A stretch of 60,277 nucleotides of DNA from an uncultured Armatimonadia bacterium (GCA_964617715.1 CAZTZN010000006.1:1-60277), one strand, 5' to 3'. Numbered from the stretch's first letter, positions 1 to 60,277 are shown. Program-made: numbers and translations. Notes: generated by a model not told the origin, from the sequence alone.

Positions 1-29
1 CCGTCGGCGCGTGCGCTGAGCCGGCATCG

Positions 30-66
30 TGGCGCGACGTGCCGCCGGCGGCACGTCCACGCGCCA
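30..66. other. GC-rich imperfect hairpin; core 36-57 is a perfect 22-nt palindrome GACGTGCCGCCGGCGGCACGTC
   Basis: Read directly. 36-57 is self-complementary. TGGCGC (30-35) and GCGCCA (61-66) extend the stem across a 3-nt bulge. It could be the terminator of a gene ending left of the window, or an operator. There is no U-tract. Confidence 0.4.
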
Positions 67-206
67 CACACGCATTTGACTTCGCATCGGGGCTGTGGTA
101 GGCTTCACGTTGCGATAGCCGATGACCGGCGGGTCACCGGAACTGTGCTCTTGCTTCGCCGACTCATGGACCGGCGTCGCGTCAGGTCCGGGACAATCCC
201 GCCGGC

Positions 207-722
207 ATGGACGCTCAGGAGGCATGTCGCGCCATGGTTCGTATGACCGTGCAGAAAGTGGGGATTGACCCCAGCCGCCAGGCGCTGGTGATCCTCGCCG
301 ATGAGGATGGACGCCGTCTGCTGCCTATCCTCATCGGTCTGTTTGAGGCCCAGTCGATCGCCATGGCCATCAGCGGGGAGGACATTGGCCGGCCGCTCAC
401 TCACGATCTGCTCCTGTCGGTCATCACCCAACTGGGCTGGCGTCTGGATCGCGTGGAAGTGACCAAGCTGGCCGACAAGACGTTTTACGCGCTGCTGCAA
501 CTGGAGCGCGGCGGCGAGACCCTCGCCATCGACTCCCGTCCATCCGATGCGATCGCCCTGGCCCTGCGCGCCAACGCCGCCATCTTCGTCGCCGACGAGG
601 TGCTCGCCCGCGCTGAGGTCATCGATGACTCGGCCGAGCAGGCTGAGCAGGAGGCGGAGGACGTGCAGAAGTTCCGGGACCTGTTGGGCCGCATAGACCT
701 TGGAGAGGATCTGCCCGAGTAG
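207..722 (+). CDS. Bifunctional nuclease (BFN/DUF151) domain protein
   Basis: 171-aa ORF with high GC3. The LLPILIG..EAQSIA and DSRPSDAIALALR motifs match my memory of the DUF151 fold, and the tail is acidic. In-frame ATGs at 234 and 243 are equally plausible starts. Confidence 0.75.
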   Translation: MDAQEACRAMVRMTVQKVGIDPSRQALVILADEDGRRLLPILIGLFEAQSIAMAISGEDIGRPLTHDLLLSVITQLGWRLDRVEVTKLADKTFYALLQLERGGETLAIDSRPSDAIALALRANAAIFVADEVLARAEVIDDSAEQAEQEAEDVQKFRDLLGRIDLGEDLPE

Positions 723-852
723 CGAGCACCGGCCGCGATCGATACCCCCGGCATAAGGAACCCCTGATCGGCACGCCCGGGCCGGGCGCTCCCCGTCTGT
801 CGAGCCGCGACGGCACGCACACACGCGTATAGAGAATCGGAGGCCTCATCTG

Positions 853-3789
853 GTGGAGACATCCAATCGCTGGATCGCATATCTGTTCGCCGTCATCTTC
901 GGGATCATCCTGATCGCCAAGGGCCTGACCATCTACACCGACTACCTCTGGTTTGATTCCTTCGGCCAGGCGGCGGTGTGGAGCACCATGTTCTGGGCGC
1001 GCGTACTGCTCGGCGGCATCGTCGGCGTGGTGTTCTTCGCCTTCCTGTTCGCCAACCTGCGGTTCGCCCGCCTGCCCCTCCCCGGCGATGTCACCTTCAT
1101 CGGCCGGCGTCTGCTGCCCGAGGAGGAGCGCGAGCAGATCGAGCAGTACGCCGACCGTGCGCTGCTGATCTTCTCCATCGTCGGCGGCATCATGGCCGGT
1201 GTGGTGGCCAGCGCCCACTGGGTGGAGTGGCTGCAGTTCAGCCATGCCGTCCCCTTCGGCAAGACCGACCCGGTCTTCGGGCGCGACGCCGGTTTCTATG
1301 TCTTCAGACTGCGTTTCATCGAGTACATCTGGAAGTCGGTGTATTATGCGTTGCTGGTCACCTTCGTCACCAGCACGCTGGTGCACCTCTACCAGGAGGC
1401 CATCCGGCTGGTAGGCAACACGGTGCAGGCGATCAAGCGCGCCCGCGCGCACTCACTGGGCCTGCTCGCCGCCGCGCTGCTGGTGAAGATCTACGGCTAC
1501 CGGCTGATGCAGTACAACCTGCTGTTCTCCAACAACTCAGGCGCCTTCAGCGGGGGCGCGGGCTGGACCGACATCAACGCGCGCATGCCGGTGCTCTACA
1601 TCCTGATGGCGGCGGCGGCGGCCTGCGCGGTCATCGCGCTGATCGCCATCAAGACCCGCAACTACAAGCTGCCCGCCGGAGCGGTCGCAGCCCTGATTCT
1701 GATCTCGGTGCTCGGCGGCGCGGTCTACCCGCTGGCGATGCAGAAGCTCGTGGTGGTCCCCAACGAGCTGGACAAGGAGCGCGACTACATCGCGCGCAAC
1801 ATCGAGGCCACCAACTTCGCCTACGGGACCGATGCGGTCGATGGTCAGCTCTTCGCCATCACCAACGACCTCGACGCCGACGTGGTCTCCGACAACTGGA
1901 CCACCATTGAGAACATCCGCCTGTGGGACCATCGGCCGCTGCAGCGTACCTACAACCAGGAGCAGGCGCTGCGCGCCTACTACAACTTCCCCGACGTCGA
2001 TGTGGACCGCTATACCGTCGATGGCCGCCTGCGCCAGGTCATGCTCGCCCCCCGGCAACTCAACGCGCAGAAGATCCCCGGGGCCGAGCGCTGGGTCAAT
2101 CGGCACCTCAAGTACACTCACGGCTACGGCCTGGTGCTCTCGCCGGTGAACGAGATCGGGCCCGAGGGCCTGCCCAACTACTGGGTGCACGGCATTCCGC
2201 CCCAGAGCATCGAGGATATCAAGATCACCCGCCCGGGCATCTACTACGGCGCCAGCATACACCCGCGGATGATCGAGCGCATCAGCCCGCCCGAGCAGCC
2301 GCTAACCACCCAGCAGCCCGCGGCCCAGCCGGAGGAGGCGCCCGAAGGCCCCGGTGGCGGCGGCGCGCCCCGCACCGGCCCCAACCAGCCTGTGCGCGGC
2401 CAGCCCGGCGCCACCCGCGAGGACATCACCGCACAGGACTTCGTCATCGTCAACACCCGCGAGCCTGAACTGGACTACTCCCGCGGTGGCGAGGGCAACG
2501 AGACCATCGACAACGCCTACACCCACTACGAGGGCACCGGCGGGGTGCTGATCAACAGCTTCTTCCGCCGCCTGGCCTTCTTCGCGCGCTTCCGCGACGT
2601 GCGCATCCTGTTCACCAACCTGTTCACCGACGACAGCCGCATTCAGTTCAACCGCACACTGCCCGAGCGCATGGCGATGATCACCCCGTTCCTGCTCTAC
2701 GACCCCGACCCCTACCTGGTCGTGGATGAGGACGGCACCCTCAAGTGGATCGCCGACATGTACACGGTCTCGAACCGCTACCCCTACGCCGACGCGCTGC
2801 GGCCGCTGGGGAACTACTTCCGCAACTCCATCAAGGTGGTCTGCGACGCCTACAACGGCGCGCCCGAGTACTACATCGTCGATGAGACCGACCCGCTGGC
2901 CCAGTGCTATCGCAGCATCTTCCCGACCCTGTTCAAGTCGGGCGGCGAGATGTCCGAGCACATGCGCAGACATTTGCGCGTTCCGCAGCTTCTGTTCACC
3001 ATTCAGGTCGGCGTCTACGCCGACTACCACATGACCGACCCGGACGTCTTCTACCAGAAGGAGGACCGCTGGGCGATGCCGCCGGAGATCTACTCCTTCG
3101 GCCGGCGCCTGGTCGAGGCCTACTACGTGGTCCAGCAGCTCCCGGGCGAGGACAAGCCCGAGTTCCTCCTGATGATGCCGCTGGTGCTCTCCGGCCAGGA
3201 GGAGCGCAACATGGTGGCGTGGATGGCCGCCCGCTGCGACCCTGAGCATTACGGTGAGCTGATCGTCTACAACTTCCCCAAGGGCGAGCTGATCTACGGC
3301 CCGTGGATGATCGAGTCACGCATCACCCAGGACGCGAAGATTTCCGAGCAGATCACCCTGTGGGACCAGCGCGGCTCGCGTGTGATCCGCGGCAACCTGC
3401 TGGTCATCCCGCTCGAGCAGTCACTGCTCTACGTCGAGCCGCTCTACCTCGAGGCCGAGGACACCGGTCTACCCGAGTTGCGCCGCGTCATTTTGTCCTA
3501 TCGCGACAGCATCGTCTGGGGCGCCGACCTCGAGGCCGCGTTGGCCGCGCTCTTCGGCACCATCGAGGGGCGCGCGGCGGCGGTCGAGGTCTCCGGCGAG
3601 GTGCAGCCGCCGGCGGTCGAGGTCGCGCCTGCGGTGATCGAGAGCCTGCGCTCGCTCATCGACCAGATCCTTCAGCTCGACCGCGAGGCCGAAGAGGCCC
3701 GCGCCCGGGGCGACATCAGCACCTACGCCGACAAGAACCAGCAGCAGTCCGAGCTGCTCCGGCAGCTCGAGGACCAGCTCAACCAGTAG
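853..3789 (+). CDS. UPF0182 family large membrane protein
   Basis: 978-aa ORF with a GTG start. A multi-pass hydrophobic N-terminal third is followed by a large soluble part. The motifs YLWFDSFG, HGYGLVLSPVNE and NLLVIPLEQSLLYVEPLYL are recalled from UPF0182. There is a low-complexity P/Q/G insert near residues 480-530. Confidence 0.8.
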   Translation: METSNRWIAYLFAVIFGIILIAKGLTIYTDYLWFDSFGQAAVWSTMFWARVLLGGIVGVVFFAFLFANLRFARLPLPGDVTFIGRRLLPEEEREQIEQYADRALLIFSIVGGIMAGVVASAHWVEWLQFSHAVPFGKTDPVFGRDAGFYVFRLRFIEYIWKSVYYALLVTFVTSTLVHLYQEAIRLVGNTVQAIKRARAHSLGLLAAALLVKIYGYRLMQYNLLFSNNSGAFSGGAGWTDINARMPVLYILMAAAAACAVIALIAIKTRNYKLPAGAVAALILISVLGGAVYPLAMQKLVVVPNELDKERDYIARNIEATNFAYGTDAVDGQLFAITNDLDADVVSDNWTTIENIRLWDHRPLQRTYNQEQALRAYYNFPDVDVDRYTVDGRLRQVMLAPRQLNAQKIPGAERWVNRHLKYTHGYGLVLSPVNEIGPEGLPNYWVHGIPPQSIEDIKITRPGIYYGASIHPRMIERISPPEQPLTTQQPAAQPEEAPEGPGGGGAPRTGPNQPVRGQPGATREDITAQDFVIVNTREPELDYSRGGEGNETIDNAYTHYEGTGGVLINSFFRRLAFFARFRDVRILFTNLFTDDSRIQFNRTLPERMAMITPFLLYDPDPYLVVDEDGTLKWIADMYTVSNRYPYADALRPLGNYFRNSIKVVCDAYNGAPEYYIVDETDPLAQCYRSIFPTLFKSGGEMSEHMRRHLRVPQLLFTIQVGVYADYHMTDPDVFYQKEDRWAMPPEIYSFGRRLVEAYYVVQQLPGEDKPEFLLMMPLVLSGQEERNMVAWMAARCDPEHYGELIVYNFPKGELIYGPWMIESRITQDAKISEQITLWDQRGSRVIRGNLLVIPLEQSLLYVEPLYLEAEDTGLPELRRVILSYRDSIVWGADLEAALAALFGTIEGRAAAVEVSGEVQPPAVEVAPAVIESLRSLIDQILQLDREAEEARARGDISTYADKNQQQSELLRQLEDQLNQ

Positions 3790-3803
3790 CGGGAGGCGCG
3801 GCC

Positions 3804-5294
3804 ATGTCGGACCGGCCGGACTTGCCCGAAGTGGTGCAGCGGCTCATCGACCCGGAGGTCGCCTCCCTCCGGGTCACCGCCGACAGCAACGTGGCGGTCG
3901 GGGAGTCCGTGCGCGTGATCGTCGAGGCGCAGAACGCCGTAGGCGCCACCGCCACCGGCTTCTCAGGCGCGGTGCCGCTCGTGGTCGCGGGCCCGGGAGG
4001 CCTGTCCAAGGCAGGCGAGGCGCGCCTCGAGGCGGGCCTCGGCCACGCCGAGATCGCCATCTCCGAGCCGGGCGTGCATCGCGTGCAGGCGTTGGCCTCC
4101 GATCGCCTGCGCGCGGTCTCCGACCCGGTCGAGGTAACCGCCGATGAGCCGGCCGAGCGGCTGTTGTGGGGCGACATCCACGCGCACATCCGCGAGCGCC
4201 GCGCCCAGGCGCTCATCAGTGACGCCGATGAGCTGATGGGCCCGCCGACCGTCCCGGCCGCGTATGCGTGGGCGCGCGACGTCGCCAGCCTGCACTTCGC
4301 CTCGGTCACCGACCACGACCTCAAGCTCACCGACGCCGAATGGCGTGCCACCATCGAGAACGCCCGCCGCTTCACCGATGACGGCCGCTTCGTCGCCTTC
4401 CCCGGCTACGAGTGGGGCGACTCGTCGGGCATGCCCATGGACTATGGCCATCGTCACGTGGTCTACCGCCGCAGTCGCGTGCGCGGCGTCGAGCCCGTGC
4501 CGCTGCTGCGCTGTTGCGAGGAGCCCACCCACACCGCCCCCGGCCTCTACGGGGCCCTGCACGCGCTGGTGCCCACCGAGGACGTGCTGGTGGTGCCGCA
4601 CCACACGGCGCGCGGCGGCGGCCAGACGTGGATGAACTGGGACTACTTCGACCCCGAACTGGAGCGCCTGTGCGAGGTGTTCTCGATCTGGGGCAGCTCC
4701 GAGCACATGGGCGCGCCCTACCCGATCGAGTACCTGCCCGGCGGCGGCTACTTCCGGACCGCCGAGGCCCGCAGCCATCACCTGCAGGACGGCCTCGCCC
4801 GCGGCTACCGCTTCGGCTTCACCGCCGGCTCGGAGTCGCACGACGGCCGCCCGGGGCGCGCCCTGGTCCACGGCCCCTATGTCATCGCCGAGACCGACTT
4901 CCTCGCTCCCCCGGGCATCACGGGCGTGTGGGCGGAGCGCTTCACCCGGGACGGTATCTTCGACGCCCTCCGCGCCCGGCGCTGCTACGGCACCACCGGC
5001 GCGCGTATCATCGTCCGCTGCACCCTCGGCGACACGCCCATGGGTGGCGAGGTCCCGGCCGCGAGCCTGTCCGGGCCGGTGGAGATGCGCGTCGAGGTCA
5101 TCGGCACCGCGCGGCTCACCGCCTGTGAGCTGGTGCGCACCGCCGAGGTCGTAGACCGTGCCGCGCCTGCCGGTGATCGCCTCGCGGTCACGCTCTCCGA
5201 CCAGCGGGCCGCCCGGCCCGGCGACTGCTACTACCTGCGCGTCACCCAGGCCGATGGTCAGATGGCCTGGGCGTCGCCCATCTTCATCACCTGA
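3804..5294 (+). CDS. DUF3604-like (PHP-type) metallohydrolase with N-terminal Ig-like region
   Basis: I chose the ATG at 3804, 15 nt after the upstream stop and preceded by GGGAGG. The longer ORF from 3303 overlaps the UPF0182 gene. Motifs: WGDIHAHI, SVTDHD, VVPHHTA, SESHDG, and a C-terminal AWASPIFI typical of DUF3604. Confidence 0.65.
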   Translation: MSDRPDLPEVVQRLIDPEVASLRVTADSNVAVGESVRVIVEAQNAVGATATGFSGAVPLVVAGPGGLSKAGEARLEAGLGHAEIAISEPGVHRVQALASDRLRAVSDPVEVTADEPAERLLWGDIHAHIRERRAQALISDADELMGPPTVPAAYAWARDVASLHFASVTDHDLKLTDAEWRATIENARRFTDDGRFVAFPGYEWGDSSGMPMDYGHRHVVYRRSRVRGVEPVPLLRCCEEPTHTAPGLYGALHALVPTEDVLVVPHHTARGGGQTWMNWDYFDPELERLCEVFSIWGSSEHMGAPYPIEYLPGGGYFRTAEARSHHLQDGLARGYRFGFTAGSESHDGRPGRALVHGPYVIAETDFLAPPGITGVWAERFTRDGIFDALRARRCYGTTGARIIVRCTLGDTPMGGEVPAASLSGPVEMRVEVIGTARLTACELVRTAEVVDRAAPAGDRLAVTLSDQRAARPGDCYYLRVTQADGQMAWASPIFIT

Positions 5295-5317
5295 ACCAAC
5301 ACGCGAGGACCACACCC

Positions 5318-5986
5318 GTGAGCGAGTTCGATCCCACCGCCATCCGGGCCATCATCTTCGACTTCGACGGCACCCTCGCCGAGACCAACATCGATTTTGC
5401 GCTCATGCGCCGGCGCGTGCTGGAGGTCGCCGAGCGCTGGGGCCTGACCGACCGGCTCAACCCGCGCCGCTACATTCTGGAGATCGTGGACGACGCGGCT
5501 GCGCTGCTCACGCCTGAGGATGCCGCACGCTTCCGCGCCGAGGCCGCCGAGGCGATGGCGCAGGTCGAGCTGCTCTTCACCTCCACCGCCGAGCCCTACC
5601 CCGGTGTGCCCGAGACGCTGACGCACCTGCGTGCCTGCGGCCGGCGCGTAGGCATCATCACCCGCAACTGCCGCGTGGGCGTGGCATCGGTGATCGACCG
5701 CCATCCGCTGGCGCACGAGGTGCTGCTCACGCGCGATGACGTCCAGCGGGTCAAACCCGACCCCGAGCACCTGCACCGGGCGCTGGTGGCCCTCGATGTG
5801 CGGCCGTGCGAGACGCTGATGGTCGGCGACCACGTCACCGACATCGAGACCGGCCGGGCCGCCGGGGCCTTCACCGCGGGCGTGCTCACCGCCGGCACCA
5901 CACGCGAGCAGTTCGAGGAGATCGGCGCCGACCTGGTGCTCGACTCGGTCGCCGACCTGGTCAACCTGTTCCGCCCTGAGGAGTGA
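5318..5986 (+). CDS. HAD-superfamily hydrolase (phosphoglycolate phosphatase-like)
   Basis: FDFDGTL (DxDxT) motif I, ITRN motif II and a distal VGD..TD motif. GTG start. Confidence 0.8.
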   Translation: MSEFDPTAIRAIIFDFDGTLAETNIDFALMRRRVLEVAERWGLTDRLNPRRYILEIVDDAAALLTPEDAARFRAEAAEAMAQVELLFTSTAEPYPGVPETLTHLRACGRRVGIITRNCRVGVASVIDRHPLAHEVLLTRDDVQRVKPDPEHLHRALVALDVRPCETLMVGDHVTDIETGRAAGAFTAGVLTAGTTREQFEEIGADLVLDSVADLVNLFRPEE

Positions 5987-5992
5987 CGGTGG

Positions 5993-7006
5993 ATGCGCCT
6001 GCCCGTCGGCAAGCTCGAGCCCGAGTTCCTGGCTGAGCTGCTGGGCGATCTGCACAGCGACGACCCGTCGGTCATCGTGGGGCCGGGCGTGGGCCGCGAT
6101 GTCGCGGTGCTCGCGTGGGACGAGGGCGCGCGCTACCTCATCGCCAAGACCGACCCCATCACCTTCGCCACCGACGAGATCGGCCACTACGCGGTGAGCG
6201 TCAACGCCAACGATGTGGCCACCAGCGGCGGGGTGCCGCGCTGGTTCCTGGCCACGCTGCTGCTGCCCGATGACGGCGCCGATGAGGACCTCGCGCGCGC
6301 CATCTTCGCCCAGATCAATGCCGCCTGCGCCGAGCTGGGGATCGCGCTGGTCGGAGGTCACACCGAGGTCACCTACGACCTGAGCCGCCCGATCCTGGTG
6401 GGCATGATGCTCGGCGAGGTCGAGCGCGATCGGCTGGTCACCAGCGACGGCGCGCAGGTCGGTGACCGCGTGCTGCTCACCAAGGGCGTGGCGGTCGAGG
6501 GCACCTCGATCATCGCCCGCGAGCTGGCCCACGAGCTGACCTCACGCGGCATCGACCAGGGGAGCGTGCGCCGCGCCGCGAACTTCCTGCACGAGCCCGG
6601 CATCAGCGTGGTCGCCGAGGCGCGGGCGGCGATGGCCGCGGGCGAAGTGCACGCTATGCACGACCCGACCGAGGGCGGCGTGGCCACCGGTCTGCATGAG
6701 CTGGCCATGGCCGCGGGCGTCGGCCTCGCCATCAGCTTCGAGGCCATCCCGATCCTGCCCGAGACCCGCGCGTTCTGCGATCTGCTGGGCCTCGAACCGC
6801 TGGGGCTGATCGCCTCCGGGTCGCTGCTGATTGCAGCGCCGCCCGAGGACGCCGACGCCATCGTCCTGGCCTGCCGCGAAGCCGGCATCGACTGCGCGGA
6901 CATCGGCGAGGTGGTGGCCCCCGAGCTGGGCGTCAAGATTCGGCGCGGCCTCACCTGGTCCGACCTGCTGCGCTACGACCAGGATGAGATCGCTAAGCTG
7001 TTCTGA
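5993..7006 (+). CDS. AIR synthase-related (PurM/ThiL/HypE-fold) protein
   Basis: N-terminal GPGVGRDVAVL and DPITF motifs and a GGHTEV motif are typical of the PurM-like ATP-binding fold. The protein lacks the C-terminal Cys motif of true HypE. Confidence 0.7.
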   Translation: MRLPVGKLEPEFLAELLGDLHSDDPSVIVGPGVGRDVAVLAWDEGARYLIAKTDPITFATDEIGHYAVSVNANDVATSGGVPRWFLATLLLPDDGADEDLARAIFAQINAACAELGIALVGGHTEVTYDLSRPILVGMMLGEVERDRLVTSDGAQVGDRVLLTKGVAVEGTSIIARELAHELTSRGIDQGSVRRAANFLHEPGISVVAEARAAMAAGEVHAMHDPTEGGVATGLHELAMAAGVGLAISFEAIPILPETRAFCDLLGLEPLGLIASGSLLIAAPPEDADAIVLACREAGIDCADIGEVVAPELGVKIRRGLTWSDLLRYDQDEIAKLF

Positions 7007-7095
7007 GCTGCGAAGCGCGGGCAGACGCGACGGTGTCGTCCGCGCGCGGCTTTCGCGTCAGTGAGTGCGACCGTCTGCACCATCGGTGACTGCTG

Positions 7096-7926
7096 ATGCG
7101 CCCGCTGAGATTGACGATCATCGCGCTGGCGGCGGTCCTGAGCCTCGGCGTCCTGCTCGCCGACGAGGGTGACACCACCGCCGATCCGTTCCGGTTCGCG
7201 GTGTTCGGTGATTCGCGTCCCGGCACCCGGGCATGGAGCCCGGTGCTGCACGCCATCGCGACCGAGATCGGAGGCCTGGACGTGCCCTTCGTGCTGGGCA
7301 CCGGTGACTACATCGAGGGCTCCAGCAACCAGACCACCGTGCGCCGGCAGTGGGATGGCTTCTTCACCGCGCTGGCACCGCTGCAGGCGAGCCGCGCCGT
7401 CCCGGTCGCGCTGGCGCCGGGCAATCACGACATCATGGGCGTGCGCCGCAATGCCGAGATATTCCTCGAATACTTCGAGCGCCTCTACTTCTCCTTTGAC
7501 TACGAAAGCTGCCACTTCATCATCCTCGACAGCGAGGGCCTGGGCCAGGAGGGGCGCATCGCAGGCACGCAACTGCAGTGGCTGAAACAGGACCTCGCCG
7601 CCCACCGCGACGCCAAGTTCACCTTCGTCGCCCTGCATCGTCCGCTCTTCCCCGTAGACGGCCATATCGGCTCGTCGCTCGACGAGTACCCCACCGACCG
7701 CGATGCGCTGCACGCACTGTTCGTGCAGCAGGGCGTGGATGTGGTTTTCGCCGGCCATGAGCATCTCTACAACCATCAGGAACGCGACGGCGTCCACTAC
7801 TTCATCACCGGCGGGGCGGGCGCGCCGCTTTACGCCGCACCCGAGCGCGGCGGCTTCTATCACTACCTGCTCGTGACCGTCGAGCAGACCCGCTTCATCA
7901 TTGACGTGCGGCGCATCGCGCTGTGA
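7096..7926 (+). CDS. Secreted calcineurin-like metallophosphoesterase
   Basis: Signal-peptide-like N-terminus (MRPLRLTIIALAAVLSLGVLLA). Motifs: GDSRPG, GTGDYIEG, GNHD, ALHRPLFP, GHEHLY. Confidence 0.8.
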   Translation: MRPLRLTIIALAAVLSLGVLLADEGDTTADPFRFAVFGDSRPGTRAWSPVLHAIATEIGGLDVPFVLGTGDYIEGSSNQTTVRRQWDGFFTALAPLQASRAVPVALAPGNHDIMGVRRNAEIFLEYFERLYFSFDYESCHFIILDSEGLGQEGRIAGTQLQWLKQDLAAHRDAKFTFVALHRPLFPVDGHIGSSLDEYPTDRDALHALFVQQGVDVVFAGHEHLYNHQERDGVHYFITGGAGAPLYAAPERGGFYHYLLVTVEQTRFIIDVRRIAL

Positions 7927-8001
7927 CTGCGGCCCGCGCGCCTGCGCTCGGCGACAACGCCGTGGCGCCGCGGGCCGGTGAACAAGGGGGTCGGGCGGCC
8001 C

Positions 8002-8139
8002 ATGGCGAATTGCTGCTCTACCGGCTGCGGCTGCGGTTGTCTGTTGGTCCTCATCGCCCTTGTGCTGTTGCTGCTTGGCGGCGATGATGACGACGTCGAG
8101 AAGGCGGCCATCGTAACCGTGCTGATGGATCATGACTGA
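8002..8139 (+). CDS. Candidate 45-aa Cys-rich small membrane protein (not in the ORF track; below its length cut-off)
   Basis: My own translation is MANCCSTGCGCGCLLVLIALVLLLLGGDDDDVEKAAIVTVLMDHD. It has five Cys in the first 13 residues, then a hydrophobic helix and an acidic tail. AAGGGGG lies about 11 nt upstream. GC3 is only moderate, so coding status is uncertain. Confidence 0.25.
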   Translation: MANCCSTGCGCGCLLVLIALVLLLLGGDDDDVEKAAIVTVLMDHD

Positions 8140-8160
8140 CGGCACAGGGAGGAAGTGGGT

Positions 8161-9180
8161 ATGAGCAGGACCCTGGGCGCGGCCATCAACGCTTGCGGGT
8201 GGGTGGCGACTGAGCATGCGCGGGCGTACCTGCACAATCCGCACACGCGCCTCGTCGGGGTGACCAGCCGCACCCGCGCCAGCGCCGAGCGTCTGGTCGC
8301 CGAGTTGGGCCTCGACTGCCGCATCTACGCCGACTACGACGAGCTGCTGGCGGATGATGAGGTGGACATCGTCTCGGTCACCACGCCCAACTTCCTGCAC
8401 GCGCGCGACGCCATCGCCGCCGCGCAGGCGGGCAAGCATATCTGCCTCGAGAAACCGGCGGGCATTACCGAGGACGAGCTGGACGAGTTGGGCGCGGCCG
8501 TGAATGCCGCGGGCGTGACTTCGGTCATGAGTTACGTGCTGCGCTGGAACCAGCAGGTGGTCAATATCAAGGGGCTGGTCGAGCGCGGAGCGCTGGGGGA
8601 GCTGTTCTACTGCGAGGCCGACTACTGGCACGGCGTGGGGGAGGTCATCCGCGCCGATCGCTGGATCGCGAAGAAGGCCGAGGCGGGCAGCGCCATGCTC
8701 ACGGGGGGATGCCACGCCGTGGACATGGCCCGCAACTTCATGGGTGAGGTCGCCACCGTCAGCGCCCACTCACACAACAACCCGGCGCTGGGCTTCGAGT
8801 ACGATACCGCGACCGTGTGCTCGGTGCAGTACGAGAGTGGCGCGATCGGCAAGATCTCGGCCATCCTCGAGCTGGTCGGGCCGTACCAGTTCAACGTGAC
8901 CGTGATGGGCAGCGAAGGGACCGCACAGGGCAACCGGGTGTTCAGCCGCGTGCTCGCGCCCGAGCAGACGGACTACTTCGAGATCCCGTGCATCACGCCC
9001 AACTCCGGCGACGTGGCGCACCATCCGTTCCAACAGGAGATCGACCACCTGGTCGAATGCATCCGGGCCGGGAGCGACTGCGTCCCCAACATCGCCGACG
9101 GCATCCGCACCAGCCGCGTGTGCCTCGCCGCCGACCGCTCCGCCGCCAACGGCGGCCGCCCCGAGGCGCCCAACTACTGA
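8161..9180 (+). CDS. Gfo/Idh/MocA family NAD(P)-dependent oxidoreductase
   Basis: N-terminal Rossmann region and the EKP motif (ICLEKPAG). I prefer ATG 8161 over GTG 8155 because AGGGAGGA ends 7 nt upstream of 8161. Confidence 0.85.
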   Translation: MSRTLGAAINACGWVATEHARAYLHNPHTRLVGVTSRTRASAERLVAELGLDCRIYADYDELLADDEVDIVSVTTPNFLHARDAIAAAQAGKHICLEKPAGITEDELDELGAAVNAAGVTSVMSYVLRWNQQVVNIKGLVERGALGELFYCEADYWHGVGEVIRADRWIAKKAEAGSAMLTGGCHAVDMARNFMGEVATVSAHSHNNPALGFEYDTATVCSVQYESGAIGKISAILELVGPYQFNVTVMGSEGTAQGNRVFSRVLAPEQTDYFEIPCITPNSGDVAHHPFQQEIDHLVECIRAGSDCVPNIADGIRTSRVCLAADRSAANGGRPEAPNY

Positions 9181-9193
9181 GTCCGTGCTCCGC

Positions 9194-9607
9194 TCAGTGC
9201 TTGTGGCCGGTGAGCTGACGCCGGATCTTGCGGTAGCGCTTCTTGTCCGGGTCCAGCTCGATGGCGCGCTCGATGCTGTTCAGCGCCTCGTCCGGTTGAC
9301 CCAGTCGCGCATAGCACACCGACAGGTTGGCGTGCGCGTCGGCGTAGGTAGGAGTGGCGTCGAGCACCACGCGCAGATGTTCCGCCGCGCGCCCCCACTT
9401 GCGGTCGTACATGTACGCCAGCGCCAGGTCGTAGCGCGCCGACATATCCTCGGGGTGGTCGCGCACCTGCTGCGCATACTCCTCCGCCATGTCGCGGATG
9501 GTCTCCGACGCGCCGTGCGCGTCGTCATCGTCCAGACTCGCGCCACACTCGGAGCAGAATCTCGCGCCCTCTTCCGCCTCGGTCCCACAGATCGAGCACA
9601 GGGGCAT
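9194..9607 (-). CDS. Zinc-ribbon plus TPR small protein
   Basis: N-terminal CSICG..(9)..CSECG zinc ribbon, an acidic linker, then TPR-like helices (YDLALAYMY, ANLSVCYARLGQPDEAL). Divergent from the kinase-like gene. Confidence 0.75.
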   Translation of the reverse strand: MPLCSICGTEAEEGARFCSECGASLDDDDAHGASETIRDMAEEYAQQVRDHPEDMSARYDLALAYMYDRKWGRAAEHLRVVLDATPTYADAHANLSVCYARLGQPDEALNSIERAIELDPDKKRYRKIRRQLTGHKH

Positions 9608-9705
9608 GCCTTGCCTCCAGGCCGCAGCGACATCGCACGGTCGGCGCTACACACAAAGGTTCGACGGCGCCCCATGGCCCTCCTCCGCGGGAAGGCGACC
9701 GCCGC

Positions 9706-11442
9706 ATGTTCGTCGAACCTTGGTGGCGAATCACGATGACCGGGCAAGCTCGAGATGACGACGTCGTCCGCGTAGGGCCCTACCTCGTCCAGGACGTGCT
9801 GGGCTCGGGGCCACACGGCACCGTCTACGCGGTGCTGCACGAGCAGAAGCGCCAGCGCCTGGTGCTCAAGCGTCTGCACGAGCCGGTGCGCGACGCCCTC
9901 GGGCGCACCTTCAACCGCATCGCCCGCGTGGTGGTCGCCCTCGCCCACCCGACCATCGCCGACGTGGGGCACATCGTCCTGCACGGCGACCACGTCGCCA
10001 TCATAGGCGAGGTAGTCACGGGCCGCACGCTCGCCGACGTGCTCGCCAGTGAGGGCGCGGTCGATCCCTACGAGACCGTTGCGCTGGCGCGGCAGATCTG
10101 CGCCGGGCTCATGCACGCCCACCAGCGCTGCGTCTATCACACCAGCCTGCGCCCGGAGAACATCTTCCTCATGGACGACGGCAGCATCCGCATCACCGAC
10201 TTCGCCATCGCCGCGCTCTACGGCAATTCGGTGCGCAGACGCCCGCGCTACACCGCCGCGCAGGAGGTCTACTTCGCGCCCGAGTTCCGCACCAGGGGCA
10301 TCATCCACCCGGCCTCGGACATCTACAGCCTGGGCGTGCTGCTGTATGCCGCGCTCATCGGCGGCACCCCGCTGCAGCGCCGCGAGGCCACCGGCGACAG
10401 CCGCTTCTCGTTCCTCGAGGTCGGCGGAGCAGTCCGGGCAGACGAGGTGCCGCAGGTCCTCGATCTGAGCCACCTGCCCGGCGGCACGCCGCCGGCTCTG
10501 CGCAGCGCCATCGCCACCGCCGTGGCCCCGGAGCTGTCGGACCGGCCGGGCTCGGTCAACGAGTTCGTGGAGCTGCTCAAGGGCGCGCCCACGCGCTCCA
10601 CGCTGTCGCGGCTGGCGCGTGCCGAGACCGTGACCGGCGCCGTCGCGCAGCCGCCGACCGCGCCCGGAGCGCGCGTGCGTGTGTGCCCGGCCTGCCGGCG
10701 CCCGGTCTCGCCGGCGGGCCGCGTCTGCCTCGCCTGCGGGCTGGTGCTGCGCAAGCCGACCGACAAGAGCGAGGCCCTTGGCTACTTCCACCAACACGGC
10801 CGCCGCCTGTTGGCCAAGCGCGACTTCGCCGCCGCCGAGAAGGCTTATCGCCGCGCCATCGAGCGACACCCCGCCGAGGCCATCCTGCACGATGAGCTGG
10901 GCGACGTGCTGGCGGTCCAGAACCGCTTCGACGAGGCAACGGCCGCCTACCGCGAGGCGGTGCGCCTCGACCCGGGCGACGACGATGCCTGGCATGATCT
11001 GGGCGTGGCGCTGGTGGCGCTGCAGCGCCGACGCGAGGCGCGCGAGGCCCTGCACAAGGCCGTCGAGCTGACCGACCGGGACGAGGTGCGGCTGTCTGCG
11101 CAGATACACCTGGGCGCCATCGACGCCGAGGAGGGGCGTGTGCAGGAGGCCATCGACACCTGGGAGGAAGTGCTGCGCGAGGACCCCGGGCTGATCCCCG
11201 TGCACATGGCGCTGGCCTCGGCCTACGCCTCGCACAGCCGCTACGAGCAGGCCGAGGATCACCTGCGCACGGTGCTGTCCATCGAGCCGGGGATGCGTGA
11301 GGCCCAGAATCTGCTCTCGCGCGTGCGCGAGCGCTCGCAGCTCGAGCGCGTGGACGTGGACAACAGCTTCGGCCTGGTCGATGATTTCGGCGGCGGCACC
11401 GCCTACATCGGGCCCGGCTTCCGCTGGGTGCGCCTGCGCTGA
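9706..11442 (+). CDS. Hanks-type Ser/Thr kinase-like protein (predicted pseudokinase) with internal zinc ribbon and C-terminal TPR repeats
   Basis: G-loop LGSGPHGTVY, VLK lysine and APE are present. However, HRD is HTS (10138-10146), DFG is DFA (10198-10206), and the alpha-C Glu position reads FNRIA. A CPACRR..(9)..CLACG ribbon is followed by at least 5 TPR-like repeats. Alternative start at ATG 9736. Confidence 0.85.
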   Translation: MFVEPWWRITMTGQARDDDVVRVGPYLVQDVLGSGPHGTVYAVLHEQKRQRLVLKRLHEPVRDALGRTFNRIARVVVALAHPTIADVGHIVLHGDHVAIIGEVVTGRTLADVLASEGAVDPYETVALARQICAGLMHAHQRCVYHTSLRPENIFLMDDGSIRITDFAIAALYGNSVRRRPRYTAAQEVYFAPEFRTRGIIHPASDIYSLGVLLYAALIGGTPLQRREATGDSRFSFLEVGGAVRADEVPQVLDLSHLPGGTPPALRSAIATAVAPELSDRPGSVNEFVELLKGAPTRSTLSRLARAETVTGAVAQPPTAPGARVRVCPACRRPVSPAGRVCLACGLVLRKPTDKSEALGYFHQHGRRLLAKRDFAAAEKAYRRAIERHPAEAILHDELGDVLAVQNRFDEATAAYREAVRLDPGDDDAWHDLGVALVALQRRREAREALHKAVELTDRDEVRLSAQIHLGAIDAEEGRVQEAIDTWEEVLREDPGLIPVHMALASAYASHSRYEQAEDHLRTVLSIEPGMREAQNLLSRVRERSQLERVDVDNSFGLVDDFGGGTAYIGPGFRWVRLR

Positions 11443-11464
11443 GGCTCGGGGGTGGCGTCGCTGA

Positions 11465-11484
11465 AAGGTTGCAAAGGCAACCTT
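11465..11484 (+). terminator. Short hairpin AAGGTTGC-AAAG-GCAACCTT after the kinase-like gene
   Basis: Perfect 8-bp stem with a 4-nt loop, 22 nt after the stop codon. There is no real U-tract. It overlaps the -35 element of the next promoter. Confidence 0.35.
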
Positions 11485-11511
11485 GTCAGGTACGCGCGGG
11501 CGCCGTATAAT
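11483..11511 (+). promoter_or_regulatory. Near-consensus sigma-70 promoter TTGTCA-17-TATAAT
   Basis: TTGTCA at 11483-11488, exactly 17 nt of spacer, and a perfect TATAAT at 11506-11511. It lies about 125 nt upstream of the ABC exporter ATG, which has a GGGAGAGGA ribosome-binding site. Confidence 0.55.
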
Positions 11512-11636
11512 AGAGTTCCCGTGCTGGCGGGGGGCGCGGCCTGCGGGGGGGCTGCGGCTACCGGACGGCGTCACCCTTCCGCCGTGGATTCCCGACATCA
11601 CATCGACCAGTCGTTAGTCGCCGGGAGAGGACACAC

Positions 11637-13505
11637 ATGCTCGGAGGAGGACACGGACGGAGGGGCCGCGGTCGGCACCACACCGAGGCCGACCCGTACG
11701 AAGAAGAGGTCGAGCCACTCTCGATCACCGACCGCCGCATGCTGGCGTGGTTCGCCACCTACCTCGGGCCACAGTGGCACATGCTGCTGCTCGGGTTCGT
11801 CGGCATGCTCGGTGGCACCGCCGCGGCCCTGTACTACCCGCAACTGCTCACGCCCATCTGGGACGATGTGATCCGCGATGGTCACATTGAGGTCCTGCCG
11901 CACCTGGGGGCGCTGCTGCTGGGCACCTTCCTCGCCCAGGCCCTGTTCAACGCCCTGCGCATGAACGTCATGCACCAGCTTGGTCAGCGCTTCGTGCTGG
12001 ACGTGCGCCTGCGCACCTACCGCCATCTGCTGCGCCAGTCGCTGTCGTTCTTCGAAGCGCGGCGCACCGGCGACGTCATGTCGCGCATCTCCAACGACGT
12101 CAACGCCGTCGAGGACATGGTGGTGCATGGGCTGGATACCATGATCTCCGACGGCCTGCTGGTGGTCGGCACCATCGTTCTGATCTTCATGACCAACTGG
12201 CGGCTGGCGCTGGTGGGCCTCGCGCCCCTGCCGGTATTCCTGGCCGGCATCATCATCTTCTCGCGCATCATCCGCCCGCTCTACCATCGCATCCGCGAGC
12301 AGCTCGGCGACATCAACGCGCGCCTGCAGGAGAGCCTCGAAGGCGTGCGCGTCGTGAAGGCCTTCAACCGCGAAGGGCACGAGTTCAGCCGCTTCGAAGA
12401 GGACAGCACCGGCTACTACCGCGCCAACATCCGCGCCATCTGGCTGTGGACCTCGTTCTTCCCGGCGATGGGCTTCATCACTTCGGTCGGCCTGATTCTC
12501 GTCATCTGGCACGGCGCCTCGCTGGCCACCAGCGGGTTGGCGAGCGGCGGCGAGGTCGTCACCTTCCTCGCCTACATGCAGCGCTTCTACCAGCCGGTGG
12601 GCGGCCTGGTGCGCGTGTACGACGTCTTCAACCGTGCCCTGGCCTCGCTCGCGCGCATCTTCCAGCTCCTCGATGAAGAGCCGTCGATCCAGGAGAAGCC
12701 CGATGCGCGAGTGCTACCCCGCTCGACCGGCCGGGTCGCGATCGAGCACGTGAGCTTCCGCTACCAGACCGGCGAGATGGTGCTTCAGGATGTCTCGGTC
12801 ACCGCCGAGCCGGGCGAGACCGTCGCCATCGTGGGCCGCTCGGGTGCGGGCAAGACCAGCCTGGTGAACCTGATCCCGCGCTTCTACGATCCGCTCGAGG
12901 GTCGCGTGCTCATCGACGGCATCGACATCCGCGAGGTCACCCTCGACAGCCTGCGCTCGCAGATCGGCATCGTGCTGCAGGACACCTTCCTGTTCAACGA
13001 CACCGTGCGCAACAACATCCGTTACGGCCGTCTCGACGCCACCGACGAGGAGATCGAGGACGCCGCCCGCCGCGCCTACGCCGACGAGTTCATCGAGGAG
13101 CTGCCCGAGAAGTACGAGACCATGATCGGTGAGCGGGGCGTCAAGCTCTCGGGCGGACAGAAGCAGCGCATCGCCATCGCCCGTGCGCTGCTGGCCGACC
13201 CGCGCATCCTGATCCTCGACGAGGCCACTTCGCTGGTGGACACCGAGGCCGAGCAGCTCATCCAGCGGGCGCTCGAGGAGCTGCGGCACAACCGTACGAC
13301 CTTCGTCATCGCCCACCGCCTCTCGACCGTGCGCGACGCCGACAAGATTATCGTCATTGCGGGTGGGCAGATCGTGGAGCAGGACAGCCACGATCGGCTC
13401 ATGGCGCGCAACGGCGTCTACGCCGAGATGTACAACCGGCAGTTCCGCCTGGAAGACGTGTGGTACGGGAACGGCGGCGAGTTCGGCGGCGGTATGCCCG
13501 GGTGA
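11637..13505 (+). CDS. ABC exporter, fused permease-ATPase (MsbA-type half transporter)
   Basis: Six-helix TMD followed by an NBD with Walker A GRSGAGKTS, signature LSGGQKQR and Walker B ILILDEATS. Confidence 0.9.
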   Translation: MLGGGHGRRGRGRHHTEADPYEEEVEPLSITDRRMLAWFATYLGPQWHMLLLGFVGMLGGTAAALYYPQLLTPIWDDVIRDGHIEVLPHLGALLLGTFLAQALFNALRMNVMHQLGQRFVLDVRLRTYRHLLRQSLSFFEARRTGDVMSRISNDVNAVEDMVVHGLDTMISDGLLVVGTIVLIFMTNWRLALVGLAPLPVFLAGIIIFSRIIRPLYHRIREQLGDINARLQESLEGVRVVKAFNREGHEFSRFEEDSTGYYRANIRAIWLWTSFFPAMGFITSVGLILVIWHGASLATSGLASGGEVVTFLAYMQRFYQPVGGLVRVYDVFNRALASLARIFQLLDEEPSIQEKPDARVLPRSTGRVAIEHVSFRYQTGEMVLQDVSVTAEPGETVAIVGRSGAGKTSLVNLIPRFYDPLEGRVLIDGIDIREVTLDSLRSQIGIVLQDTFLFNDTVRNNIRYGRLDATDEEIEDAARRAYADEFIEELPEKYETMIGERGVKLSGGQKQRIAIARALLADPRILILDEATSLVDTEAEQLIQRALEELRHNRTTFVIAHRLSTVRDADKIIVIAGGQIVEQDSHDRLMARNGVYAEMYNRQFRLEDVWYGNGGEFGGGMPG

Positions 13506-13535
13506 CGAAGCACGGTAGACGCGGAGGGCAGATGT

Positions 13536-16500
13536 ATGACGCCCGCCAGTGCCCGGCTTGAGGCCGCGCTGCGGCCCTACCTGCTCAGGCGACGGCTGCT
13601 CGAAGCCGCCGTCGGGTTGCTGCAGGGGCTGGCGCTGGCGGGGCTGCTCGTGGCCGCGCTGGTGCTGGTGCTGGGACACGCGGCCCTGCTGGCGCCCACC
13701 ACTGCGGCGGCGCTGACCGGCCTCGCGCTCGTCCCCGCGCTGGCCCGGCTCGTCCGCCGGCCTGATCTCATGGCTGCGGCGCTGGCCGTTGAGCGCAGCT
13801 TCCCGTGGCTGCAGGATCGCGTCGCCACCGCCATAGACCTCGCGCGCGCCCGCCCGACCCGCGCGCGGTACTCCGAGCTTGTCGCCGCGCGTATCAACCG
13901 CGAAGCCATCGCCGCCCTGCGCGATCTGCCGCTCGCCCGCAGCGTGCCGCTCGCGGTCCTGCGCACGCCGGCCGTGGTGGCAACTCTCGGCGTCGGGCTG
14001 GCCGCGCTGGCGTGGAGCATGCTACCCGCTGAGACTCCGTCCGCCCCTCCAGTATCCCGCAGCCCGGCAATGACCGAGGGCGCCGCACCTGTGACGCCGA
14101 TTCTGCCGGCGCTGACCGACCTGAGCCTGAGCATCACGCCGCCGGGGTACACGCGCCTGCCCACGCGCCGACTCATCGAGATCCCGGAGACGGTGCGTGC
14201 GCCCCTGGGCAGCGCGATCACCATCGCGGGCCGGTGCGAGCGCACCGGCGCTGCGACCTGCCTGGTGAGCGAGCCCGGCGGCACGCGTGAGCTGTCACGC
14301 GCCGATGGCGGCTGGATCGAGCACACCTTCACGCTCACGCGGAGCATCCGCTGGCGCCTGCGCGCCGAGGATGCCGCGGGCATCGCGCTGACCGGCTGGT
14401 GCGCCATCGAGCCGGTGCCCGACGCGATGCCCACGGTGCGCCTGCTGCGCCCTGCGGGCGACCTCACGCTCGATGTCGCCGCGCCGGTCGAGGTCGCGGT
14501 CGCGGCCGGCGACGACTACGGCATCACGGCGCTGGGGCTGCGCTACCGCCTGGGCGACGACGACCGCTGGCAATCGCTGGCGCTGGATGCCTCAGGCGGG
14601 TCGGCCAGCGCGCGGCTCAACCTCGGCGCGATCGGTCTCAAGCCCGGTGGCGAGTTGCTGCTGCGGGCATACGCCACGGACAACGATGCCGTCACCGGCC
14701 CGAAGACCGCGCTCAGCGCACCCGTGCGCATTCGCCTGCGCACCGACGCGACCGCGCCTGCGACACCCGAGACCCCTGTGCAGGAGGCGCAGCGTGAAGA
14801 GGGCGATGCCCTGGAGCAACTGCGTCGCGCCGCCGAACAGCTCGGCGAGCAGCTCGCCGAGGCGCTGGAGAGCGCGTCGGCATCCGTGAGCGACAGCGAG
14901 CCGCCGCCGGCCCTCGGGCGCGAGTTGCAGGAGGCCGCGCGGCGGCTGCAGGAGCAGGCGGGCCGCCTCGAAAGTGCGATGCGCGAGGCCGAGCGGCAAC
15001 TCACCGCCGACGAGATGCTCACCCCCGAGTTGGTCGAGAAGGTGCGCGAGTTGCACGAGCTGATGCGCGAGATCCTCGACGACGAGATGCGCCGCGCCCT
15101 CGAGGAGCTGCAGCGCGCGCTGGAGGCGCAGGATCTGACGCAGATGCGCATGAGCCTCGAACGCGCGCGTGAGGCGCAGGAGCGCTTCATGCAGCGCCTC
15201 GAGCAGACGCTGTCGCTGCTGAGGCGCGCGCGACTTGAGGCGATGGTCGAGCAACTTCGGCGCCGCGCCGAAGCGCTGGCGCAGCGCCAGGAGGAGCTGG
15301 GCGAACGGACGGAGGGGCTGCCCGAGGGCCCTTCCTCGGAGGCAGGCCAGGCTGAGCGCGACCAGCAGATCCTCGCGCGCGACACCGAGCCGCTGGCCGC
15401 GGAGGTTGAGCAGGCGGTTGAGGTCGCGCGCGAGGTCTCCGCGGAGATGGCCGCGCGGCTGGGGGCCATCTCCGACCGGCTGCTGCGCGATGACCCGGCG
15501 GGGGCAATGCGCCGGGCCGCCAGCGCCCTGCGACGCGGCAGTCCCTCAGACGCGCGCGGCCCGCAGGATGAGGCGCTGCGCGCGCTCCGGCAAGCGTCAT
15601 CGTCGCTGGCTGAGTTGTCGCAGCAACTCGCGAGCGACTTCACGGCCGAGGCCCGCCGGCAGATCGCGCGCATGATTCGCGACGCCCTTGCACTCTCGGC
15701 CGAGCAGGAGGATCTCGGTGAGGACGTCGGTCGGCTGGTGGCGCTGCGCAGCATGGACCTGGTGCGCGACAAGCGCGCCATCGATCCGGTGCGGCGCCGA
15801 CAGAGCACGCTCGCCGAGGCGGCCCGCGCGCTCGCGGAGCGCATGCTGGAGCTGGCAAAGCAGACCCCGGCGATGGACCCCGGGCTGGCCGCGGGCGTGG
15901 AGGCCATCGCCGACGAGATGGCCCAGGCGGCGCGCGAGATCGAGGGGGCGAACATCGGGGCGGCGACCTGGCGCGGGCGCGCGGCCATGGCCGGCCTCAA
16001 CGAGATTGCGCGCCGGTTGCTGGAGGTCGATGACCAGCTCTCCTCCAGCTCGGCGCAGAGCACGCTGTCGGAGTATATGCGGCGCCTGCGGCAGCTCGCG
16101 CAGCGCCAGCAGGGCCTCAACCAGCAGACCGGGCAGGCGCAGTCGGGCCGTCGGCAGGGACAGGGGCTGGGGCCGAACCTGTCGGAGCTGGCGCTCGAGC
16201 AGGCGATGATCCGCGAGGCGCTGCAGAAGATGCTCCAGCAGGGGGGCGAGGCGACACAGCCCATCGCCGACCAGCTCGGCGGCGTCCCCCGCGAGATGGA
16301 GCAGGTCGAGGAGGAGATGCGCTCGGGGCGGCTCGAACGCGAGACCATCGAACGTCAGGAGCGCATTCTTGAGAAGATGCTGGAAGCCCAGCGCTCGCTT
16401 TACACGCGTGAGCAGGAGCGCTCCGAGCGCAAGGCCGAGCGCCCCACCGCCTGGGAGCCGCCGCCCGCGCCGCCCGTGCTCGGCCCCAGCCTGATGCGTG

Positions 16501-16607
16501 CGCCCTCGGTGATGGTCCGGCCGGGCGCCGGGATTGAGGCGCTGCCGCGCGGCTATGAAGAGCTGGTACGCGAGTACTTCCGGGTGCTGGGGGAGGGTGG
16601 GCGGTGA
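13536..16607 (+). CDS. Large membrane-anchored coiled-coil protein, DUF4175-like
   Basis: 1023 aa. N-terminal paired TM helices. A middle region carries ITPPGYTRLP and AAGDDYGITALGLRY blocks that I associate with DUF4175/TIGR02302. This is followed by about 550 aa of E/R/A/L/Q coiled coil and a C-terminal LPRGYEELVREYFRVL. GGAGGG ribosome-binding site 7 nt upstream. Confidence 0.7.
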   Translation: MTPASARLEAALRPYLLRRRLLEAAVGLLQGLALAGLLVAALVLVLGHAALLAPTTAAALTGLALVPALARLVRRPDLMAAALAVERSFPWLQDRVATAIDLARARPTRARYSELVAARINREAIAALRDLPLARSVPLAVLRTPAVVATLGVGLAALAWSMLPAETPSAPPVSRSPAMTEGAAPVTPILPALTDLSLSITPPGYTRLPTRRLIEIPETVRAPLGSAITIAGRCERTGAATCLVSEPGGTRELSRADGGWIEHTFTLTRSIRWRLRAEDAAGIALTGWCAIEPVPDAMPTVRLLRPAGDLTLDVAAPVEVAVAAGDDYGITALGLRYRLGDDDRWQSLALDASGGSASARLNLGAIGLKPGGELLLRAYATDNDAVTGPKTALSAPVRIRLRTDATAPATPETPVQEAQREEGDALEQLRRAAEQLGEQLAEALESASASVSDSEPPPALGRELQEAARRLQEQAGRLESAMREAERQLTADEMLTPELVEKVRELHELMREILDDEMRRALEELQRALEAQDLTQMRMSLERAREAQERFMQRLEQTLSLLRRARLEAMVEQLRRRAEALAQRQEELGERTEGLPEGPSSEAGQAERDQQILARDTEPLAAEVEQAVEVAREVSAEMAARLGAISDRLLRDDPAGAMRRAASALRRGSPSDARGPQDEALRALRQASSSLAELSQQLASDFTAEARRQIARMIRDALALSAEQEDLGEDVGRLVALRSMDLVRDKRAIDPVRRRQSTLAEAARALAERMLELAKQTPAMDPGLAAGVEAIADEMAQAAREIEGANIGAATWRGRAAMAGLNEIARRLLEVDDQLSSSSAQSTLSEYMRRLRQLAQRQQGLNQQTGQAQSGRRQGQGLGPNLSELALEQAMIREALQKMLQQGGEATQPIADQLGGVPREMEQVEEEMRSGRLERETIERQERILEKMLEAQRSLYTREQERSERKAERPTAWEPPPAPPVLGPSLMRAPSVMVRPGAGIEALPRGYEELVREYFRVLGEGGR

Positions 16608-19198
16608 TCGCTCGCATCGCGCTCGTCACACTGATGGCTGCGGCCCCGGGCCTCGCGCAGGACGTAGGGGCCGACTTCAACGCGCTGCTGAGTGCGGCCG
16701 ACGGGCTCGCCCGCACCGGCCAGGTCGAGGCGGCGGAGCGCGCGTATGAGCAGGCAATCGCGACCGCGACCTCGGACGAGGAATGCGCGCAGGCCTTGTG
16801 GCTGCTCGCCAACGGACGCCGCGGCCGCGGCGACACCGCCGGCGCGGTTGAGGCGCTGGCGCGGGTGCTCGACTTGGAGGGTGGAGGCGCGTGGCTCACC
16901 CCGTGCTTGACGCAGCTCGCGAACCTGGCCTCCCGCTGCGGTCGTCCGGACCTGGCGCGTGCCGCCAACGAGCGCCTGGTCGAGGCTTTCGGCCCGACTT
17001 CCGCGCCGGCCGCGCCGGCCATGCTCGCGCTCGCTCGCATCGAAAGTGACGAGGGTGACCTCGACGCGGCCATCGCGCGCCTGGAGTTGATGCTCGGCAC
17101 GGGTCTGCACACCGCCGCGCATGCTCAGGCCCGCGAGTTGCTGGTGGGCTGTCTGCTGGCGAGAGACGAACGCGACCGTGCCCTGGCGACGGCGCGGGCC
17201 GCGCCCGAGGAGAATCGCCGCGCGCGCCTGCTCATGCGCATCGCCCTCCGGGCCCGTGACGGCGGCGACCTCGACGTGGCCGACGCCATCGCGCGCGAGG
17301 TGCTCGCGCTGGTACCCGATCATCCGCAGGCGGTCGAGCTGGTACACGCGTTCGCGGTCGAACGCGGGGCGGTGGATCAACTCATCGCGGAGCTGCGTGT
17401 GCGCGCCGCGGGCGATGACCCCGAGCCGGCCCTGCGAACGCTCGCGCAGATCGCGACACTTGAGGGCGACGCCCGCGCCGCGCTCGATGCCTGGGAGCGC
17501 CTGCTCGTGCTTCACCTCGATGACCCCGAGGCGCACCGCACTGTCGGCCGCCTGGCCCTCGACGCCGGCGACCTGGACCGAGCGGAGATCGCCTGCCGCC
17601 GTGCGCTGGAGCTGGCCCCCGAGTCGCAGCCGGCGGCCGAGGCGCTGGCCGAGGTGCTGGTGCGGCGCGGGCGCACCGACGAGGCGGTGACTGCGCTCAA
17701 GCGGGCGCTGGGCTACGATCCGGCGGACATCACCACCGTGCGCTCGCTGGGGTACGCGCTCGCGCGTTATTCGCTCCATCACGAGGCAGTCGCGGCCTAC
17801 CGCGAGGCGCGCGCCGCCCTCGGCGACGACCACGCGCTGGCGTGGGAGATGGCACGCGCGCAGATGGCGTTGCTCGACTACCCCGCCGCCGCGCGTGAAC
17901 TCCTGGCTGCGCTGGGGGAGGAGGGCGTGTCCGCGCGCATGATCGGTCACGAGCTGGAGCGGCTGGTCAGTGATGAGATCGCCGGGCAGGAGGTGCTGGC
18001 CGTGATCGCCGAGCAGCCCCTCGCCGACCTGACCGACGCCGGGCGCGTCGCCCTCGGACGAGCGTGGCTGGCCGCAGGGGACACCCCGCGCGCGCTGGAG
18101 CTGCTGGGCGCGACCGAGTTCGCGGCGCAGGAGGTCGCGGAGATCGCCCGCGAGAGCGAGCTGCGCGGCGAGCCCGAGGTGGCCGCCGACCTCTACATCT
18201 TCGCACTCGAGCGCGGCCTGCCCGACCCCGAGGCCGGGAAGGTGGCGATGAGCCTGGCGAGGCTGGAGGCGGCGCGGGGGCGCTGGCGGGACGCGCTGGA
18301 CGCGTTGGACCTCGCGCCCATCGACGACGATCCGGCGGTGCTGGTGCTGCGCATCGAGCTGCTGCTGGAACACGCGCATCGCCCGGAGCAGGCCGGCCTC
18401 GCGCTTCAACGGCTTGAGGCCCTGGTGGGCGAGGATCGCGCGTGGGCGGGCCCGGCCCGTCGTGCTCATGCCGAGTGGCTCTTCGCGATGGGCCGGCTCG
18501 ACGAAGCCGAGGAGGCCTTCACCGGCCTGCTGGCGGGTGGCGACGAGCGCGCGCCATCGAGCATCGAGCCGCCGCCCTTCCCGCCGAGCATGATGGCGCC
18601 GCCGGGGATGGTGCCTCAGCCGGTCTTCGTCTTCACCGGCGGCGGGGAGACGCTGGCGGCGCTGCGGCTGGGGGAGATCGCTCTGCGCCACGGCGACCTG
18701 GAGCTGGCCGAGCAGCGCCTGCGCAGCGTAGCGGAGCGCTGGCCCGACAGCGACGAGGCCAACGACGCGCTCGCGTGGCTCTCGTTCATACGGGAGAACC
18801 TCGACGGCGAGGGCCGCGCGGAGAGCGACTACCTGCGCGCGCTGATGCTGCTCGATCGCGGCGCCCTCGACGAGGCCGAGGGGCTGCTGCGCGAGATCGT
18901 CGGCACGCGTGATGAGCCGCTGGCCGATGATGCGCTGATGCTGCTGGCACGCGCCCGCTGCGATGCCGGCGATGCGGCCGGTGCGGTCGAGACGTGGCTG
19001 CGCGTGGTCGAGCGCTTCGGCGATGGACTGCTCGCCCCCGAGGCGCTGCTGCGGGCCGCCCGCGCCTTGCGGGACGAGCTGGATGACCCGGCGAGCGCGG
19101 CGGAGGCCCTGCGCAGGATCGTCGAGGACTACGCCGACTCGGCGGCCGCACAGCAGGCACGCGATGAGTTGGAGCTGCTGCGCGGGGTGTCGCCGTGA
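16604..19198 (+). CDS. Secreted TPR-repeat protein (864 aa)
   Basis: The GTG start overlaps the upstream stop (GTGA). Signal peptide MIARIALVTLMAAAPGLAQD. Alanine-rich TPR-like helical repeats run throughout. Confidence 0.75.
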   Translation: MIARIALVTLMAAAPGLAQDVGADFNALLSAADGLARTGQVEAAERAYEQAIATATSDEECAQALWLLANGRRGRGDTAGAVEALARVLDLEGGGAWLTPCLTQLANLASRCGRPDLARAANERLVEAFGPTSAPAAPAMLALARIESDEGDLDAAIARLELMLGTGLHTAAHAQARELLVGCLLARDERDRALATARAAPEENRRARLLMRIALRARDGGDLDVADAIAREVLALVPDHPQAVELVHAFAVERGAVDQLIAELRVRAAGDDPEPALRTLAQIATLEGDARAALDAWERLLVLHLDDPEAHRTVGRLALDAGDLDRAEIACRRALELAPESQPAAEALAEVLVRRGRTDEAVTALKRALGYDPADITTVRSLGYALARYSLHHEAVAAYREARAALGDDHALAWEMARAQMALLDYPAAARELLAALGEEGVSARMIGHELERLVSDEIAGQEVLAVIAEQPLADLTDAGRVALGRAWLAAGDTPRALELLGATEFAAQEVAEIARESELRGEPEVAADLYIFALERGLPDPEAGKVAMSLARLEAARGRWRDALDALDLAPIDDDPAVLVLRIELLLEHAHRPEQAGLALQRLEALVGEDRAWAGPARRAHAEWLFAMGRLDEAEEAFTGLLAGGDERAPSSIEPPPFPPSMMAPPGMVPQPVFVFTGGGETLAALRLGEIALRHGDLELAEQRLRSVAERWPDSDEANDALAWLSFIRENLDGEGRAESDYLRALMLLDRGALDEAEGLLREIVGTRDEPLADDALMLLARARCDAGDAAGAVETWLRVVERFGDGLLAPEALLRAARALRDELDDPASAAEALRRIVEDYADSAAAQQARDELELLRGVSP

Positions 19199-20145
19199 GC
19201 GATCGGGCGAAGGGGCTCCTGCTGGGCTTTGCCGCCAGCGCTCTGTGGGCGTCGGTCTTCGCCGCGGGACGTTATGTCACCGCCGGGCGCGGCGTCGATC
19301 CCATCCTGACTGCGACCGTGCGCTTCTCGGTCGGCGCCGCCGGGGCTGTGATCTACCTGCTGGCGACCGGCCGCTGGTCCCGCCTGCTGCGCGCGGCCGA
19401 GGGGCTGTGGCCGCTGGCGGGCCTGGGCGCCGTGGGCATCTTCAGCATGGGCATGCTCGTCTTCGTCTCCACCAGCCTGACCAGCTCCATCAACGGCGCC
19501 CTGATCCTCAATGCCAACGCCATCTTCATCGCGGTCTTCGCGCTCTTCATCGGCGAGCGCGTGTCCGTCATCCACTTCGTGGGGCTGCTGCTGGGCCTGG
19601 TGGGTTGTGGCATCATCGTCGTCGGCGCGACTCCACCTCAGCCGCTCCCGGTTGCCAGCAACGTGCTCGGCTCCATCGCCGCCCTCGGCGGCGCCATCTG
19701 CTGGGCCGCGTACACGGTCTGGGGCAAGCGCTACGTGCGCCTCTACGGCGGTCTCGAGTCCGCCACCATCACGCTCATCGCGGGCGCGATCATGCTGATC
19801 GGGGTGAGCCTCGCGCGCGGGGCCAACCTGTCGGTCGGCGTCTCCGAAGGCCTGGCGCTGCTCTATCTCGGCATCTTCCCGACCGCCGTCGCCATGCTCA
19901 TCTGGTACCACGCGCTGCACCTTGTGGACGCCAACGTGCTCGGCCCGACGCAGTACGTCGCGCCGCCGCTGGCGACCCTCCTGGGCTGGGTGCTGCTGGG
20001 GGAGCCGCTGTCGTGGACCTTCGTCGCCGGTGCCGCCACCATCATCATCGCGGTCTATCTGGCCACGCGACCGGCCGGAGCGGATCCTCCTCCGCCGCCG
20101 ACCTCCCCGGACGTGACGGGACGGAAGTCCTCGGTGGCGCGCTGA
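19195..20145 (+). CDS. DMT-superfamily (EamA) transporter
   Basis: The GTG start overlaps the upstream stop (GTGA). About 10 hydrophobic helices in two EamA-like halves. Confidence 0.85.
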   Translation: MSDRAKGLLLGFAASALWASVFAAGRYVTAGRGVDPILTATVRFSVGAAGAVIYLLATGRWSRLLRAAEGLWPLAGLGAVGIFSMGMLVFVSTSLTSSINGALILNANAIFIAVFALFIGERVSVIHFVGLLLGLVGCGIIVVGATPPQPLPVASNVLGSIAALGGAICWAAYTVWGKRYVRLYGGLESATITLIAGAIMLIGVSLARGANLSVGVSEGLALLYLGIFPTAVAMLIWYHALHLVDANVLGPTQYVAPPLATLLGWVLLGEPLSWTFVAGAATIIIAVYLATRPAGADPPPPPTSPDVTGRKSSVAR

Positions 20146-20225
20146 TGAAGGCCGGTCCTGTGCACGGCCGCGCCCCGCCGCCGGTCGGGTTGATCGCCAA
20201 CATTGCCGCGCCTGCCCGCGTGCCC

Positions 20226-21500
20226 CTACCGCCCGATCCAGTCGAGGAAGTTCTGGCCGAGCAGGCCGCGCACGTCCGCTTCGATCTGCTCGGCGGTGAG
20301 CCGCCAGCCGGTCGCGTGCAGGTCCAGATACTTGTCGGTCAGCACCCTGCGGATCGACTCGCGCGAGTGGGCCCACTTGTACACGAGCTGATCGAGCACC
20401 CGGCAGTCCGAGTGCTGCGCCACGAAGCTCAGGCCCAGCAGCTCCACCCGCTCGCGCGTCATCTCGTCGATGATGCTCGGGTCGTTCAGGAACCACCAGC
20501 AGCCGAAGGGCATCAGGTTCGGGAACTTGCGCGCCGCCACGCACAGTTCATGCTGATTCTCGCGCGAGAGCAAAGTCACGAAGAAGTTGCAGTCGGGGTG
20601 CTGCGAACACAGTCGCTCGACCGTCCCGATGTCGCACTTACCCACCGCGTCGCCTGCCAGTCGCAGCGCCGGGTTCACCTGCCGTTTCACGCCCATCATG
20701 GGTGCGAAGGGGATTCCCAGCTCCGTGCACGCGGGAATGATCGCCTCATTGAGGATCGGCGTGCTCGGGTGGTCGTCGGGGTAGGCGAAGTTGAAGCCCA
20801 GCGAGGCCGCCATGTACACGGGGTTCATGCGCTCGGCCCAGTCCATCAGGAAGCGGCGTACCTCGGAGAGGGTGCTGCCCGACAGGTCCAGCGCCACGTC
20901 GTAGCCCCACGCGGCCAGCCTGGGCTGCGCCTCGTGCCAGGTCACCAGCAACGGGTCGATGCGCAACGCCGGCAGGAAGCGCTCATCGGTCTCGGCCCCC
21001 TGTTCAATCCAGATGGCGCGCTCATTCTCGTCGAAGGGGTCATTGGTCATGACCACCTTGTCGGCGTTGGCGGTCGCGAAGACGCGGTCGATATGCTCCT
21101 CGACCGTGGCCGCCGCGAAGAACTCGCGGAACTCATCCGGGGTGCCATCGGCCACGTCCAGCCCGTAGGCCTGCAGGCAGGTCAGTACGCCGCGGCGCGC
21201 CTCGGAGATCGGGCTCTCGTTGATGAACAGGCTCTGCCAGATGTGATCGGCCTGCTCGCGCTTGCTCATGGCAAAGAACTGCGCGGGGCTGACTGCGCGG
21301 TTGGTGCGACACACCTCGGCGATCAGGTAGTGGTAGGTAATCAGCTCGTCGAAGCCCCACAGCAGCAGGTCGCCGAAACGCGCCGAAAACAGGTGGGTGT
21401 GCACATCGACCGGCAGTGTGACGGTGCGGCAGATGCGCTCGACCGCATTGGCGATCGCGGAGCTGCCGTGCAGGACGGTGTCGTTCGAAGCGGCGGACAT
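20226..21500 (-). CDS. Glucuronate isomerase (UxaC) family / amidohydrolase-fold protein
   Basis: VDVHTHL metal motif, GCWWFLNDPS (compare GSGWWFNDQ of UxaC) and HSDCRVLDQL (compare TDSRSFLSY). Start moved to ATG 21500, which has AGAGAGGGGA upstream. Confidence 0.7.
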   Translation of the reverse strand: MSAASNDTVLHGSSAIANAVERICRTVTLPVDVHTHLFSARFGDLLLWGFDELITYHYLIAEVCRTNRAVSPAQFFAMSKREQADHIWQSLFINESPISEARRGVLTCLQAYGLDVADGTPDEFREFFAAATVEEHIDRVFATANADKVVMTNDPFDENERAIWIEQGAETDERFLPALRIDPLLVTWHEAQPRLAAWGYDVALDLSGSTLSEVRRFLMDWAERMNPVYMAASLGFNFAYPDDHPSTPILNEAIIPACTELGIPFAPMMGVKRQVNPALRLAGDAVGKCDIGTVERLCSQHPDCNFFVTLLSRENQHELCVAARKFPNLMPFGCWWFLNDPSIIDEMTRERVELLGLSFVAQHSDCRVLDQLVYKWAHSRESIRRVLTDKYLDLHATGWRLTAEQIEADVRGLLGQNFLDWIGR

Positions 21501-21646
21501 GGCGGTCCCCTCTCTTCTGTGCGTTCGAGTCACGACTCCCGTGGATAGTTGGCCCCGCGCGGTCGCGACTCCTGCCGACGACGGCGCAGGATGCGGGCCC
21601 TCGATGGGGGAACAACTGCCTGCCGAGACGAGGAGGGGAGTCCACG

Positions 21647-22597
21647 ATGAGCCGGGGAGTCGAGGAACGGAAGGTCGAGGCGGTCGCCTTCGTGGTGAAC
21701 CCGACGTCGGGCGGCGGCGGGAGCGATCAGCTCTTCCTCAACATCGCGCGCCTGCTGCGCGCCCGTGGCGTGTGGCCCGCCGCCTTCGAGACCCGTCGGC
21801 ACGAGGGAGCGCGCCCGGCGGTGGAGGCGGCGCTGCGGGCCGGCTTCGAGGAGATCTGGGTGATCGGCGGCGACGGCACCATCCGCGAGTGTCTGGGGCC
21901 GATCGTCGAGGCGGGGGCGATTCTCGGGCCCATCCCCGGCGGCACCAGCAACCGGCTGGTCGAGGTGGTGGGCCATGCGTGGGCCGATCCACTCGCACAG
22001 GCTCAGTGGATGCTCAGACAGCCGGTGTATCGGATGGACCTGGGGGAGTGCAACGGCGAGCTGTTCACGGTGCGCGCCGGTGTGGGGTTCGAGGCGAAGG
22101 CCGCCCGTGAAGTCGAGGACGACAAGTTCGGCCTGGGCAATTTCGCGTACGTGGTGGCCGGTCTGCGCGCGGCGCGGGACATCCGGCCGGTACCGGCACG
22201 GCTGATCTCCGGCGATGAGGTGCTGCTGGAGGAGCCGATGCTCACCGTCATCTTCAGCAACCTGCCCATGCGCGTGTTGCTGCGTGTGCCGGGGCTCGAG
22301 CGGGCGAGCCCCACCGACGGGATGCTGCACACCATCGTCATCCGCGACCGGCCCGGCGTGGACGTGCTCTGGCGCTGGGTGACCTCGTGGCAGGAGCCGC
22401 CGCCCGAGCCGAAGCTGGTGTTTGAGGCGACCGCGTCGGAGTTCGTGCTCGAGGTCGAGGGTGGGGCCGATGTGCACCTCGACGGTGAGGCGCTGGGCGC
22501 GCACGAGCGCGTCGGCGTGCGCTGCCGGCCCGCCGCGCTGCGGCTGCGCGGCCTGGACCTGGCGGCGGGAACTCCTGAGGCGCGAGCGCCGTTATGA
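21647..22597 (+). CDS. Diacylglycerol/lipid kinase family protein (YegS/BmrU-type)
   Basis: NPTSGGG, the GGDGTI catalytic-domain motif and PGGTSN. GAGGAGGGGA ribosome-binding site. Confidence 0.85.
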   Translation: MSRGVEERKVEAVAFVVNPTSGGGGSDQLFLNIARLLRARGVWPAAFETRRHEGARPAVEAALRAGFEEIWVIGGDGTIRECLGPIVEAGAILGPIPGGTSNRLVEVVGHAWADPLAQAQWMLRQPVYRMDLGECNGELFTVRAGVGFEAKAAREVEDDKFGLGNFAYVVAGLRAARDIRPVPARLISGDEVLLEEPMLTVIFSNLPMRVLLRVPGLERASPTDGMLHTIVIRDRPGVDVLWRWVTSWQEPPPEPKLVFEATASEFVLEVEGGADVHLDGEALGAHERVGVRCRPAALRLRGLDLAAGTPEARAPL

Positions 22598-22631
22598 CCC
22601 CCGACGGCAGTACTCTCGCAGGGAGTGGCCC

Positions 22632-22931
22632 ATGACGTCGCCGGGAGCGCGCGAATATCGCGCACTGCGAATCGCGGCGGTGGCCGCGATCACGCTGCTG
22701 CTCAACGCCACTACGCTGGCGCCGGCGCTGCACTCGCATGCGCCGGGGCACAATCCCGCCGTCTGCCCGGTGTGCATGCTGCAGGCGCACGGCGCGTGGA
22801 CACCGGCGGACCCGGGGCCGGTGCAGGGCGTCGAGCGCTCGCACCTGCCCGCCCCCGACGCGCCCGGCGATCCGGTGCTGCCGGCGCACATCCATGCCGA
22901 GGTAGCCCGCGGGCCGCCCGCCGCCGGGTGA
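22632..22931 (+). CDS. Small membrane-anchored His/Cys-motif protein (hypothetical)
   Basis: 99 aa, in-frame inside track ORF 22422-22931. One TM helix ([23 protein letters not shown]) is followed by [21 protein letters not shown]. This frame has much higher GC3 than the overlapping 22625 frame. Confidence 0.45.
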
Positions 22932-22987
22932 CGTCTCAGAGCCTCACCGTGTGTGTGCAATCCCCTGTTCGCAGGAGGTCACAGATC

Positions 22988-23650
22988 ATGCGAGTGTCAG
23001 ATCATCGACGCACCGGCTTCACGCTTATCGAGCTGTTGGTGGTGATCGCTATCATCGCCATCCTTGCGGCGATCCTCTTCCCGGTCTTCGCGCGGGCGCG
23101 CGAGAAGGCGCGGCAGACGAGCTGTCTCAACAACCTCAAGCAGATCGGCACCGCCATGCTCATGTATGCCCAGGACTACGACGAGCGCTTCATCTGGACC
23201 AGCGACAACTGGGCCTGGTACGTGCTGGTGCAGCCCTACGCGATGAATGCGCAGATCTTCAAGTGCCCGTCGATGGGCATGGACGCCGGCAATCCCTACA
23301 CCGACTACTCGATCAACGGCGTCTTCGCCCACGGCATCGGGCAGGCCGACATCAAGCACGTGGGCGAGTTTATCATGGTGGGGGAACGCGGCGATGACAT
23401 CATCTACGACGGCTACCACCCGTGGCCGCGCGATGGCACGAGCTGGAACGTCATGTCCGCCTACACCGCCGCCGACGGCCACAACTGGTTCGAGGGGCAC
23501 CTGGCCAAGGACCGCCACAACGAGGGCGCCAACTACGCCTTCGCCGATGGCCACGGCAAGTGGCAGCGCTGGAACCAGACGGTCGAGCCGCCACTGCCGG
23601 GCATGCACAACCCCGACCGCATCATCCCCGTGGTCCATCACTGGGACTGA
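22988..23650 (+). CDS. Prepilin-type N-terminal cleavage/methylation domain protein with DUF1559 (H-X9-DG) domain
   Basis: [36 protein letters not shown] is a class-III signal, followed by CLNNLKQIG. The C-terminal [13 protein letters not shown] is the H-X9-DG motif. Start at ATG 22988. Confidence 0.9.
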
Positions 23651-23673
23651 CACTCGGCGCTCGACGCGCATCA

Positions 23674-23703
23674 CCGGGCCCGCGCAACGCTGCGCGGGCC
23701 CGG
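23674..23703 (+). terminator. Perfect 13-bp GC hairpin CCGGGCCCGCGCA-ACGC-TGCGCGGGCCCGG
   Basis: Lies 24 nt downstream of the DUF1559 stop codon. There is no U-tract, as is common in GC-rich genomes. Confidence 0.55.
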
Positions 23704-23854
23704 CCACGTACGCGTGCACAGATGATTCTCGATGCGACAGCAGGCGAAGGCTTGCCGCTGAGCGAACCCGACACGGAGGCGCTTCGCGCGCAGCCGAACA
23801 GCCTGGCTGGCGCACCTATCACGCGCAGGCCGTTTCCCCGAGGTGAGTGAGAGA

Positions 23855-25240
23855 ATGAGACCGAAGACAGGTGCTGTCATCCGCCTGCTCCTGATGGTGG
23901 CGCTCATGGCTTGCGGCCTGGCGTCAACCGTGAGCGCGGAGATTACCACAGTCACCGCCGGTCCCGTGCGCCTGGTGGCGCCGCCGGACTCGACCGCAGA
24001 TCAGGTGCTCAGCTACGGGTTGGGCTTCCCCTTCCAGGTGGCGTCGGATCGGGCGGCGCTGTTCTGCAATGTGCGCATCGAAGGCGTCGCCGTCTCCGAC
24101 TACGAGAACGGCACCGATGTGATCATCTTCGACAGTCTGGCCGGCATCAGCGCGGAGAATGCCGTCGCCATCTCCCGCAATGAGAGAACGACCGACGCCG
24201 ATGGCACGCAGCGCATCGTGGTGAAGTTCCCGGTCATCGGCGGCTTCGTCCCGCTGGGGGCGCTGCGCGCAGACGCCAGCCCGCATCCGCACGCGGGCAC
24301 CGGCTTCGGCCTGTGCCAGGCCATCTCATTCCCGGTGGATGAGACCGGCCACTTCAATTGGCAGAGCGGGTACATCCATCGCTGCGAGGTGCACCAACTC
24401 AGCTACGACGGCGAGCGTTTCGAGGCGGTGCGCAGCTCCTCGCCCGACCGCACCCACCCGCTGATCGGGGACACCGCCTGGCGGATATCGGCGCCGGGGA
24501 TCACCAACGCCATCCCCGACGGCGACGATCTGCTCCTGGCGGCCCTGGTCAGTGACGGCTCGGTCTCGTCGTCTGGCGTGGTGAGGTGGGCCCGCGTCGG
24601 TGAGGTCTGGGAGCCGGTCGAGTTCTCGCCGGTCACGCCACCGGGCGAGTCGTGGGCTGAGCCCAGTCTGGTCCGCGACAGCGATGGCGCACTGCTGTTC
24701 ACGGCGCGCGGTTCCGGAGGCGATCGGCTGGCGCAGGTGAGCGTGTGGCGGCGATACGATGGCGGGCCGCAGTGGCGGCTCGTGTTCAGCACCCCTGACG
24801 TCCGGGTCCTGCATCTGGAGGAGGGTGGCTCGCAGTGGGAGCAGGTCATCAGCGCCGCGGGCGCCCACAGCCCGGGACCGATCTCGATCAACCGCGCCCT
24901 TGACGGCACACCCTACATCGGCGCGAACCTCCAGGGCAGCGGCCGCGAGACGCTGTGCATCTGGCCGCTCAACGCCGCGCGCACGGAGCTGCTCGAGCCC
25001 ATCACCGCACGTGCCGCGCGCGCGGAGTTCGGCGCGCCACCGGCGGGCTCGCGCTGGATGGTGGACCATCCGTCGGGGGCGGTGGTGCGCCTGGGCGACG
25101 GCGAGTGGCACGCACTGCTCGCCTACAGAATCCTCGACAGCGCCGAGCACCGCGGTGCGGCTCCCGGCGCGCGGACCGGCTGCTACGTCGAGGAGGTGTT
25201 GTCTGACGGGCCTGCCGTGCCTCCATGGCGGTTCGAGTAG
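23855..25240 (+). CDS. Secreted hypothetical protein (possibly beta-propeller / sialidase-like fold)
   Basis: ATG 23855 has GAGGTGA 8 nt upstream. Signal peptide MRPKTGAVIRLLLMVALMACGLASTVSA. I recognise no catalytic motif; the fold guess is weak. Confidence 0.6.
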   Translation: MRPKTGAVIRLLLMVALMACGLASTVSAEITTVTAGPVRLVAPPDSTADQVLSYGLGFPFQVASDRAALFCNVRIEGVAVSDYENGTDVIIFDSLAGISAENAVAISRNERTTDADGTQRIVVKFPVIGGFVPLGALRADASPHPHAGTGFGLCQAISFPVDETGHFNWQSGYIHRCEVHQLSYDGERFEAVRSSSPDRTHPLIGDTAWRISAPGITNAIPDGDDLLLAALVSDGSVSSSGVVRWARVGEVWEPVEFSPVTPPGESWAEPSLVRDSDGALLFTARGSGGDRLAQVSVWRRYDGGPQWRLVFSTPDVRVLHLEEGGSQWEQVISAAGAHSPGPISINRALDGTPYIGANLQGSGRETLCIWPLNAARTELLEPITARAARAEFGAPPAGSRWMVDHPSGAVVRLGDGEWHALLAYRILDSAEHRGAAPGARTGCYVEEVLSDGPAVPPWRFE

Positions 25241-25287
25241 TCCACGCGCGCCATCCGGCCCGGGCCTGCCCCGCCAGCGCTCTCGCA

Positions 25288-28200
25288 TCAGTACGCGACA
25301 AGCTCGCCGGAGGCGGTCGCCGCCAGGATGAGGCCGCCACCGGGCAGGCACACCAACCGCACCGGCTCGGGCGTCGCGATGGTGCGCAGCACCGTGCCGT
25401 CGCCCGCGAAGATGCGCACCAGGCCGTCCTGGCCCGCCGCGACGATCTCGACCGTGCCGTCGCCATCGAGGTCGCCGACCGCCACGTCATTGACCGCGAA
25501 GCCCAGGTGCGCCCGCCACAGTTCCTGCCCGGCGGCGTCTACCGCGTAGAGGTAGCCGGTGTCGGAGGCGACGAGGACCTCGGGCGTGGCGTCGCCGGTG
25601 ATGTCGGCGGCGCGAATGCGCCGGACGGCGTAGCCGAAGTTGTCGAAGCGCCAGGCGATCTGCCCATCCGGGCCGCGGGTGAGCAGATCGCCCGTGGACG
25701 AGCCGTAGATGACGCTCAGGCCCTCGGCGGTGAGGCGCGCGGTGTCGAACCGGACATCACCGATGGACGAGTAGCCGATGAAGGCGCGCTTCCCGTCCTG
25801 CGTGACGCCGTGGACGAAGCCGTAGCGGTCGGAGACGAAGATCTCGTTGGCGCCGTCGCCATCATAGTCGGCGAACTCGATGTCCATCGCCCCGTGCGCC
25901 ACCTGCTCGTACTGCCACAGGCGTGTCCAGTCCTGATCGAGAGCGATGAGTTGGTAGTTACCCATGACCGTGAACAACTCATCGAGCCCGTCGGCGTCGA
26001 TGTCCAGGCCATCGACCACCCACAGCGCCCACGGGCGGTCGCCGAAAGTCTGGCTGTGCGGCGGGCCCAGGGGCTGGTGGCTGTCGAGCAGCTCGCCCTC
26101 GGCCGAGAGCACGTAGAGGTGCGTGTCGGCCGAGGCGATGGCGACCTCGCGACCGGGCGTCTCGCGCGCCTGCACATCCGCAACGTCGAGCACCGTGCCC
26201 TCGGCGGCATAGCTCCACAGCAGCTCGCCGGAGGGGCTCAGGCAATGACACGAGCGGCCCTGCGCCACCAGGATCTCGGGGGTGCCATCGCCGTCGAGGT
26301 CGGTGCGCTGCACGCGGCGGATCTGGCCGGGCTCGGGGAAGCGCGCGCGCCAGCGCGGCTGAGCAGGCTCAGCGGCGGCGCCCGTGGCCACGGCCGTGGT
26401 GCGCTCGGGCTCAGACTGCAGGAGACGCTCGACGGCCGCACGGTCGGCATCGGTGACGGGCAGCGACTGCACCGGGGCTCCGTCCACGGCCAGCCGGCCG
26501 TCGGCGAGGTCGAGGATCACGCTTGCAGGTTCGTCTGATGACCATCCCCCGCCGGCGGCCTCAACCTGCGTCGCGCCCGCGAGCAGGATGCGCGCGGGCT
26601 CGAGGATAGCCACCTGCGCGCGACAGATGATGCCGCCCACGCGCAGCTCATCGAGCACGATCAGCGCGCGGTCATCGCCGGTTACCAGGTAGCGTGCCGG
26701 GCCGACGCGCCCGAGGTCGTACTCGCCCGCCCGGCGCCCGCTCACGTGGTAGAAGATCGAGGCGAAGCGCTCACCCTCGCCCGCGGCCAGGTGTGCGCGG
26801 CGGCGCTGGTGCAGCACCGCCAGCGGCACCGAGATGCCCTGGCTCTGATGCGTGGTCACGCGGCACTGCACGGGCTCGGCGGAGCGGATGAAGAAGCGCT
26901 TGGGCTCGGCGGCGATGCTCTCGCCGGGGCGCAGCGGCTCGGCGTCCTCGGCCTCGATGGTCAGTACCGGCTGTTCGCCCCGGAAGAAGGTCAGGCGATC
27001 GAGGCTGATCGGCGGCAGCTCGCGCAGCGTGATGAGCAGCAGGTGCACATCGCCGGGCGGGAGGGTTATCGCGTGCGAGGCGCCGGGGGCCGGGCCGCCG
27101 CCGACCGGGCCGTTGTAAGCGCCCTGGCCCAGGCCGAAGGCGATGGGGTCGCCCCCGTCGATACGCAGCCAGACCGAGTCATGACTGCCGTCCTCTCCAC
27201 GCCCGCGCACGCGCAGCGAGTATTCGCCGCCCGGCAGCGAGACGCGCATCGCCAGGCGCGAGGTGGAGGAGCCGAAGACCATCGCCTGACCGCCCGAGGC
27301 GTCGGCGTCATCCTGGACGAAGACGTCGGTGCTCTGCGCCACCGCGGCGCTGCGGTCGGCGACGAAGCTGCGGCCGTCCTCGATCCATTGCGCCTGTGTG
27401 TCCTCGGTCTTCCAGGTCAGCTCCAGGTCGTAGTCGGCCTCCTCACGCGCGGTCACGCCGTCGAGCGCCACGAAGTAGCGGCCCTTGCGCCAGATCACCG
27501 CCCGGTCCCAGTCCAGGCCGGCGTAGCCGGGCACGCTGGTGCGCACCACGCTCCAGCCATCGAAGTCGGCGGAGGCGTCGAGGCTCGCCATGCTCGGCAC
27601 CAGCGTGTCACCGCGCCCGTTGCGCAGCACGGTGAGCATGCAGTGCTCGGTGGAGTTGCGCACCAGGTAGTCGTGATCGACCAGCCAGCGCTCACCGTCG
27701 GCCACGTACTCGGTGATCGCGTTGGTGTCGTAGTGCAGGTGCTTGCCGCGCCCGAAGCCGTCCATGAGCAGGTACTGCGCGTCCGGCTCCCAGCTCTCGC
27801 GCATGGCGATCTTGTCCCACGCGCGCTCCAGCGGCACCTCGGAGGGCACCAGCCGCTCGTTGTAGTACGGGTGGCGCTGCGTGTACTCGTAGAGCTGCGC
27901 GTCCAGGGGGAAGACGTTGAGGCCGATGAAGCGGTCGGGCCGCTCTCCGGGCGTGTCGTGGTAGGGATTCTGCCACGTCGGATCGACATGTTCGAGCACC
28001 CAGCGGTAGCCGGGGTCACCGGTGGTCAGGAAGGCGAGGGGCAGCACCTTCTGCAGCAGGTCGGGGTTCGACGAGTAGTGCGAGTCGCCGAAGCCCCCGG
28101 CCCAGCCGCGGCTGTCGCAGATGCCGATCATGTAGTCGGCGTAGCGCGCCATGTTGCCGCCGGTGACCCACTCGTCGAGGCCCTCGGCGAGGCAATAGCG

Positions 28201-29733
28201 CACGGTGTGGTCCATGGTACAGGTGATGTACGAGTCGGCGTCCTCCTGCGGCTTCCACGAGCGCGCCTGGGCGCGGAAGCAGGCATGGGCCCTGGCGAGG
28301 TACTCATCGCAGACAGTGATGTGGTGGTAGTGGCTGAAGTAGCGGCCACCGAAGTAGAGCCCGAGCAGCGGGAAGGTAGTGTGATTCCAGGTGACCAGCT
28401 CGCTGCGCTCGAGGTTGGCGTAACCCGAAACGTGCCGGGGGAGGCTGTAGAGAAGCTGCAGCATTGCCCGCGACCAGGCGAGCCGCTGCCCGTCACCCAG
28501 CAGCGGGCAGGGCTCGAAGGCCTCCCACGCCGCGAAGATCGGGCCCGACCGGGTCTCCTCATTCCAGGGGATGTCGCGCGCCGGGTCGGCCTCATAAGTC
28601 TGCACCATGATGTCCAGCGCCCGCATCGCCCGGCGCGCCCAGGCCTCGTCGCCCCAGCGCTGCCACTGCCTGACCGCGTCGAGGAAGGCCGCGAAGGTCG
28701 GCGCGGGCTCGTCGGCGGTCGCAGCGCGCACCTGTTCGGGAGAAGGGCGACCGTCGCTGACCACCTCCAGCAGCCACGGTAGCTCGCCACCATCGCGTGC
28801 CAGCGCCAGGAGACGCCGCACGCCTGCCGCGAGGCCCGCCTCGTCGCCGCCGCCGACCACGATCACGTCCACATCGCCGCGCCACGGATAGGGATCGGTG
28901 ACGGTGCGCAAGGTGTAGCCGCCCGGACCGGGGTAGAGCGCGTCCTCCTGCGCGTACCAGTTGTAGAAGAGCCGGGCGATCAGCGGATTACTCACGCAGG
29001 TGCCCACCGCGAATACCGTGCGCTCGCCAAGGCCTGCGTCCGCGATGGTCGCCACCACCGGCACCTCGTGCCCGAGGGCGTCAGACAGGCCGGTCGCCAG
29101 CGCCCGGGCAGCCGCCCGCGAGGTGGCGTCCTCGCCGGCGACAATCGCGGGCGGATTGCCGTCAACGATCAGGGGCGTGGTGCGCCGTAGCGGGCGCGGG
29201 GCGCTGATGGTAGAGACCGGGTTGCCGAACTTCGCCGCGCGCGCGGCGTCGCCCGGCAGCGCCGGCCCGAAGATCTCGACCTCGGCGAGGCAGGGATGCG
29301 CGCGGCGGCCTCCGGAGACGCCCTCAACCGAGCGCAGACGCAGGACCTGCACGGTGGCGGGCTCCCAGCCGTGCTCAATCCACTCGCCGATGGGCGCCCG
29401 GCTGCCCTCCGCGAGGGTCAGTTCGAACTCGCCATCGCCGGCGGCATCGCCCTCGATGACGTAGTGAGTGGTGTAGTAGACCGGACTGTGCTGGACGAAG
29501 CGCAGGCCGGTAATCTCGCGGGGCGCGCCGAAATCGAAGGTCACACTGCCCTCGCCCTCGGTGCCCACCTCGAAGGCGAAGCCGGTGTCCACGCGGCCGT
29601 CGAGGATGCCGGGCACTCGGCCCTCGGCCACCGCGGGCGTGGTTGTGATCTCGGCTGCGGGCGTGATGTTGGTGTGCTGTGCCCACACGAGCGAGCAGGC
29701 GAGGAGTGCGGCGGACAGCGGGGCGGCGCGCAT
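25288..29733 (-). CDS. 1481-aa secreted multidomain protein: F5/8-type-C (discoidin)-like, heparinase II/III-like, FG-GAP/VCBS-type beta-propeller
   Basis: Start moved to ATG 29733 (signal peptide MRAAPLSAALLACSLVWAQH; GAGAGGAG ribosome-binding site). The middle region has GRGKHLHYDTNAITEYVADGERWLVDHDY, resembling the heparinase II/III C-terminal domain. The last ~400 aa carry five D-x-D-x-DG-x-x-E repeats: DLDGDGTPEILVA, DIDADGLDELF, DYDGDGANEIFV, DITGDATPEVLVA, DLDGDGTVEIVAA. Confidence 0.8.
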   Translation of the reverse strand: MRAAPLSAALLACSLVWAQHTNITPAAEITTTPAVAEGRVPGILDGRVDTGFAFEVGTEGEGSVTFDFGAPREITGLRFVQHSPVYYTTHYVIEGDAAGDGEFELTLAEGSRAPIGEWIEHGWEPATVQVLRLRSVEGVSGGRRAHPCLAEVEIFGPALPGDAARAAKFGNPVSTISAPRPLRRTTPLIVDGNPPAIVAGEDATSRAAARALATGLSDALGHEVPVVATIADAGLGERTVFAVGTCVSNPLIARLFYNWYAQEDALYPGPGGYTLRTVTDPYPWRGDVDVIVVGGGDEAGLAAGVRRLLALARDGGELPWLLEVVSDGRPSPEQVRAATADEPAPTFAAFLDAVRQWQRWGDEAWARRAMRALDIMVQTYEADPARDIPWNEETRSGPIFAAWEAFEPCPLLGDGQRLAWSRAMLQLLYSLPRHVSGYANLERSELVTWNHTTFPLLGLYFGGRYFSHYHHITVCDEYLARAHACFRAQARSWKPQEDADSYITCTMDHTVRYCLAEGLDEWVTGGNMARYADYMIGICDSRGWAGGFGDSHYSSNPDLLQKVLPLAFLTTGDPGYRWVLEHVDPTWQNPYHDTPGERPDRFIGLNVFPLDAQLYEYTQRHPYYNERLVPSEVPLERAWDKIAMRESWEPDAQYLLMDGFGRGKHLHYDTNAITEYVADGERWLVDHDYLVRNSTEHCMLTVLRNGRGDTLVPSMASLDASADFDGWSVVRTSVPGYAGLDWDRAVIWRKGRYFVALDGVTAREEADYDLELTWKTEDTQAQWIEDGRSFVADRSAAVAQSTDVFVQDDADASGGQAMVFGSSTSRLAMRVSLPGGEYSLRVRGRGEDGSHDSVWLRIDGGDPIAFGLGQGAYNGPVGGGPAPGASHAITLPPGDVHLLLITLRELPPISLDRLTFFRGEQPVLTIEAEDAEPLRPGESIAAEPKRFFIRSAEPVQCRVTTHQSQGISVPLAVLHQRRRAHLAAGEGERFASIFYHVSGRRAGEYDLGRVGPARYLVTGDDRALIVLDELRVGGIICRAQVAILEPARILLAGATQVEAAGGGWSSDEPASVILDLADGRLAVDGAPVQSLPVTDADRAAVERLLQSEPERTTAVATGAAAEPAQPRWRARFPEPGQIRRVQRTDLDGDGTPEILVAQGRSCHCLSPSGELLWSYAAEGTVLDVADVQARETPGREVAIASADTHLYVLSAEGELLDSHQPLGPPHSQTFGDRPWALWVVDGLDIDADGLDELFTVMGNYQLIALDQDWTRLWQYEQVAHGAMDIEFADYDGDGANEIFVSDRYGFVHGVTQDGKRAFIGYSSIGDVRFDTARLTAEGLSVIYGSSTGDLLTRGPDGQIAWRFDNFGYAVRRIRAADITGDATPEVLVASDTGYLYAVDAAGQELWRAHLGFAVNDVAVGDLDGDGTVEIVAAGQDGLVRIFAGDGTVLRTIATPEPVRLVCLPGGGLILAATASGELVAY

Positions 29734-29821
29734 GATATCGCGACTCCTCTCGGCGAATGATGGCGACAGGTTCGCGGGCCCGGGCGGAAGACCTGCACTC
29801 GGACCGCCACCCCGCCCGGCT

Positions 29822-29850
29822 TTGCGCAGGGTGCGGGCTTCTGCTATAAT
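29822..29850 (+). promoter_or_regulatory. Sigma-70 promoter TTGCGC-17-(TGC)TATAAT with extended -10
   Basis: TTGCGC at 29822-29827, a 17-nt spacer ending in TGC, and a perfect TATAAT at 29845-29850. A small hairpin GCCGGGA-TGTGC-TCCCGGC sits in the ~65-nt leader before the AAGGAGA ribosome-binding site. Confidence 0.5.
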
Positions 29851-29918
29851 CCGGACACTCACGAGCCCCCCTCAGACCCGCCGGGATGTGCTCCCGGCGG
29901 CGTTTCTGCAAGGAGAAT

Positions 29919-30977
29919 ATGAGCATGTACAAGATCGCGGTTCTGCCGTGCGACGGGGTCGGTCCGGAGGTGGTCGCCGAGGGCCTCAAGGTTCTGGAGG
30001 CTGCGGCGCAGATTCACGGGGTGCAGTACGAGACGGTGACCTATGATGTCGGCGGCGACCGCTACCTGCGCACCGGCGAGATCCTCACCGACTCGGTGAT
30101 GGCCGAGCTGGCACAGATGGACGCGATCTACCTCGGTGCGGTCGGCCACCCTGATGTGGCGCCCGGGATCCTCGAGAAGGGCATTCTGCTGCGCCTGCGC
30201 TTCGAGCTGGACCAGTACGTCAACCTGCGCCCGGTGAAGCTCTATCCGGGCGTGGAGACGCCGCTGGCCAACAAGGGCCCCGAGGACATCGACTTCGTGG
30301 TGGTGCGCGAGAACACTGAGGACATGTACGTCGGAGTCGGCGGACGGATGCGCGAAGGCACACCGCACGAGGTGGCAACCCAGACGGCGATCTACACGCG
30401 CATGGGCACCGAACGGGTGATGCGCTACGCCTTTGAGCTGGCGCGGCGCCGGGCGAAGGCGCGTAAGCTCACCATGGTGGACAAGTCGAACGTGCTGACC
30501 TTCGGCCACGACCTGTGGGTGCGGACCTTTGCCGAAGTGGGCGCGCAGTACCCGGACATCGAGACCGACCACGCCTACGTGGACGCATGCTGCATGTGGA
30601 TGGTCAAGAACCCCGAGTGGTTCGATGTGATCGTGACCACCAACATGTTCGGCGACATCATCACCGACCTGGGCGCGATGATTCAAGGCGGGATGGGCGT
30701 GGCGGCGTCGGGCAACATCAACCCCGAGGGGGTATCGATGTTCGAGCCGATCCACGGCTCGGCGCCCAAGTACACCGGCCAGAACGTGATCTGCCCGATC
30801 GCGGCGATCGCGGCCGCCGGGATGATGATGGAGCACCTGGGCGAGGAGGCGTGTGGCAGGGCGATCGAGGACGCGGTCATGGCGGCGCTGGCCTCGGGCA
30901 AGCTGGGCGACCTCTCCACCCGGTCGGGCGTCTCCACGACCGAGGCCGGCGACCTGGTGGCGTCGCTGGTCGAGTAG
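29919..30977 (+). CDS. D-malate / tartrate dehydrogenase (decarboxylating) type member of the isocitrate-isopropylmalate dehydrogenase family (DmlA/TtuC-like)
   Basis: Start at ATG 29919 after AAGGAGA. The blocks [54 protein letters not shown] and [18 protein letters not shown] track my memory of E. coli DmlA more closely than LeuB. Confidence 0.85.
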
Positions 30978-31074
30978 GGGGAGCGAGACAGGGAGTGCTG
31001 CAGGTAGACCGGAACAAGCAGGAGACCAAGGTAGCCCCAGGCCATCAGTTCCGGCTCGGCGCTTGGTGACGGCA

Positions 31075-32394
31075 ATGACCACCACACTTCGCTACGGGCG
31101 TGAGGAGCTGCGGGTCGAGCTGCCGGACGAGCGCGTGAGCCACGTGCTCCGGCAGCGGCCACTGCCCACGCTCGATGATCCGGTGGCGGCCACGCGCGCG
31201 GCGCTGGCGCAGCCCATCGGCGCCGCGCCACTGGCGGAGATCGCGCGCGGGCGCCGCGACGCCTGCATCGTGGTCTCCGATCTCACGCGGCCGGTACCGA
31301 ATGCGGTCATCCTGCCGCCGATCCTCGAAACGCTCGCGGATGCGGGCCTGCGGTCCGAACGCATCACCATCCTGATCGCCACCGGCCTGCACCGGCCCAA
31401 CACCGAGACCGAGCTGCGCGAGATGCTCGGCGACGAGGTGCTGACCTGGGGCTGCGCGATCGTCAACCATGACGCACGCGCCGATGCCGAGCAGGTGGAC
31501 CTCGGGCGGACCGCTCGCGGCACCCCGGCGCTGGTGGATCGGCGCTACGTCGAGGCCGACCTGAAGATACTGACCGGGCTGGTGGAGCCGCATCTGATGG
31601 CCGGCTACTCAGGCGGGCGCAAGGCGATCTGCCCGGGCATTACCGGTCGCGACACGATCATGGCCTTCCACGGCCCGGCCCTGCTCGAGCCGCCCGCTGC
31701 GCGCACCGGCAATCTGATCGCCAACCCGGTGCATGAGGAGGCCCTCGCGGTTGCGGACCTCGCCGGGGGGGCCGACCTGATCGTCAACGTGACCATTGAC
31801 GAACGCCGGGCGATCACCGGCGTATTCGCGGGGGAGATGCGCGCGGCCCACGCCGCGGCCATGGAGCGCTGTGAGGCGCAGACCAAGGTAGTGCTCGATG
31901 AGCCTGCCGATATCGTGGTGACCAGCGGCGGCGGTTACCCGCTCGATCTGACGCTCTACCAGAGCACCAAGGGCATCGTGGCCGCCGGGCCGATCTGCCG
32001 CGATGGCGGGACCATCATCATCGCGCAGCAGAACGCCGAGGGCCTCGGCAGCGATGACTTCGCGGAGCTTATCACCTGCGGCGACGTGCACGCGTACATC
32101 CGCGAGGCGCTGGCCGGCGCGCCGACCCGGATCGATACCTGGCAGCTTCACGTGGTCGAGAAGGTGCTGCGGCGCTGCCGGGTTATCAGCGTCTCTGACC
32201 TGCCTGACGGCGAGGCCCGGCGACTGCCCTTCGGGCGCGCGGACGCCGTGGAAGAAGCCGTTGCGCAGGCACTGCAGGAGCATGGTTCACAGGCGCGAAT
32301 TGCTGTGATGCCCGAGGGGCCCTACGTGCTGGCCTGCCTGGCGAGCGATAGCGTGGGGCAGATGACCGTGGCGGAGATGCTCCGGCACGCCTGA
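31075..32394 (+). CDS. LarA-family nickel-pincer-dependent 2-hydroxyacid racemase/epimerase (DUF2088)
   Basis: Start at ATG 31075; the longer track ORF overlaps the upstream gene. Motifs: VVSDLTRPVPN, ATGLHRPNT, EPHLMAGYSGGRKAICPG and MAFHGP. These are the positions of the two catalytic His, the cofactor-tethering Lys and the Ni-ligand His of LarA, as I recall them. Confidence 0.85.
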   Translation: MTTTLRYGREELRVELPDERVSHVLRQRPLPTLDDPVAATRAALAQPIGAAPLAEIARGRRDACIVVSDLTRPVPNAVILPPILETLADAGLRSERITILIATGLHRPNTETELREMLGDEVLTWGCAIVNHDARADAEQVDLGRTARGTPALVDRRYVEADLKILTGLVEPHLMAGYSGGRKAICPGITGRDTIMAFHGPALLEPPAARTGNLIANPVHEEALAVADLAGGADLIVNVTIDERRAITGVFAGEMRAAHAAAMERCEAQTKVVLDEPADIVVTSGGGYPLDLTLYQSTKGIVAAGPICRDGGTIIIAQQNAEGLGSDDFAELITCGDVHAYIREALAGAPTRIDTWQLHVVEKVLRRCRVISVSDLPDGEARRLPFGRADAVEEAVAQALQEHGSQARIAVMPEGPYVLACLASDSVGQMTVAEMLRHA

Positions 32395-32480
32395 ATAGCT
32401 GTCGGACCACAGAGACAACGACGGGCCGGTCGGGTGACCGGCTCCTCGGGACGAGATCGTCCGCGAGAGGAGAGCGTACC

Positions 32481-33680
32481 ATGGCCGAGAAGTGCGTGCT
32501 CGCATACTCCGGGGGGCTGGATACGTCGGTCGCGATTCGCTGGATCGCCGAGACCTACGGCGTGGACGTGATCGCGGTGGCCATCGACGTCGGCGAGGAG
32601 CGTGACTACGAGGGCATTCGCGCTAAGGGCGAGCAGGTGGGCGCGGTCGAGTCGATCGTGGTGGACGCGAAGCAGGAGTTCTTCGAGCAGTACATCACGC
32701 GCGCGATCGCCGCGAATCTGACCTACGAGCGCAAGTACGTGGCCTTCACCGCACTGGCGCGGCCGCTGCTGGCCAAGGAGCAGGTGCGGGTGGCGCGCGA
32801 GCGCGGCGCCCGCCTGCTGGCCCACGGGTGCACCGGAAAGGGCAACGACCAGGTACGCTTCGAGGTCACCTACGCGGCACTGGCGCCGGAGATGAGAGTT
32901 ATCGCGCCTGCGCGCGAGTGGGGCATGACGCGCGAGCAGGAGATCGACTACGCGAGCCGGCACGGCATTCCGGTGCCGGTGGGCAAGGAGAGTCCGTACT
33001 CCACGGACACGAATATGTGGGGGCGGTCGATTGAGTGCGGTTCCATCGAGGACCCGGCGCTGGAGGCGCCCGAGGACGCCTGGGAGTGGACGATCAACCC
33101 GCTGAAGGCGCCGGACGAACCCGAGTATGTGACCATCGGCTTCGAGTGTGGGATGCCGGTGTCGCTGGACGGCGAGCGCATGGATGGGGTCGCCCTGGTC
33201 GCGCGGCTCAATGCCATCGGTGGCGCCCACGGCGTGGGCCGCGTCAACATGATGGAGAACCGGCTGGTGGGCATCAAGTCGCGGGAGCTGTACGAGTGCC
33301 CGGCGGCGACCATCATCCTGGAGGCGCACCGCGACCTCGAGAGCCTGGTGCTCGACCGCGAGACCGCGCACTTCAAGCAGCACCTGGAGCTGAAGTACGC
33401 CGAGATGGTGTACTACGGCCTGTGGTTCACGCCGCTGCGCGTGGCGCTGGATGCCTTCATGGCGCAGACTCAGCAGCCGGTGACCGGCGAGGTCACGGTG
33501 AAGCTGTTCAAGGGACGCGCCGAGGCGGTCGCGCGCAAGTCGCCCGAGTCGCTCTACGACTTCTCGCTGGCCACCTACGGCGACGAGGACGTGTTCGACC
33601 AGTCCAGTTCACGCGGCTTCATCGAGATCTTCGGGCTGCCCGCCAGGGTCGCGTCGATGGTGCGGGGCCGGCCCGAATAG
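32481..33680 (+). CDS. argG: Argininosuccinate synthase
   Basis: AYSGGLDTS N-terminal ATP-binding motif, GCTGKGNDQVRFE and a full-length type-I ArgG layout (399 aa). GAGAGGAGAG ribosome-binding site. Confidence 0.97.
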   Translation: MAEKCVLAYSGGLDTSVAIRWIAETYGVDVIAVAIDVGEERDYEGIRAKGEQVGAVESIVVDAKQEFFEQYITRAIAANLTYERKYVAFTALARPLLAKEQVRVARERGARLLAHGCTGKGNDQVRFEVTYAALAPEMRVIAPAREWGMTREQEIDYASRHGIPVPVGKESPYSTDTNMWGRSIECGSIEDPALEAPEDAWEWTINPLKAPDEPEYVTIGFECGMPVSLDGERMDGVALVARLNAIGGAHGVGRVNMMENRLVGIKSRELYECPAATIILEAHRDLESLVLDRETAHFKQHLELKYAEMVYYGLWFTPLRVALDAFMAQTQQPVTGEVTVKLFKGRAEAVARKSPESLYDFSLATYGDEDVFDQSSSRGFIEIFGLPARVASMVRGRPE

Positions 33681-33713
33681 CCCACCGAGGGATGGTGGGG
33701 AGGCACGGAGACT

Positions 33714-35375
33714 GTGAAGACACAGTTGCTCATGCCCAACGCAGCCGTGACGCTGGCCGAGCTGCTCGTGCTGGGCGCGCTGGCGTGGCTGCTGATCCGA
33801 CTTGCCCGTGCGCTGGTGCGCCTGATCGGGGAGCTGTCCACGTCGGCGGATGGCCGCCGCCTGATCCCCGAGGACCAGCGCCAGGCGCTCGGCGACAACA
33901 CCGCTCGCGTCATCAAGTTCGTTTCCGGGCTGGCGGCCTTCGGCGTGGTGGCCTACAACGGCTGGCTCACCGCCGCCGGCCACGATGCCGCAAACCTGCT
34001 GATGACGCAGGTCGTCGAAAGCCGGGGGGTGACGCCGCGCAGCGTAGCCATCGAGGCGGGCCAGATCGTCGCCATCCTGGTGCTGCTCAAGCTGCTCGCG
34101 TGGCTCGGGACGAGGGCGCGGGTGTGGCTGGTCGAGCATCTGAAGGCGGCGCAGATGGTGCGAGTCGCCGACGAGCGCATTGACCTGCTGGGCGCCCACC
34201 TCGCGCATCTGGTGAGCGCGGCGCTGTGGCTGGCCGGCGGGCTGCTGATCGCGGGCGCGCTCAATCTGCCCGAGGCCGTGGTCTACTGGGTCAGCTTCGT
34301 GCTCTCGCTGGCGGTAGTGTGGGCCCTGGTGCGGTTGATCAGCGACTCGCTGGACGCCGCCGTGGATGCGATCCACGAGAGCCTGCCCACGCCCGAGGTC
34401 GATACCGACGATGGGCGCACCGAGCGTCGGGTGGCGCGCGTGGTGGCGTCGGTGAAGACTGCACTGCGCTGGAGCGTCTACGTGGGAGCAGGCGCCTACG
34501 TGCTGCGCAGCGCGCCGCTGGGCAGCTCGGCGTACGAGCTGTCGAGCAACATCGTCAAGGCGGCGGCGGTCGTCGTGGCCGCGCAGCTCGCCCTGGCCCT
34601 GGGCATGGCCGTCATCGCCCGGCTGGCGGCCGGCGGCGAGGACAGCGATGAGGCGCGCCAGCGCCGCGAGACCATGCTCCCGCTGGTGAGCAGCATCCTG
34701 CGCTACGTCGTCTACTTCGTCGCGGCCGTGATGGCGCTGCAGATGCTGGGCGTCAACGTCACCGCCATCCTGGCCGGGGCGGGGATCGCGGGCCTGGCCA
34801 TCGGCTTCGGCGCCCAGAGCCTCGTGCAGGACGTCATCAGCGGCTTTTTCATCCTCTTTGAGGGCGAGTACATGGTCGGCGACTACGTGGACATCGGCGG
34901 GGTCGATGGCAGCGTCGAGGCCGTCACCCTGCGTACCACCTCGGTCCGCCGGCCGAACGGCAGCCTGGCGATCATTCCCAACGGTCAGGTGCAACAGGTC
35001 ATCAACTTCTCCAAGAGCTTCGTGCGCGCAGTCGTGGATGTGGGCGTGTCCTACGAGGGAGATCTCAGCCACGCCCTGGCGGTGCTCGAGCGGGTGGCGC
35101 TGGAGGCGGGCGCGGAGATACCCGAGATCACCGGGCCGCCCAACGTGCGTGTCACCGGCTTCAATGCGTCTGATGTGGGACTGCGGCTGAGTGTGCCGGT
35201 CCGGCCCGGACGGCACCGGGACGTGGCCTTCGAGCTGCGCCGGCGTGTCAAGCTGACTTTCGACGCCGAGGGCGTCGAGATTCCGTTCTCGCGCCACGTG
35301 GTGATCCTGCAGACCGCCGACGGCAAGCCGGTGGACGAGTTGCCGGTGCGACTGGTGGGCGATCCGCCCGGCTGA
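33714..35375 (+). CDS. Mechanosensitive ion channel (MscS family), extended N-terminal membrane domain
   Basis: GFGAQSLVQDVISGFFILFEGEYMVGDYVDIGGVDGSVEAVTLRTTSVRRPNGSLAIIPNG is the classical MscS pore-helix/beta-domain signature. GTG start after GGAGAC. Confidence 0.9.
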   Translation: MKTQLLMPNAAVTLAELLVLGALAWLLIRLARALVRLIGELSTSADGRRLIPEDQRQALGDNTARVIKFVSGLAAFGVVAYNGWLTAAGHDAANLLMTQVVESRGVTPRSVAIEAGQIVAILVLLKLLAWLGTRARVWLVEHLKAAQMVRVADERIDLLGAHLAHLVSAALWLAGGLLIAGALNLPEAVVYWVSFVLSLAVVWALVRLISDSLDAAVDAIHESLPTPEVDTDDGRTERRVARVVASVKTALRWSVYVGAGAYVLRSAPLGSSAYELSSNIVKAAAVVVAAQLALALGMAVIARLAAGGEDSDEARQRRETMLPLVSSILRYVVYFVAAVMALQMLGVNVTAILAGAGIAGLAIGFGAQSLVQDVISGFFILFEGEYMVGDYVDIGGVDGSVEAVTLRTTSVRRPNGSLAIIPNGQVQQVINFSKSFVRAVVDVGVSYEGDLSHALAVLERVALEAGAEIPEITGPPNVRVTGFNASDVGLRLSVPVRPGRHRDVAFELRRRVKLTFDAEGVEIPFSRHVVILQTADGKPVDELPVRLVGDPPG

Positions 35376-35457
35376 ACGACGCCGCACCCTGACCCGGGGG
35401 AGAATGCGTACCCACATATGCGCCGCGGCTGCGCCGCGGCAGGAGGCGAATACCGTA

Positions 35458-36681
35458 ATGAGCAGCACCCGCAACACCCTAATACTGACTATCCTGGGCA
35501 TCGCCGTGGCCGGCGCGCTGCTGGCGGTGGCCGGTTGCCCGCCCGCCGAGAAGAAGACGACCGCCGTGGGGGGGCCGCCGGAGGGCGACGAGAGCGGACC
35601 GTCGGGGGAGCCGATTAAGGTCGGCGCGCTGTTCTCGGTGACCGGTCCGGCGTCACCGCTGGGCGAGCCTGAGCGCGACACCGCGGTGATGCTGGAGAAG
35701 ACAATCAACGCGGCGGGTGGCATCGAATGGCGCCCGATCCAGGTTATCGTGCGCGACACCAGGGGCGAGGAGAGCGAGGCCCTGAGTGCGGCCATGGAGC
35801 TGATCGACCGCGAGAACGTGGTGGCGATCATCGGGCCCAGCCGGAGCGGAACCACCATGGCGCTCGTCGAGCGAGTGCAGGAGGCGGGCGTGCCCCTGAT
35901 CTCGTGCGCGGCCGCGCGGGCGATCACCGACCCGGTCAAGGAGTTCGTCTTCCAGGTCGCGCCGGGCGACCGCGACGCGGTCTACCGCATCTACACCTAC
36001 ATGGAGGGCGAGGGCATCACCAGGGTCGCGCTGCTCATCGAAAGCAGCGGCTTCGGCGAGGAGGGCCTCAAGCAGCTTGAGGCGCAGGCCGCCGAGCACA
36101 GGATCGAGATCGTGGCCAAAGAGCAGTACTCCGACACCGACACCGACATGACCGCGCAGCTCACGACCATCAAGGGCACCGACGCACAGGCGGTCGTGTG
36201 CTGGGGCATTGGTAAGGCGCCGGCGCTGATCGCGAAGAACATGCAGCAGCTCGGGATGGCCATCCCGCTGTTCCAGAGCCACGGGGTCGCCAGCGCGCGC
36301 TTCATCGAGGCGGCCGGGGACGCGGCCGACGGCGTGATCATGCCCGCCGCCAAGCTCATCGTGCTGGACCAGCTTGCCGAGGCTGACCCGCAGTATCAGG
36401 CGCTGCGCGAGTTCCATGATATGTTCGTGGCCGAGTACAACCGCGCGCCGGATCACTACGGCGGCCACGCGTGGGATGCGTTGCACATCGTAGTCGAGGC
36501 AATCAAGCGCGCGGGCGCGGACGCCGATCGGGCTGCGATCCGTGACGAGATCGAGAGGACCGCGGGCTTCGTGGGCATTGGTGGAGTGTTCTCCTACTCG
36601 GCCGAGGACCACTACGGCAATAGTCCCGATGCCTTCGTCATGGTGCGCATCGAGGACGGGCAGTGGTCTCTGCTGGAGTAG
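35458..36681 (+). CDS. Branched-chain amino acid-type ABC substrate-binding lipoprotein, copy 1
   Basis: Start at ATG 35458 (AGGAGG upstream). Lipobox VAGC. Type-I periplasmic binding fold motifs: KVGALFSVTGPASPLGEPERD and IIGPSRSGTT. Confidence 0.88.
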   Translation: MSSTRNTLILTILGIAVAGALLAVAGCPPAEKKTTAVGGPPEGDESGPSGEPIKVGALFSVTGPASPLGEPERDTAVMLEKTINAAGGIEWRPIQVIVRDTRGEESEALSAAMELIDRENVVAIIGPSRSGTTMALVERVQEAGVPLISCAAARAITDPVKEFVFQVAPGDRDAVYRIYTYMEGEGITRVALLIESSGFGEEGLKQLEAQAAEHRIEIVAKEQYSDTDTDMTAQLTTIKGTDAQAVVCWGIGKAPALIAKNMQQLGMAIPLFQSHGVASARFIEAAGDAADGVIMPAAKLIVLDQLAEADPQYQALREFHDMFVAEYNRAPDHYGGHAWDALHIVVEAIKRAGADADRAAIRDEIERTAGFVGIGGVFSYSAEDHYGNSPDAFVMVRIEDGQWSLLE

Positions 36682-36754
36682 GGGAGTGGTCGCCGCACGG
36701 CGCATCCCGGCCCGGCGGCCGTGTACAGGGGGCGGGATTCTCTTGCCGCCGCCT

Positions 36755-36783
36755 TTGACAATGCGGCCTCATCGCGGTAGACT
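36755..36783 (+). promoter_or_regulatory. Sigma-70 promoter TTGACA-17-TAGACT in front of the second binding-protein gene
   Basis: A perfect TTGACA at 36755-36760, a 17-nt spacer and TAGACT at 36778-36783, 53 nt upstream of ATG 36837. Confidence 0.55.
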
Positions 36784-36836
36784 CCTCGCTTAACCGCGTG
36801 CCCAATGCCATCGAGGACAACGAGGGAGGCGTATCG

Positions 36837-38066
36837 ATGAGCAAGCTGACAGGCCGACTTGGGCTGGCGCTGCTGCTGCTGGGTGTGGCGGCGCTGGTCG
36901 TGGGGATCACGGGATGCCCGCCACCGAAACCGCCGACGGAGATAGCAATTCCGCCTGAGGATGTGGAGCCACAAACAACGGCCCCCACCGGGGAGCCGTA
37001 CACCATCGGCGCGATCTTTGCCCTGACCGGCCCGGCCTCCTCGTTGGGGGAACCCGAGCGCGACACCGCCAAGATGATTGAGGAGCAGATCAACGCCGAG
37101 GGCGGCATCAATGGACGACCGCTGGAGATCATCGTCCGCGACACCAAGGGCGAGGAGACGGAGGCACTGACCGCCGTCAAGGAGCTTATCGACAGGGAGA
37201 GCGTGTTGGCCATCGTCGGCCCGAGCCGGTCCGGCACGACCATGGGGGTCATCGAGGCGGTCGAGGAGGCCGAGGTCCCACTGGTCGCCTGCGCAGCCGC
37301 CAGCGTCATCACCAACCCGGTGAAGAAGTGGGTTTTCGTAACGCCGCAGAACGACGCCGACGCCGTGGCGCGCATCTACCGCTACCTCAACTCGCAGGAC
37401 ATCACGAGGATCGCGCTGCTCACCGCGAGCACCGGTTTCGGGGAGCCCGGGCGGGAGCAGCTCAAGAGTCAGGCGCCGGACGCGGGCATCGAGATCGTTG
37501 CCGACGAGCAGTTCGCCGACAGCGACACCGACATGACCACGCAGCTCACCAAGATCAAGGCCAGCGACGCTCAGGCCATCGTGTGCTGGGGTGTCGGTCC
37601 GGCCCCGGCGCAGGTCGCCAAGAACGTGCAGCAACTGCAGATGGACATCCCGCTGATCATGAGCCACGGTGTGGCCAATCGGCGCTTCATTGAGGGCGCC
37701 GGTGAGGCCGCCGAGGGCGTGATTCTGCCGGCGGGCAAGCTGCTGGTTGCCGGTCAGCTCCCGGATGACGACCCGGCCAAGGAGCAGTTGCTGGAGTACG
37801 CGCAGCAGTTTGAGGAGAAGTACGGGCGGCCGGCAGACACCTTCGGCGGCCATGCGTGGGACGCCGTGATGCTGGTGGTCAACGCGCTGCGCGACGGCGC
37901 GACGACCCCCGCGGCCATCCGCGACCACATCGAGGCCACGCAGGACTTCATGGGCATCGGTGGCGTCTTCAGCTTCTCCGCCGACGCACACTACGGACTG
38001 ACCCCCGACGCCTTCGTGATGGTCGAGATCGCGGATGGCGAGTGGAAGCTCATTACCGAGGAGTAA
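36837..38066 (+). CDS. Branched-chain amino acid-type ABC substrate-binding lipoprotein, copy 2 (tandem paralog)
   Basis: Start at ATG 36837 after GAGGGAGG. Lipobox ITGC. It aligns by eye with copy 1 over its whole length, with well over half the positions identical. Confidence 0.88.
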   Translation: MSKLTGRLGLALLLLGVAALVVGITGCPPPKPPTEIAIPPEDVEPQTTAPTGEPYTIGAIFALTGPASSLGEPERDTAKMIEEQINAEGGINGRPLEIIVRDTKGEETEALTAVKELIDRESVLAIVGPSRSGTTMGVIEAVEEAEVPLVACAAASVITNPVKKWVFVTPQNDADAVARIYRYLNSQDITRIALLTASTGFGEPGREQLKSQAPDAGIEIVADEQFADSDTDMTTQLTKIKASDAQAIVCWGVGPAPAQVAKNVQQLQMDIPLIMSHGVANRRFIEGAGEAAEGVILPAGKLLVAGQLPDDDPAKEQLLEYAQQFEEKYGRPADTFGGHAWDAVMLVVNALRDGATTPAAIRDHIEATQDFMGIGGVFSFSADAHYGLTPDAFVMVEIADGEWKLITEE

Positions 38067-38086
38067 GTCGCGGCGCATCTGACGAC

Positions 38087-38121
38087 CACGGGCGCGCCGA
38101 CCGGCGGTCGGCGCGCCCGTG
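38087..38121 (+). terminator. Perfect 16-bp GC hairpin CACGGGCGCGCCGACC-GGC-GGTCGGCGCGCCCGTG (terminator/attenuator between binding-protein and permease genes)
   Basis: Lies 21 nt after the binding-protein stop codon and is followed by CTTCC. This position is typical for partial termination that raises the binding-protein:permease ratio. Confidence 0.5.
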
Positions 38122-38280
38122 CTTCCGGCGGGGAGGTCATGCAGGTCCGGCGGAGAATTGCCGACCGCGCACGTGTGCGCACGTGGCCGACCCGCCGCAC
38201 ATGTCCGAGTCGCGGGCCGAGCCCCCGCAAAGGGGCGCGGCCTGTTCGTTTCCACCGACCCGCACGGAGAGCAGGCCGAC

Positions 38281-39165
38281 ATGACGCTGCTTGAGCAGGT
38301 CTGGCAGTTCGTCCTGTCGGGGATGACCACGGGCGGCACCTACGCCCTGATCGCCCTGGGGTTCTCGCTGGTGTACAACGCCACCGGCGTGATCAACTTC
38401 GCTCAGGGCGAGTTCGTGATGCTGGGAGGCATGGTCACGGCCGCCAGCATGTCCGCGTGGGGGCTGCCGCTGTGGCTGGCCGCACTGGTCGGCATCGCCG
38501 TCACGACAGTGGTGGGCCTCATCCTCGACCGCGCCGCCATCCGCCCCGCACGTAACGCCTCGGTCGTCGTCCTCATCATCATCACCGTCGGCGCCTCCAT
38601 CTTCCTCCGCGGGCTGGCCAGCATCATCTGGGGGCCGGACGAGCGCCCGGTGCCCGCCTTCAGCGGCAGTGCCCCCATCGCCGTGCTCGGCGCCAACATC
38701 ACCCCGCAATCGCTGTGGGTGATGGGGGCGACGCTGGTGACCGCCGTCGCCATGTGGGTGGTCTTCGAGTACACGGTGGTGGGCAAGGCCATGCGAGCGT
38801 GCGCGATCAACCCGCACGCGGCGCAATTGTGCGGGATCGAGCTGTCGCGCATGATCTCGTGGTCGTTCGCCCTGGCGGCGGCCATCGGCGCCATCGCCGG
38901 CATCGTGCTGGCCCCCATTACCATGACGCAGTACAACGTGGGCACCATGCTGGGCCTCAAGGGCTTCTGCGCGGCGATGCTCGGTGGACTGGGCAATGGC
39001 CTGGGGGGCATCGTGGGTGGGCTGGTGCTGGGCGTGCTCGAGGCTCTGGGGGCGGGCCTGGTCAGCTCACAGTACAAGGACGCCATCGCCTTCGTTGTGC
39101 TGATCGCTGTGCTGCTCATTCGCCCCAGCGGCATCCTGGGCGGCGGTTCCGGGGAGGAGGACTGA
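38281..39165 (+). CDS. livH: Branched-chain amino acid ABC permease (LivH-type)
   Basis: Start at ATG 38281 (GGAGAG upstream). Motifs: [25 protein letters not shown]. Confidence 0.9.
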
Positions 39166-39166
39166 G

Positions 39167-40216
39167 ATGGCCGCGGTGCGCGAGGCCTCGAGCGAGGCTT
39201 CCGCTGCCAACGAGGCCACGGCGGTCGCACGGCGTCGCCGCGCTCAGAAGCTGCAGATACTCGGCTTCTTCCTGTTCGTGGCGCTGGTGCCTCTGGCGGT
39301 GCACAACCGCTACTACATTCACGTCCTCATCTTCGTGGGCCTCAACCTGATCCTCGCCAGCGGGCTGAACCTGCTGATGGGTTACGCCGGCCAGGTCTCG
39401 CTCGGCCACGCCGCGTTCTTCGCCATCGGCGCCTACACATCCGGGATCCTGACCACGACCTACGGCTGGAATCCATGGCTGGCGATGTTGGCGGCGCTGG
39501 GGGCCACCTGCGCGGTGGCCTGGCTGGTGGGGCGGCCGACATTGCGCCTGCATGGCCACTACCTGGCGATGGCGACACTGGGCGTGGGTATCATCGTGTC
39601 GGTGGTAATCCGCCAGACCTCGGGGCTCACAGGCGGATCGTCCGGGCTCCCGGGGATTCCGGCGATGACCGTGTTCGGCCGCGAACTCACCACCGCCATG
39701 GACGTCCAGTATTTCTACTTCGTCTGGGCCTGGGTGTGTCTGCTGACCGTGGTGTTCGCCAACCTCGTCGAGTCTCGCCCCGGACGGGCGTTGCGTGCGC
39801 TGCACGACAGCGAGCTGGCGGCGGAGACTCTGGGCGTGGACACCGCGGGCTTCAAGGTCCGCGCCTTCGTCATCAGTGCCGCCTACGCTTCGATCGCCGG
39901 GACGCTCTACGCGCACTCGTCCATGCGCTTCCTCTCGCCCACGCCCTTCGGCTTTCACACCTCCATCGCCCTGCTGGTGATGGTGGTGCTGGGCGGCCAG
40001 GGGACGCTGTGGGGCCCGACCCTGGGGGCGGTCACCGTCACCGCCATCCAGGAGGTGCTGCGCCGGTACACCAACTGGGACATCGTGGTCTACGGCCTGC
40101 TGCTGATGTTTCTGATGATCGTGATGCCCGGGGGCGTAACGCGGGCGCTGGCGTCGGCCTGGAGCGCCATCGTCGACCGCGTGGGGCGGCGGCGAGGGAG
40201 GGCCGATGATGAGTGA
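39167..40216 (+). CDS. livM: Branched-chain amino acid ABC permease (LivM-type)
   Basis: Starts 1 nt after the livH stop. Motifs: [30 protein letters not shown]. Confidence 0.9.
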
Positions 40217-40979
40217 GGCGCTGCTGACCGTCAGCGGCCTGTGCAAGGACTTTGGCGGCCTCGAGGCGGTGAAGGACGTGAGCTTTGAGGTGCGCGCGGG
40301 GCAGATCAAGGCGCTTATCGGCCCGAATGGAGCGGGTAAGACCACGATCTTCAACCTCATCACGGGCGTGCTGCCCGCGGATGCCGGGTCGGTTGTGTTC
40401 AGAGGGCGGCAACTGCTGGGCCTGCCCACCCACCGCATCGCCGCGCTGGGCCTGGGGCGCACCTTTCAGACCAGCCTGCTTTTCGATCAGATGACGGTGC
40501 TCGAGAACGTCATGGTCGGCCATCACCTGGCGGGGCGCGCCACCATGTTCAGCGCCGCCCTGCGCATCCTCGGCGTCAGCGCGGAGGAGCGCGAGTACCG
40601 GCAGATGGCGATGGCGGCGCTGGAGCGCGCCGGGCTGGCGGACCTGGCCGGACGCTCGGCGGCGGAGCTGCCCATCGGGCAGCGACGGCTCGTGGAAGTC
40701 GCGCGGGCGCTTGCGGCCGAGCCGACCCTGCTGCTCATGGACGAGCCCGCAGCCGGGTTGAACATGCGCGAGACCGAACACATGGGCCACACCATCGAGG
40801 AGATCCGTGCCGGGGGCGTAACCGTGCTGCTGGTGGAGCACGACATGTCGCTGGTCATGGATATCTCCGACGAGATCCTGGTGCTCGACGGCGGCCGACG
40901 GCTGGCGGAGGGCACTCCCGAACAGGTGCGCAACGACGAGCGCGTGCTGGCAGCCTACCTGGGGGAGGTCGCCGACTGA
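40206..40979 (+). CDS. livG: Branched-chain amino acid ABC ATPase (LivG-type)
   Basis: Overlaps livM by 11 nt. Walker [21 protein letters not shown] and the LivG-type C-terminal extension. Confidence 0.9.
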
Positions 40980-41713
40980 TGCTGCGGCTGCGGAGCATCG
41001 ACGCCTTCTACGGGCGCGTGCAGGCCCTGCGCGGCGTCTCTCTGCACGTGGGTCGGGGAGAGATTGTGACGCTCATCGGCGCCAACGGCGCAGGCAAGAG
41101 CACCACGCTCGCGGTCATCTCGGGCCTGCTGCGCGCTCACTCGGGCGAGATCGAGTTCGAGGAACGAAATGTGGCCAACTGGCCGCCGCACCGACTGGTG
41201 CGCGCGGGCATATGTCATGTCCCCGAGGGTCGGCAGGTGTTCGGCGCCCTCACCGTGGCCGACAACCTGTTGCTGGGCGCGTATTCGCGCTGGCGTGGGG
41301 CCGGGCGGGCGCAGGCGCTGGCGGACATGGCGCAGCAGTTCGAGCGCTTTCCGCGGCTGGCCGAGCGCCGAGACCAGCTTGCCGGCAGTCTGAGCGGCGG
41401 TGAGCAGCAGATGCTGGCGCTCGCGCGCGGGCTGATGTCGCGGCCCAGGCTGCTCATGCTCGACGAGCCCTCGCTGGGGCTCGCGCCGATCATCGCTCAG
41501 CAGTTCCTGGCCGAAGTGCAGAAGTTGCGCGACGACGGCCTGACCGTGCTGCTGGTGGAGCAGAATGCCCGGGCCGCGCTGCGGATCGCCGACCGCGGCT
41601 ACGTCATCGAGACCGGACGCATCGTGCTGGAGGGGAGCGCGCAGGACCTGCTGGACAACCCCGAGGTGCAGCGCGCGTACCTGGGCAAGGACTATCGCGA
41701 GGTGTGGGAGTAG
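40979..41713 (+). CDS. livF: Branched-chain amino acid ABC ATPase (LivF-type)
   Basis: TGATG stop/start overlap. Walker A GANGAGKST, signature LSGGEQQM, Walker B LLMLDEPSLGL. Confidence 0.9.
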   Translation: MLRLRSIDAFYGRVQALRGVSLHVGRGEIVTLIGANGAGKSTTLAVISGLLRAHSGEIEFEERNVANWPPHRLVRAGICHVPEGRQVFGALTVADNLLLGAYSRWRGAGRAQALADMAQQFERFPRLAERRDQLAGSLSGGEQQMLALARGLMSRPRLLMLDEPSLGLAPIIAQQFLAEVQKLRDDGLTVLLVEQNARAALRIADRGYVIETGRIVLEGSAQDLLDNPEVQRAYLGKDYREVWE

Positions 41714-41739
41714 CCGCTGGGTGTGGGAGGTCGAGTACC

Positions 41740-43059
41740 GTGGAGGGCCGGCACATCTTCAACCCCGAAGCCGAGACCATGGCGCGCGACGAACTCTTGC
41801 AGCTTCAGCTTGAGCGCCTTCAGGCGACGCTCAATCGCGCCATGCGCAACATCGCCTACTATCGTGAGCGCTTCGCGTCGCTGGACTTCGTCCCCGACGG
41901 CGTGCGCTCGCTCGAGGACCTCGCACGTCTGCCACTGACCAGCCGCATGGACATGGCCGAGGGCTACCCGTACGGCTTCTTCGCCGTGCCGTTGCGCGAG
42001 GTGGTACGCATTGACACCGCCCCGGGGCTCACCTACGGCCCGGCGGTCGCCGCGTACACCCGCAATGACCTGACACACTGGGCGGAGCTGTCGGCGCGCG
42101 TGATGACCGCGGCCGGCGTGAACGCCGACTCGGTGGTGCAGATCCCGTTCGAGACCGGCATGTTCGACGCCGGCTTCGGCTTCGTCAGGGGCGCTCATCT
42201 TATCGGCGCCTCGGTCATCTCGGTCCCCGGCGGTGACTACCGCAAGCAGGTCCAGGTGATGCATGACTATCGCAGCACGGTGCTGGTGGCGATGCCCTCC
42301 GACGCGCTGCACCTGGCCGCCGAGCTGGAGCAGATGGACCTGGGGCCGCGCGGGCTGTGGCTGCACACCGCGCTTCTGGGTGGTGAGCCGTGGCCGGAAC
42401 ACACCCGTGCCGAGATTGAGGAGCGCCTCGGCGTGCGAGCGCTGGACAACTACGGCGTGCGCGCCGTGGCCTGGCCGGGGCTCGCGGCCGAATGCGAGCA
42501 GCGGACGGGGCTGCACATCAACGAGGACTTCTTCCTGGCCGAGGTAGTAGACCCCGACACCCTTGAGCCGCTACCGCCCGGCACCGAGGGTGAGCTGGTC
42601 ATCACCACGCTGGAGAAGGAGGCGCTGCCGCTCATCCGCTACCGCACCGGTGACATATGCAGCCTCAGCGTCGAGCCGTGCCCGTGCGGGCGCAGCTTCG
42701 CACGCATGTCGCGGCCGAAGCGGCGCACCGACGACACCATCGTGGTGCGCGGCATCACCATCCAGCCGTACGCCATCACCAACACCGTGCGAGGCGTGCT
42801 GGGCGCCGAGACCGAGCACCAGGTGGTCGTAGGCGAGCAGGCCTACGACGACGTGCTCATCCGCATTGCCGTGCCGGCTCAGCGCGCGGGGACCGAGCAG
42901 GGCCTGGTCACACTGGCGCGTTCGCGCGGCGACCTCGAGCGCGAGCTGGCCGCCATGCTGGGCCTGCCGGTGCGCGTCGCCATCGTTGAGCGCTCGAGCT
43001 TCACGCGCGACGATGGGATCGCGAGGGCGGCAGTTGATCTGCGCGGCGGGGCGGGGTAG
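41740..43059 (+). CDS. Phenylacetate-CoA ligase (PaaK) family protein with degenerate adenylation motifs
   Basis: I prefer GTG 41740 because it retains the family-typical N-terminus (IFNPEAETM..ELLQLQLERL). YRTGD and RTDDTIVVRG are conserved. However, the P-loop reads DTAPGLTYGP (42010-42048) rather than the remembered SSGTTGKP. Confidence 0.8.
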   Translation: MEGRHIFNPEAETMARDELLQLQLERLQATLNRAMRNIAYYRERFASLDFVPDGVRSLEDLARLPLTSRMDMAEGYPYGFFAVPLREVVRIDTAPGLTYGPAVAAYTRNDLTHWAELSARVMTAAGVNADSVVQIPFETGMFDAGFGFVRGAHLIGASVISVPGGDYRKQVQVMHDYRSTVLVAMPSDALHLAAELEQMDLGPRGLWLHTALLGGEPWPEHTRAEIEERLGVRALDNYGVRAVAWPGLAAECEQRTGLHINEDFFLAEVVDPDTLEPLPPGTEGELVITTLEKEALPLIRYRTGDICSLSVEPCPCGRSFARMSRPKRRTDDTIVVRGITIQPYAITNTVRGVLGAETEHQVVVGEQAYDDVLIRIAVPAQRAGTEQGLVTLARSRGDLERELAAMLGLPVRVAIVERSSFTRDDGIARAAVDLRGGAG

Positions 43060-43166
43060 TGCGTCCGCAGGGCCGGGCGTGTGTGCGGCGGGTGTGCGGG
43101 GGCCAACAGGTAGGCCGTGCTCAGGCGACGGCTGCGGCCCTGTGACTGCCGACTGACGACCGCCTA

Positions 43167-45518
43167 CTACGCCCGCACCATCTCGCGGATCGTCGCCGCG
43201 ATGTCCGACGGCTGGGGCAGCACCGCGTCCTCCAGCGGCGGGCTGTAGGGCATGGGCGTATCGCCGCGCGCCAGCACCCGCGGGGCAGCCTTCAGCAGAT
43301 CGAAGCCGCCATCCTCCAACACCCGGCGGATGATCTCCGCCCCCGCCCCCGCGCGCGCCGGCGCCTCGTGCACCACCAGCAGCCGCCCGGTCTTCGCCAG
43401 CGAGGTCAGGATCGTGTACACGTCCAGCGGCACCAGCGTGCGTGGATCGATGACCTCGACGCCGACCTCTCCCTCCAACGCCCGAGCGGCGCGCAGGACC
43501 TTGGTGGCCGCGTAGCTGGTGGCGACCACCGTGATGTCGTCACCCTCGCGCCGCACCGCCGCCTCACCGAAGGGCACCAGCCACTCGCCCTCAGGGACCC
43601 GGGCCTGGCTGCGCCGCAGCAGCCGGTGCTCGATGAACAGCACCGGATCGTCGTCGCGGATGGCGGTCTTGAGCAGCCCCTTGGCGTCGTAGGCGTTCGA
43701 GGGGATCGCGACCTTGATGCCGGGCGCGTGCATGAACCAGGCTTCGTGATGCCCGGAGTGATGTGCGGCCTCACGGGAGCCGCAACCCGCCGGGGTCTTG
43801 ATGACCAGGGGCACGCTGATGCGCCCGCCGGACATGAGCTTGAGCGGTGCGCACTGGTTGACGATCTGGTCGAAGCACACCGCCACGAAGTCCATGTACA
43901 TGATCTCGACCACCGGGCGCAGGCCGGTCGCCGCCGCGCCGGTGCTCAGCCCCACGAAGGCCGCCTCGGAGATGGGCGTCTGGAAGACGCGGTGCTCGCG
44001 GAGCTGCTCCCAGAGGTTGTCGCGCTCGCGTACCGGACCGAGGTCCTCGCCGATGAGGAAGACGCGCTCATCGCGCTCCATCTCCTCGCGCAGCGCCTCG
44101 GCCACCACCTGCCCCCACGCCATCTCGCGAGTGGGCTCGGCGGCGCTGAGCTTCGGGCTGACCCACCGGGCGCGGCGCATGCTGAAGAACGTATCGGGAT
44201 GGCTGTCGGCGGCCGTGGAGAGCGCGTGGCGCATGCGCTCCCCCGCGTAGTCGAGGAAGTCGCCGTGGCTCTGAGGATCGAAGCTCTCGGCCGCCCGCGT
44301 CAGCCCGATTAGCGCCTCTCGGATCATGTCGGCGCGGCTTAGGGCGCCCAGGGCCGGCACGTCCGCCGCCCAGTTGACTATGGCGGTCAGCCGCGCCAGG
44401 TTCCGCGGGTCGGTGAGTGCCTCCTCGATGGCCACCTTGGTGTCGCGCACCGCCGGCGCGGGCGGGCGGATCGGGGGGCCGTCGAGCGTTTCCAGGCCCT
44501 CGGGCGTGGGGAAGGGGTCGGCGCAGGCCTGCGCGATGGCCCGGTCGATCTCGGCGGTCACCTCGTCGCGCAGCGCGTGCATGTCCGCTTCGGTCATGAT
44601 CCTCTCGGCGGAGAGATACCGCTCGAAGAGCACCAGCGGATCACGCTTCCTCCACTCCTCGACTGCCTCGGGATCGCGATGCGCGCCCTGGCCGGCGCCC
44701 GCGTGGCCCACGTAGCGGAAGGTCTTTGCCTCGATCATCGTCGGCCCGGCGCCCGCGCGCGCCCGCTCGACCGCCGCGCGCGCGACCGCGTTGACCGCCA
44801 GTACGTCCTGGCCGTCCACGATATGCGCGGGGATACCGTAGGGCTCGGCGCGGGGCGCGAGGTCGGGACGTGCGTGCGCTACCTCCGCGGCGGTCGAGGC
44901 GGCCCAGAGGTTGTTCTCGCAGACGAACAGCACCGGAAGCTGCCACAGCGACGCGAGGTTCAGGCACTCGCCGAAGGTCCCCTGGTTTGCGGCTCCGTCG
45001 CCGAAGAATGCGACCGCGACGCCGTCCTCGCCGCGGTACTTGGCCGCGAAGGCCGCACCCAGCGCCGGCGGGATCTGCCCGCCGATGATGCCGTTGCCGC
45101 CGAGCATGCCCTGCTCGCGGCGGTAGATGTGCATCGAGCCGCCGCACCCGCGCGAGTGGCCGGTCGCGCGGCCCATCAGCTCGGCGAACATGCCGCGCAG
45201 GTCGAGGCCCTTGGCGATGGCGTGGCCGTGGCCGCGGTGGTAGCTGGTGATGAAGTCGGTGTCACGCAGCTCGGAGCACACGCCGACTGCGACCGCCTCC
45301 TCGCCGATGTAGAGGTGGACCGCGCCACCGATCATGCCCTCGGAGGCGAAGTCGTAGAGCATGCAGGTGAGCAGGTCTTCGCCGCCGGCGGCGTGGTCGT
45401 CGGTCAGTTCGCCGCCGTAGAAGCCGCGGTAGTCATAGAGCTGGCTGAGTCGCTCCTCGAAGAAGCGGATGCGGTACATGCGCAGAAGCATGTCGCGCAG
45501 CCTGGCGGCATCGTGCAT
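43167..45518 (-). CDS. Fused 2-oxoacid (pyruvate/acetoin/branched-chain) dehydrogenase E1 alpha-beta, 783 aa
   Basis: Start at ATG 45518 with AGGAGG 7 nt upstream; the 177 upstream codons of the track ORF are Arg/Gly-rich junk overlapping copA. Alpha part: HLYIGEEA and GDGAANQG..(22)..ENN (TPP motif). Beta part: VFLIGEDLG, FQTPISEAAF. A linker of about 118 aa joins them. Confidence 0.88.
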   Translation of the reverse strand: MHDAARLRDMLLRMYRIRFFEERLSQLYDYRGFYGGELTDDHAAGGEDLLTCMLYDFASEGMIGGAVHLYIGEEAVAVGVCSELRDTDFITSYHRGHGHAIAKGLDLRGMFAELMGRATGHSRGCGGSMHIYRREQGMLGGNGIIGGQIPPALGAAFAAKYRGEDGVAVAFFGDGAANQGTFGECLNLASLWQLPVLFVCENNLWAASTAAEVAHARPDLAPRAEPYGIPAHIVDGQDVLAVNAVARAAVERARAGAGPTMIEAKTFRYVGHAGAGQGAHRDPEAVEEWRKRDPLVLFERYLSAERIMTEADMHALRDEVTAEIDRAIAQACADPFPTPEGLETLDGPPIRPPAPAVRDTKVAIEEALTDPRNLARLTAIVNWAADVPALGALSRADMIREALIGLTRAAESFDPQSHGDFLDYAGERMRHALSTAADSHPDTFFSMRRARWVSPKLSAAEPTREMAWGQVVAEALREEMERDERVFLIGEDLGPVRERDNLWEQLREHRVFQTPISEAAFVGLSTGAAATGLRPVVEIMYMDFVAVCFDQIVNQCAPLKLMSGGRISVPLVIKTPAGCGSREAAHHSGHHEAWFMHAPGIKVAIPSNAYDAKGLLKTAIRDDDPVLFIEHRLLRRSQARVPEGEWLVPFGEAAVRREGDDITVVATSYAATKVLRAARALEGEVGVEVIDPRTLVPLDVYTILTSLAKTGRLLVVHEAPARAGAGAEIIRRVLEDGGFDLLKAAPRVLARGDTPMPYSPPLEDAVLPQPSDIAATIREMVRA

Positions 45519-45671
45519 GCGGGCCCCTCCTACGGGCTGGCTGGTCGAGCGCGGGAAGGTTCGTGGGCACGGCGGGGAACCCTTCAGGCGGACTCCGTCG
45601 CCCTCGGCCGCCTGTGACCGTGGACAGGCCAGGTGACCTGTCCTACGAACGACTCGGCAGACACGTGACGA

Positions 45672-45688
45672 CCGGCCCGAGGGGCCGG
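45672..45688 (-). terminator. Hairpin CCGGCCC-CTC-GGGCCGG just downstream of copA
   Basis: 7-bp GC stem 10 nt after the copA stop codon, read on the minus strand. No U-tract. Confidence 0.4.
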
Positions 45689-45697
45689 AGACCCGCC

Positions 45698-48085
45698 TCA
45701 GCCGAAGATCGCGCGGCGCGCCCGACGCAGGCGCAGGGAGTTGCCGACCACCGAGACACTGCTGGCGGCCATGGCGGCGGCGGCGATCATGGGGCTCAGC
45801 ACGCCCGCAGCGGCCAGGGGGATCGCCGCCACGTTGTACACGAAGGACAGGACGAGGTTCTGGCGGATGTGCGCCAGCGACCGGCGGCTCAGCGCGATGG
45901 CGCGCGGCACGCCCAGCGGGTCGCCGCTCACGAGTGTCACCGCGCCCGCCTCGATGGCCACGTCGGTGCCGGTGCCGATGGCGATGCCCACGTCCGCCTG
46001 CGCCAGCGCGGGCGCGTCGTTGATGCCATCGCCCACCATCGCCACACACTCACCAGCCTCCTGCAATGCCCGGATGCGCTCGGTCTTCCGGTCGGGCAGG
46101 ACCTCCGCGAGCACGTCGTCGATGCCGAGTTCGTCGGCCACCGCCCGGGCCGTGCGCCTGTGATCGCCGGTGAGCAGGTAGACGCGCAGGCCCTGCGCGC
46201 GCAGCCGCGCCACCGCCTCGCGCGCGGTCGGCTTGACCGCATCCGCGAGCGCCAGCGCACCCGCGGCGCGACCGTCGAGGGCAACCACGAGCGCGGTGCG
46301 TCCTCGGGCTTCGATACCGGCAAGCGTCTCATCGAGCGCCGACAGGTCGATGCCGCGATCGACCATGAGCGCCGGCGAGCCCACCGCGACCGCGTGGCCG
46401 TCGATGCGCGCCGTCACGCCCCGACCGACGATCACCTCGAAGTCCGCCGCCTCGGGCAGGTCCAGGCGCTCCCGGCGTGCGTGCTCGACGATTGCGCGTG
46501 CGAGGGGGTGCTCGGAAGGGACTTCGGCGGCGGCCGCGAGGCGCAGCACCTCGTCCGCCACGTGGCCCGCGGCGGGGACGATGTCGGTGAGCGACGGATG
46601 ACCCTCCGTGAGGGTGCCGGTCTTGTCGAAGACGACCGCGGTGAGTCGCCCGGCGACCTCCAGTGCCGCCGCCTCGCGGATAAGGATGCCGTGCTCGGCG
46701 CCCATCCCCGTGCCGACGGTGACCGCGGTGGGCGTGGCGAGACCCAAAGCGCATGGGCAGGCGATAACCAGCACCGAGACCGCGGCAATCAGGGCCGGCT
46801 CGGCTCCGTGGCCGGTGACTACCCAGGCGACGACCGTGCCCAGCGCGATCAGGATGACCGCCGGGACGAAGTAGGCCGCGACGGTGTCGGCGATACGCTG
46901 GATGGGTGGCTTGGTACCCTGAGCCTCGCGGACCAGCCGCACGATCTGCTGCAGCGCGGTGTCGGCTCCTACGCGCGTGGCCTCGAAGCGGAAAGCGCCC
47001 GCCAGGTTCACCGTGCCGCCGATGACCTCGTCGCCCTCGGACTTCTCGACCGGCACGCTCTCGCCGGTGATCATCGACTCATCGACCGTTGAGTGGCCCG
47101 CGACCAGCATCCCATCGACGGGGATACGCTCCCCCGGGCGCACAAGGATCAGATCACCGACGGCCAGGCGCGAGGCCGAAACCGCCTGCTCCTCGCCGTT
47201 GCGGATGACCGTGGCCTCATCGGGCGCAAGCTGCACGAGCGCGCGGATGGCGTCGGAGGTGCGGCCGCGGGCGCGCGCCTCCAGCCAGCGGCCGAGGGTG
47301 ATGAGAGTGAGGATCATCGCGGCGCCGTCGAAGTACAGGTGCCCGGAGCCCCGCGCGAGGTTGTAGAGGCTGAGCAGGTAGGCGGCGGTCGAGCCCATCG
47401 CGATCAGCACGTCCATGGTGGCGCCGCCCGCCCGCAGGGCTCTGGCGGAGCCCACGTAGTACTGTCGGCCGAGGACGACCTGCACCGGCGTTGCCAGCGC
47501 CAGCAGCAGCCATTCGTGGCCGGGGAAGCGCAGCCACATGCTGATGACCAGGATGGGCAGCGACAGCACCACGCCGAGGACGACGAGTGAGGCCTGGCGA
47601 CGAGCCTCGTCCTCGCGCTCCGCCTGCGCGTCATCGACCACAGTGGCCTCGCGGGCCTCGTAGCCGAGTTCGCTCACGCGCGCGACAATGCGGTCCAGCC
47701 CGACCTCGCCGGGCATGTAAGTGACCTCGGCGCTCTCCTCGGCGAGGTTGACGGCGGCCGCGCGGATGCCGTCCAGGGCCTGAAGCCCCGTCTCGATGGC
47801 GCGCACGCAACCCGCGCAGTGCATGCCCGAGATCAGCAGGCGCACCGTCGCCTCGGCGTGCGCCGGTTGGGCGCCGTAGCCCGCCGCCTGCACGGCAGCG
47901 ACAAGGTCTTCGACCGAGAGGTCGTCCGGATCGTAGTCCACTGTGACGGTCTCAGCGGCCAGGTTGACCACTGCCCGGTGCACGCCCTGGAGATCGCCCA
48001 GCGCCCGCTCGATGCTGCCGGCGCAGCCCGCGCACCGCATTCCCGTAAGTTCGAGGACCGTCGTCTGTTTCGTCAGGATCATCAC
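45698..48085 (-). CDS. copA: Copper-translocating P1B-type ATPase with two N-terminal HMA domains
   Basis: GMRCAGC and GMHCAGC metal-binding domains, TGES, the CPC motif ([12 protein letters not shown]), DKTGTLT and [11 protein letters not shown] 48085 or ATG 48082 is the start. Confidence 0.93.
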
Positions 48086-48347
48086 CTCTCACAGATCTCC
48101 GCCGGTCGAAATTCGCACTTGAAGCAATAACCCCTGCTTGTGGGCGGCGGGATCGTTCGCCGGTCATCACCAGCCAGAGCTTGTGAACGAGCGCACAGAC
48201 CTTCAACATGCGTACTTGGGCGCCCTACGGGCCGGTGAGTGCATCTACCGCCGCCGGATGGCGGTGGGCGAGGGCTGACCAAGGGGACATTGTGCAGTTA
48301 TGCGCAGATTGTAATGGGAATGGCGGGCGGATTTCCCGAGATTCTTC

Positions 48348-48376
48348 TTGACTTAAGTGCTCATTTGAGAAAAGAT
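48348..48376 (+). promoter_or_regulatory. Candidate promoter in an AT-rich patch (TTGACT-17-AAAGAT) ahead of the hydrogenase operon
   Basis: TTGACT at 48348-48353. The -10 element is weak (AAAGAT, or AAGATT with an 18-nt spacer). This is the only conspicuously AT-rich stretch of the window. It would give a leader of about 250 nt. Confidence 0.25.
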
Positions 48377-48633
48377 TAACGAAGTCAACTGTCGAGGAGC
48401 AGTCGCTTGCGGCGACGATGACGCGACAGTCGGTGAAGCCGGCATGAGGGCGGCTGAGGTCCCGTGATGTTGAGAGTGTGCCGGCTGTGCCGCATGACAA
48501 GTGTGGGGCGCTGCAGCGCCCGCGCGGGACGGAGGTCCCCGCATTTCTTCCAGGTGCGGATGGCGCAGCATCCCGGCCCCCGAGGGCGGATGTTGTGGCC
48601 GCCGCCATCGCCGTCGTACGGAGACATGAGTTC

Positions 48634-50472
48634 GTGAGCACCGACGGCCTCGGTTTCATCACATGTCCCCTGTGCGGCTGCGCGTGTGGGCTCAACCTGC
48701 TCGCTCAGCGCACCAGGCCCGACCAGCCTCTGTCGGTCACCGTGCTGCCCAGCGCGGCGCCGGGGTGGGGCGCGTCGGGGCTGTGCATGCGCGGGTGGCA
48801 GATCGGCGAGATCCTGCGCAGCCGTCGGCGCCTGCGCCACCCGATGGCGTGGCGGGAGGACGGCCAGCAGCGGGTGAGCTGGGACGAGGCGCTGGCGGAG
48901 GCGGCCCGGACTCTCAAGCGCCTGCGCGAGGAGGATCCGGCGGCGATCGGCGTGGTGCTCGGCGACAGCCTGAGCAACGAGGAGGCCTTCGCGGCCCGGG
49001 AGTTCGCGGCCATGCTGGGCACGCCGAACGTGGCGTGCCTCGGGCTGGAGATCGACGCCCCGGCCATCCACGGGCTCGAGCAGACCCTGGGCGCGCCCTA
49101 CCGGGCCCCCGCGCCCGAGGAGCTTGACGGCGTTGATCTGTTCATCTGCGTGAACTCGAACTTCCAGCATATCAACCCGCGGGCGGCGGGCGCCATGGCG
49201 CGGCGCGTGCAGCAGGGCGCCGCGCGCATGGTGCTCATCGACGAAGTGGACCAGGGCCTCGCCGTGTGGAGTGAACGGTATGCGCGTCACCGGCCCGGGA
49301 CGCGCGCCGACGCACTGTCGCAGGTGGCGGCGGCGATGACAGATGAGGACGCAGGCGGGCCGCTGAGCCGAGAGGATGTGCGGGCGCTGTGCACCATGGT
49401 CGGCGACAGCCGGCGCGTGGCGCTGCTGGTGTCGGCGTCGGCCATCGGCGGCATCGAGGAGGCGCTGGCGGTCGGACGGCTGGCGCGGGCGCTGCGCGGC
49501 GAGGCACGCTGGGCAGGGACGTACCTGCTGACCTCGGGGGCCAATACCTTCGGCACGCTGGACATGCTGGCCACCGACGGGCGAGGGCCCGGCGGCATGA
49601 GCGGGATGCGCATGGTCGCGTCCGGGTCGGGCCTGCAGGCGCTGATCGTCATCGGCGACGACATGGGGCGGCTCTACGGGCCGACCGCGCTGGCGACCTT
49701 GCGACAGCGGCTAAGGTTCGGGATGGTGCTGTCCTCGTTCTCTTCGCCCAACACCGAACTCGCGGACCTGTCGTTGCCGGTGACGCTCAACGGCGAGCGC
49801 GAGGGCACCATCCGACGCCCCGATGGTCGTCTGTGGTGGGGCCAGGCGATGCTGGAGCCGGTGGGTAAGGCGCGTCGCGTCGAGGTGGTGCTGGACGCGC
49901 TTGCGGCCGCCCTGGGCGAGAGTCGGTGCTGGAGCGACTACGAGGCAATCTGGACGGCGATCCGTGAACGCGTGCCCGGGTACCGGCACGTAGAGCCCCA
50001 AGAGCTGCGCGCGGGAGAGCTGCCGGTCGTGGGCCTGGACGCGGTGGATGTCGCCACGGTGGTCGATTCGCGCATCTTGACTCAATCTCTGGCCGGCTGG
50101 GCCCAGACCGACGCGGCACACCCGTTTGTACTCGTCCCGAGATCGGGGCGCGGCGGATGGATCACCGACCCACGCTGCCAGGGCGCGCATCTGCTCCGGC
50201 GCGAAGCGACCATGTATCGCGAGCCCTATGTGATAATGTCGCAGGATGACGCACGGGCGATGAATGTACGTCAGGGGGGCAGAGTCAAGGTTTCGACGCA
50301 CCACGGTGTCGCGGTGGTCCGTGTACGCACTGACTCGGGCATTCCTCCCCAGGTGGCGGTACTGCCCACGGAGCATCCCGACACGGTTCGCAGGCTGGCC
50401 CGTGACGGCGAGGGCGGGAGGCTGCCCACCGACCCGATGGCCGGAGCTGTCGAGCCGGCTGAAACACGCTGA
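48634..50472 (+). CDS. Molybdopterin-oxidoreductase (MopB) family, FdhH-like subunit lacking the catalytic (Se)Cys-His
   Basis: GTG 48634 lies 9 nt after GGAGA. N-terminal 4Fe-4S motif CPLCGCAC..(32)..LCMRG. C-terminal molybdopterin-binding barrel-like PYVIMSQDDARAMNVRQGGRVKV. The active-site segment reads GLEIDAPAIHGL. Confidence 0.8.
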   Translation: MSTDGLGFITCPLCGCACGLNLLAQRTRPDQPLSVTVLPSAAPGWGASGLCMRGWQIGEILRSRRRLRHPMAWREDGQQRVSWDEALAEAARTLKRLREEDPAAIGVVLGDSLSNEEAFAAREFAAMLGTPNVACLGLEIDAPAIHGLEQTLGAPYRAPAPEELDGVDLFICVNSNFQHINPRAAGAMARRVQQGAARMVLIDEVDQGLAVWSERYARHRPGTRADALSQVAAAMTDEDAGGPLSREDVRALCTMVGDSRRVALLVSASAIGGIEEALAVGRLARALRGEARWAGTYLLTSGANTFGTLDMLATDGRGPGGMSGMRMVASGSGLQALIVIGDDMGRLYGPTALATLRQRLRFGMVLSSFSSPNTELADLSLPVTLNGEREGTIRRPDGRLWWGQAMLEPVGKARRVEVVLDALAAALGESRCWSDYEAIWTAIRERVPGYRHVEPQELRAGELPVVGLDAVDVATVVDSRILTQSLAGWAQTDAAHPFVLVPRSGRGGWITDPRCQGAHLLRREATMYREPYVIMSQDDARAMNVRQGGRVKVSTHHGVAVVRVRTDSGIPPQVAVLPTEHPDTVRRLARDGEGGRLPTDPMAGAVEPAETR

Positions 50473-50585
50473 GATTCAGGGTGCAGATGAGAGCCCTTTC
50501 GCGGGGGACGACGGAGAACATGACGATCGCGTAAGAACCACCCACTCCACCGGCCCGTGAGGGCCGGAAAAATGAGGCACAAACC

Positions 50586-51752
50586 GTGCACAATTTCACG
50601 AACTCCCGAACCGGTGATTGTGCAGTGTGTCACAAGGATCAGCAGACGCAAGCGTTGCGGGTGCTGGCCGGCGCGAACATCCGGCGCTTCATCAAGGTGC
50701 TGATGGGCGCCACAGATCACTTCATCGCGCCCATCCTGGGCCTGCACGACGACTTGATCTTCGCCGAGGCGCGCTCCGCTGAGGACGTGCAGCTCGATTA
50801 TACCAACTCGCTGATCTCGCCGGCGTGCTACGTGCTGCCTCAGCGCGAGGCGATACTCACCTACGCGATGGCCGAGGGCGCACCGCCGGCGGTGCGGGCG
50901 GCCGCGGCGCCCGAATCGCACATCCTCTTCGGTGTGCGGCCGTGCGATGTCGCGGCCATTGAATATCTCGACCGCTTCTTCCTGGGAGGCGAGTTCAGGG
51001 ACGACGTCTACGCCCGTCGGCGCGAGAACAAGACGATCGTGGCCATGGGCTGCACCGAGCCGCAGCACGACGCCTGCTGGTGCACCTGCTCCCATGCCGG
51101 ACCGGTGGCGTCCGGCGGCTACGACCTGCAGCTCACGCCGATCGGCGACGACTACCTGGTCGAGGTCGGCAGCGAGCGCGGCGCGGAGCTGGTCGAGCGG
51201 GCGGATGACCTGCTCACCGGCGAGGGCGCCCCGGAGCTGCTCGCGGAGCGCGAGCGGCTGGTCGAGGCCTCCTGGCACAAGTTCGGCCGCCAGGGCAATA
51301 TCGCGCAGGCCATGCGCTGGATCAGCGGCGACGATGCGCCGAAGGACCTGTGGCAGGAACTGGGCGCGAAATGCTTCGGCTGCGGGAGCTGCTCTCTGGT
51401 GTGTCCGGTATGCACCTGCTTCGACACCTACGAATACGTTGAGGACGGAGTCGGCGCGCGCATCCGCTGCTGGGACTCGTGCCACTTCCCGGGCTATTCG
51501 CTCGAGGCGAGCGGCTTCAATCCGCGTGAGACCGCGGCCGAGCGCATGTTCCACTACGCGCATCACAAGCTGTGCCGCGACACCTTCACCAAGTACGGCC
51601 GGCCCGGGTGCGTGGGCTGCGGCCGGTGTGTCCGGGTGTGTTCGGCCCAGATCGACCTGCCACAGATTGCGCAGATGGTGCGCGAGCGCGGCTGGCAGTG
51701 CCGCGACTGTCCGGCGCACGCGACCGCGCACGAAGGGGCGGGTGAGACCTGA
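50586..51752 (+). CDS. Poly-[4Fe-4S] protein of the AsrA / sulfhydrogenase beta (HydB) type
   Basis: GVRPCDVAAIEYLDRFF, CFGCGSCSLVCPVCTCFD and CVGCGRCVRVCSAQID. GTG start after TGAGG. Confidence 0.8.
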   Translation: MHNFTNSRTGDCAVCHKDQQTQALRVLAGANIRRFIKVLMGATDHFIAPILGLHDDLIFAEARSAEDVQLDYTNSLISPACYVLPQREAILTYAMAEGAPPAVRAAAAPESHILFGVRPCDVAAIEYLDRFFLGGEFRDDVYARRRENKTIVAMGCTEPQHDACWCTCSHAGPVASGGYDLQLTPIGDDYLVEVGSERGAELVERADDLLTGEGAPELLAERERLVEASWHKFGRQGNIAQAMRWISGDDAPKDLWQELGAKCFGCGSCSLVCPVCTCFDTYEYVEDGVGARIRCWDSCHFPGYSLEASGFNPRETAAERMFHYAHHKLCRDTFTKYGRPGCVGCGRCVRVCSAQIDLPQIAQMVRERGWQCRDCPAHATAHEGAGET

Positions 51753-52588
51753 TGGCATCGGCACAGGAACCGGGGCTCTATGTGCCGCGGTCGGTCGAGC
51801 TGGCCGAGGCGATCGAGGAGAACGCGCTCGAGAAGACCTTCGTGTTCGACCTGCTCGACGGCACGCCGATGGCCTACAACCCGGGGCAGTTCGTGCTGCT
51901 GACGGTGTTCGGAGCAGGCGAGGCGCCGTTCACACTGTGCAGCATGCCCGGCGAGGCGCCGCGGGTGCAGCTCACCGTGCGGCGCTACCCCGGCGGGCGT
52001 GTGACCGAGCTGCTGCATGGCATGAAGCCGGGCGCGCACGCGGGCGTTCGTGGACCGTTCGGGAACGGCTTTCCGATGGACAGGCTACGCGGGCGGGACG
52101 TGCTGGTGGTCGCCGGTGGGATCGGCATGGCGCCCCAGCGCGGGCTGATCGAGGCGATCCTGAACGAGCGCGATGCCTTCGGGAAGCTGACCGTCTTCTA
52201 CGGAATGGCCAATCCCGAGCAGATGCTCTACAAGGGCCTGATGGCGCAGTGGCTGGAGCGCGACGACCTCGACCTGCGCCTGACCATCGACCGTCCGCAC
52301 CCGGACTGGGACGGGCACGTGGGCCTGATCACCACGCTGTTTGAGGATTTCGAGGCCGATCCGGAGCGGCTGACGGTGACCATCGTGGGGCCACCGGTGA
52401 TGTATCCGTTCGTGGCGAAGGAGTGCGAGAAGCTGGGCGTCGCCGACGAGGACATCCTGGTATCGCTGGAACGGCGTATGTCCTGCGGTGTGGGCAAGTG
52501 CGGGCACTGTGCGATCAAGGGGCATTACGTCTGCATCGAAGGGCCGGTGTTCACGCTGGCTCAGTTCAAGGAGTTCGGCGAGGAATAG
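51752..52588 (+). CDS. FAD/NAD(P)-binding [2Fe-2S] oxidoreductase of the AsrB / sulfhydrogenase gamma (HydG) / PyrK type
   Basis: TGATG overlap with the upstream gene. PGQFVLL, RRYP (FAD), VVAGGIGMAP (NAD(P)) and a C-terminal CGVGKCGHC...C cluster motif. Confidence 0.85.
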   Translation: MASAQEPGLYVPRSVELAEAIEENALEKTFVFDLLDGTPMAYNPGQFVLLTVFGAGEAPFTLCSMPGEAPRVQLTVRRYPGGRVTELLHGMKPGAHAGVRGPFGNGFPMDRLRGRDVLVVAGGIGMAPQRGLIEAILNERDAFGKLTVFYGMANPEQMLYKGLMAQWLERDDLDLRLTIDRPHPDWDGHVGLITTLFEDFEADPERLTVTIVGPPVMYPFVAKECEKLGVADEDILVSLERRMSCGVGKCGHCAIKGHYVCIEGPVFTLAQFKEFGEE

Positions 52589-52649
52589 CCGGCACGTGGG
52601 ACGCGGCGCACGCGGACGCAGGTGACGTGAACCGAGTGGTGAGCAAAGC

Positions 52650-54689
52650 ATGATTGCACAGGCGACAACAGGCGTCGAGCTGATCTTCGGGACGCTGGCG
52701 GCGGGCACGGTTGTGGCCGTGCTGCTGGCGCGCTGGCCACGGCTGTGCGGTTGGGTGTGCGCGGCCTTCGTGGCGGCGGCGGCCGGCGCCTCCGGCTGGC
52801 TCGGCGCCACGGTCTTCGGCGCCGGCGAGGTAGAGCTGACCTTGGGCACGCTGGGCTCGCTGCGGTCGAGCCTGACCTTGCACTTCGCGCCCCTGAACAT
52901 GATCTTCGTGTGGTTGATTCTGGGCCTGGGGCTGCTCGCCAGCGTGTACAGCGTGCGCTACGTCGAGCACGTCGCCGCCACGGACGAGCGCGGCGCCACC
53001 AGTGCGGTGGTGCGCTACTGGCCGGCGATGCTGCTCTTCCTCGCCTCGATGATCGCGGCGGTGTGCGTCGCGGACATGCTGTTCTTCTTCCTGGCATGGA
53101 GCTTCATGCTGCTGCCCGCGTTCGCGCTCATCGTCCATGATGCGCGCAAGCCCGAGGTGCTGCGCGCCGGGCTCAAGTTCCTGGCGTTCTCCATCGTCGG
53201 CAATCTCGGCATTCTCGGCGCGGTCCTGATCCTCTACCACGCGGGCGGCGACTTCAGCTTCGCGACCGCGACCGCCACGATGAGCGCACTGCTGGCGAGT
53301 CGGCCATGGCTGGCGCATCTCGCCTTCGGCCTGCTGGCGCTGGGCTTTCTGACCAAGCTGGGCATCTGGCCGATGGGTGACTGGCTGCCCGATGCCCACC
53401 CGGCGGCGCCCTCACCGGTGAGCGCGCTGCTGTCGGGCGTGATGATCAAGCTGGGCGCCTACGACCTCGCCTACATGTCGATGTCGATGATGGCCGACCG
53501 GGGCGCCGGCACGGACGCGCTGATGGTGTGGGGGCTGAGCCTGGCGGCGCTGGGCGGGCTGAGCGTGCTCATGGGCGGCGCGGCCGCGGCGGCGAACAAT
53601 GACGCCAAGCGCCTGCTGGCCTACAGCTCGGTGGGGCAGTCGGGCTACATCCTCATGTGCCTGGGGCTGAGCATGGCCTTTGTGCGGATCAGCCCCGGGC
53701 TGGGGGGGCTGGCGTTCGTGGCGGCGATGGCCTTCATCATGGCCGATGGCGTGCACAAGAGCCTGCTCTTCCTCACCGCCGGGTCGGTGCTGCACGCGAC
53801 CGGGACCCGTGATCTGGTGCAGCTTGGCGGACTGGGCGAGCGCATGCCCACGACCACCGGCGCGGCCATCGCAGGCGCGCTGTCGGTGGGGGGCGTGCCG
53901 CTCAGTGCCGGGTTCATCGGCAAGTGGCTGCTCTTCCAGACGGTCGTGCTGGGCGCGGCGGTGACCCCGCTGGCGGCGGTCTATCTGCTGGTTATCGTGG
54001 TGGGCAGCATCCTGTCGCTGGCCTATGCGCTCAAGTACGTCGGCGCGGCCTATCTGGGCGCGCCGGCGGGTCGCATCGCCGAGGAGGCGAAGGAGGTACC
54101 CCTGGGGATGCGTGTGCCTCAGCTCGTGCTCGCGCTCGGCACGCTGGCGGCGGGCTTGTGGCCGGCGCTGATTGTGCGCCCCGCGCTGGCGGCGTGGCAG
54201 CACATGAGCGCGTCCATCCCGCCGCTGGCCGATGTCGGGGCGGGAGAGCTTCTGGTGGGGCCTGGCCCGTCGGGAATGATGGGCGGTTTCGTCCCCCCGG
54301 CGGTGCTGGCGCTGCTGGTCGTCGCGGGTCTGATCGCGCTGGGCCTGTCGCGGCTGGGAAGCGCGCCGACGCGCGAGGTCCCGAGCTGGCAGAGCGGCCT
54401 CTCGCTGCCGCCGGCGCACACCCGGCTGCCCGCGAGTGGCTGGTACTGGCCGTTCACCCCGGCGCTGCGTCGCGCCTATCGCGAAGTCCCGTTCCCGGGC
54501 GTGCCCGCGCCCGTGCCGGTGCATGCGGCCGAGAACTCGGCGGACGGATCGCCGGCCTCCCCGTTCGGGCGTGGCGCCGGCGTGTGGCTGGCGGAGTTCG
54601 TGCGGGGAGAGGTAAGACATCGCATCATCTGGCCGACCGCGGGAGCAGCGCTCGTCCTGCTCCTGCTGCTGGCGTTGTGGACGCACTGA
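52650..54689 (+). CDS. Hydrogenase membrane subunit, HycC/HyfB (NuoL/ND5 antiporter-like)
   Basis: 679 aa with about 16 TM helices. WLPDAHPAAPSPVSALLSGVMIKLG and LLAYSSVGQSGY are Mrp/NuoL-type signatures. Confidence 0.85.
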   Translation: MIAQATTGVELIFGTLAAGTVVAVLLARWPRLCGWVCAAFVAAAAGASGWLGATVFGAGEVELTLGTLGSLRSSLTLHFAPLNMIFVWLILGLGLLASVYSVRYVEHVAATDERGATSAVVRYWPAMLLFLASMIAAVCVADMLFFFLAWSFMLLPAFALIVHDARKPEVLRAGLKFLAFSIVGNLGILGAVLILYHAGGDFSFATATATMSALLASRPWLAHLAFGLLALGFLTKLGIWPMGDWLPDAHPAAPSPVSALLSGVMIKLGAYDLAYMSMSMMADRGAGTDALMVWGLSLAALGGLSVLMGGAAAAANNDAKRLLAYSSVGQSGYILMCLGLSMAFVRISPGLGGLAFVAAMAFIMADGVHKSLLFLTAGSVLHATGTRDLVQLGGLGERMPTTTGAAIAGALSVGGVPLSAGFIGKWLLFQTVVLGAAVTPLAAVYLLVIVVGSILSLAYALKYVGAAYLGAPAGRIAEEAKEVPLGMRVPQLVLALGTLAAGLWPALIVRPALAAWQHMSASIPPLADVGAGELLVGPGPSGMMGGFVPPAVLALLVVAGLIALGLSRLGSAPTREVPSWQSGLSLPPAHTRLPASGWYWPFTPALRRAYREVPFPGVPAPVPVHAAENSADGSPASPFGRGAGVWLAEFVRGEVRHRIIWPTAGAALVLLLLLALWTH

Positions 54690-54692
54690 GGG

Positions 54693-56393
54693 ATGGAGGA
54701 CGGGATTGTGACGGCCGAGATGATTGCCCAACGGGTGGGGCAGCGCATCGGAGAAGCCCTGCTCGAGACGCGCGAGCGTAAGGCCACACGGCTGTATCTG
54801 ACGATCGACCCGGCCGCGGTGGTGGACACCGCGGACGAGTTGTTCAACCAGATGCAGGCGCGCTATGTGATTACCGCCGCGACCGACCAGCGCCGGGATC
54901 ACGGAGCCTACCTGGTTACGCACTTCTTCTCCTTCGACCAGGACGACATCTACGTAGCGGTGCATGCGCGCGTGCCTGAGGACGACCCGCGCATCGACTC
55001 GATCACGCCGACGATCCCCGGCGCGGGCTGGGCCGAGCGCGAGATGCGCGACATGATCGGGGTCGAGCCGGTCGGTCATCCCGATCCGCGGCGGCTGGTG
55101 CTGCCCGACGACTGGCCGGAGGATCTGCACCCGTTGCGCTGCGACTTCTCCCTCGATGACAGCCCGGCGCCGGCCGAGGGCATGGAGATGCCCATGAAGG
55201 ACATTCCTGAGGGCGCCGTGATGGTGCCGGTCGGGCCCTACTTCCCGACCCAGCACGAGCCCGAGAGCTTCGCGGTGTTCGTCGAGGGCGAGACCGTGGT
55301 GGGCTCGGACTACCGGGGCTTTTACAACCACCGGGGCATCGAGAAGTTGGGCTGCAGCGACCTGACCTACAACCAGATTCCGTTCGTCGCCGAGCGTATC
55401 TGCGGCATCTGCGGTTTCGTGCACTCCTGCGCCTACTGCATGGCCGTGGAGGAGGCCGCGGGTATCGAGGTGCCGCGGCGTGCGGACTACATCCGCACCA
55501 TCTTCCTGGAGCTTGAGCGCCTGCACAGCCACCTGCTGTGGACCGGCGTGGCGGCGCACATCATCGGCTTCGACACGCTCTTCATGCAGACCTGGCGCAT
55601 GCGCGAGCCGGTCATGTGGCTGTGCGAGAAGCTGACCGGCAACCGCAAGACCTACGGGATGAACATCATCGGCGGCGTGCGCCGCGACATCCCCGAGGAC
55701 GCGCACGTTGACATCGAGCGGGTGCTGGCCGACATCGAGCGCGAGTGGACCGCGCTGGCGGAGGCCGTGCCCGGTGACCGCACACTGATGGCGCGCCTGC
55801 GCGATGTGGGCTATCTGTCGCCGGAGCAGGCGCGCAGTATATGCGCGCTGGGCCCGACCGCGCGCGGTTCGGGCAAGCGCATTGACGTGCGCGTCGATCA
55901 CCCCTACGCGGCCTACGATGAACTGGAGCTGACCGCACCGATCGAGGACGGGGGCGACACGCTGGCGCGCACCCTGGTGCGCCTGGCCGAGACGCCCATC
56001 GCCATCTCCATCATCCGCCAGGCATTGGCGCATATGCCCGCCGGGCCGGTGCGCGCGGAGATCGACGAGGAGATTCCGGCCGGGCTCGAGGGCATCGCCG
56101 CCGTCGAGGCCCCGCGCGGGGAGTCGTTCCACTGGGTGCTGACCGGCGAGGACAACCGGCCGGCGCGCTGGCGCGTGCGCGCTCCGACCTACGCCAACCT
56201 GCAGGCGATCGACGCCATGATCAAGGGCGACGTGCTGGCCGACGTGCCCATCGACATCGGCAGCATCGATCCGTGCTACTCGTGCACCGACCGCATGACG
56301 GTCATTGATCGCCGCAGCGGGCAGATGCGCGTAATGACACGAGAGGAGATGGCCGGGCGGCGCCAGAACGCGTCCGGGCATATGACCACATGA
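54693..56393 (+). CDS. Group-4 [NiFe]-hydrogenase large subunit, NuoC-NuoD fusion (HycE-like)
   Basis: The N-terminal ~170 aa are NuoC-like. L1 motif RICGICGFVH (Cys237/Cys240) and L2 motif DPCYSCTDR (Cys528/Cys531) are present. A 32-residue tail follows the Arg. Confidence 0.92.
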   Translation: MEDGIVTAEMIAQRVGQRIGEALLETRERKATRLYLTIDPAAVVDTADELFNQMQARYVITAATDQRRDHGAYLVTHFFSFDQDDIYVAVHARVPEDDPRIDSITPTIPGAGWAEREMRDMIGVEPVGHPDPRRLVLPDDWPEDLHPLRCDFSLDDSPAPAEGMEMPMKDIPEGAVMVPVGPYFPTQHEPESFAVFVEGETVVGSDYRGFYNHRGIEKLGCSDLTYNQIPFVAERICGICGFVHSCAYCMAVEEAAGIEVPRRADYIRTIFLELERLHSHLLWTGVAAHIIGFDTLFMQTWRMREPVMWLCEKLTGNRKTYGMNIIGGVRRDIPEDAHVDIERVLADIEREWTALAEAVPGDRTLMARLRDVGYLSPEQARSICALGPTARGSGKRIDVRVDHPYAAYDELELTAPIEDGGDTLARTLVRLAETPIAISIIRQALAHMPAGPVRAEIDEEIPAGLEGIAAVEAPRGESFHWVLTGEDNRPARWRVRAPTYANLQAIDAMIKGDVLADVPIDIGSIDPCYSCTDRMTVIDRRSGQMRVMTREEMAGRRQNASGHMTT

Positions 56394-57304
56394 CGTTGAC
56401 GCAGTATCTGCCGACAATCGGGACCGCGGTCGCGGGGATGCTGCTGGCGCTGCTGGCGGCGCCGCTGCTGGAGGGCATGGTGCGCAAGCTGCGCGCGGTC
56501 ATCCAGTCGCGCCAGGGCCCGCCGGTGACCCAGCCCTACCTGGACCTGCTCAAGCTGCTGGCCAAGGAGGATCTGCGTGTCTCCGCCGGCCTGGTGGTGG
56601 CGTGGGGGCCACCGGTATTCCTGGCGGCCATCCTGGTCGCGGCGGGCATCATGCCGCTGGGGGGCATTACGCCCGAGCTGGCCGCCGCCGACATCGTGGT
56701 CTTCATCGGCCTGCTGGCGCTGGCGAACATCACGCTCGCCGGCCTGGGCTTCGCCACCGGTTCGGCGTTCTCGTCGCTGGGGGCCAGCCGCGAGGTCATG
56801 CTGATGCTCGCGGCCGAGCCGGTGCTGTTCCTGTCGCTGCTGGTGTTGACGCTGCAGGGCCACTCGCTGACCTTCGCGGGGATGCTGCAGGCGCCCGTGG
56901 GCATCGCAACCATCGCTGCGGCGGTGACCTACCTGCTGGCGCTGCAGATGTACGTGGCCAAGATCCCCTTCGACATCACCGAGGCGGAGACCGAGCTGAT
57001 CGGCGGGCCGCTGAGCGAGCTGAGCGGCCCGCGCCTGGCGATGGTCTACTGGGGCATCTACGCCAAGCAGTTCATCTACAGCTCGCTGTTCGTGCAGCTC
57101 TTCATCCCGTGGACGCTCAGCTTCATCCCGTGGGCGCCGCTGGCGGTGCTGGCGAATGTGGCGTGGGTGTTCGTGGTCAACCTGGTCGTGGTGGGCATCG
57201 TGGCCTCGGTCAACCCGCGCCTGCGTCTCGACCAGGCGCTGCGCTACGGCATGACCCTGGCGGCCGTCGCGGCCGCGGCGCTGATCTACGCGGCTATCGT
57301 GTGA
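56390..57304 (+). CDS. Hydrogenase membrane subunit HycD (NuoH-like)
   Basis: ATGA overlap with the large-subunit stop. 8-TM protein. LLEGMVRKLRAVIQSRQGPP matches the NuoH/HycD N-terminal signature. PFDITEAETEL. Confidence 0.88.
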   Translation: MTLTQYLPTIGTAVAGMLLALLAAPLLEGMVRKLRAVIQSRQGPPVTQPYLDLLKLLAKEDLRVSAGLVVAWGPPVFLAAILVAAGIMPLGGITPELAAADIVVFIGLLALANITLAGLGFATGSAFSSLGASREVMLMLAAEPVLFLSLLVLTLQGHSLTFAGMLQAPVGIATIAAAVTYLLALQMYVAKIPFDITEAETELIGGPLSELSGPRLAMVYWGIYAKQFIYSSLFVQLFIPWTLSFIPWAPLAVLANVAWVFVVNLVVVGIVASVNPRLRLDQALRYGMTLAAVAAAALIYAAIV

Positions 57305-57335
57305 GGCATAACGTCGCATCGTGGGCGTGAGAGAA

Positions 57336-57824
57336 ATGACCATCGCGAGCAAGCTCAAAGAGGCGCTGCTGTGCATGAAGGCCGGTCGCGTGACCCTGCC
57401 CTATCCCTTCGAGCCACATGACCCGGATGAGGGCTTCCGCGGCCTGCCCAGGGTTGATGTCAACAAATGTATCGGCTGCGGCGGCTGCGCGAACGTCTGC
57501 CCGGCGCGGCTGATTCGCATCATCGACAAGGACCAGTTCACGCGCGTGCTGGTCTTTCTCTACGAGCGGTGCACCTACTGCGGGCGTTGCGCCGAGGTGT
57601 GCCCCGAGGGCGCCATCGAGATGACGCGTGAGTTCGAGCTGTCCACGGACGATGTGCACGACGACATGATCGGTGAGTACCACATCTTCATGGGCCCGTG
57701 CGAGCGCTGTGGTCGTTGCTACCGGCCGCCCACGGCGCTTGATAAGCTCATGAAGCCGGGCATGCGCGATGACCCGATCGACCGCAAGTGTCCCGCGGCC
57801 CGGCGAACCGCAGACGAACAGTGA
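57336..57824 (+). CDS. 2x[4Fe-4S] ferredoxin-like subunit HycF (NuoI-like)
   Basis: CIGCGGCANVCP and CTYCGRCAEVCP, plus extra C-terminal cysteines (CERCGRC...KCP). I prefer ATG 57336 over GTG 57321. Confidence 0.85.
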   Translation: MTIASKLKEALLCMKAGRVTLPYPFEPHDPDEGFRGLPRVDVNKCIGCGGCANVCPARLIRIIDKDQFTRVLVFLYERCTYCGRCAEVCPEGAIEMTREFELSTDDVHDDMIGEYHIFMGPCERCGRCYRPPTALDKLMKPGMRDDPIDRKCPAARRTADEQ

Positions 57825-57860
57825 GGTGGCGTGATCTCCCGCCTGCTTTGAGGTGACGAT

Positions 57861-58379
57861 GTGATTCGCGACTGGCTCATCAGGAAGGTTCTGCCCCGCT
57901 CGCTGTGGGTCTACCATACCAACTGCGGGGCCTGCAACGGCTGCGACATCGAGGTGCTCGATGTCCTGACGCCCTACTACGACGCCGAGCGTTTCGGCAT
58001 CAGGCTCGTGGGGTCACCGCGCCACGCCGACGCGCTGCTGGTGTCCGGGCCCATGACTCGACAGACCGCGCCCGCGGTGCGCCGGGTCTACGAGGCCGTC
58101 CCCGACCCCAAGGTGGTCTTCGCCATCGGCTCGTGCGCCACCGGCGGCGGGCTCTGGCACGACACCTACAACGTGCTGGGCGGCGCCGACCAGGTGCTGC
58201 CGGTGGACTTCTACGTACCCGGCTGCCCGCCGCGCCCTGAGGCGATCCTGCATGGTATTGCCACCGCGCTCGGCCTCACCCCCAAGGAGGTGCACGCCCT
58301 TCGCGCCATCCAGGAGGCCGATGACGTCGAGATCGAGGACCTGCGCGAGGAACAGCGGCTGGTCCGCGAGCAGGACTGA
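57861..58379 (+). CDS. Group-4 [NiFe]-hydrogenase small subunit HycG (NuoB-like)
   Basis: CGACNGCDIE, GSCATGGG and PGCPPRP ligate a single proximal cluster. GTG start after GAGGTGA. Confidence 0.88.
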   Translation: MIRDWLIRKVLPRSLWVYHTNCGACNGCDIEVLDVLTPYYDAERFGIRLVGSPRHADALLVSGPMTRQTAPAVRRVYEAVPDPKVVFAIGSCATGGGLWHDTYNVLGGADQVLPVDFYVPGCPPRPEAILHGIATALGLTPKEVHALRAIQEADDVEIEDLREEQRLVREQD

Positions 58380-58390
58380 CGGACGGGTAG

Positions 58391-58418
58391 CCGGGAACGA
58401 GGAACCGGCAACCGGGAA
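58391..58418 (+). repeat. Four tandem heptads CCGGGAA-CGAGGAA-CCGGCAA-CCGGGAA directly after the hydrogenase operon stop
   Basis: Read directly. It shares the 14-mer GGAACCGGCAACCG (58401-58414) with 60260-60273. Confidence 0.5.
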
Positions 58419-58579
58419 CGGCGTAAGGCGACGGCGGGCGGCGGCCGAGGTCATCGATCAGATCCGTGGCGCAGTCCTCCAACCTGCGGCCGTCGCCCCC
58501 ACTGCCCGAGCAGGACTGCCCGCCTCCCGTGCCGAATGCCCCGCTGAGCGACAATCCCCGTCAGCGGGAGCGATCACCC

Positions 58580-60241
58580 ATGAGGCGCGTCACCACTGCC
58601 CTCGTCACGCTCTGCCTCTGTCTGCCTCTGGCTCACGCCGGCAAGCTCATCGAGACCGGGTGGGACCACGCCAACCCCGAGCGTATGCGCCAGAACCTGG
58701 AGGTCATGGAGCAGACTCCCTTCCAGGGCCTCGTCATCGAGTTCAGCGGCCCCGGCGGGCAACCCGGCTACCGCTACGTGCACTCCGGCGAGGTATGGGA
58801 CGAGTCGGCCATCCCCGCCATCATCGAGGACCTGCGGGCCGTGCAGCCCGAGCAGCTCAGGGACCGCTTCCTGCAGGTCAACGCCAACCCCGGCGACGTG
58901 GACTGGTTCGACGACGCCGGCTGGGAGCAGATCGTGCACCACTGGCGCATCGCGGCGCGCGTGGCGAAGCAGGGCGGACTGACCGGCATTCTCTTCGACC
59001 CCGAGCCCTACCGCGATCCCTGGCGGCAGTTCGCCTACGCCTCTCAACCGCAGGCCGACGAGCACTCCTTCGCCGAGTACTACGCCAGGGCCCGCCAGCG
59101 CGGGCGCGAGGTCATGACCGTGGTCGCCGAGGAGTTCCCCGACATAACCCTCTTCTGCTACTTCATGCTCTCGGTCACAGCCACCGCCGCCCATCTCGAC
59201 AACCCCATCGACGGGCTGGTCGGGGACAGCTACGGCCTCTACCCGCCCTTCATCGACGGCTGGCTGGACGTGGCGCCCGAGACCGTGACCTTCGTGGACG
59301 GTTGCGAGCGCGCCTACCACTTCAACAGCCAGCTCGAGTACCTGGGTGCGGCCAACCTCATCCGCAATACCTGCCGGCGGTTGGTGTCGCCCGAGAACCG
59401 TTACAAGTACCGCGCGCAGGTGCAGGTGAGCTTCGGCGTCTACCTCGATGCCTACGCCAACCCGCCGGACTCGCGCTGGTACATAGACCCGGGAGAGCTG
59501 ACCCCGACCCAGCGTCTGCAGGCGAACGTCTCGACCGCCCTCGCGGTCGCCGACGAGTACGTGTGGGTTTACGGTGAGCAGGCGTGCTGGTGGCCGACGC
59601 CGCACCGGCGCGCGGGCGAGCACCGCTGGCCGGAGCTGCTCCCGGGCATCGACGCGGCGCTGTGGGCGGCGGCGAACCCGGCGGGCTACGTCGAGCGGCT
59701 CATGAACCAGCGCGGCGACGCGCTGGCCAACCTGTTCATCAACGGGGACTTCTCCGGCCAGGCGGGTCCGCCTGCGCCGGGAGCGGCGACCGCGCCCGAC
59801 TGGGAACAGGGCGCGGCGCCACCGGGCTGGAGCTTCTGGCAGGCGGGCATCTCCGAAGGCCGACCCGGCTGGGACCGTGAGGTCGGGCATGACGCGCCGG
59901 GCTCGGGGACCCTGACCGCGGTCGGGGAGGGGTGTCTCATCCAGTCGATCGAAGTGCGGCCGGGCGAGACCTACGGCATCTGCGCGTGGCGGCGCATCCA
60001 GGGCGAAGGCAGCGCAACCATCCGCGTGCGCTGGCAGACGCCCGAGGGCAGGTGGCATGCCGAGCAGCTCGACAAAATGCTCGGGACTTCCACGCCCGCG
60101 GAGGAATGGGGCCGCATGGCCGGGCTGGTCACGGTGCCCGACGGCGCGGGCAAGCTCATTGTGCTGCTGCAGGCGAGCGGCCAGCGCTCGGAGGACGACG
60201 TGATCTGGTGGGATGACGTGGTGGTGTTCCGGGCGGATTGA
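58580..60241 (+). CDS. Secreted hypothetical protein with C-terminal CBM-like (jelly-roll) domain
   Basis: Start at ATG 58580 (signal peptide MRRVTTALVTLCLCLPLAHA). The last ~170 aa (NGDFSG..GWSFWQ..IEVRPGETY..WDDVVVFRA) look like a CBM4/9/22-type carbohydrate-binding module. I do not recognise the N-terminal ~380 aa. Confidence 0.7.
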   Translation: MRRVTTALVTLCLCLPLAHAGKLIETGWDHANPERMRQNLEVMEQTPFQGLVIEFSGPGGQPGYRYVHSGEVWDESAIPAIIEDLRAVQPEQLRDRFLQVNANPGDVDWFDDAGWEQIVHHWRIAARVAKQGGLTGILFDPEPYRDPWRQFAYASQPQADEHSFAEYYARARQRGREVMTVVAEEFPDITLFCYFMLSVTATAAHLDNPIDGLVGDSYGLYPPFIDGWLDVAPETVTFVDGCERAYHFNSQLEYLGAANLIRNTCRRLVSPENRYKYRAQVQVSFGVYLDAYANPPDSRWYIDPGELTPTQRLQANVSTALAVADEYVWVYGEQACWWPTPHRRAGEHRWPELLPGIDAALWAAANPAGYVERLMNQRGDALANLFINGDFSGQAGPPAPGAATAPDWEQGAAPPGWSFWQAGISEGRPGWDREVGHDAPGSGTLTAVGEGCLIQSIEVRPGETYGICAWRRIQGEGSATIRVRWQTPEGRWHAEQLDKMLGTSTPAEEWGRMAGLVTVPDGAGKLIVLLQASGQRSEDDVIWWDDVVVFRAD

Positions 60242-60277
60242 GGCGGGAATCGGGAGCCGGGAACCGGCAACCGAAGG
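60242..60277 (+). repeat. Second copy of the heptad element (..CGGGAG-CCGGGAA-CCGGCAA-CCGAAGG), truncated by the window end
   Basis: Begins 1 nt after the stop codon at 60239-60241. CCGGGAACCGGCAACCG lies at 60257-60273. Confidence 0.5.

Follow-up and report, generated by a model that had tools for sequence, protein, structure and literature searches.

What reaction is carried out by a hydrogenase whose Hyc-type core is preceded by a degenerate FdhH-like MopB protein and by two homologs of the NAD(P)H-linked subunits of a soluble hydrogenase? This question is raised by eight genes in a stretch of 60,277 nucleotides from an uncultured Armatimonadia bacterium, which was analysed over its whole length and is called the window here. 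From sequence analysis, we confirmed these genes as a genuine operon for a predicted membrane-bound [NiFe]-hydrogenase, in which genes for three input proteins precede the five genes of a Hyc-type core (Table 1).

Table 1. Features of the operon and of the region upstream of it
Feature	Coordinates	Strand	Basis or description
Intergenic region	48086..48633	.	548 nt, between divergent Cu-ATPase gene and MopB gene
MopB, FdhH-fold, 612 aa	48634-50472	+	Pfam Molybdopterin and Molydop_binding; NCBIfam
Poly-[4Fe-4S] beta subunit, HydB/ShyB/AsrA family	50586-51752	+	Fer4_22; NCBIfam
FAD/NAD(P)H/[2Fe-2S] gamma subunit, HydG/AsrB/PyrK family	51752-52588	+	FAD_binding_6, NAD_binding_1 and DHODB_Fe-S_bind
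HyfB/HycC/NuoL-like antiporter-type membrane subunit, 679 aa	52650-54689	+	Proton_antipo_N/M
[NiFe] large subunit, NuoC-NuoD fusion, HycE-like	54693-56393	+	Complex1_30kDa, NiFeSe_Hases and Complex1_49kDa
HycD/HyfC/NuoH-like membrane subunit	56390-57304	+	NADHdh PF00146, 1.9e-48
HycF/HyfH/NuoI-like 2x[4Fe-4S] subunit	57321-57824	+	NCBIfam formate hydrogenlyase FeS subunit, 4.4e-31
HycG/HyfI/NuoB-like small subunit, proximal [4Fe-4S]	57861-58379	+	Oxidored_q6 PF01058, 1.7e-32

Gene content of the operon

An earlier note on this DNA had described eight co-directional genes, comprising a catalytically degenerate FdhH-like MopB, an NAD(P)H-type input module of AsrA/HydB- and AsrB/HydG-like proteins and a five-gene Hyc-type core with intact Ni-Fe ligands, and had reported HycB/HyfA, CooF/CooS and Mrp to be absent. 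In all these respects the description was borne out. The eight ORFs were verified at 48634-58379 as tightly packed genes whose GC3 is high, as expected of real genes in a window of about 70% GC. Their junctions read TGATG at 51750-51754, where the gamma start codon overlaps the beta stop codon, TGA-GGG-ATG at 54687-54695, and ATGA at 56390-56393, where the start of the HycD-like gene overlaps the stop of the large-subunit gene. A spacer of 113 nt lies between MopB and beta and one of 61 nt between gamma and HycC, and no plus-strand terminator was predicted within the operon. All eight genes are under purifying selection (dN/dS 0.11-0.44 against two relatives).

The MopB gene starts at 48634 with GTG, and GGAG lies 8 nt upstream; the 612-aa homologs favor this start over 48478 and over the 48595 of the gene caller. 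Upstream of it, a promoter-like AT-rich stretch (TTGACT...AAGATT, about 48365-48400) was read from the sequence, which would leave a leader of about 230 nt, and a sigma-70 consensus scan of 48086-48633 gave zero matches. A single terminator-like hairpin in this region (48526-48539) is at chance level. Rfam gave zero matches upstream of the operon, and thus neither a Moco nor a Ni/Co riboswitch.

The core was assigned by Pfam and NCBIfam. The large subunit, with 7529 relatives in the protein collection, matched E. coli HycE best among PDB entries (7z0s_E, 4.2e-133, 40.5% identity), and a neighbor-joining tree placed it outside the HycE/HyfG branch. It is of the Cys type and carries RICGICGFVH and DPCYSCTDR, followed by a 32-residue C-terminal tail, which implies cleavage by a HycI-type protease. 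The HycD- and HycG-like subunits share 35-39% and 49-50% identity with HycD/HyfC and HycG/HyfI of E. coli, and the HycF-like subunit shares 34-43% with HycF/HyfH. The sole antiporter-type subunit matched hydrogenase-4 subunit B best in NCBIfam (2.2e-90) and is 32% identical to E. coli HyfB. It keeps the equivalents of NuoL K229, K342 and K399, and the equivalent of TM5 Glu144 is Ser. The Lys chain is conserved in 69/69 sequences, and the TM5 Glu column is Gln in each of the 42 short forms. Since this glutamate is lost, ion coupling may be weak or absent; in the short form, with one antiporter-like subunit, we consider it doubtful, which weakens the ion translocation suggested before.

On the input side, beta matched ShyB (3.9e-46), HydB (1.2e-44) and AsrA best in NCBIfam, the ShyB and HydB matches being below the equivalog cut-offs. 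Its best PDB match is the beta subunit of P. furiosus soluble hydrogenase I (SHI; 9nez_B, 8.6e-39), with the Cys motifs aligned, and it holds the position in the operon that HycB holds in formate hydrogenlyase. Gamma matched the hydrogenase gamma/AsrB/ShyC/HydG family best in NCBIfam and SHI gamma best in the PDB (9nez_C, 3.6e-48). The poly-Cys motifs of beta and the FAD, NAD(P) and [2Fe-2S] motifs of gamma, including GGIGMAP and CGVGKCGHC, are intact. Because the gamma family motif GAR[TS]P is replaced by GMANP in the window and its close relatives, NADH or some other nucleotide could be used.

In tblastn of the whole window, homologs of HycB/HyfA, NuoE/F and HycI were all absent, and in the remainder of the window Pfam scans found no CooS, CooF or Mrp families, no fdhD and no Moco genes. 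No hyp genes were found in the window either. The missing HycI and hyp genes were counted against the reading that we favor below.

Distribution and relation to known enzymes

The earlier note had regarded this gene combination as an unusual chimera. On the contrary, the beta/gamma pair is present in 64 of 81 related loci, and a MopB gene lies directly upstream of it in 62 of these 64. In a large clade, the Hyc genes are as a rule preceded by this triad; the members of the clade come from at least 14 phyla and include the cultured Chitinibacter tainanensis DSM 15459. Considering this recurrence, the linkage is not accidental. The carriers include fermentative anaerobes of peat, sediment and digesters (Spirochaetota, Aminicenantes, Verrucomicrobiota) as well as probable aerobes or facultatives (Armatimonadota, Chitinibacter). 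At least 50 loci have a HycI protease gene within the unit, flanked by gamma and HycC, and genes overlap or abut in other loci, such as L076. HycB/HyfA occurs in none of the loci with the pair. It was confined to two loci, L022 and L029, which alone among the complete loci of the clade lack the pair and which carry a true FdhH (Cys-His or Sec(TGA)-His). Judged by gene content, the alternation of HycB and FdhH with beta/gamma and a dead MopB means that one module has been cleanly exchanged for another at a single position.

The odd residues of the window are common to relatives with 79-83% large-subunit identity and are therefore stable lineage traits. The absence of a HycI gene, the single antiporter-like subunit without the TM5 Glu and the gamma subunit without the Arg motif are likewise stable in the lineage of the window; L088 has the identical eight-gene layout, and the relatives L086 and L087 have two additional antiporter-like genes.

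Novelty had also been overrated. The architecture was termed "enigmatic" in 2019 for a group-4 locus of Saganbacteria in which asrA/asrB accompany a MopB that could not be classified (Matheus Carnevali et al., PMC6349859). An independent in-silico study of September 2026 classed it as a HydDB "group 4b" subtype and agrees with our reading of NADPH-oxidising SHI beta/gamma homologs that accompany a group-4b core and a Cys-less Fdh; Armatimonadota are among the phyla that it names (Takano et al., PMC13582414). The architecture is thus widespread and already noted in genome surveys, and the window is another carrier. Operons of the clade routinely carry the triad, but with no established function, and no biochemistry on the MopB-beta-gamma/group-4 architecture was found in the literature. 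By their description, the clusters of Takano et al. and Saganbacteria share with the window the group-4 core, the Fdh-like MopB lacking the Mo-ligand Cys/Sec and the adjacent SHI-beta/gamma homologs. They differ in that HyfE-like subunits and several antiporter subunits are listed for them, as is cooF for Saganbacteria, whereas the window has one antiporter-like subunit and neither HyfE nor a HycI gene; its large subunit is of the Cys and not of the Sec type.

Among characterized systems, E. coli FHL-1 (FdhH-HycBCDEFG; PDB 7Z0S/7Z0T; HydDB group 4a) has the same chassis and core subunit count: a NuoC-D-fused HycE, HycG, HycF and HycD, a single HycC-type subunit and an FdhH-fold protein at the tip. 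However, its FdhH is catalytic and is joined to HycF by HycB, which in the window is replaced by the SHI beta/gamma homologs. Among solved structures, genes 2 and 3 have their closest homologs in the soluble SHI (group 3b, PDB 9NEZ), although their NCBIfam scores are far under the HydB/HydG equivalog cut-offs. In SHI, which is cytosolic, the catalytic subunits are the group-3b alpha and delta, whereas the window encodes a membrane-anchored group-4 NuoD/NuoB-like pair. The parallel with complex I (NuoA-N) that had been drawn stands as an analogy, not as membership. On the one hand, NuoB/C/D/H/I/L homologs, a degenerate MopB with an FS0/N7-type cluster and a flavoprotein entry for NAD(P)H are shared. 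On the other hand, a Ni-Fe site takes the place of the quinone pocket, NuoA/J/K/M/N are absent, the flavoprotein is of the FNR/PyrK type with FAD and not NuoEF with FMN, and MopB is a separate protein with a fold nearer FdhH (TM 0.76) than NuoG (0.66).

The MopB subunit

The MopB of the window retains the FS0 cysteines, equivalent to C8, C11, C15 and C42 of FdhH. In the FdhH-anchored alignment and in tblastn with FdhH, Sec140, His141 and Arg333 are replaced by Ile, Asp and Thr, and in PDB alignments its LEIDAP lies opposite ARLCHAP. Its length falls about 100 residues short of that of FdhH. Foldseek of its AF2 model (pLDDT 82.7) gave ForCE1 and FdhH at the top (TM 0.75-0.77), and 0.66 for NuoG. 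The gene has a dN/dS of 0.30-0.37 against relatives.

Among 56 MopBs of the family, the four FS0 cysteines are invariant, Cys occurs at the Sec140 column in none, and Arg333 is kept in three. The residues that take the place of the catalytic ones vary widely (GH, YC, YD, VD, IC and others), and in 15 of the 56 a Cys is displaced by one position. The Arg/Lys equivalent to K44 is conserved, and the Asp at the His141 column is conserved in the subclade of the window (LE[IL]DAP). The window protein is the most degenerate of the family, with 63 bits to FdhH compared with 200-414 for the others. Those at the upper end (up to 414 bits) are still strongly FdhH-like and may have kept the ability to bind a pterin. 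What the family conserves is mostly common to E. coli NuoG, which has no pterin. MopB is probably a NuoG-like FeS/scaffold subunit.

Proposed reaction and alternatives

From the observed gene content, motifs, conserved architecture and purifying selection, we consider it moderately probable that the operon encodes an NAD(P)H:H+ oxidoreductase able to run in both directions, in which the chassis is that of formate hydrogenlyase and MopB has been retained as an FeS scaffold resembling NuoG. The eight subunits would form a single membrane-bound group-4 [NiFe]-hydrogenase in which the usual input pair, catalytic FdhH and the HycB ferredoxin, is replaced. The gamma homolog would take hydride from its presumed substrate NAD(P)H to FAD and then to [2Fe-2S], and the path would continue through the several [4Fe-4S] clusters of the beta homolog, HycF and HycG to the Ni-Fe site of HycE, where protons would yield H2. 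MopB would retain only its FS0 cluster and fold, in a structural or FeS role comparable to that of the dead molybdopterin domain of NuoG, and the HycD/HycC membrane arm may link the reaction to an ion gradient. The direction would be set by the pressure of H2 and by the ratio of NAD(P)H to NAD(P)+. Under standard conditions, H2 formation from NAD(P)H is uphill by about +18 kJ/mol according to textbook potentials and can proceed only at low H2, at a high NAD(P)H ratio or with input from a gradient. The scaffold role does not fully explain the universal retention of a large MopB under selection.

That retention is in line with a complex that would confurcate or bifurcate electrons three ways, as Takano et al. 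(PMC13582414) proposed on the basis of AlphaFold models of the complex. Here the FeS network would join the Ni-Fe site and the gamma FAD to a MopB that is still catalytic, with an unconventional Mo/W site acting on a further substrate. Conservation of FS0 and of the K44-equivalent residue would fit it. The subclade-conserved Asp would fit as well, Asp being a Mo ligand in Nar-type enzymes, and so would the displaced Cys of some family members. Nevertheless, we regard this complex as unlikely: the Sec/Cys-His-Arg triad is missing, its widely varying substitutes argue against one conserved active site, the window protein is short and degenerate, and the family conserves positions that pterin-free NuoG has as well. 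Moreover, neither a Moco riboswitch nor Moco genes lie nearby, and the gamma FAD is of the PyrK/NfnA class and not the bifurcating flavin of Nfn. The same residues bear on a formate hydrogenlyase or formate-respiring hydrogenase, as the 'group 4b' label, which HydDB calls formate-respiring, and automatic annotation would suggest. The MopB fold is indeed nearest to FdhH-type formate dehydrogenases and the Hyc core to E. coli FHL, but with all three catalytic residues and HycB gone, with the formate channel, fdhD and Moco genes absent from the window, and with true FdhH limited to loci without the beta/gamma pair, we give this assignment very little credence.

If the favored NAD(P)H-linked oxidoreductase ran mainly in reverse, it would be an uptake enzyme, an H2:NAD(P)+ oxidoreductase serving ion pumping or H2-derived reducing power instead of an H2-evolving valve. 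Textbook potentials make this direction exergonic at standard conditions, SHI too can work both ways, the antiporter-like subunit keeps its Lys chain throughout, and some carriers are probable aerobes or facultatives. However, the characterized group-4 enzymes evolve H2 (HydDB table), an NAD(P)H-oxidising valve better suits the many fermentative anaerobes, and the short forms lack the TM5 Glu; we hold the uptake role to be a minority prospect. The two spacers, together with the fact that Ech-type enzymes operate without a dedicated input subunit, would also allow two neighbouring independent enzymes, a soluble MopB/beta/gamma oxidoreductase and a ferredoxin-dependent Ech-like hydrogenase. This appears improbable in view of the order and adjacency that recur in at least 14 phyla, the overlapping genes elsewhere, the embedded HycI gene, the strict mutual exclusion of the two input modules and the lack of a predicted plus-strand terminator in the operon. 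Finally, the missing HycI, the loss of two antiporter-like subunits relative to L086 and L087 and the altered motifs of MopB, gamma and HycC could be taken as signs of a decaying, non-functional remnant in this lineage. We find such decay hardly believable, since the ORFs are all undisrupted and strongly biased in codon use, no Ni-Fe or FeS ligand has been lost, each gene is under purifying selection, and relatives share both the odd residues and, in L088, the complete layout.

Composition and borders of the hydrogenase operon

All eight co-directional open reading frames described in the earlier note were found on the forward strand with the boundaries it had proposed, and their GC3 bias indicates that they are real genes. 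Its gene-by-gene family assignments agree exactly with Pfam and NCBIfam, and the three gene junctions to which it had pointed (TGATG, ATGA and a 3-nt gap) are present in the sequence (table). For MopB, the listed start is favoured over a longer ORF, since a GGAG precedes it by 8 nt and close homologs are 612 aa long. The operon is bordered upstream by a 548-nt intergenic region followed by a divergent Cu-ATPase gene and downstream, 87 nt 3' of HycG, by a secreted protein of no recognised family.

The hydrogenase core has the composition of group 4, the energy-converting [NiFe]-hydrogenases related to complex I. The Ni-Fe ligands, said to be intact, were found in the large subunit (54693-56393) as RICGICGFVH and DPCYSCTDR. 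This subunit carries the Pfam domains NiFeSe_Hases and Complex1_49kDa, with the group-4 ligand motifs (RxCGxCxxxH and DPCxxCxxR) on a NuoD-like fold, and consecutive genes encode PF01058, Fer4 pairs, PF00146 and PF00361. Its closest solved structure is E. coli HycE of formate hydrogenlyase (7z0s_E, 4.2e-133, 40.5% identity), and the next are P. furiosus Mbh and NuoCD/Nqo4 of complex I. The identities to the E. coli proteins are 49% for HycG, 34% for HycF and 35% for HycD, and the antiporter-like subunit is nearest to HyfB (32%). Protein similarity assigns the window to an uncultured Armatimonadota bacterium. The nearest relatives of the large subunit (56-89% identity) are metagenomic, the named ones being proteins of Armatimonadota MAGs. 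A tail of 32 residues follows DPCYSCTDR, as in protease-processed HycE. This cleavable C-terminal tail of the large subunit is kept even though HycI is lacking at 52588-52650 of the window and in the close relatives L086 and L088; at least 50 related loci carry this maturation protease gene in the interval from gamma to HycC.

HycB/HyfA (tblastn, E<=1e-4), CooF/CooS and an Mrp module had been reported absent, and none was detected in the window. Only one antiporter-like gene is present, the small Mrp subunits are absent, and there is no intergenic space for them. Homologs of NuoE/F and HycI were likewise not found in the window, nor were siroheme, Moco or hyp families in its 60 kb, and neither operon nor window encodes a NIR_SIR protein. 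A protein of the AIR-synthase family was considered as HypE, its best NCBIfam model, and rejected, since it scored 117 bits against a cut-off of 251.6, with SelD and ThiL scores close by. Another nickel-dependent enzyme in the neighbourhood is a homolog of the LarA-family nickel-pincer (NPN) 2-hydroxyacid racemase, which scored 398 bits, below the equivalog cut-off of 460.

An Rfam search of the 548-nt leader and the whole window returned no Moco riboswitch, no Ni/Co riboswitch and no other family. In the interval 47900-58800, a sigma-70 consensus scan gave zero matches and terminator-like hairpins occurred at chance level, with none on the forward strand within the operon, both results being of low informativeness at the GC content of about 70% of the window. 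The 113-nt gap between MopB and beta contains a GC hairpin whose 7-bp stem pairs perfectly around a GUGA (GNRA) loop, with the beta start some 20 nt further downstream. Since it lacks a T-run, it is not a forward-strand terminator, and we rejected it as a conserved regulatory element because the corresponding gaps of L088 and L086 are unrelated in sequence.

Coordinates of features in the window and in related hydrogenase loci
Sequence	Feature	Position	Strand	Remark
Window	AIR-synthase-family protein	5993-7006	+	
Window	LarA-family homolog	30853-32394	+	N-terminal extension of ~75 residues
Window	Fused 2-oxoacid dehydrogenase E1 alpha+beta ORF	43167-46049	-	
Window	Cu-ATPase ORF	45698-48085	-	
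Window	Hydrogenase operon	48634-58379	+	eight genes
Window	MopB	48634-50472	+	
Window	Hairpin	50549-50566		CCGGCCC-GTGA-GGGCCGG
Window	beta	50586-51752	+	
Window	TGATG junction	51750-51754		
Window	gamma	51752-52588	+	
Window	3-nt gap	54690-54692		
Window	ATGA junction	56390-56393		
Window	Protein without Pfam/NCBIfam match	58466-60241	+	591 aa, signal-peptide-like N-terminus
L022	True FdhH gene	501-2531		Cys (CARLCH)
L029	True FdhH gene	~3030-5045		in-frame TGA at Sec140 (CARL-TGA-H, selenocysteine)
L051	NuoE-/NuoF-like genes	14286-16272		just 3' of HycG
L077	Second group-4-like set	14383-17462		
L086	Extra antiporter-like gene	6370-7863		also in L087
L086	Extra antiporter-like gene	13165-14667		also in L087
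L086	Homologs of the 591-aa protein	15267-18649		two tandem copies
L088	Homolog of the 591-aa protein	13851-15533		

The probable input module and its distribution

The closest PDB sequences to beta and gamma are the corresponding subunits of P. furiosus soluble hydrogenase I (SHI), 9nez_B (8.6e-39) and 9nez_C (3.6e-48). The alignments to that structure match up the cysteine clusters, the nucleotide loop (GGxGxxP) and the [2Fe-2S] motif (C-x4-C-x2-C). In gamma, the motif YGAR[TS]P of nearly all family members is YGMA[NSG]PEQ in the window (YGMANPEQ) and its close relatives, and the GMA[NSG]P segment aligns with NTARYGK of the NADPH-specific SHI gamma. With low confidence, and by comparison with FNR-type proteins, we consider that this loss of Arg may represent a shift from NADPH toward NADH.

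The MopB protein had been described as FdhH-like and devoid of catalytic residues, and the alignment bears this out: all four FS0 cysteines are kept, and Sec140, His141 and Arg333 (E. coli FdhH numbering) are Ile, Asp and Thr. Its AlphaFold model (pLDDT 82.7) gave TM scores of 0.75-0.77 to ForCE1/FdhH and 0.66 to E. coli NuoG. Across 56 full-length MopBs of the family, the FS0 cysteines are invariant, Cys never occurs at the Sec140 column (0/56), Arg333 is found in only three, and the residues replacing the catalytic positions are heterogeneous. The window lineage has the MopB most diverged from FdhH, scoring 63 bits against 100-414 in nearly all other beta/gamma loci; the true FdhH proteins of L022 and L029, two related loci from Dehalococcoidaceae MAGs, score 536-538. 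The motifs NNxQG..DMG and Arg44 were considered as a sign of retained pterin, and this was rejected because E. coli NuoG has most of these positions. Since the positions conserved in the family are mostly common to the pterin-free NuoG domain, they provide no argument for a retained cofactor.

For the distribution of this module, we scanned one genome per GTDB species and took the best 80 of at least 589 stretches with relatives, which together with L001, a locus from a protein collection, gave 81 loci. These were searched by tblastn with the eight window proteins, and the ORF upstream of beta was checked by phmmer. Beta and gamma lie beside Hyc genes in 64 of the 81 loci, and with few exceptions the genes follow one another as beta-gamma-(HycI)-HycC-HycE-HycD-HycF-HycG. 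The operon had been regarded as an unusual chimera, which this gene-neighbourhood comparison contradicts, as MopB lies directly upstream of beta in 62 of the 64. The carriers, mostly from soils, peat and sediments, belong to Armatimonadota, Acidobacteriota, Aminicenantes, Spirochaetota, Verrucomicrobiota, Planctomycetota, Gemmatimonadota, Desulfobacterota, KSB1, Krumholzibacteria, Chloroflexota and Fibrobacteria, with one Eubacteriales MAG. A cultured carrier is the betaproteobacterium Chitinibacter tainanensis DSM 15459, in which HycI and the other eight genes (L076, 3629-13590) follow one another without gaps or with overlaps.

In a neighbor-joining tree of 85 large subunits, drawn without support values, the beta/gamma loci including the window form one large bacterial clade, and E. 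coli HycE/HyfG and four archaeal loci without beta/gamma branch outside it. Members of the clade without the pair are mostly on contigs that end upstream. L022 and L029 fall in the same clade and are the only loci with HycB, together with a true FdhH that shares 40-41% identity with E. coli FdhH. Their content indicates that a catalytic FdhH with HycB and a degenerate MopB with beta/gamma are mutually exclusive, which, judged from gene content, is as expected if one module were swapped for the other at a single docking position. In the Verrucomicrobiota locus L051, which has beta/gamma upstream too, NuoE- and NuoF-like genes (35% and 42% identical to E. coli) could be a second nucleotide-linked module. 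The Limisphaerales MAG locus L077 has, about 5 kb downstream of its main operon, a more distant set of HycD-, HycG- and HycE-like genes (29-46% identity).

The family shows long and short forms of the membrane arm. The long, Hyf-like forms are marked by HyfE and by two to three subunits of the antiporter type. Of the 19 loci with HyfE, 18 retain the TM5 Glu in the HyfB-like protein, and the 19th had no HyfB-like sequence in the alignment. The short, Hyc-like forms have a single antiporter-like subunit in which this Glu is replaced by Gln (42/42). The window is a short form with Ser at this position. The equivalents of NuoL K229, K342 and K399 are kept in all 69 sequences. The Glu/Lys pair is broken in the short forms, making pumping through HycC questionable, so that coupling of H2 turnover to an ion gradient in the window's complex is only a possibility. 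L088 (large subunit 79% identical) has the same eight-gene layout and flanking genes as the window, whereas L086 and L087 (83% identical) have two extra antiporter-like genes that are absent from both. This difference points to recent remodelling of the membrane arm, by gain or loss of subunits, inside one family-level lineage.

Classification and proposed mechanism

Formate hydrogenlyase (HydDB 4a, E. coli Hyc/Hyf) requires the catalytic FdhH triad that the window MopB has replaced, and uses the ferredoxin HycB/HyfA, missing here, to join FdhH to HycF; its HycE/HyfG also branch with archaeal loci apart from the window's clade in the tree without support values. The group 3b sulfhydrogenases (SHI/SHII) are soluble heterotetramers with catalytic alpha and delta subunits, whereas the catalytic subunits of the window are NuoD/NuoB-like and accompanied by membrane subunits, and the ShyA and ShyD models scored only 36 and 16 bits against the operon. 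In anaerobic sulfite reductase AsrABC, the siroheme subunit AsrC accompanies AsrA and AsrB; no AsrC-type protein is present in the window, and the AsrA and AsrB scores are below the equivalog cut-offs. Respiratory complex I has the NuoE/NuoF FMN module and a quinone site, whereas the window lacks NuoE/F and retains the Ni-Fe ligands. HydDB group 4f was also considered and dropped in favour of a 4b subtype, as the 4f papers describe seven-gene ehf operons and NuoE/F-like partners, often without Ni-Fe ligands.

HydDB labels group 4b as formate-respiring and Na+-translocating via Mrp, and the window has neither the Mrp module nor the catalytic Fdh or CODH input of that description, its MopB being without catalytic residues and CooS/CooF being absent. 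Takano et al. (September 2026; PMC13582414) described a 4b subclade in which about half of the Fdh subunits lack the Cys/Sec ligand, such clusters co-occurring with SHI-beta/gamma homologs, and the window matches the gene set defining this subtype beside its group-4 core. That study, together with one of Zipacnadia MAGs whose group-4 enzymes were 4b or 4g (L009, a related locus, 63% identical), suggests that the large subunit belongs to 4b. Matheus Carnevali et al. (2019; PMC6349859) had reported an "enigmatic" Saganbacteria group-4 locus with an unclassifiable MopB, cooF, asrA and asrB. The window operon is therefore a member of an already recorded, uncharacterised kind, and our literature search on this architecture found no experimental study. 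Of the earlier interpretation, the composition and the probable input through SHI beta/gamma homologs stand, and the uniqueness does not, considering the size of the family. Our study adds this size and its phyletic breadth, the strict exclusivity with HycB and true FdhH, the cultured carrier, the division into long and short forms that TM5 distinguishes, and the lineage-specific traits of the window.

The best-supported model is one single complex. In this case, NAD(P)H would reduce the FAD of gamma, and electrons would pass from the gamma [2Fe-2S] cluster through the beta [4Fe-4S] clusters, HycF and HycG to the Ni-Fe site. Beta and gamma would take the position of HycB, and MopB would stay bound as an FeS-bearing scaffold, comparable to the C-terminal domain of NuoG. 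At textbook potentials of -320 mV for NAD(P)+/NAD(P)H and -414 mV for H+/H2, NAD(P)H-driven H2 evolution is unfavourable at 1 atm H2 and turns favourable when H2 pressure is as low as in soils, peat and sediments, so that a reversible reaction is expected; the membrane arm could harvest or supply a little gradient energy. The main rival is a three-substrate confurcation with a still catalytic MopB, following the proposal in PMC13582414 that H2 and NADPH are coupled with an unknown substrate. The window has the most degenerate MopB of the family, and for this reason we rate this rival lower here than the single complex with a scaffold MopB.

The operon might encode a "hydrogen-evolving complex I", that is, a reversible, gradient-coupled NAD(P)H:H+ oxidoreductase whose dead, FeS-bearing FdhH-like subunit would be a living example of the passage from Fdh to a NuoG-type scaffold. 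In the window's Armatimonadota lineage it would have been trimmed further, to one antiporter-like subunit devoid of the TM5 Glu and a gamma devoid of the Arg motif, perhaps through an NADH switch. As a whole, we hold this reading only tentatively and consider it rather doubtful. To our knowledge, NAD(P)H use has been shown for no membrane-bound [NiFe]-hydrogenase. If this enzyme does use NAD(P)H, the pyridine-nucleotide pool of fermenters and soil bacteria in many phyla would be linked directly to H2 and might also be linked to the membrane potential. In HydDB-based surveys these genes would be counted as "formate-respiring" (group 4b), and automatic pipelines label them "NADH-quinone oxidoreductase subunit C" or "anaerobic sulfite reductase A/B"; considering the input module, none of these labels fits. 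The dead but retained MopB is a natural comparison for the origin of the empty molybdopterin domain of NuoG in complex I, and the presence of a cultured isolate in the family makes the question experimentally accessible.

Selection on the operon and neighbouring genes

The dN/dS values of all eight operon genes, calculated for the window against L088 and L086, are 0.11-0.44, and the odd residues of the lineage are common to its relatives. Both indicate lineage differences rather than decay, and pseudogenisation of the window operon was rejected on these grounds. Homologs of the 591-aa protein follow the operon in the close relatives (558-560 aa, 55-58% identical, dN/dS ~0.5); this synteny may reflect mere relatedness. 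As listed, the E1 alpha+beta ORF and the 3' end of the Cu-ATPase ORF share about 350 nt, so that the true start of the former must be further downstream. The homolog of the E1 alpha+beta protein in L086 has an additional Sigma70_r2 Pfam match between the E1 domains.
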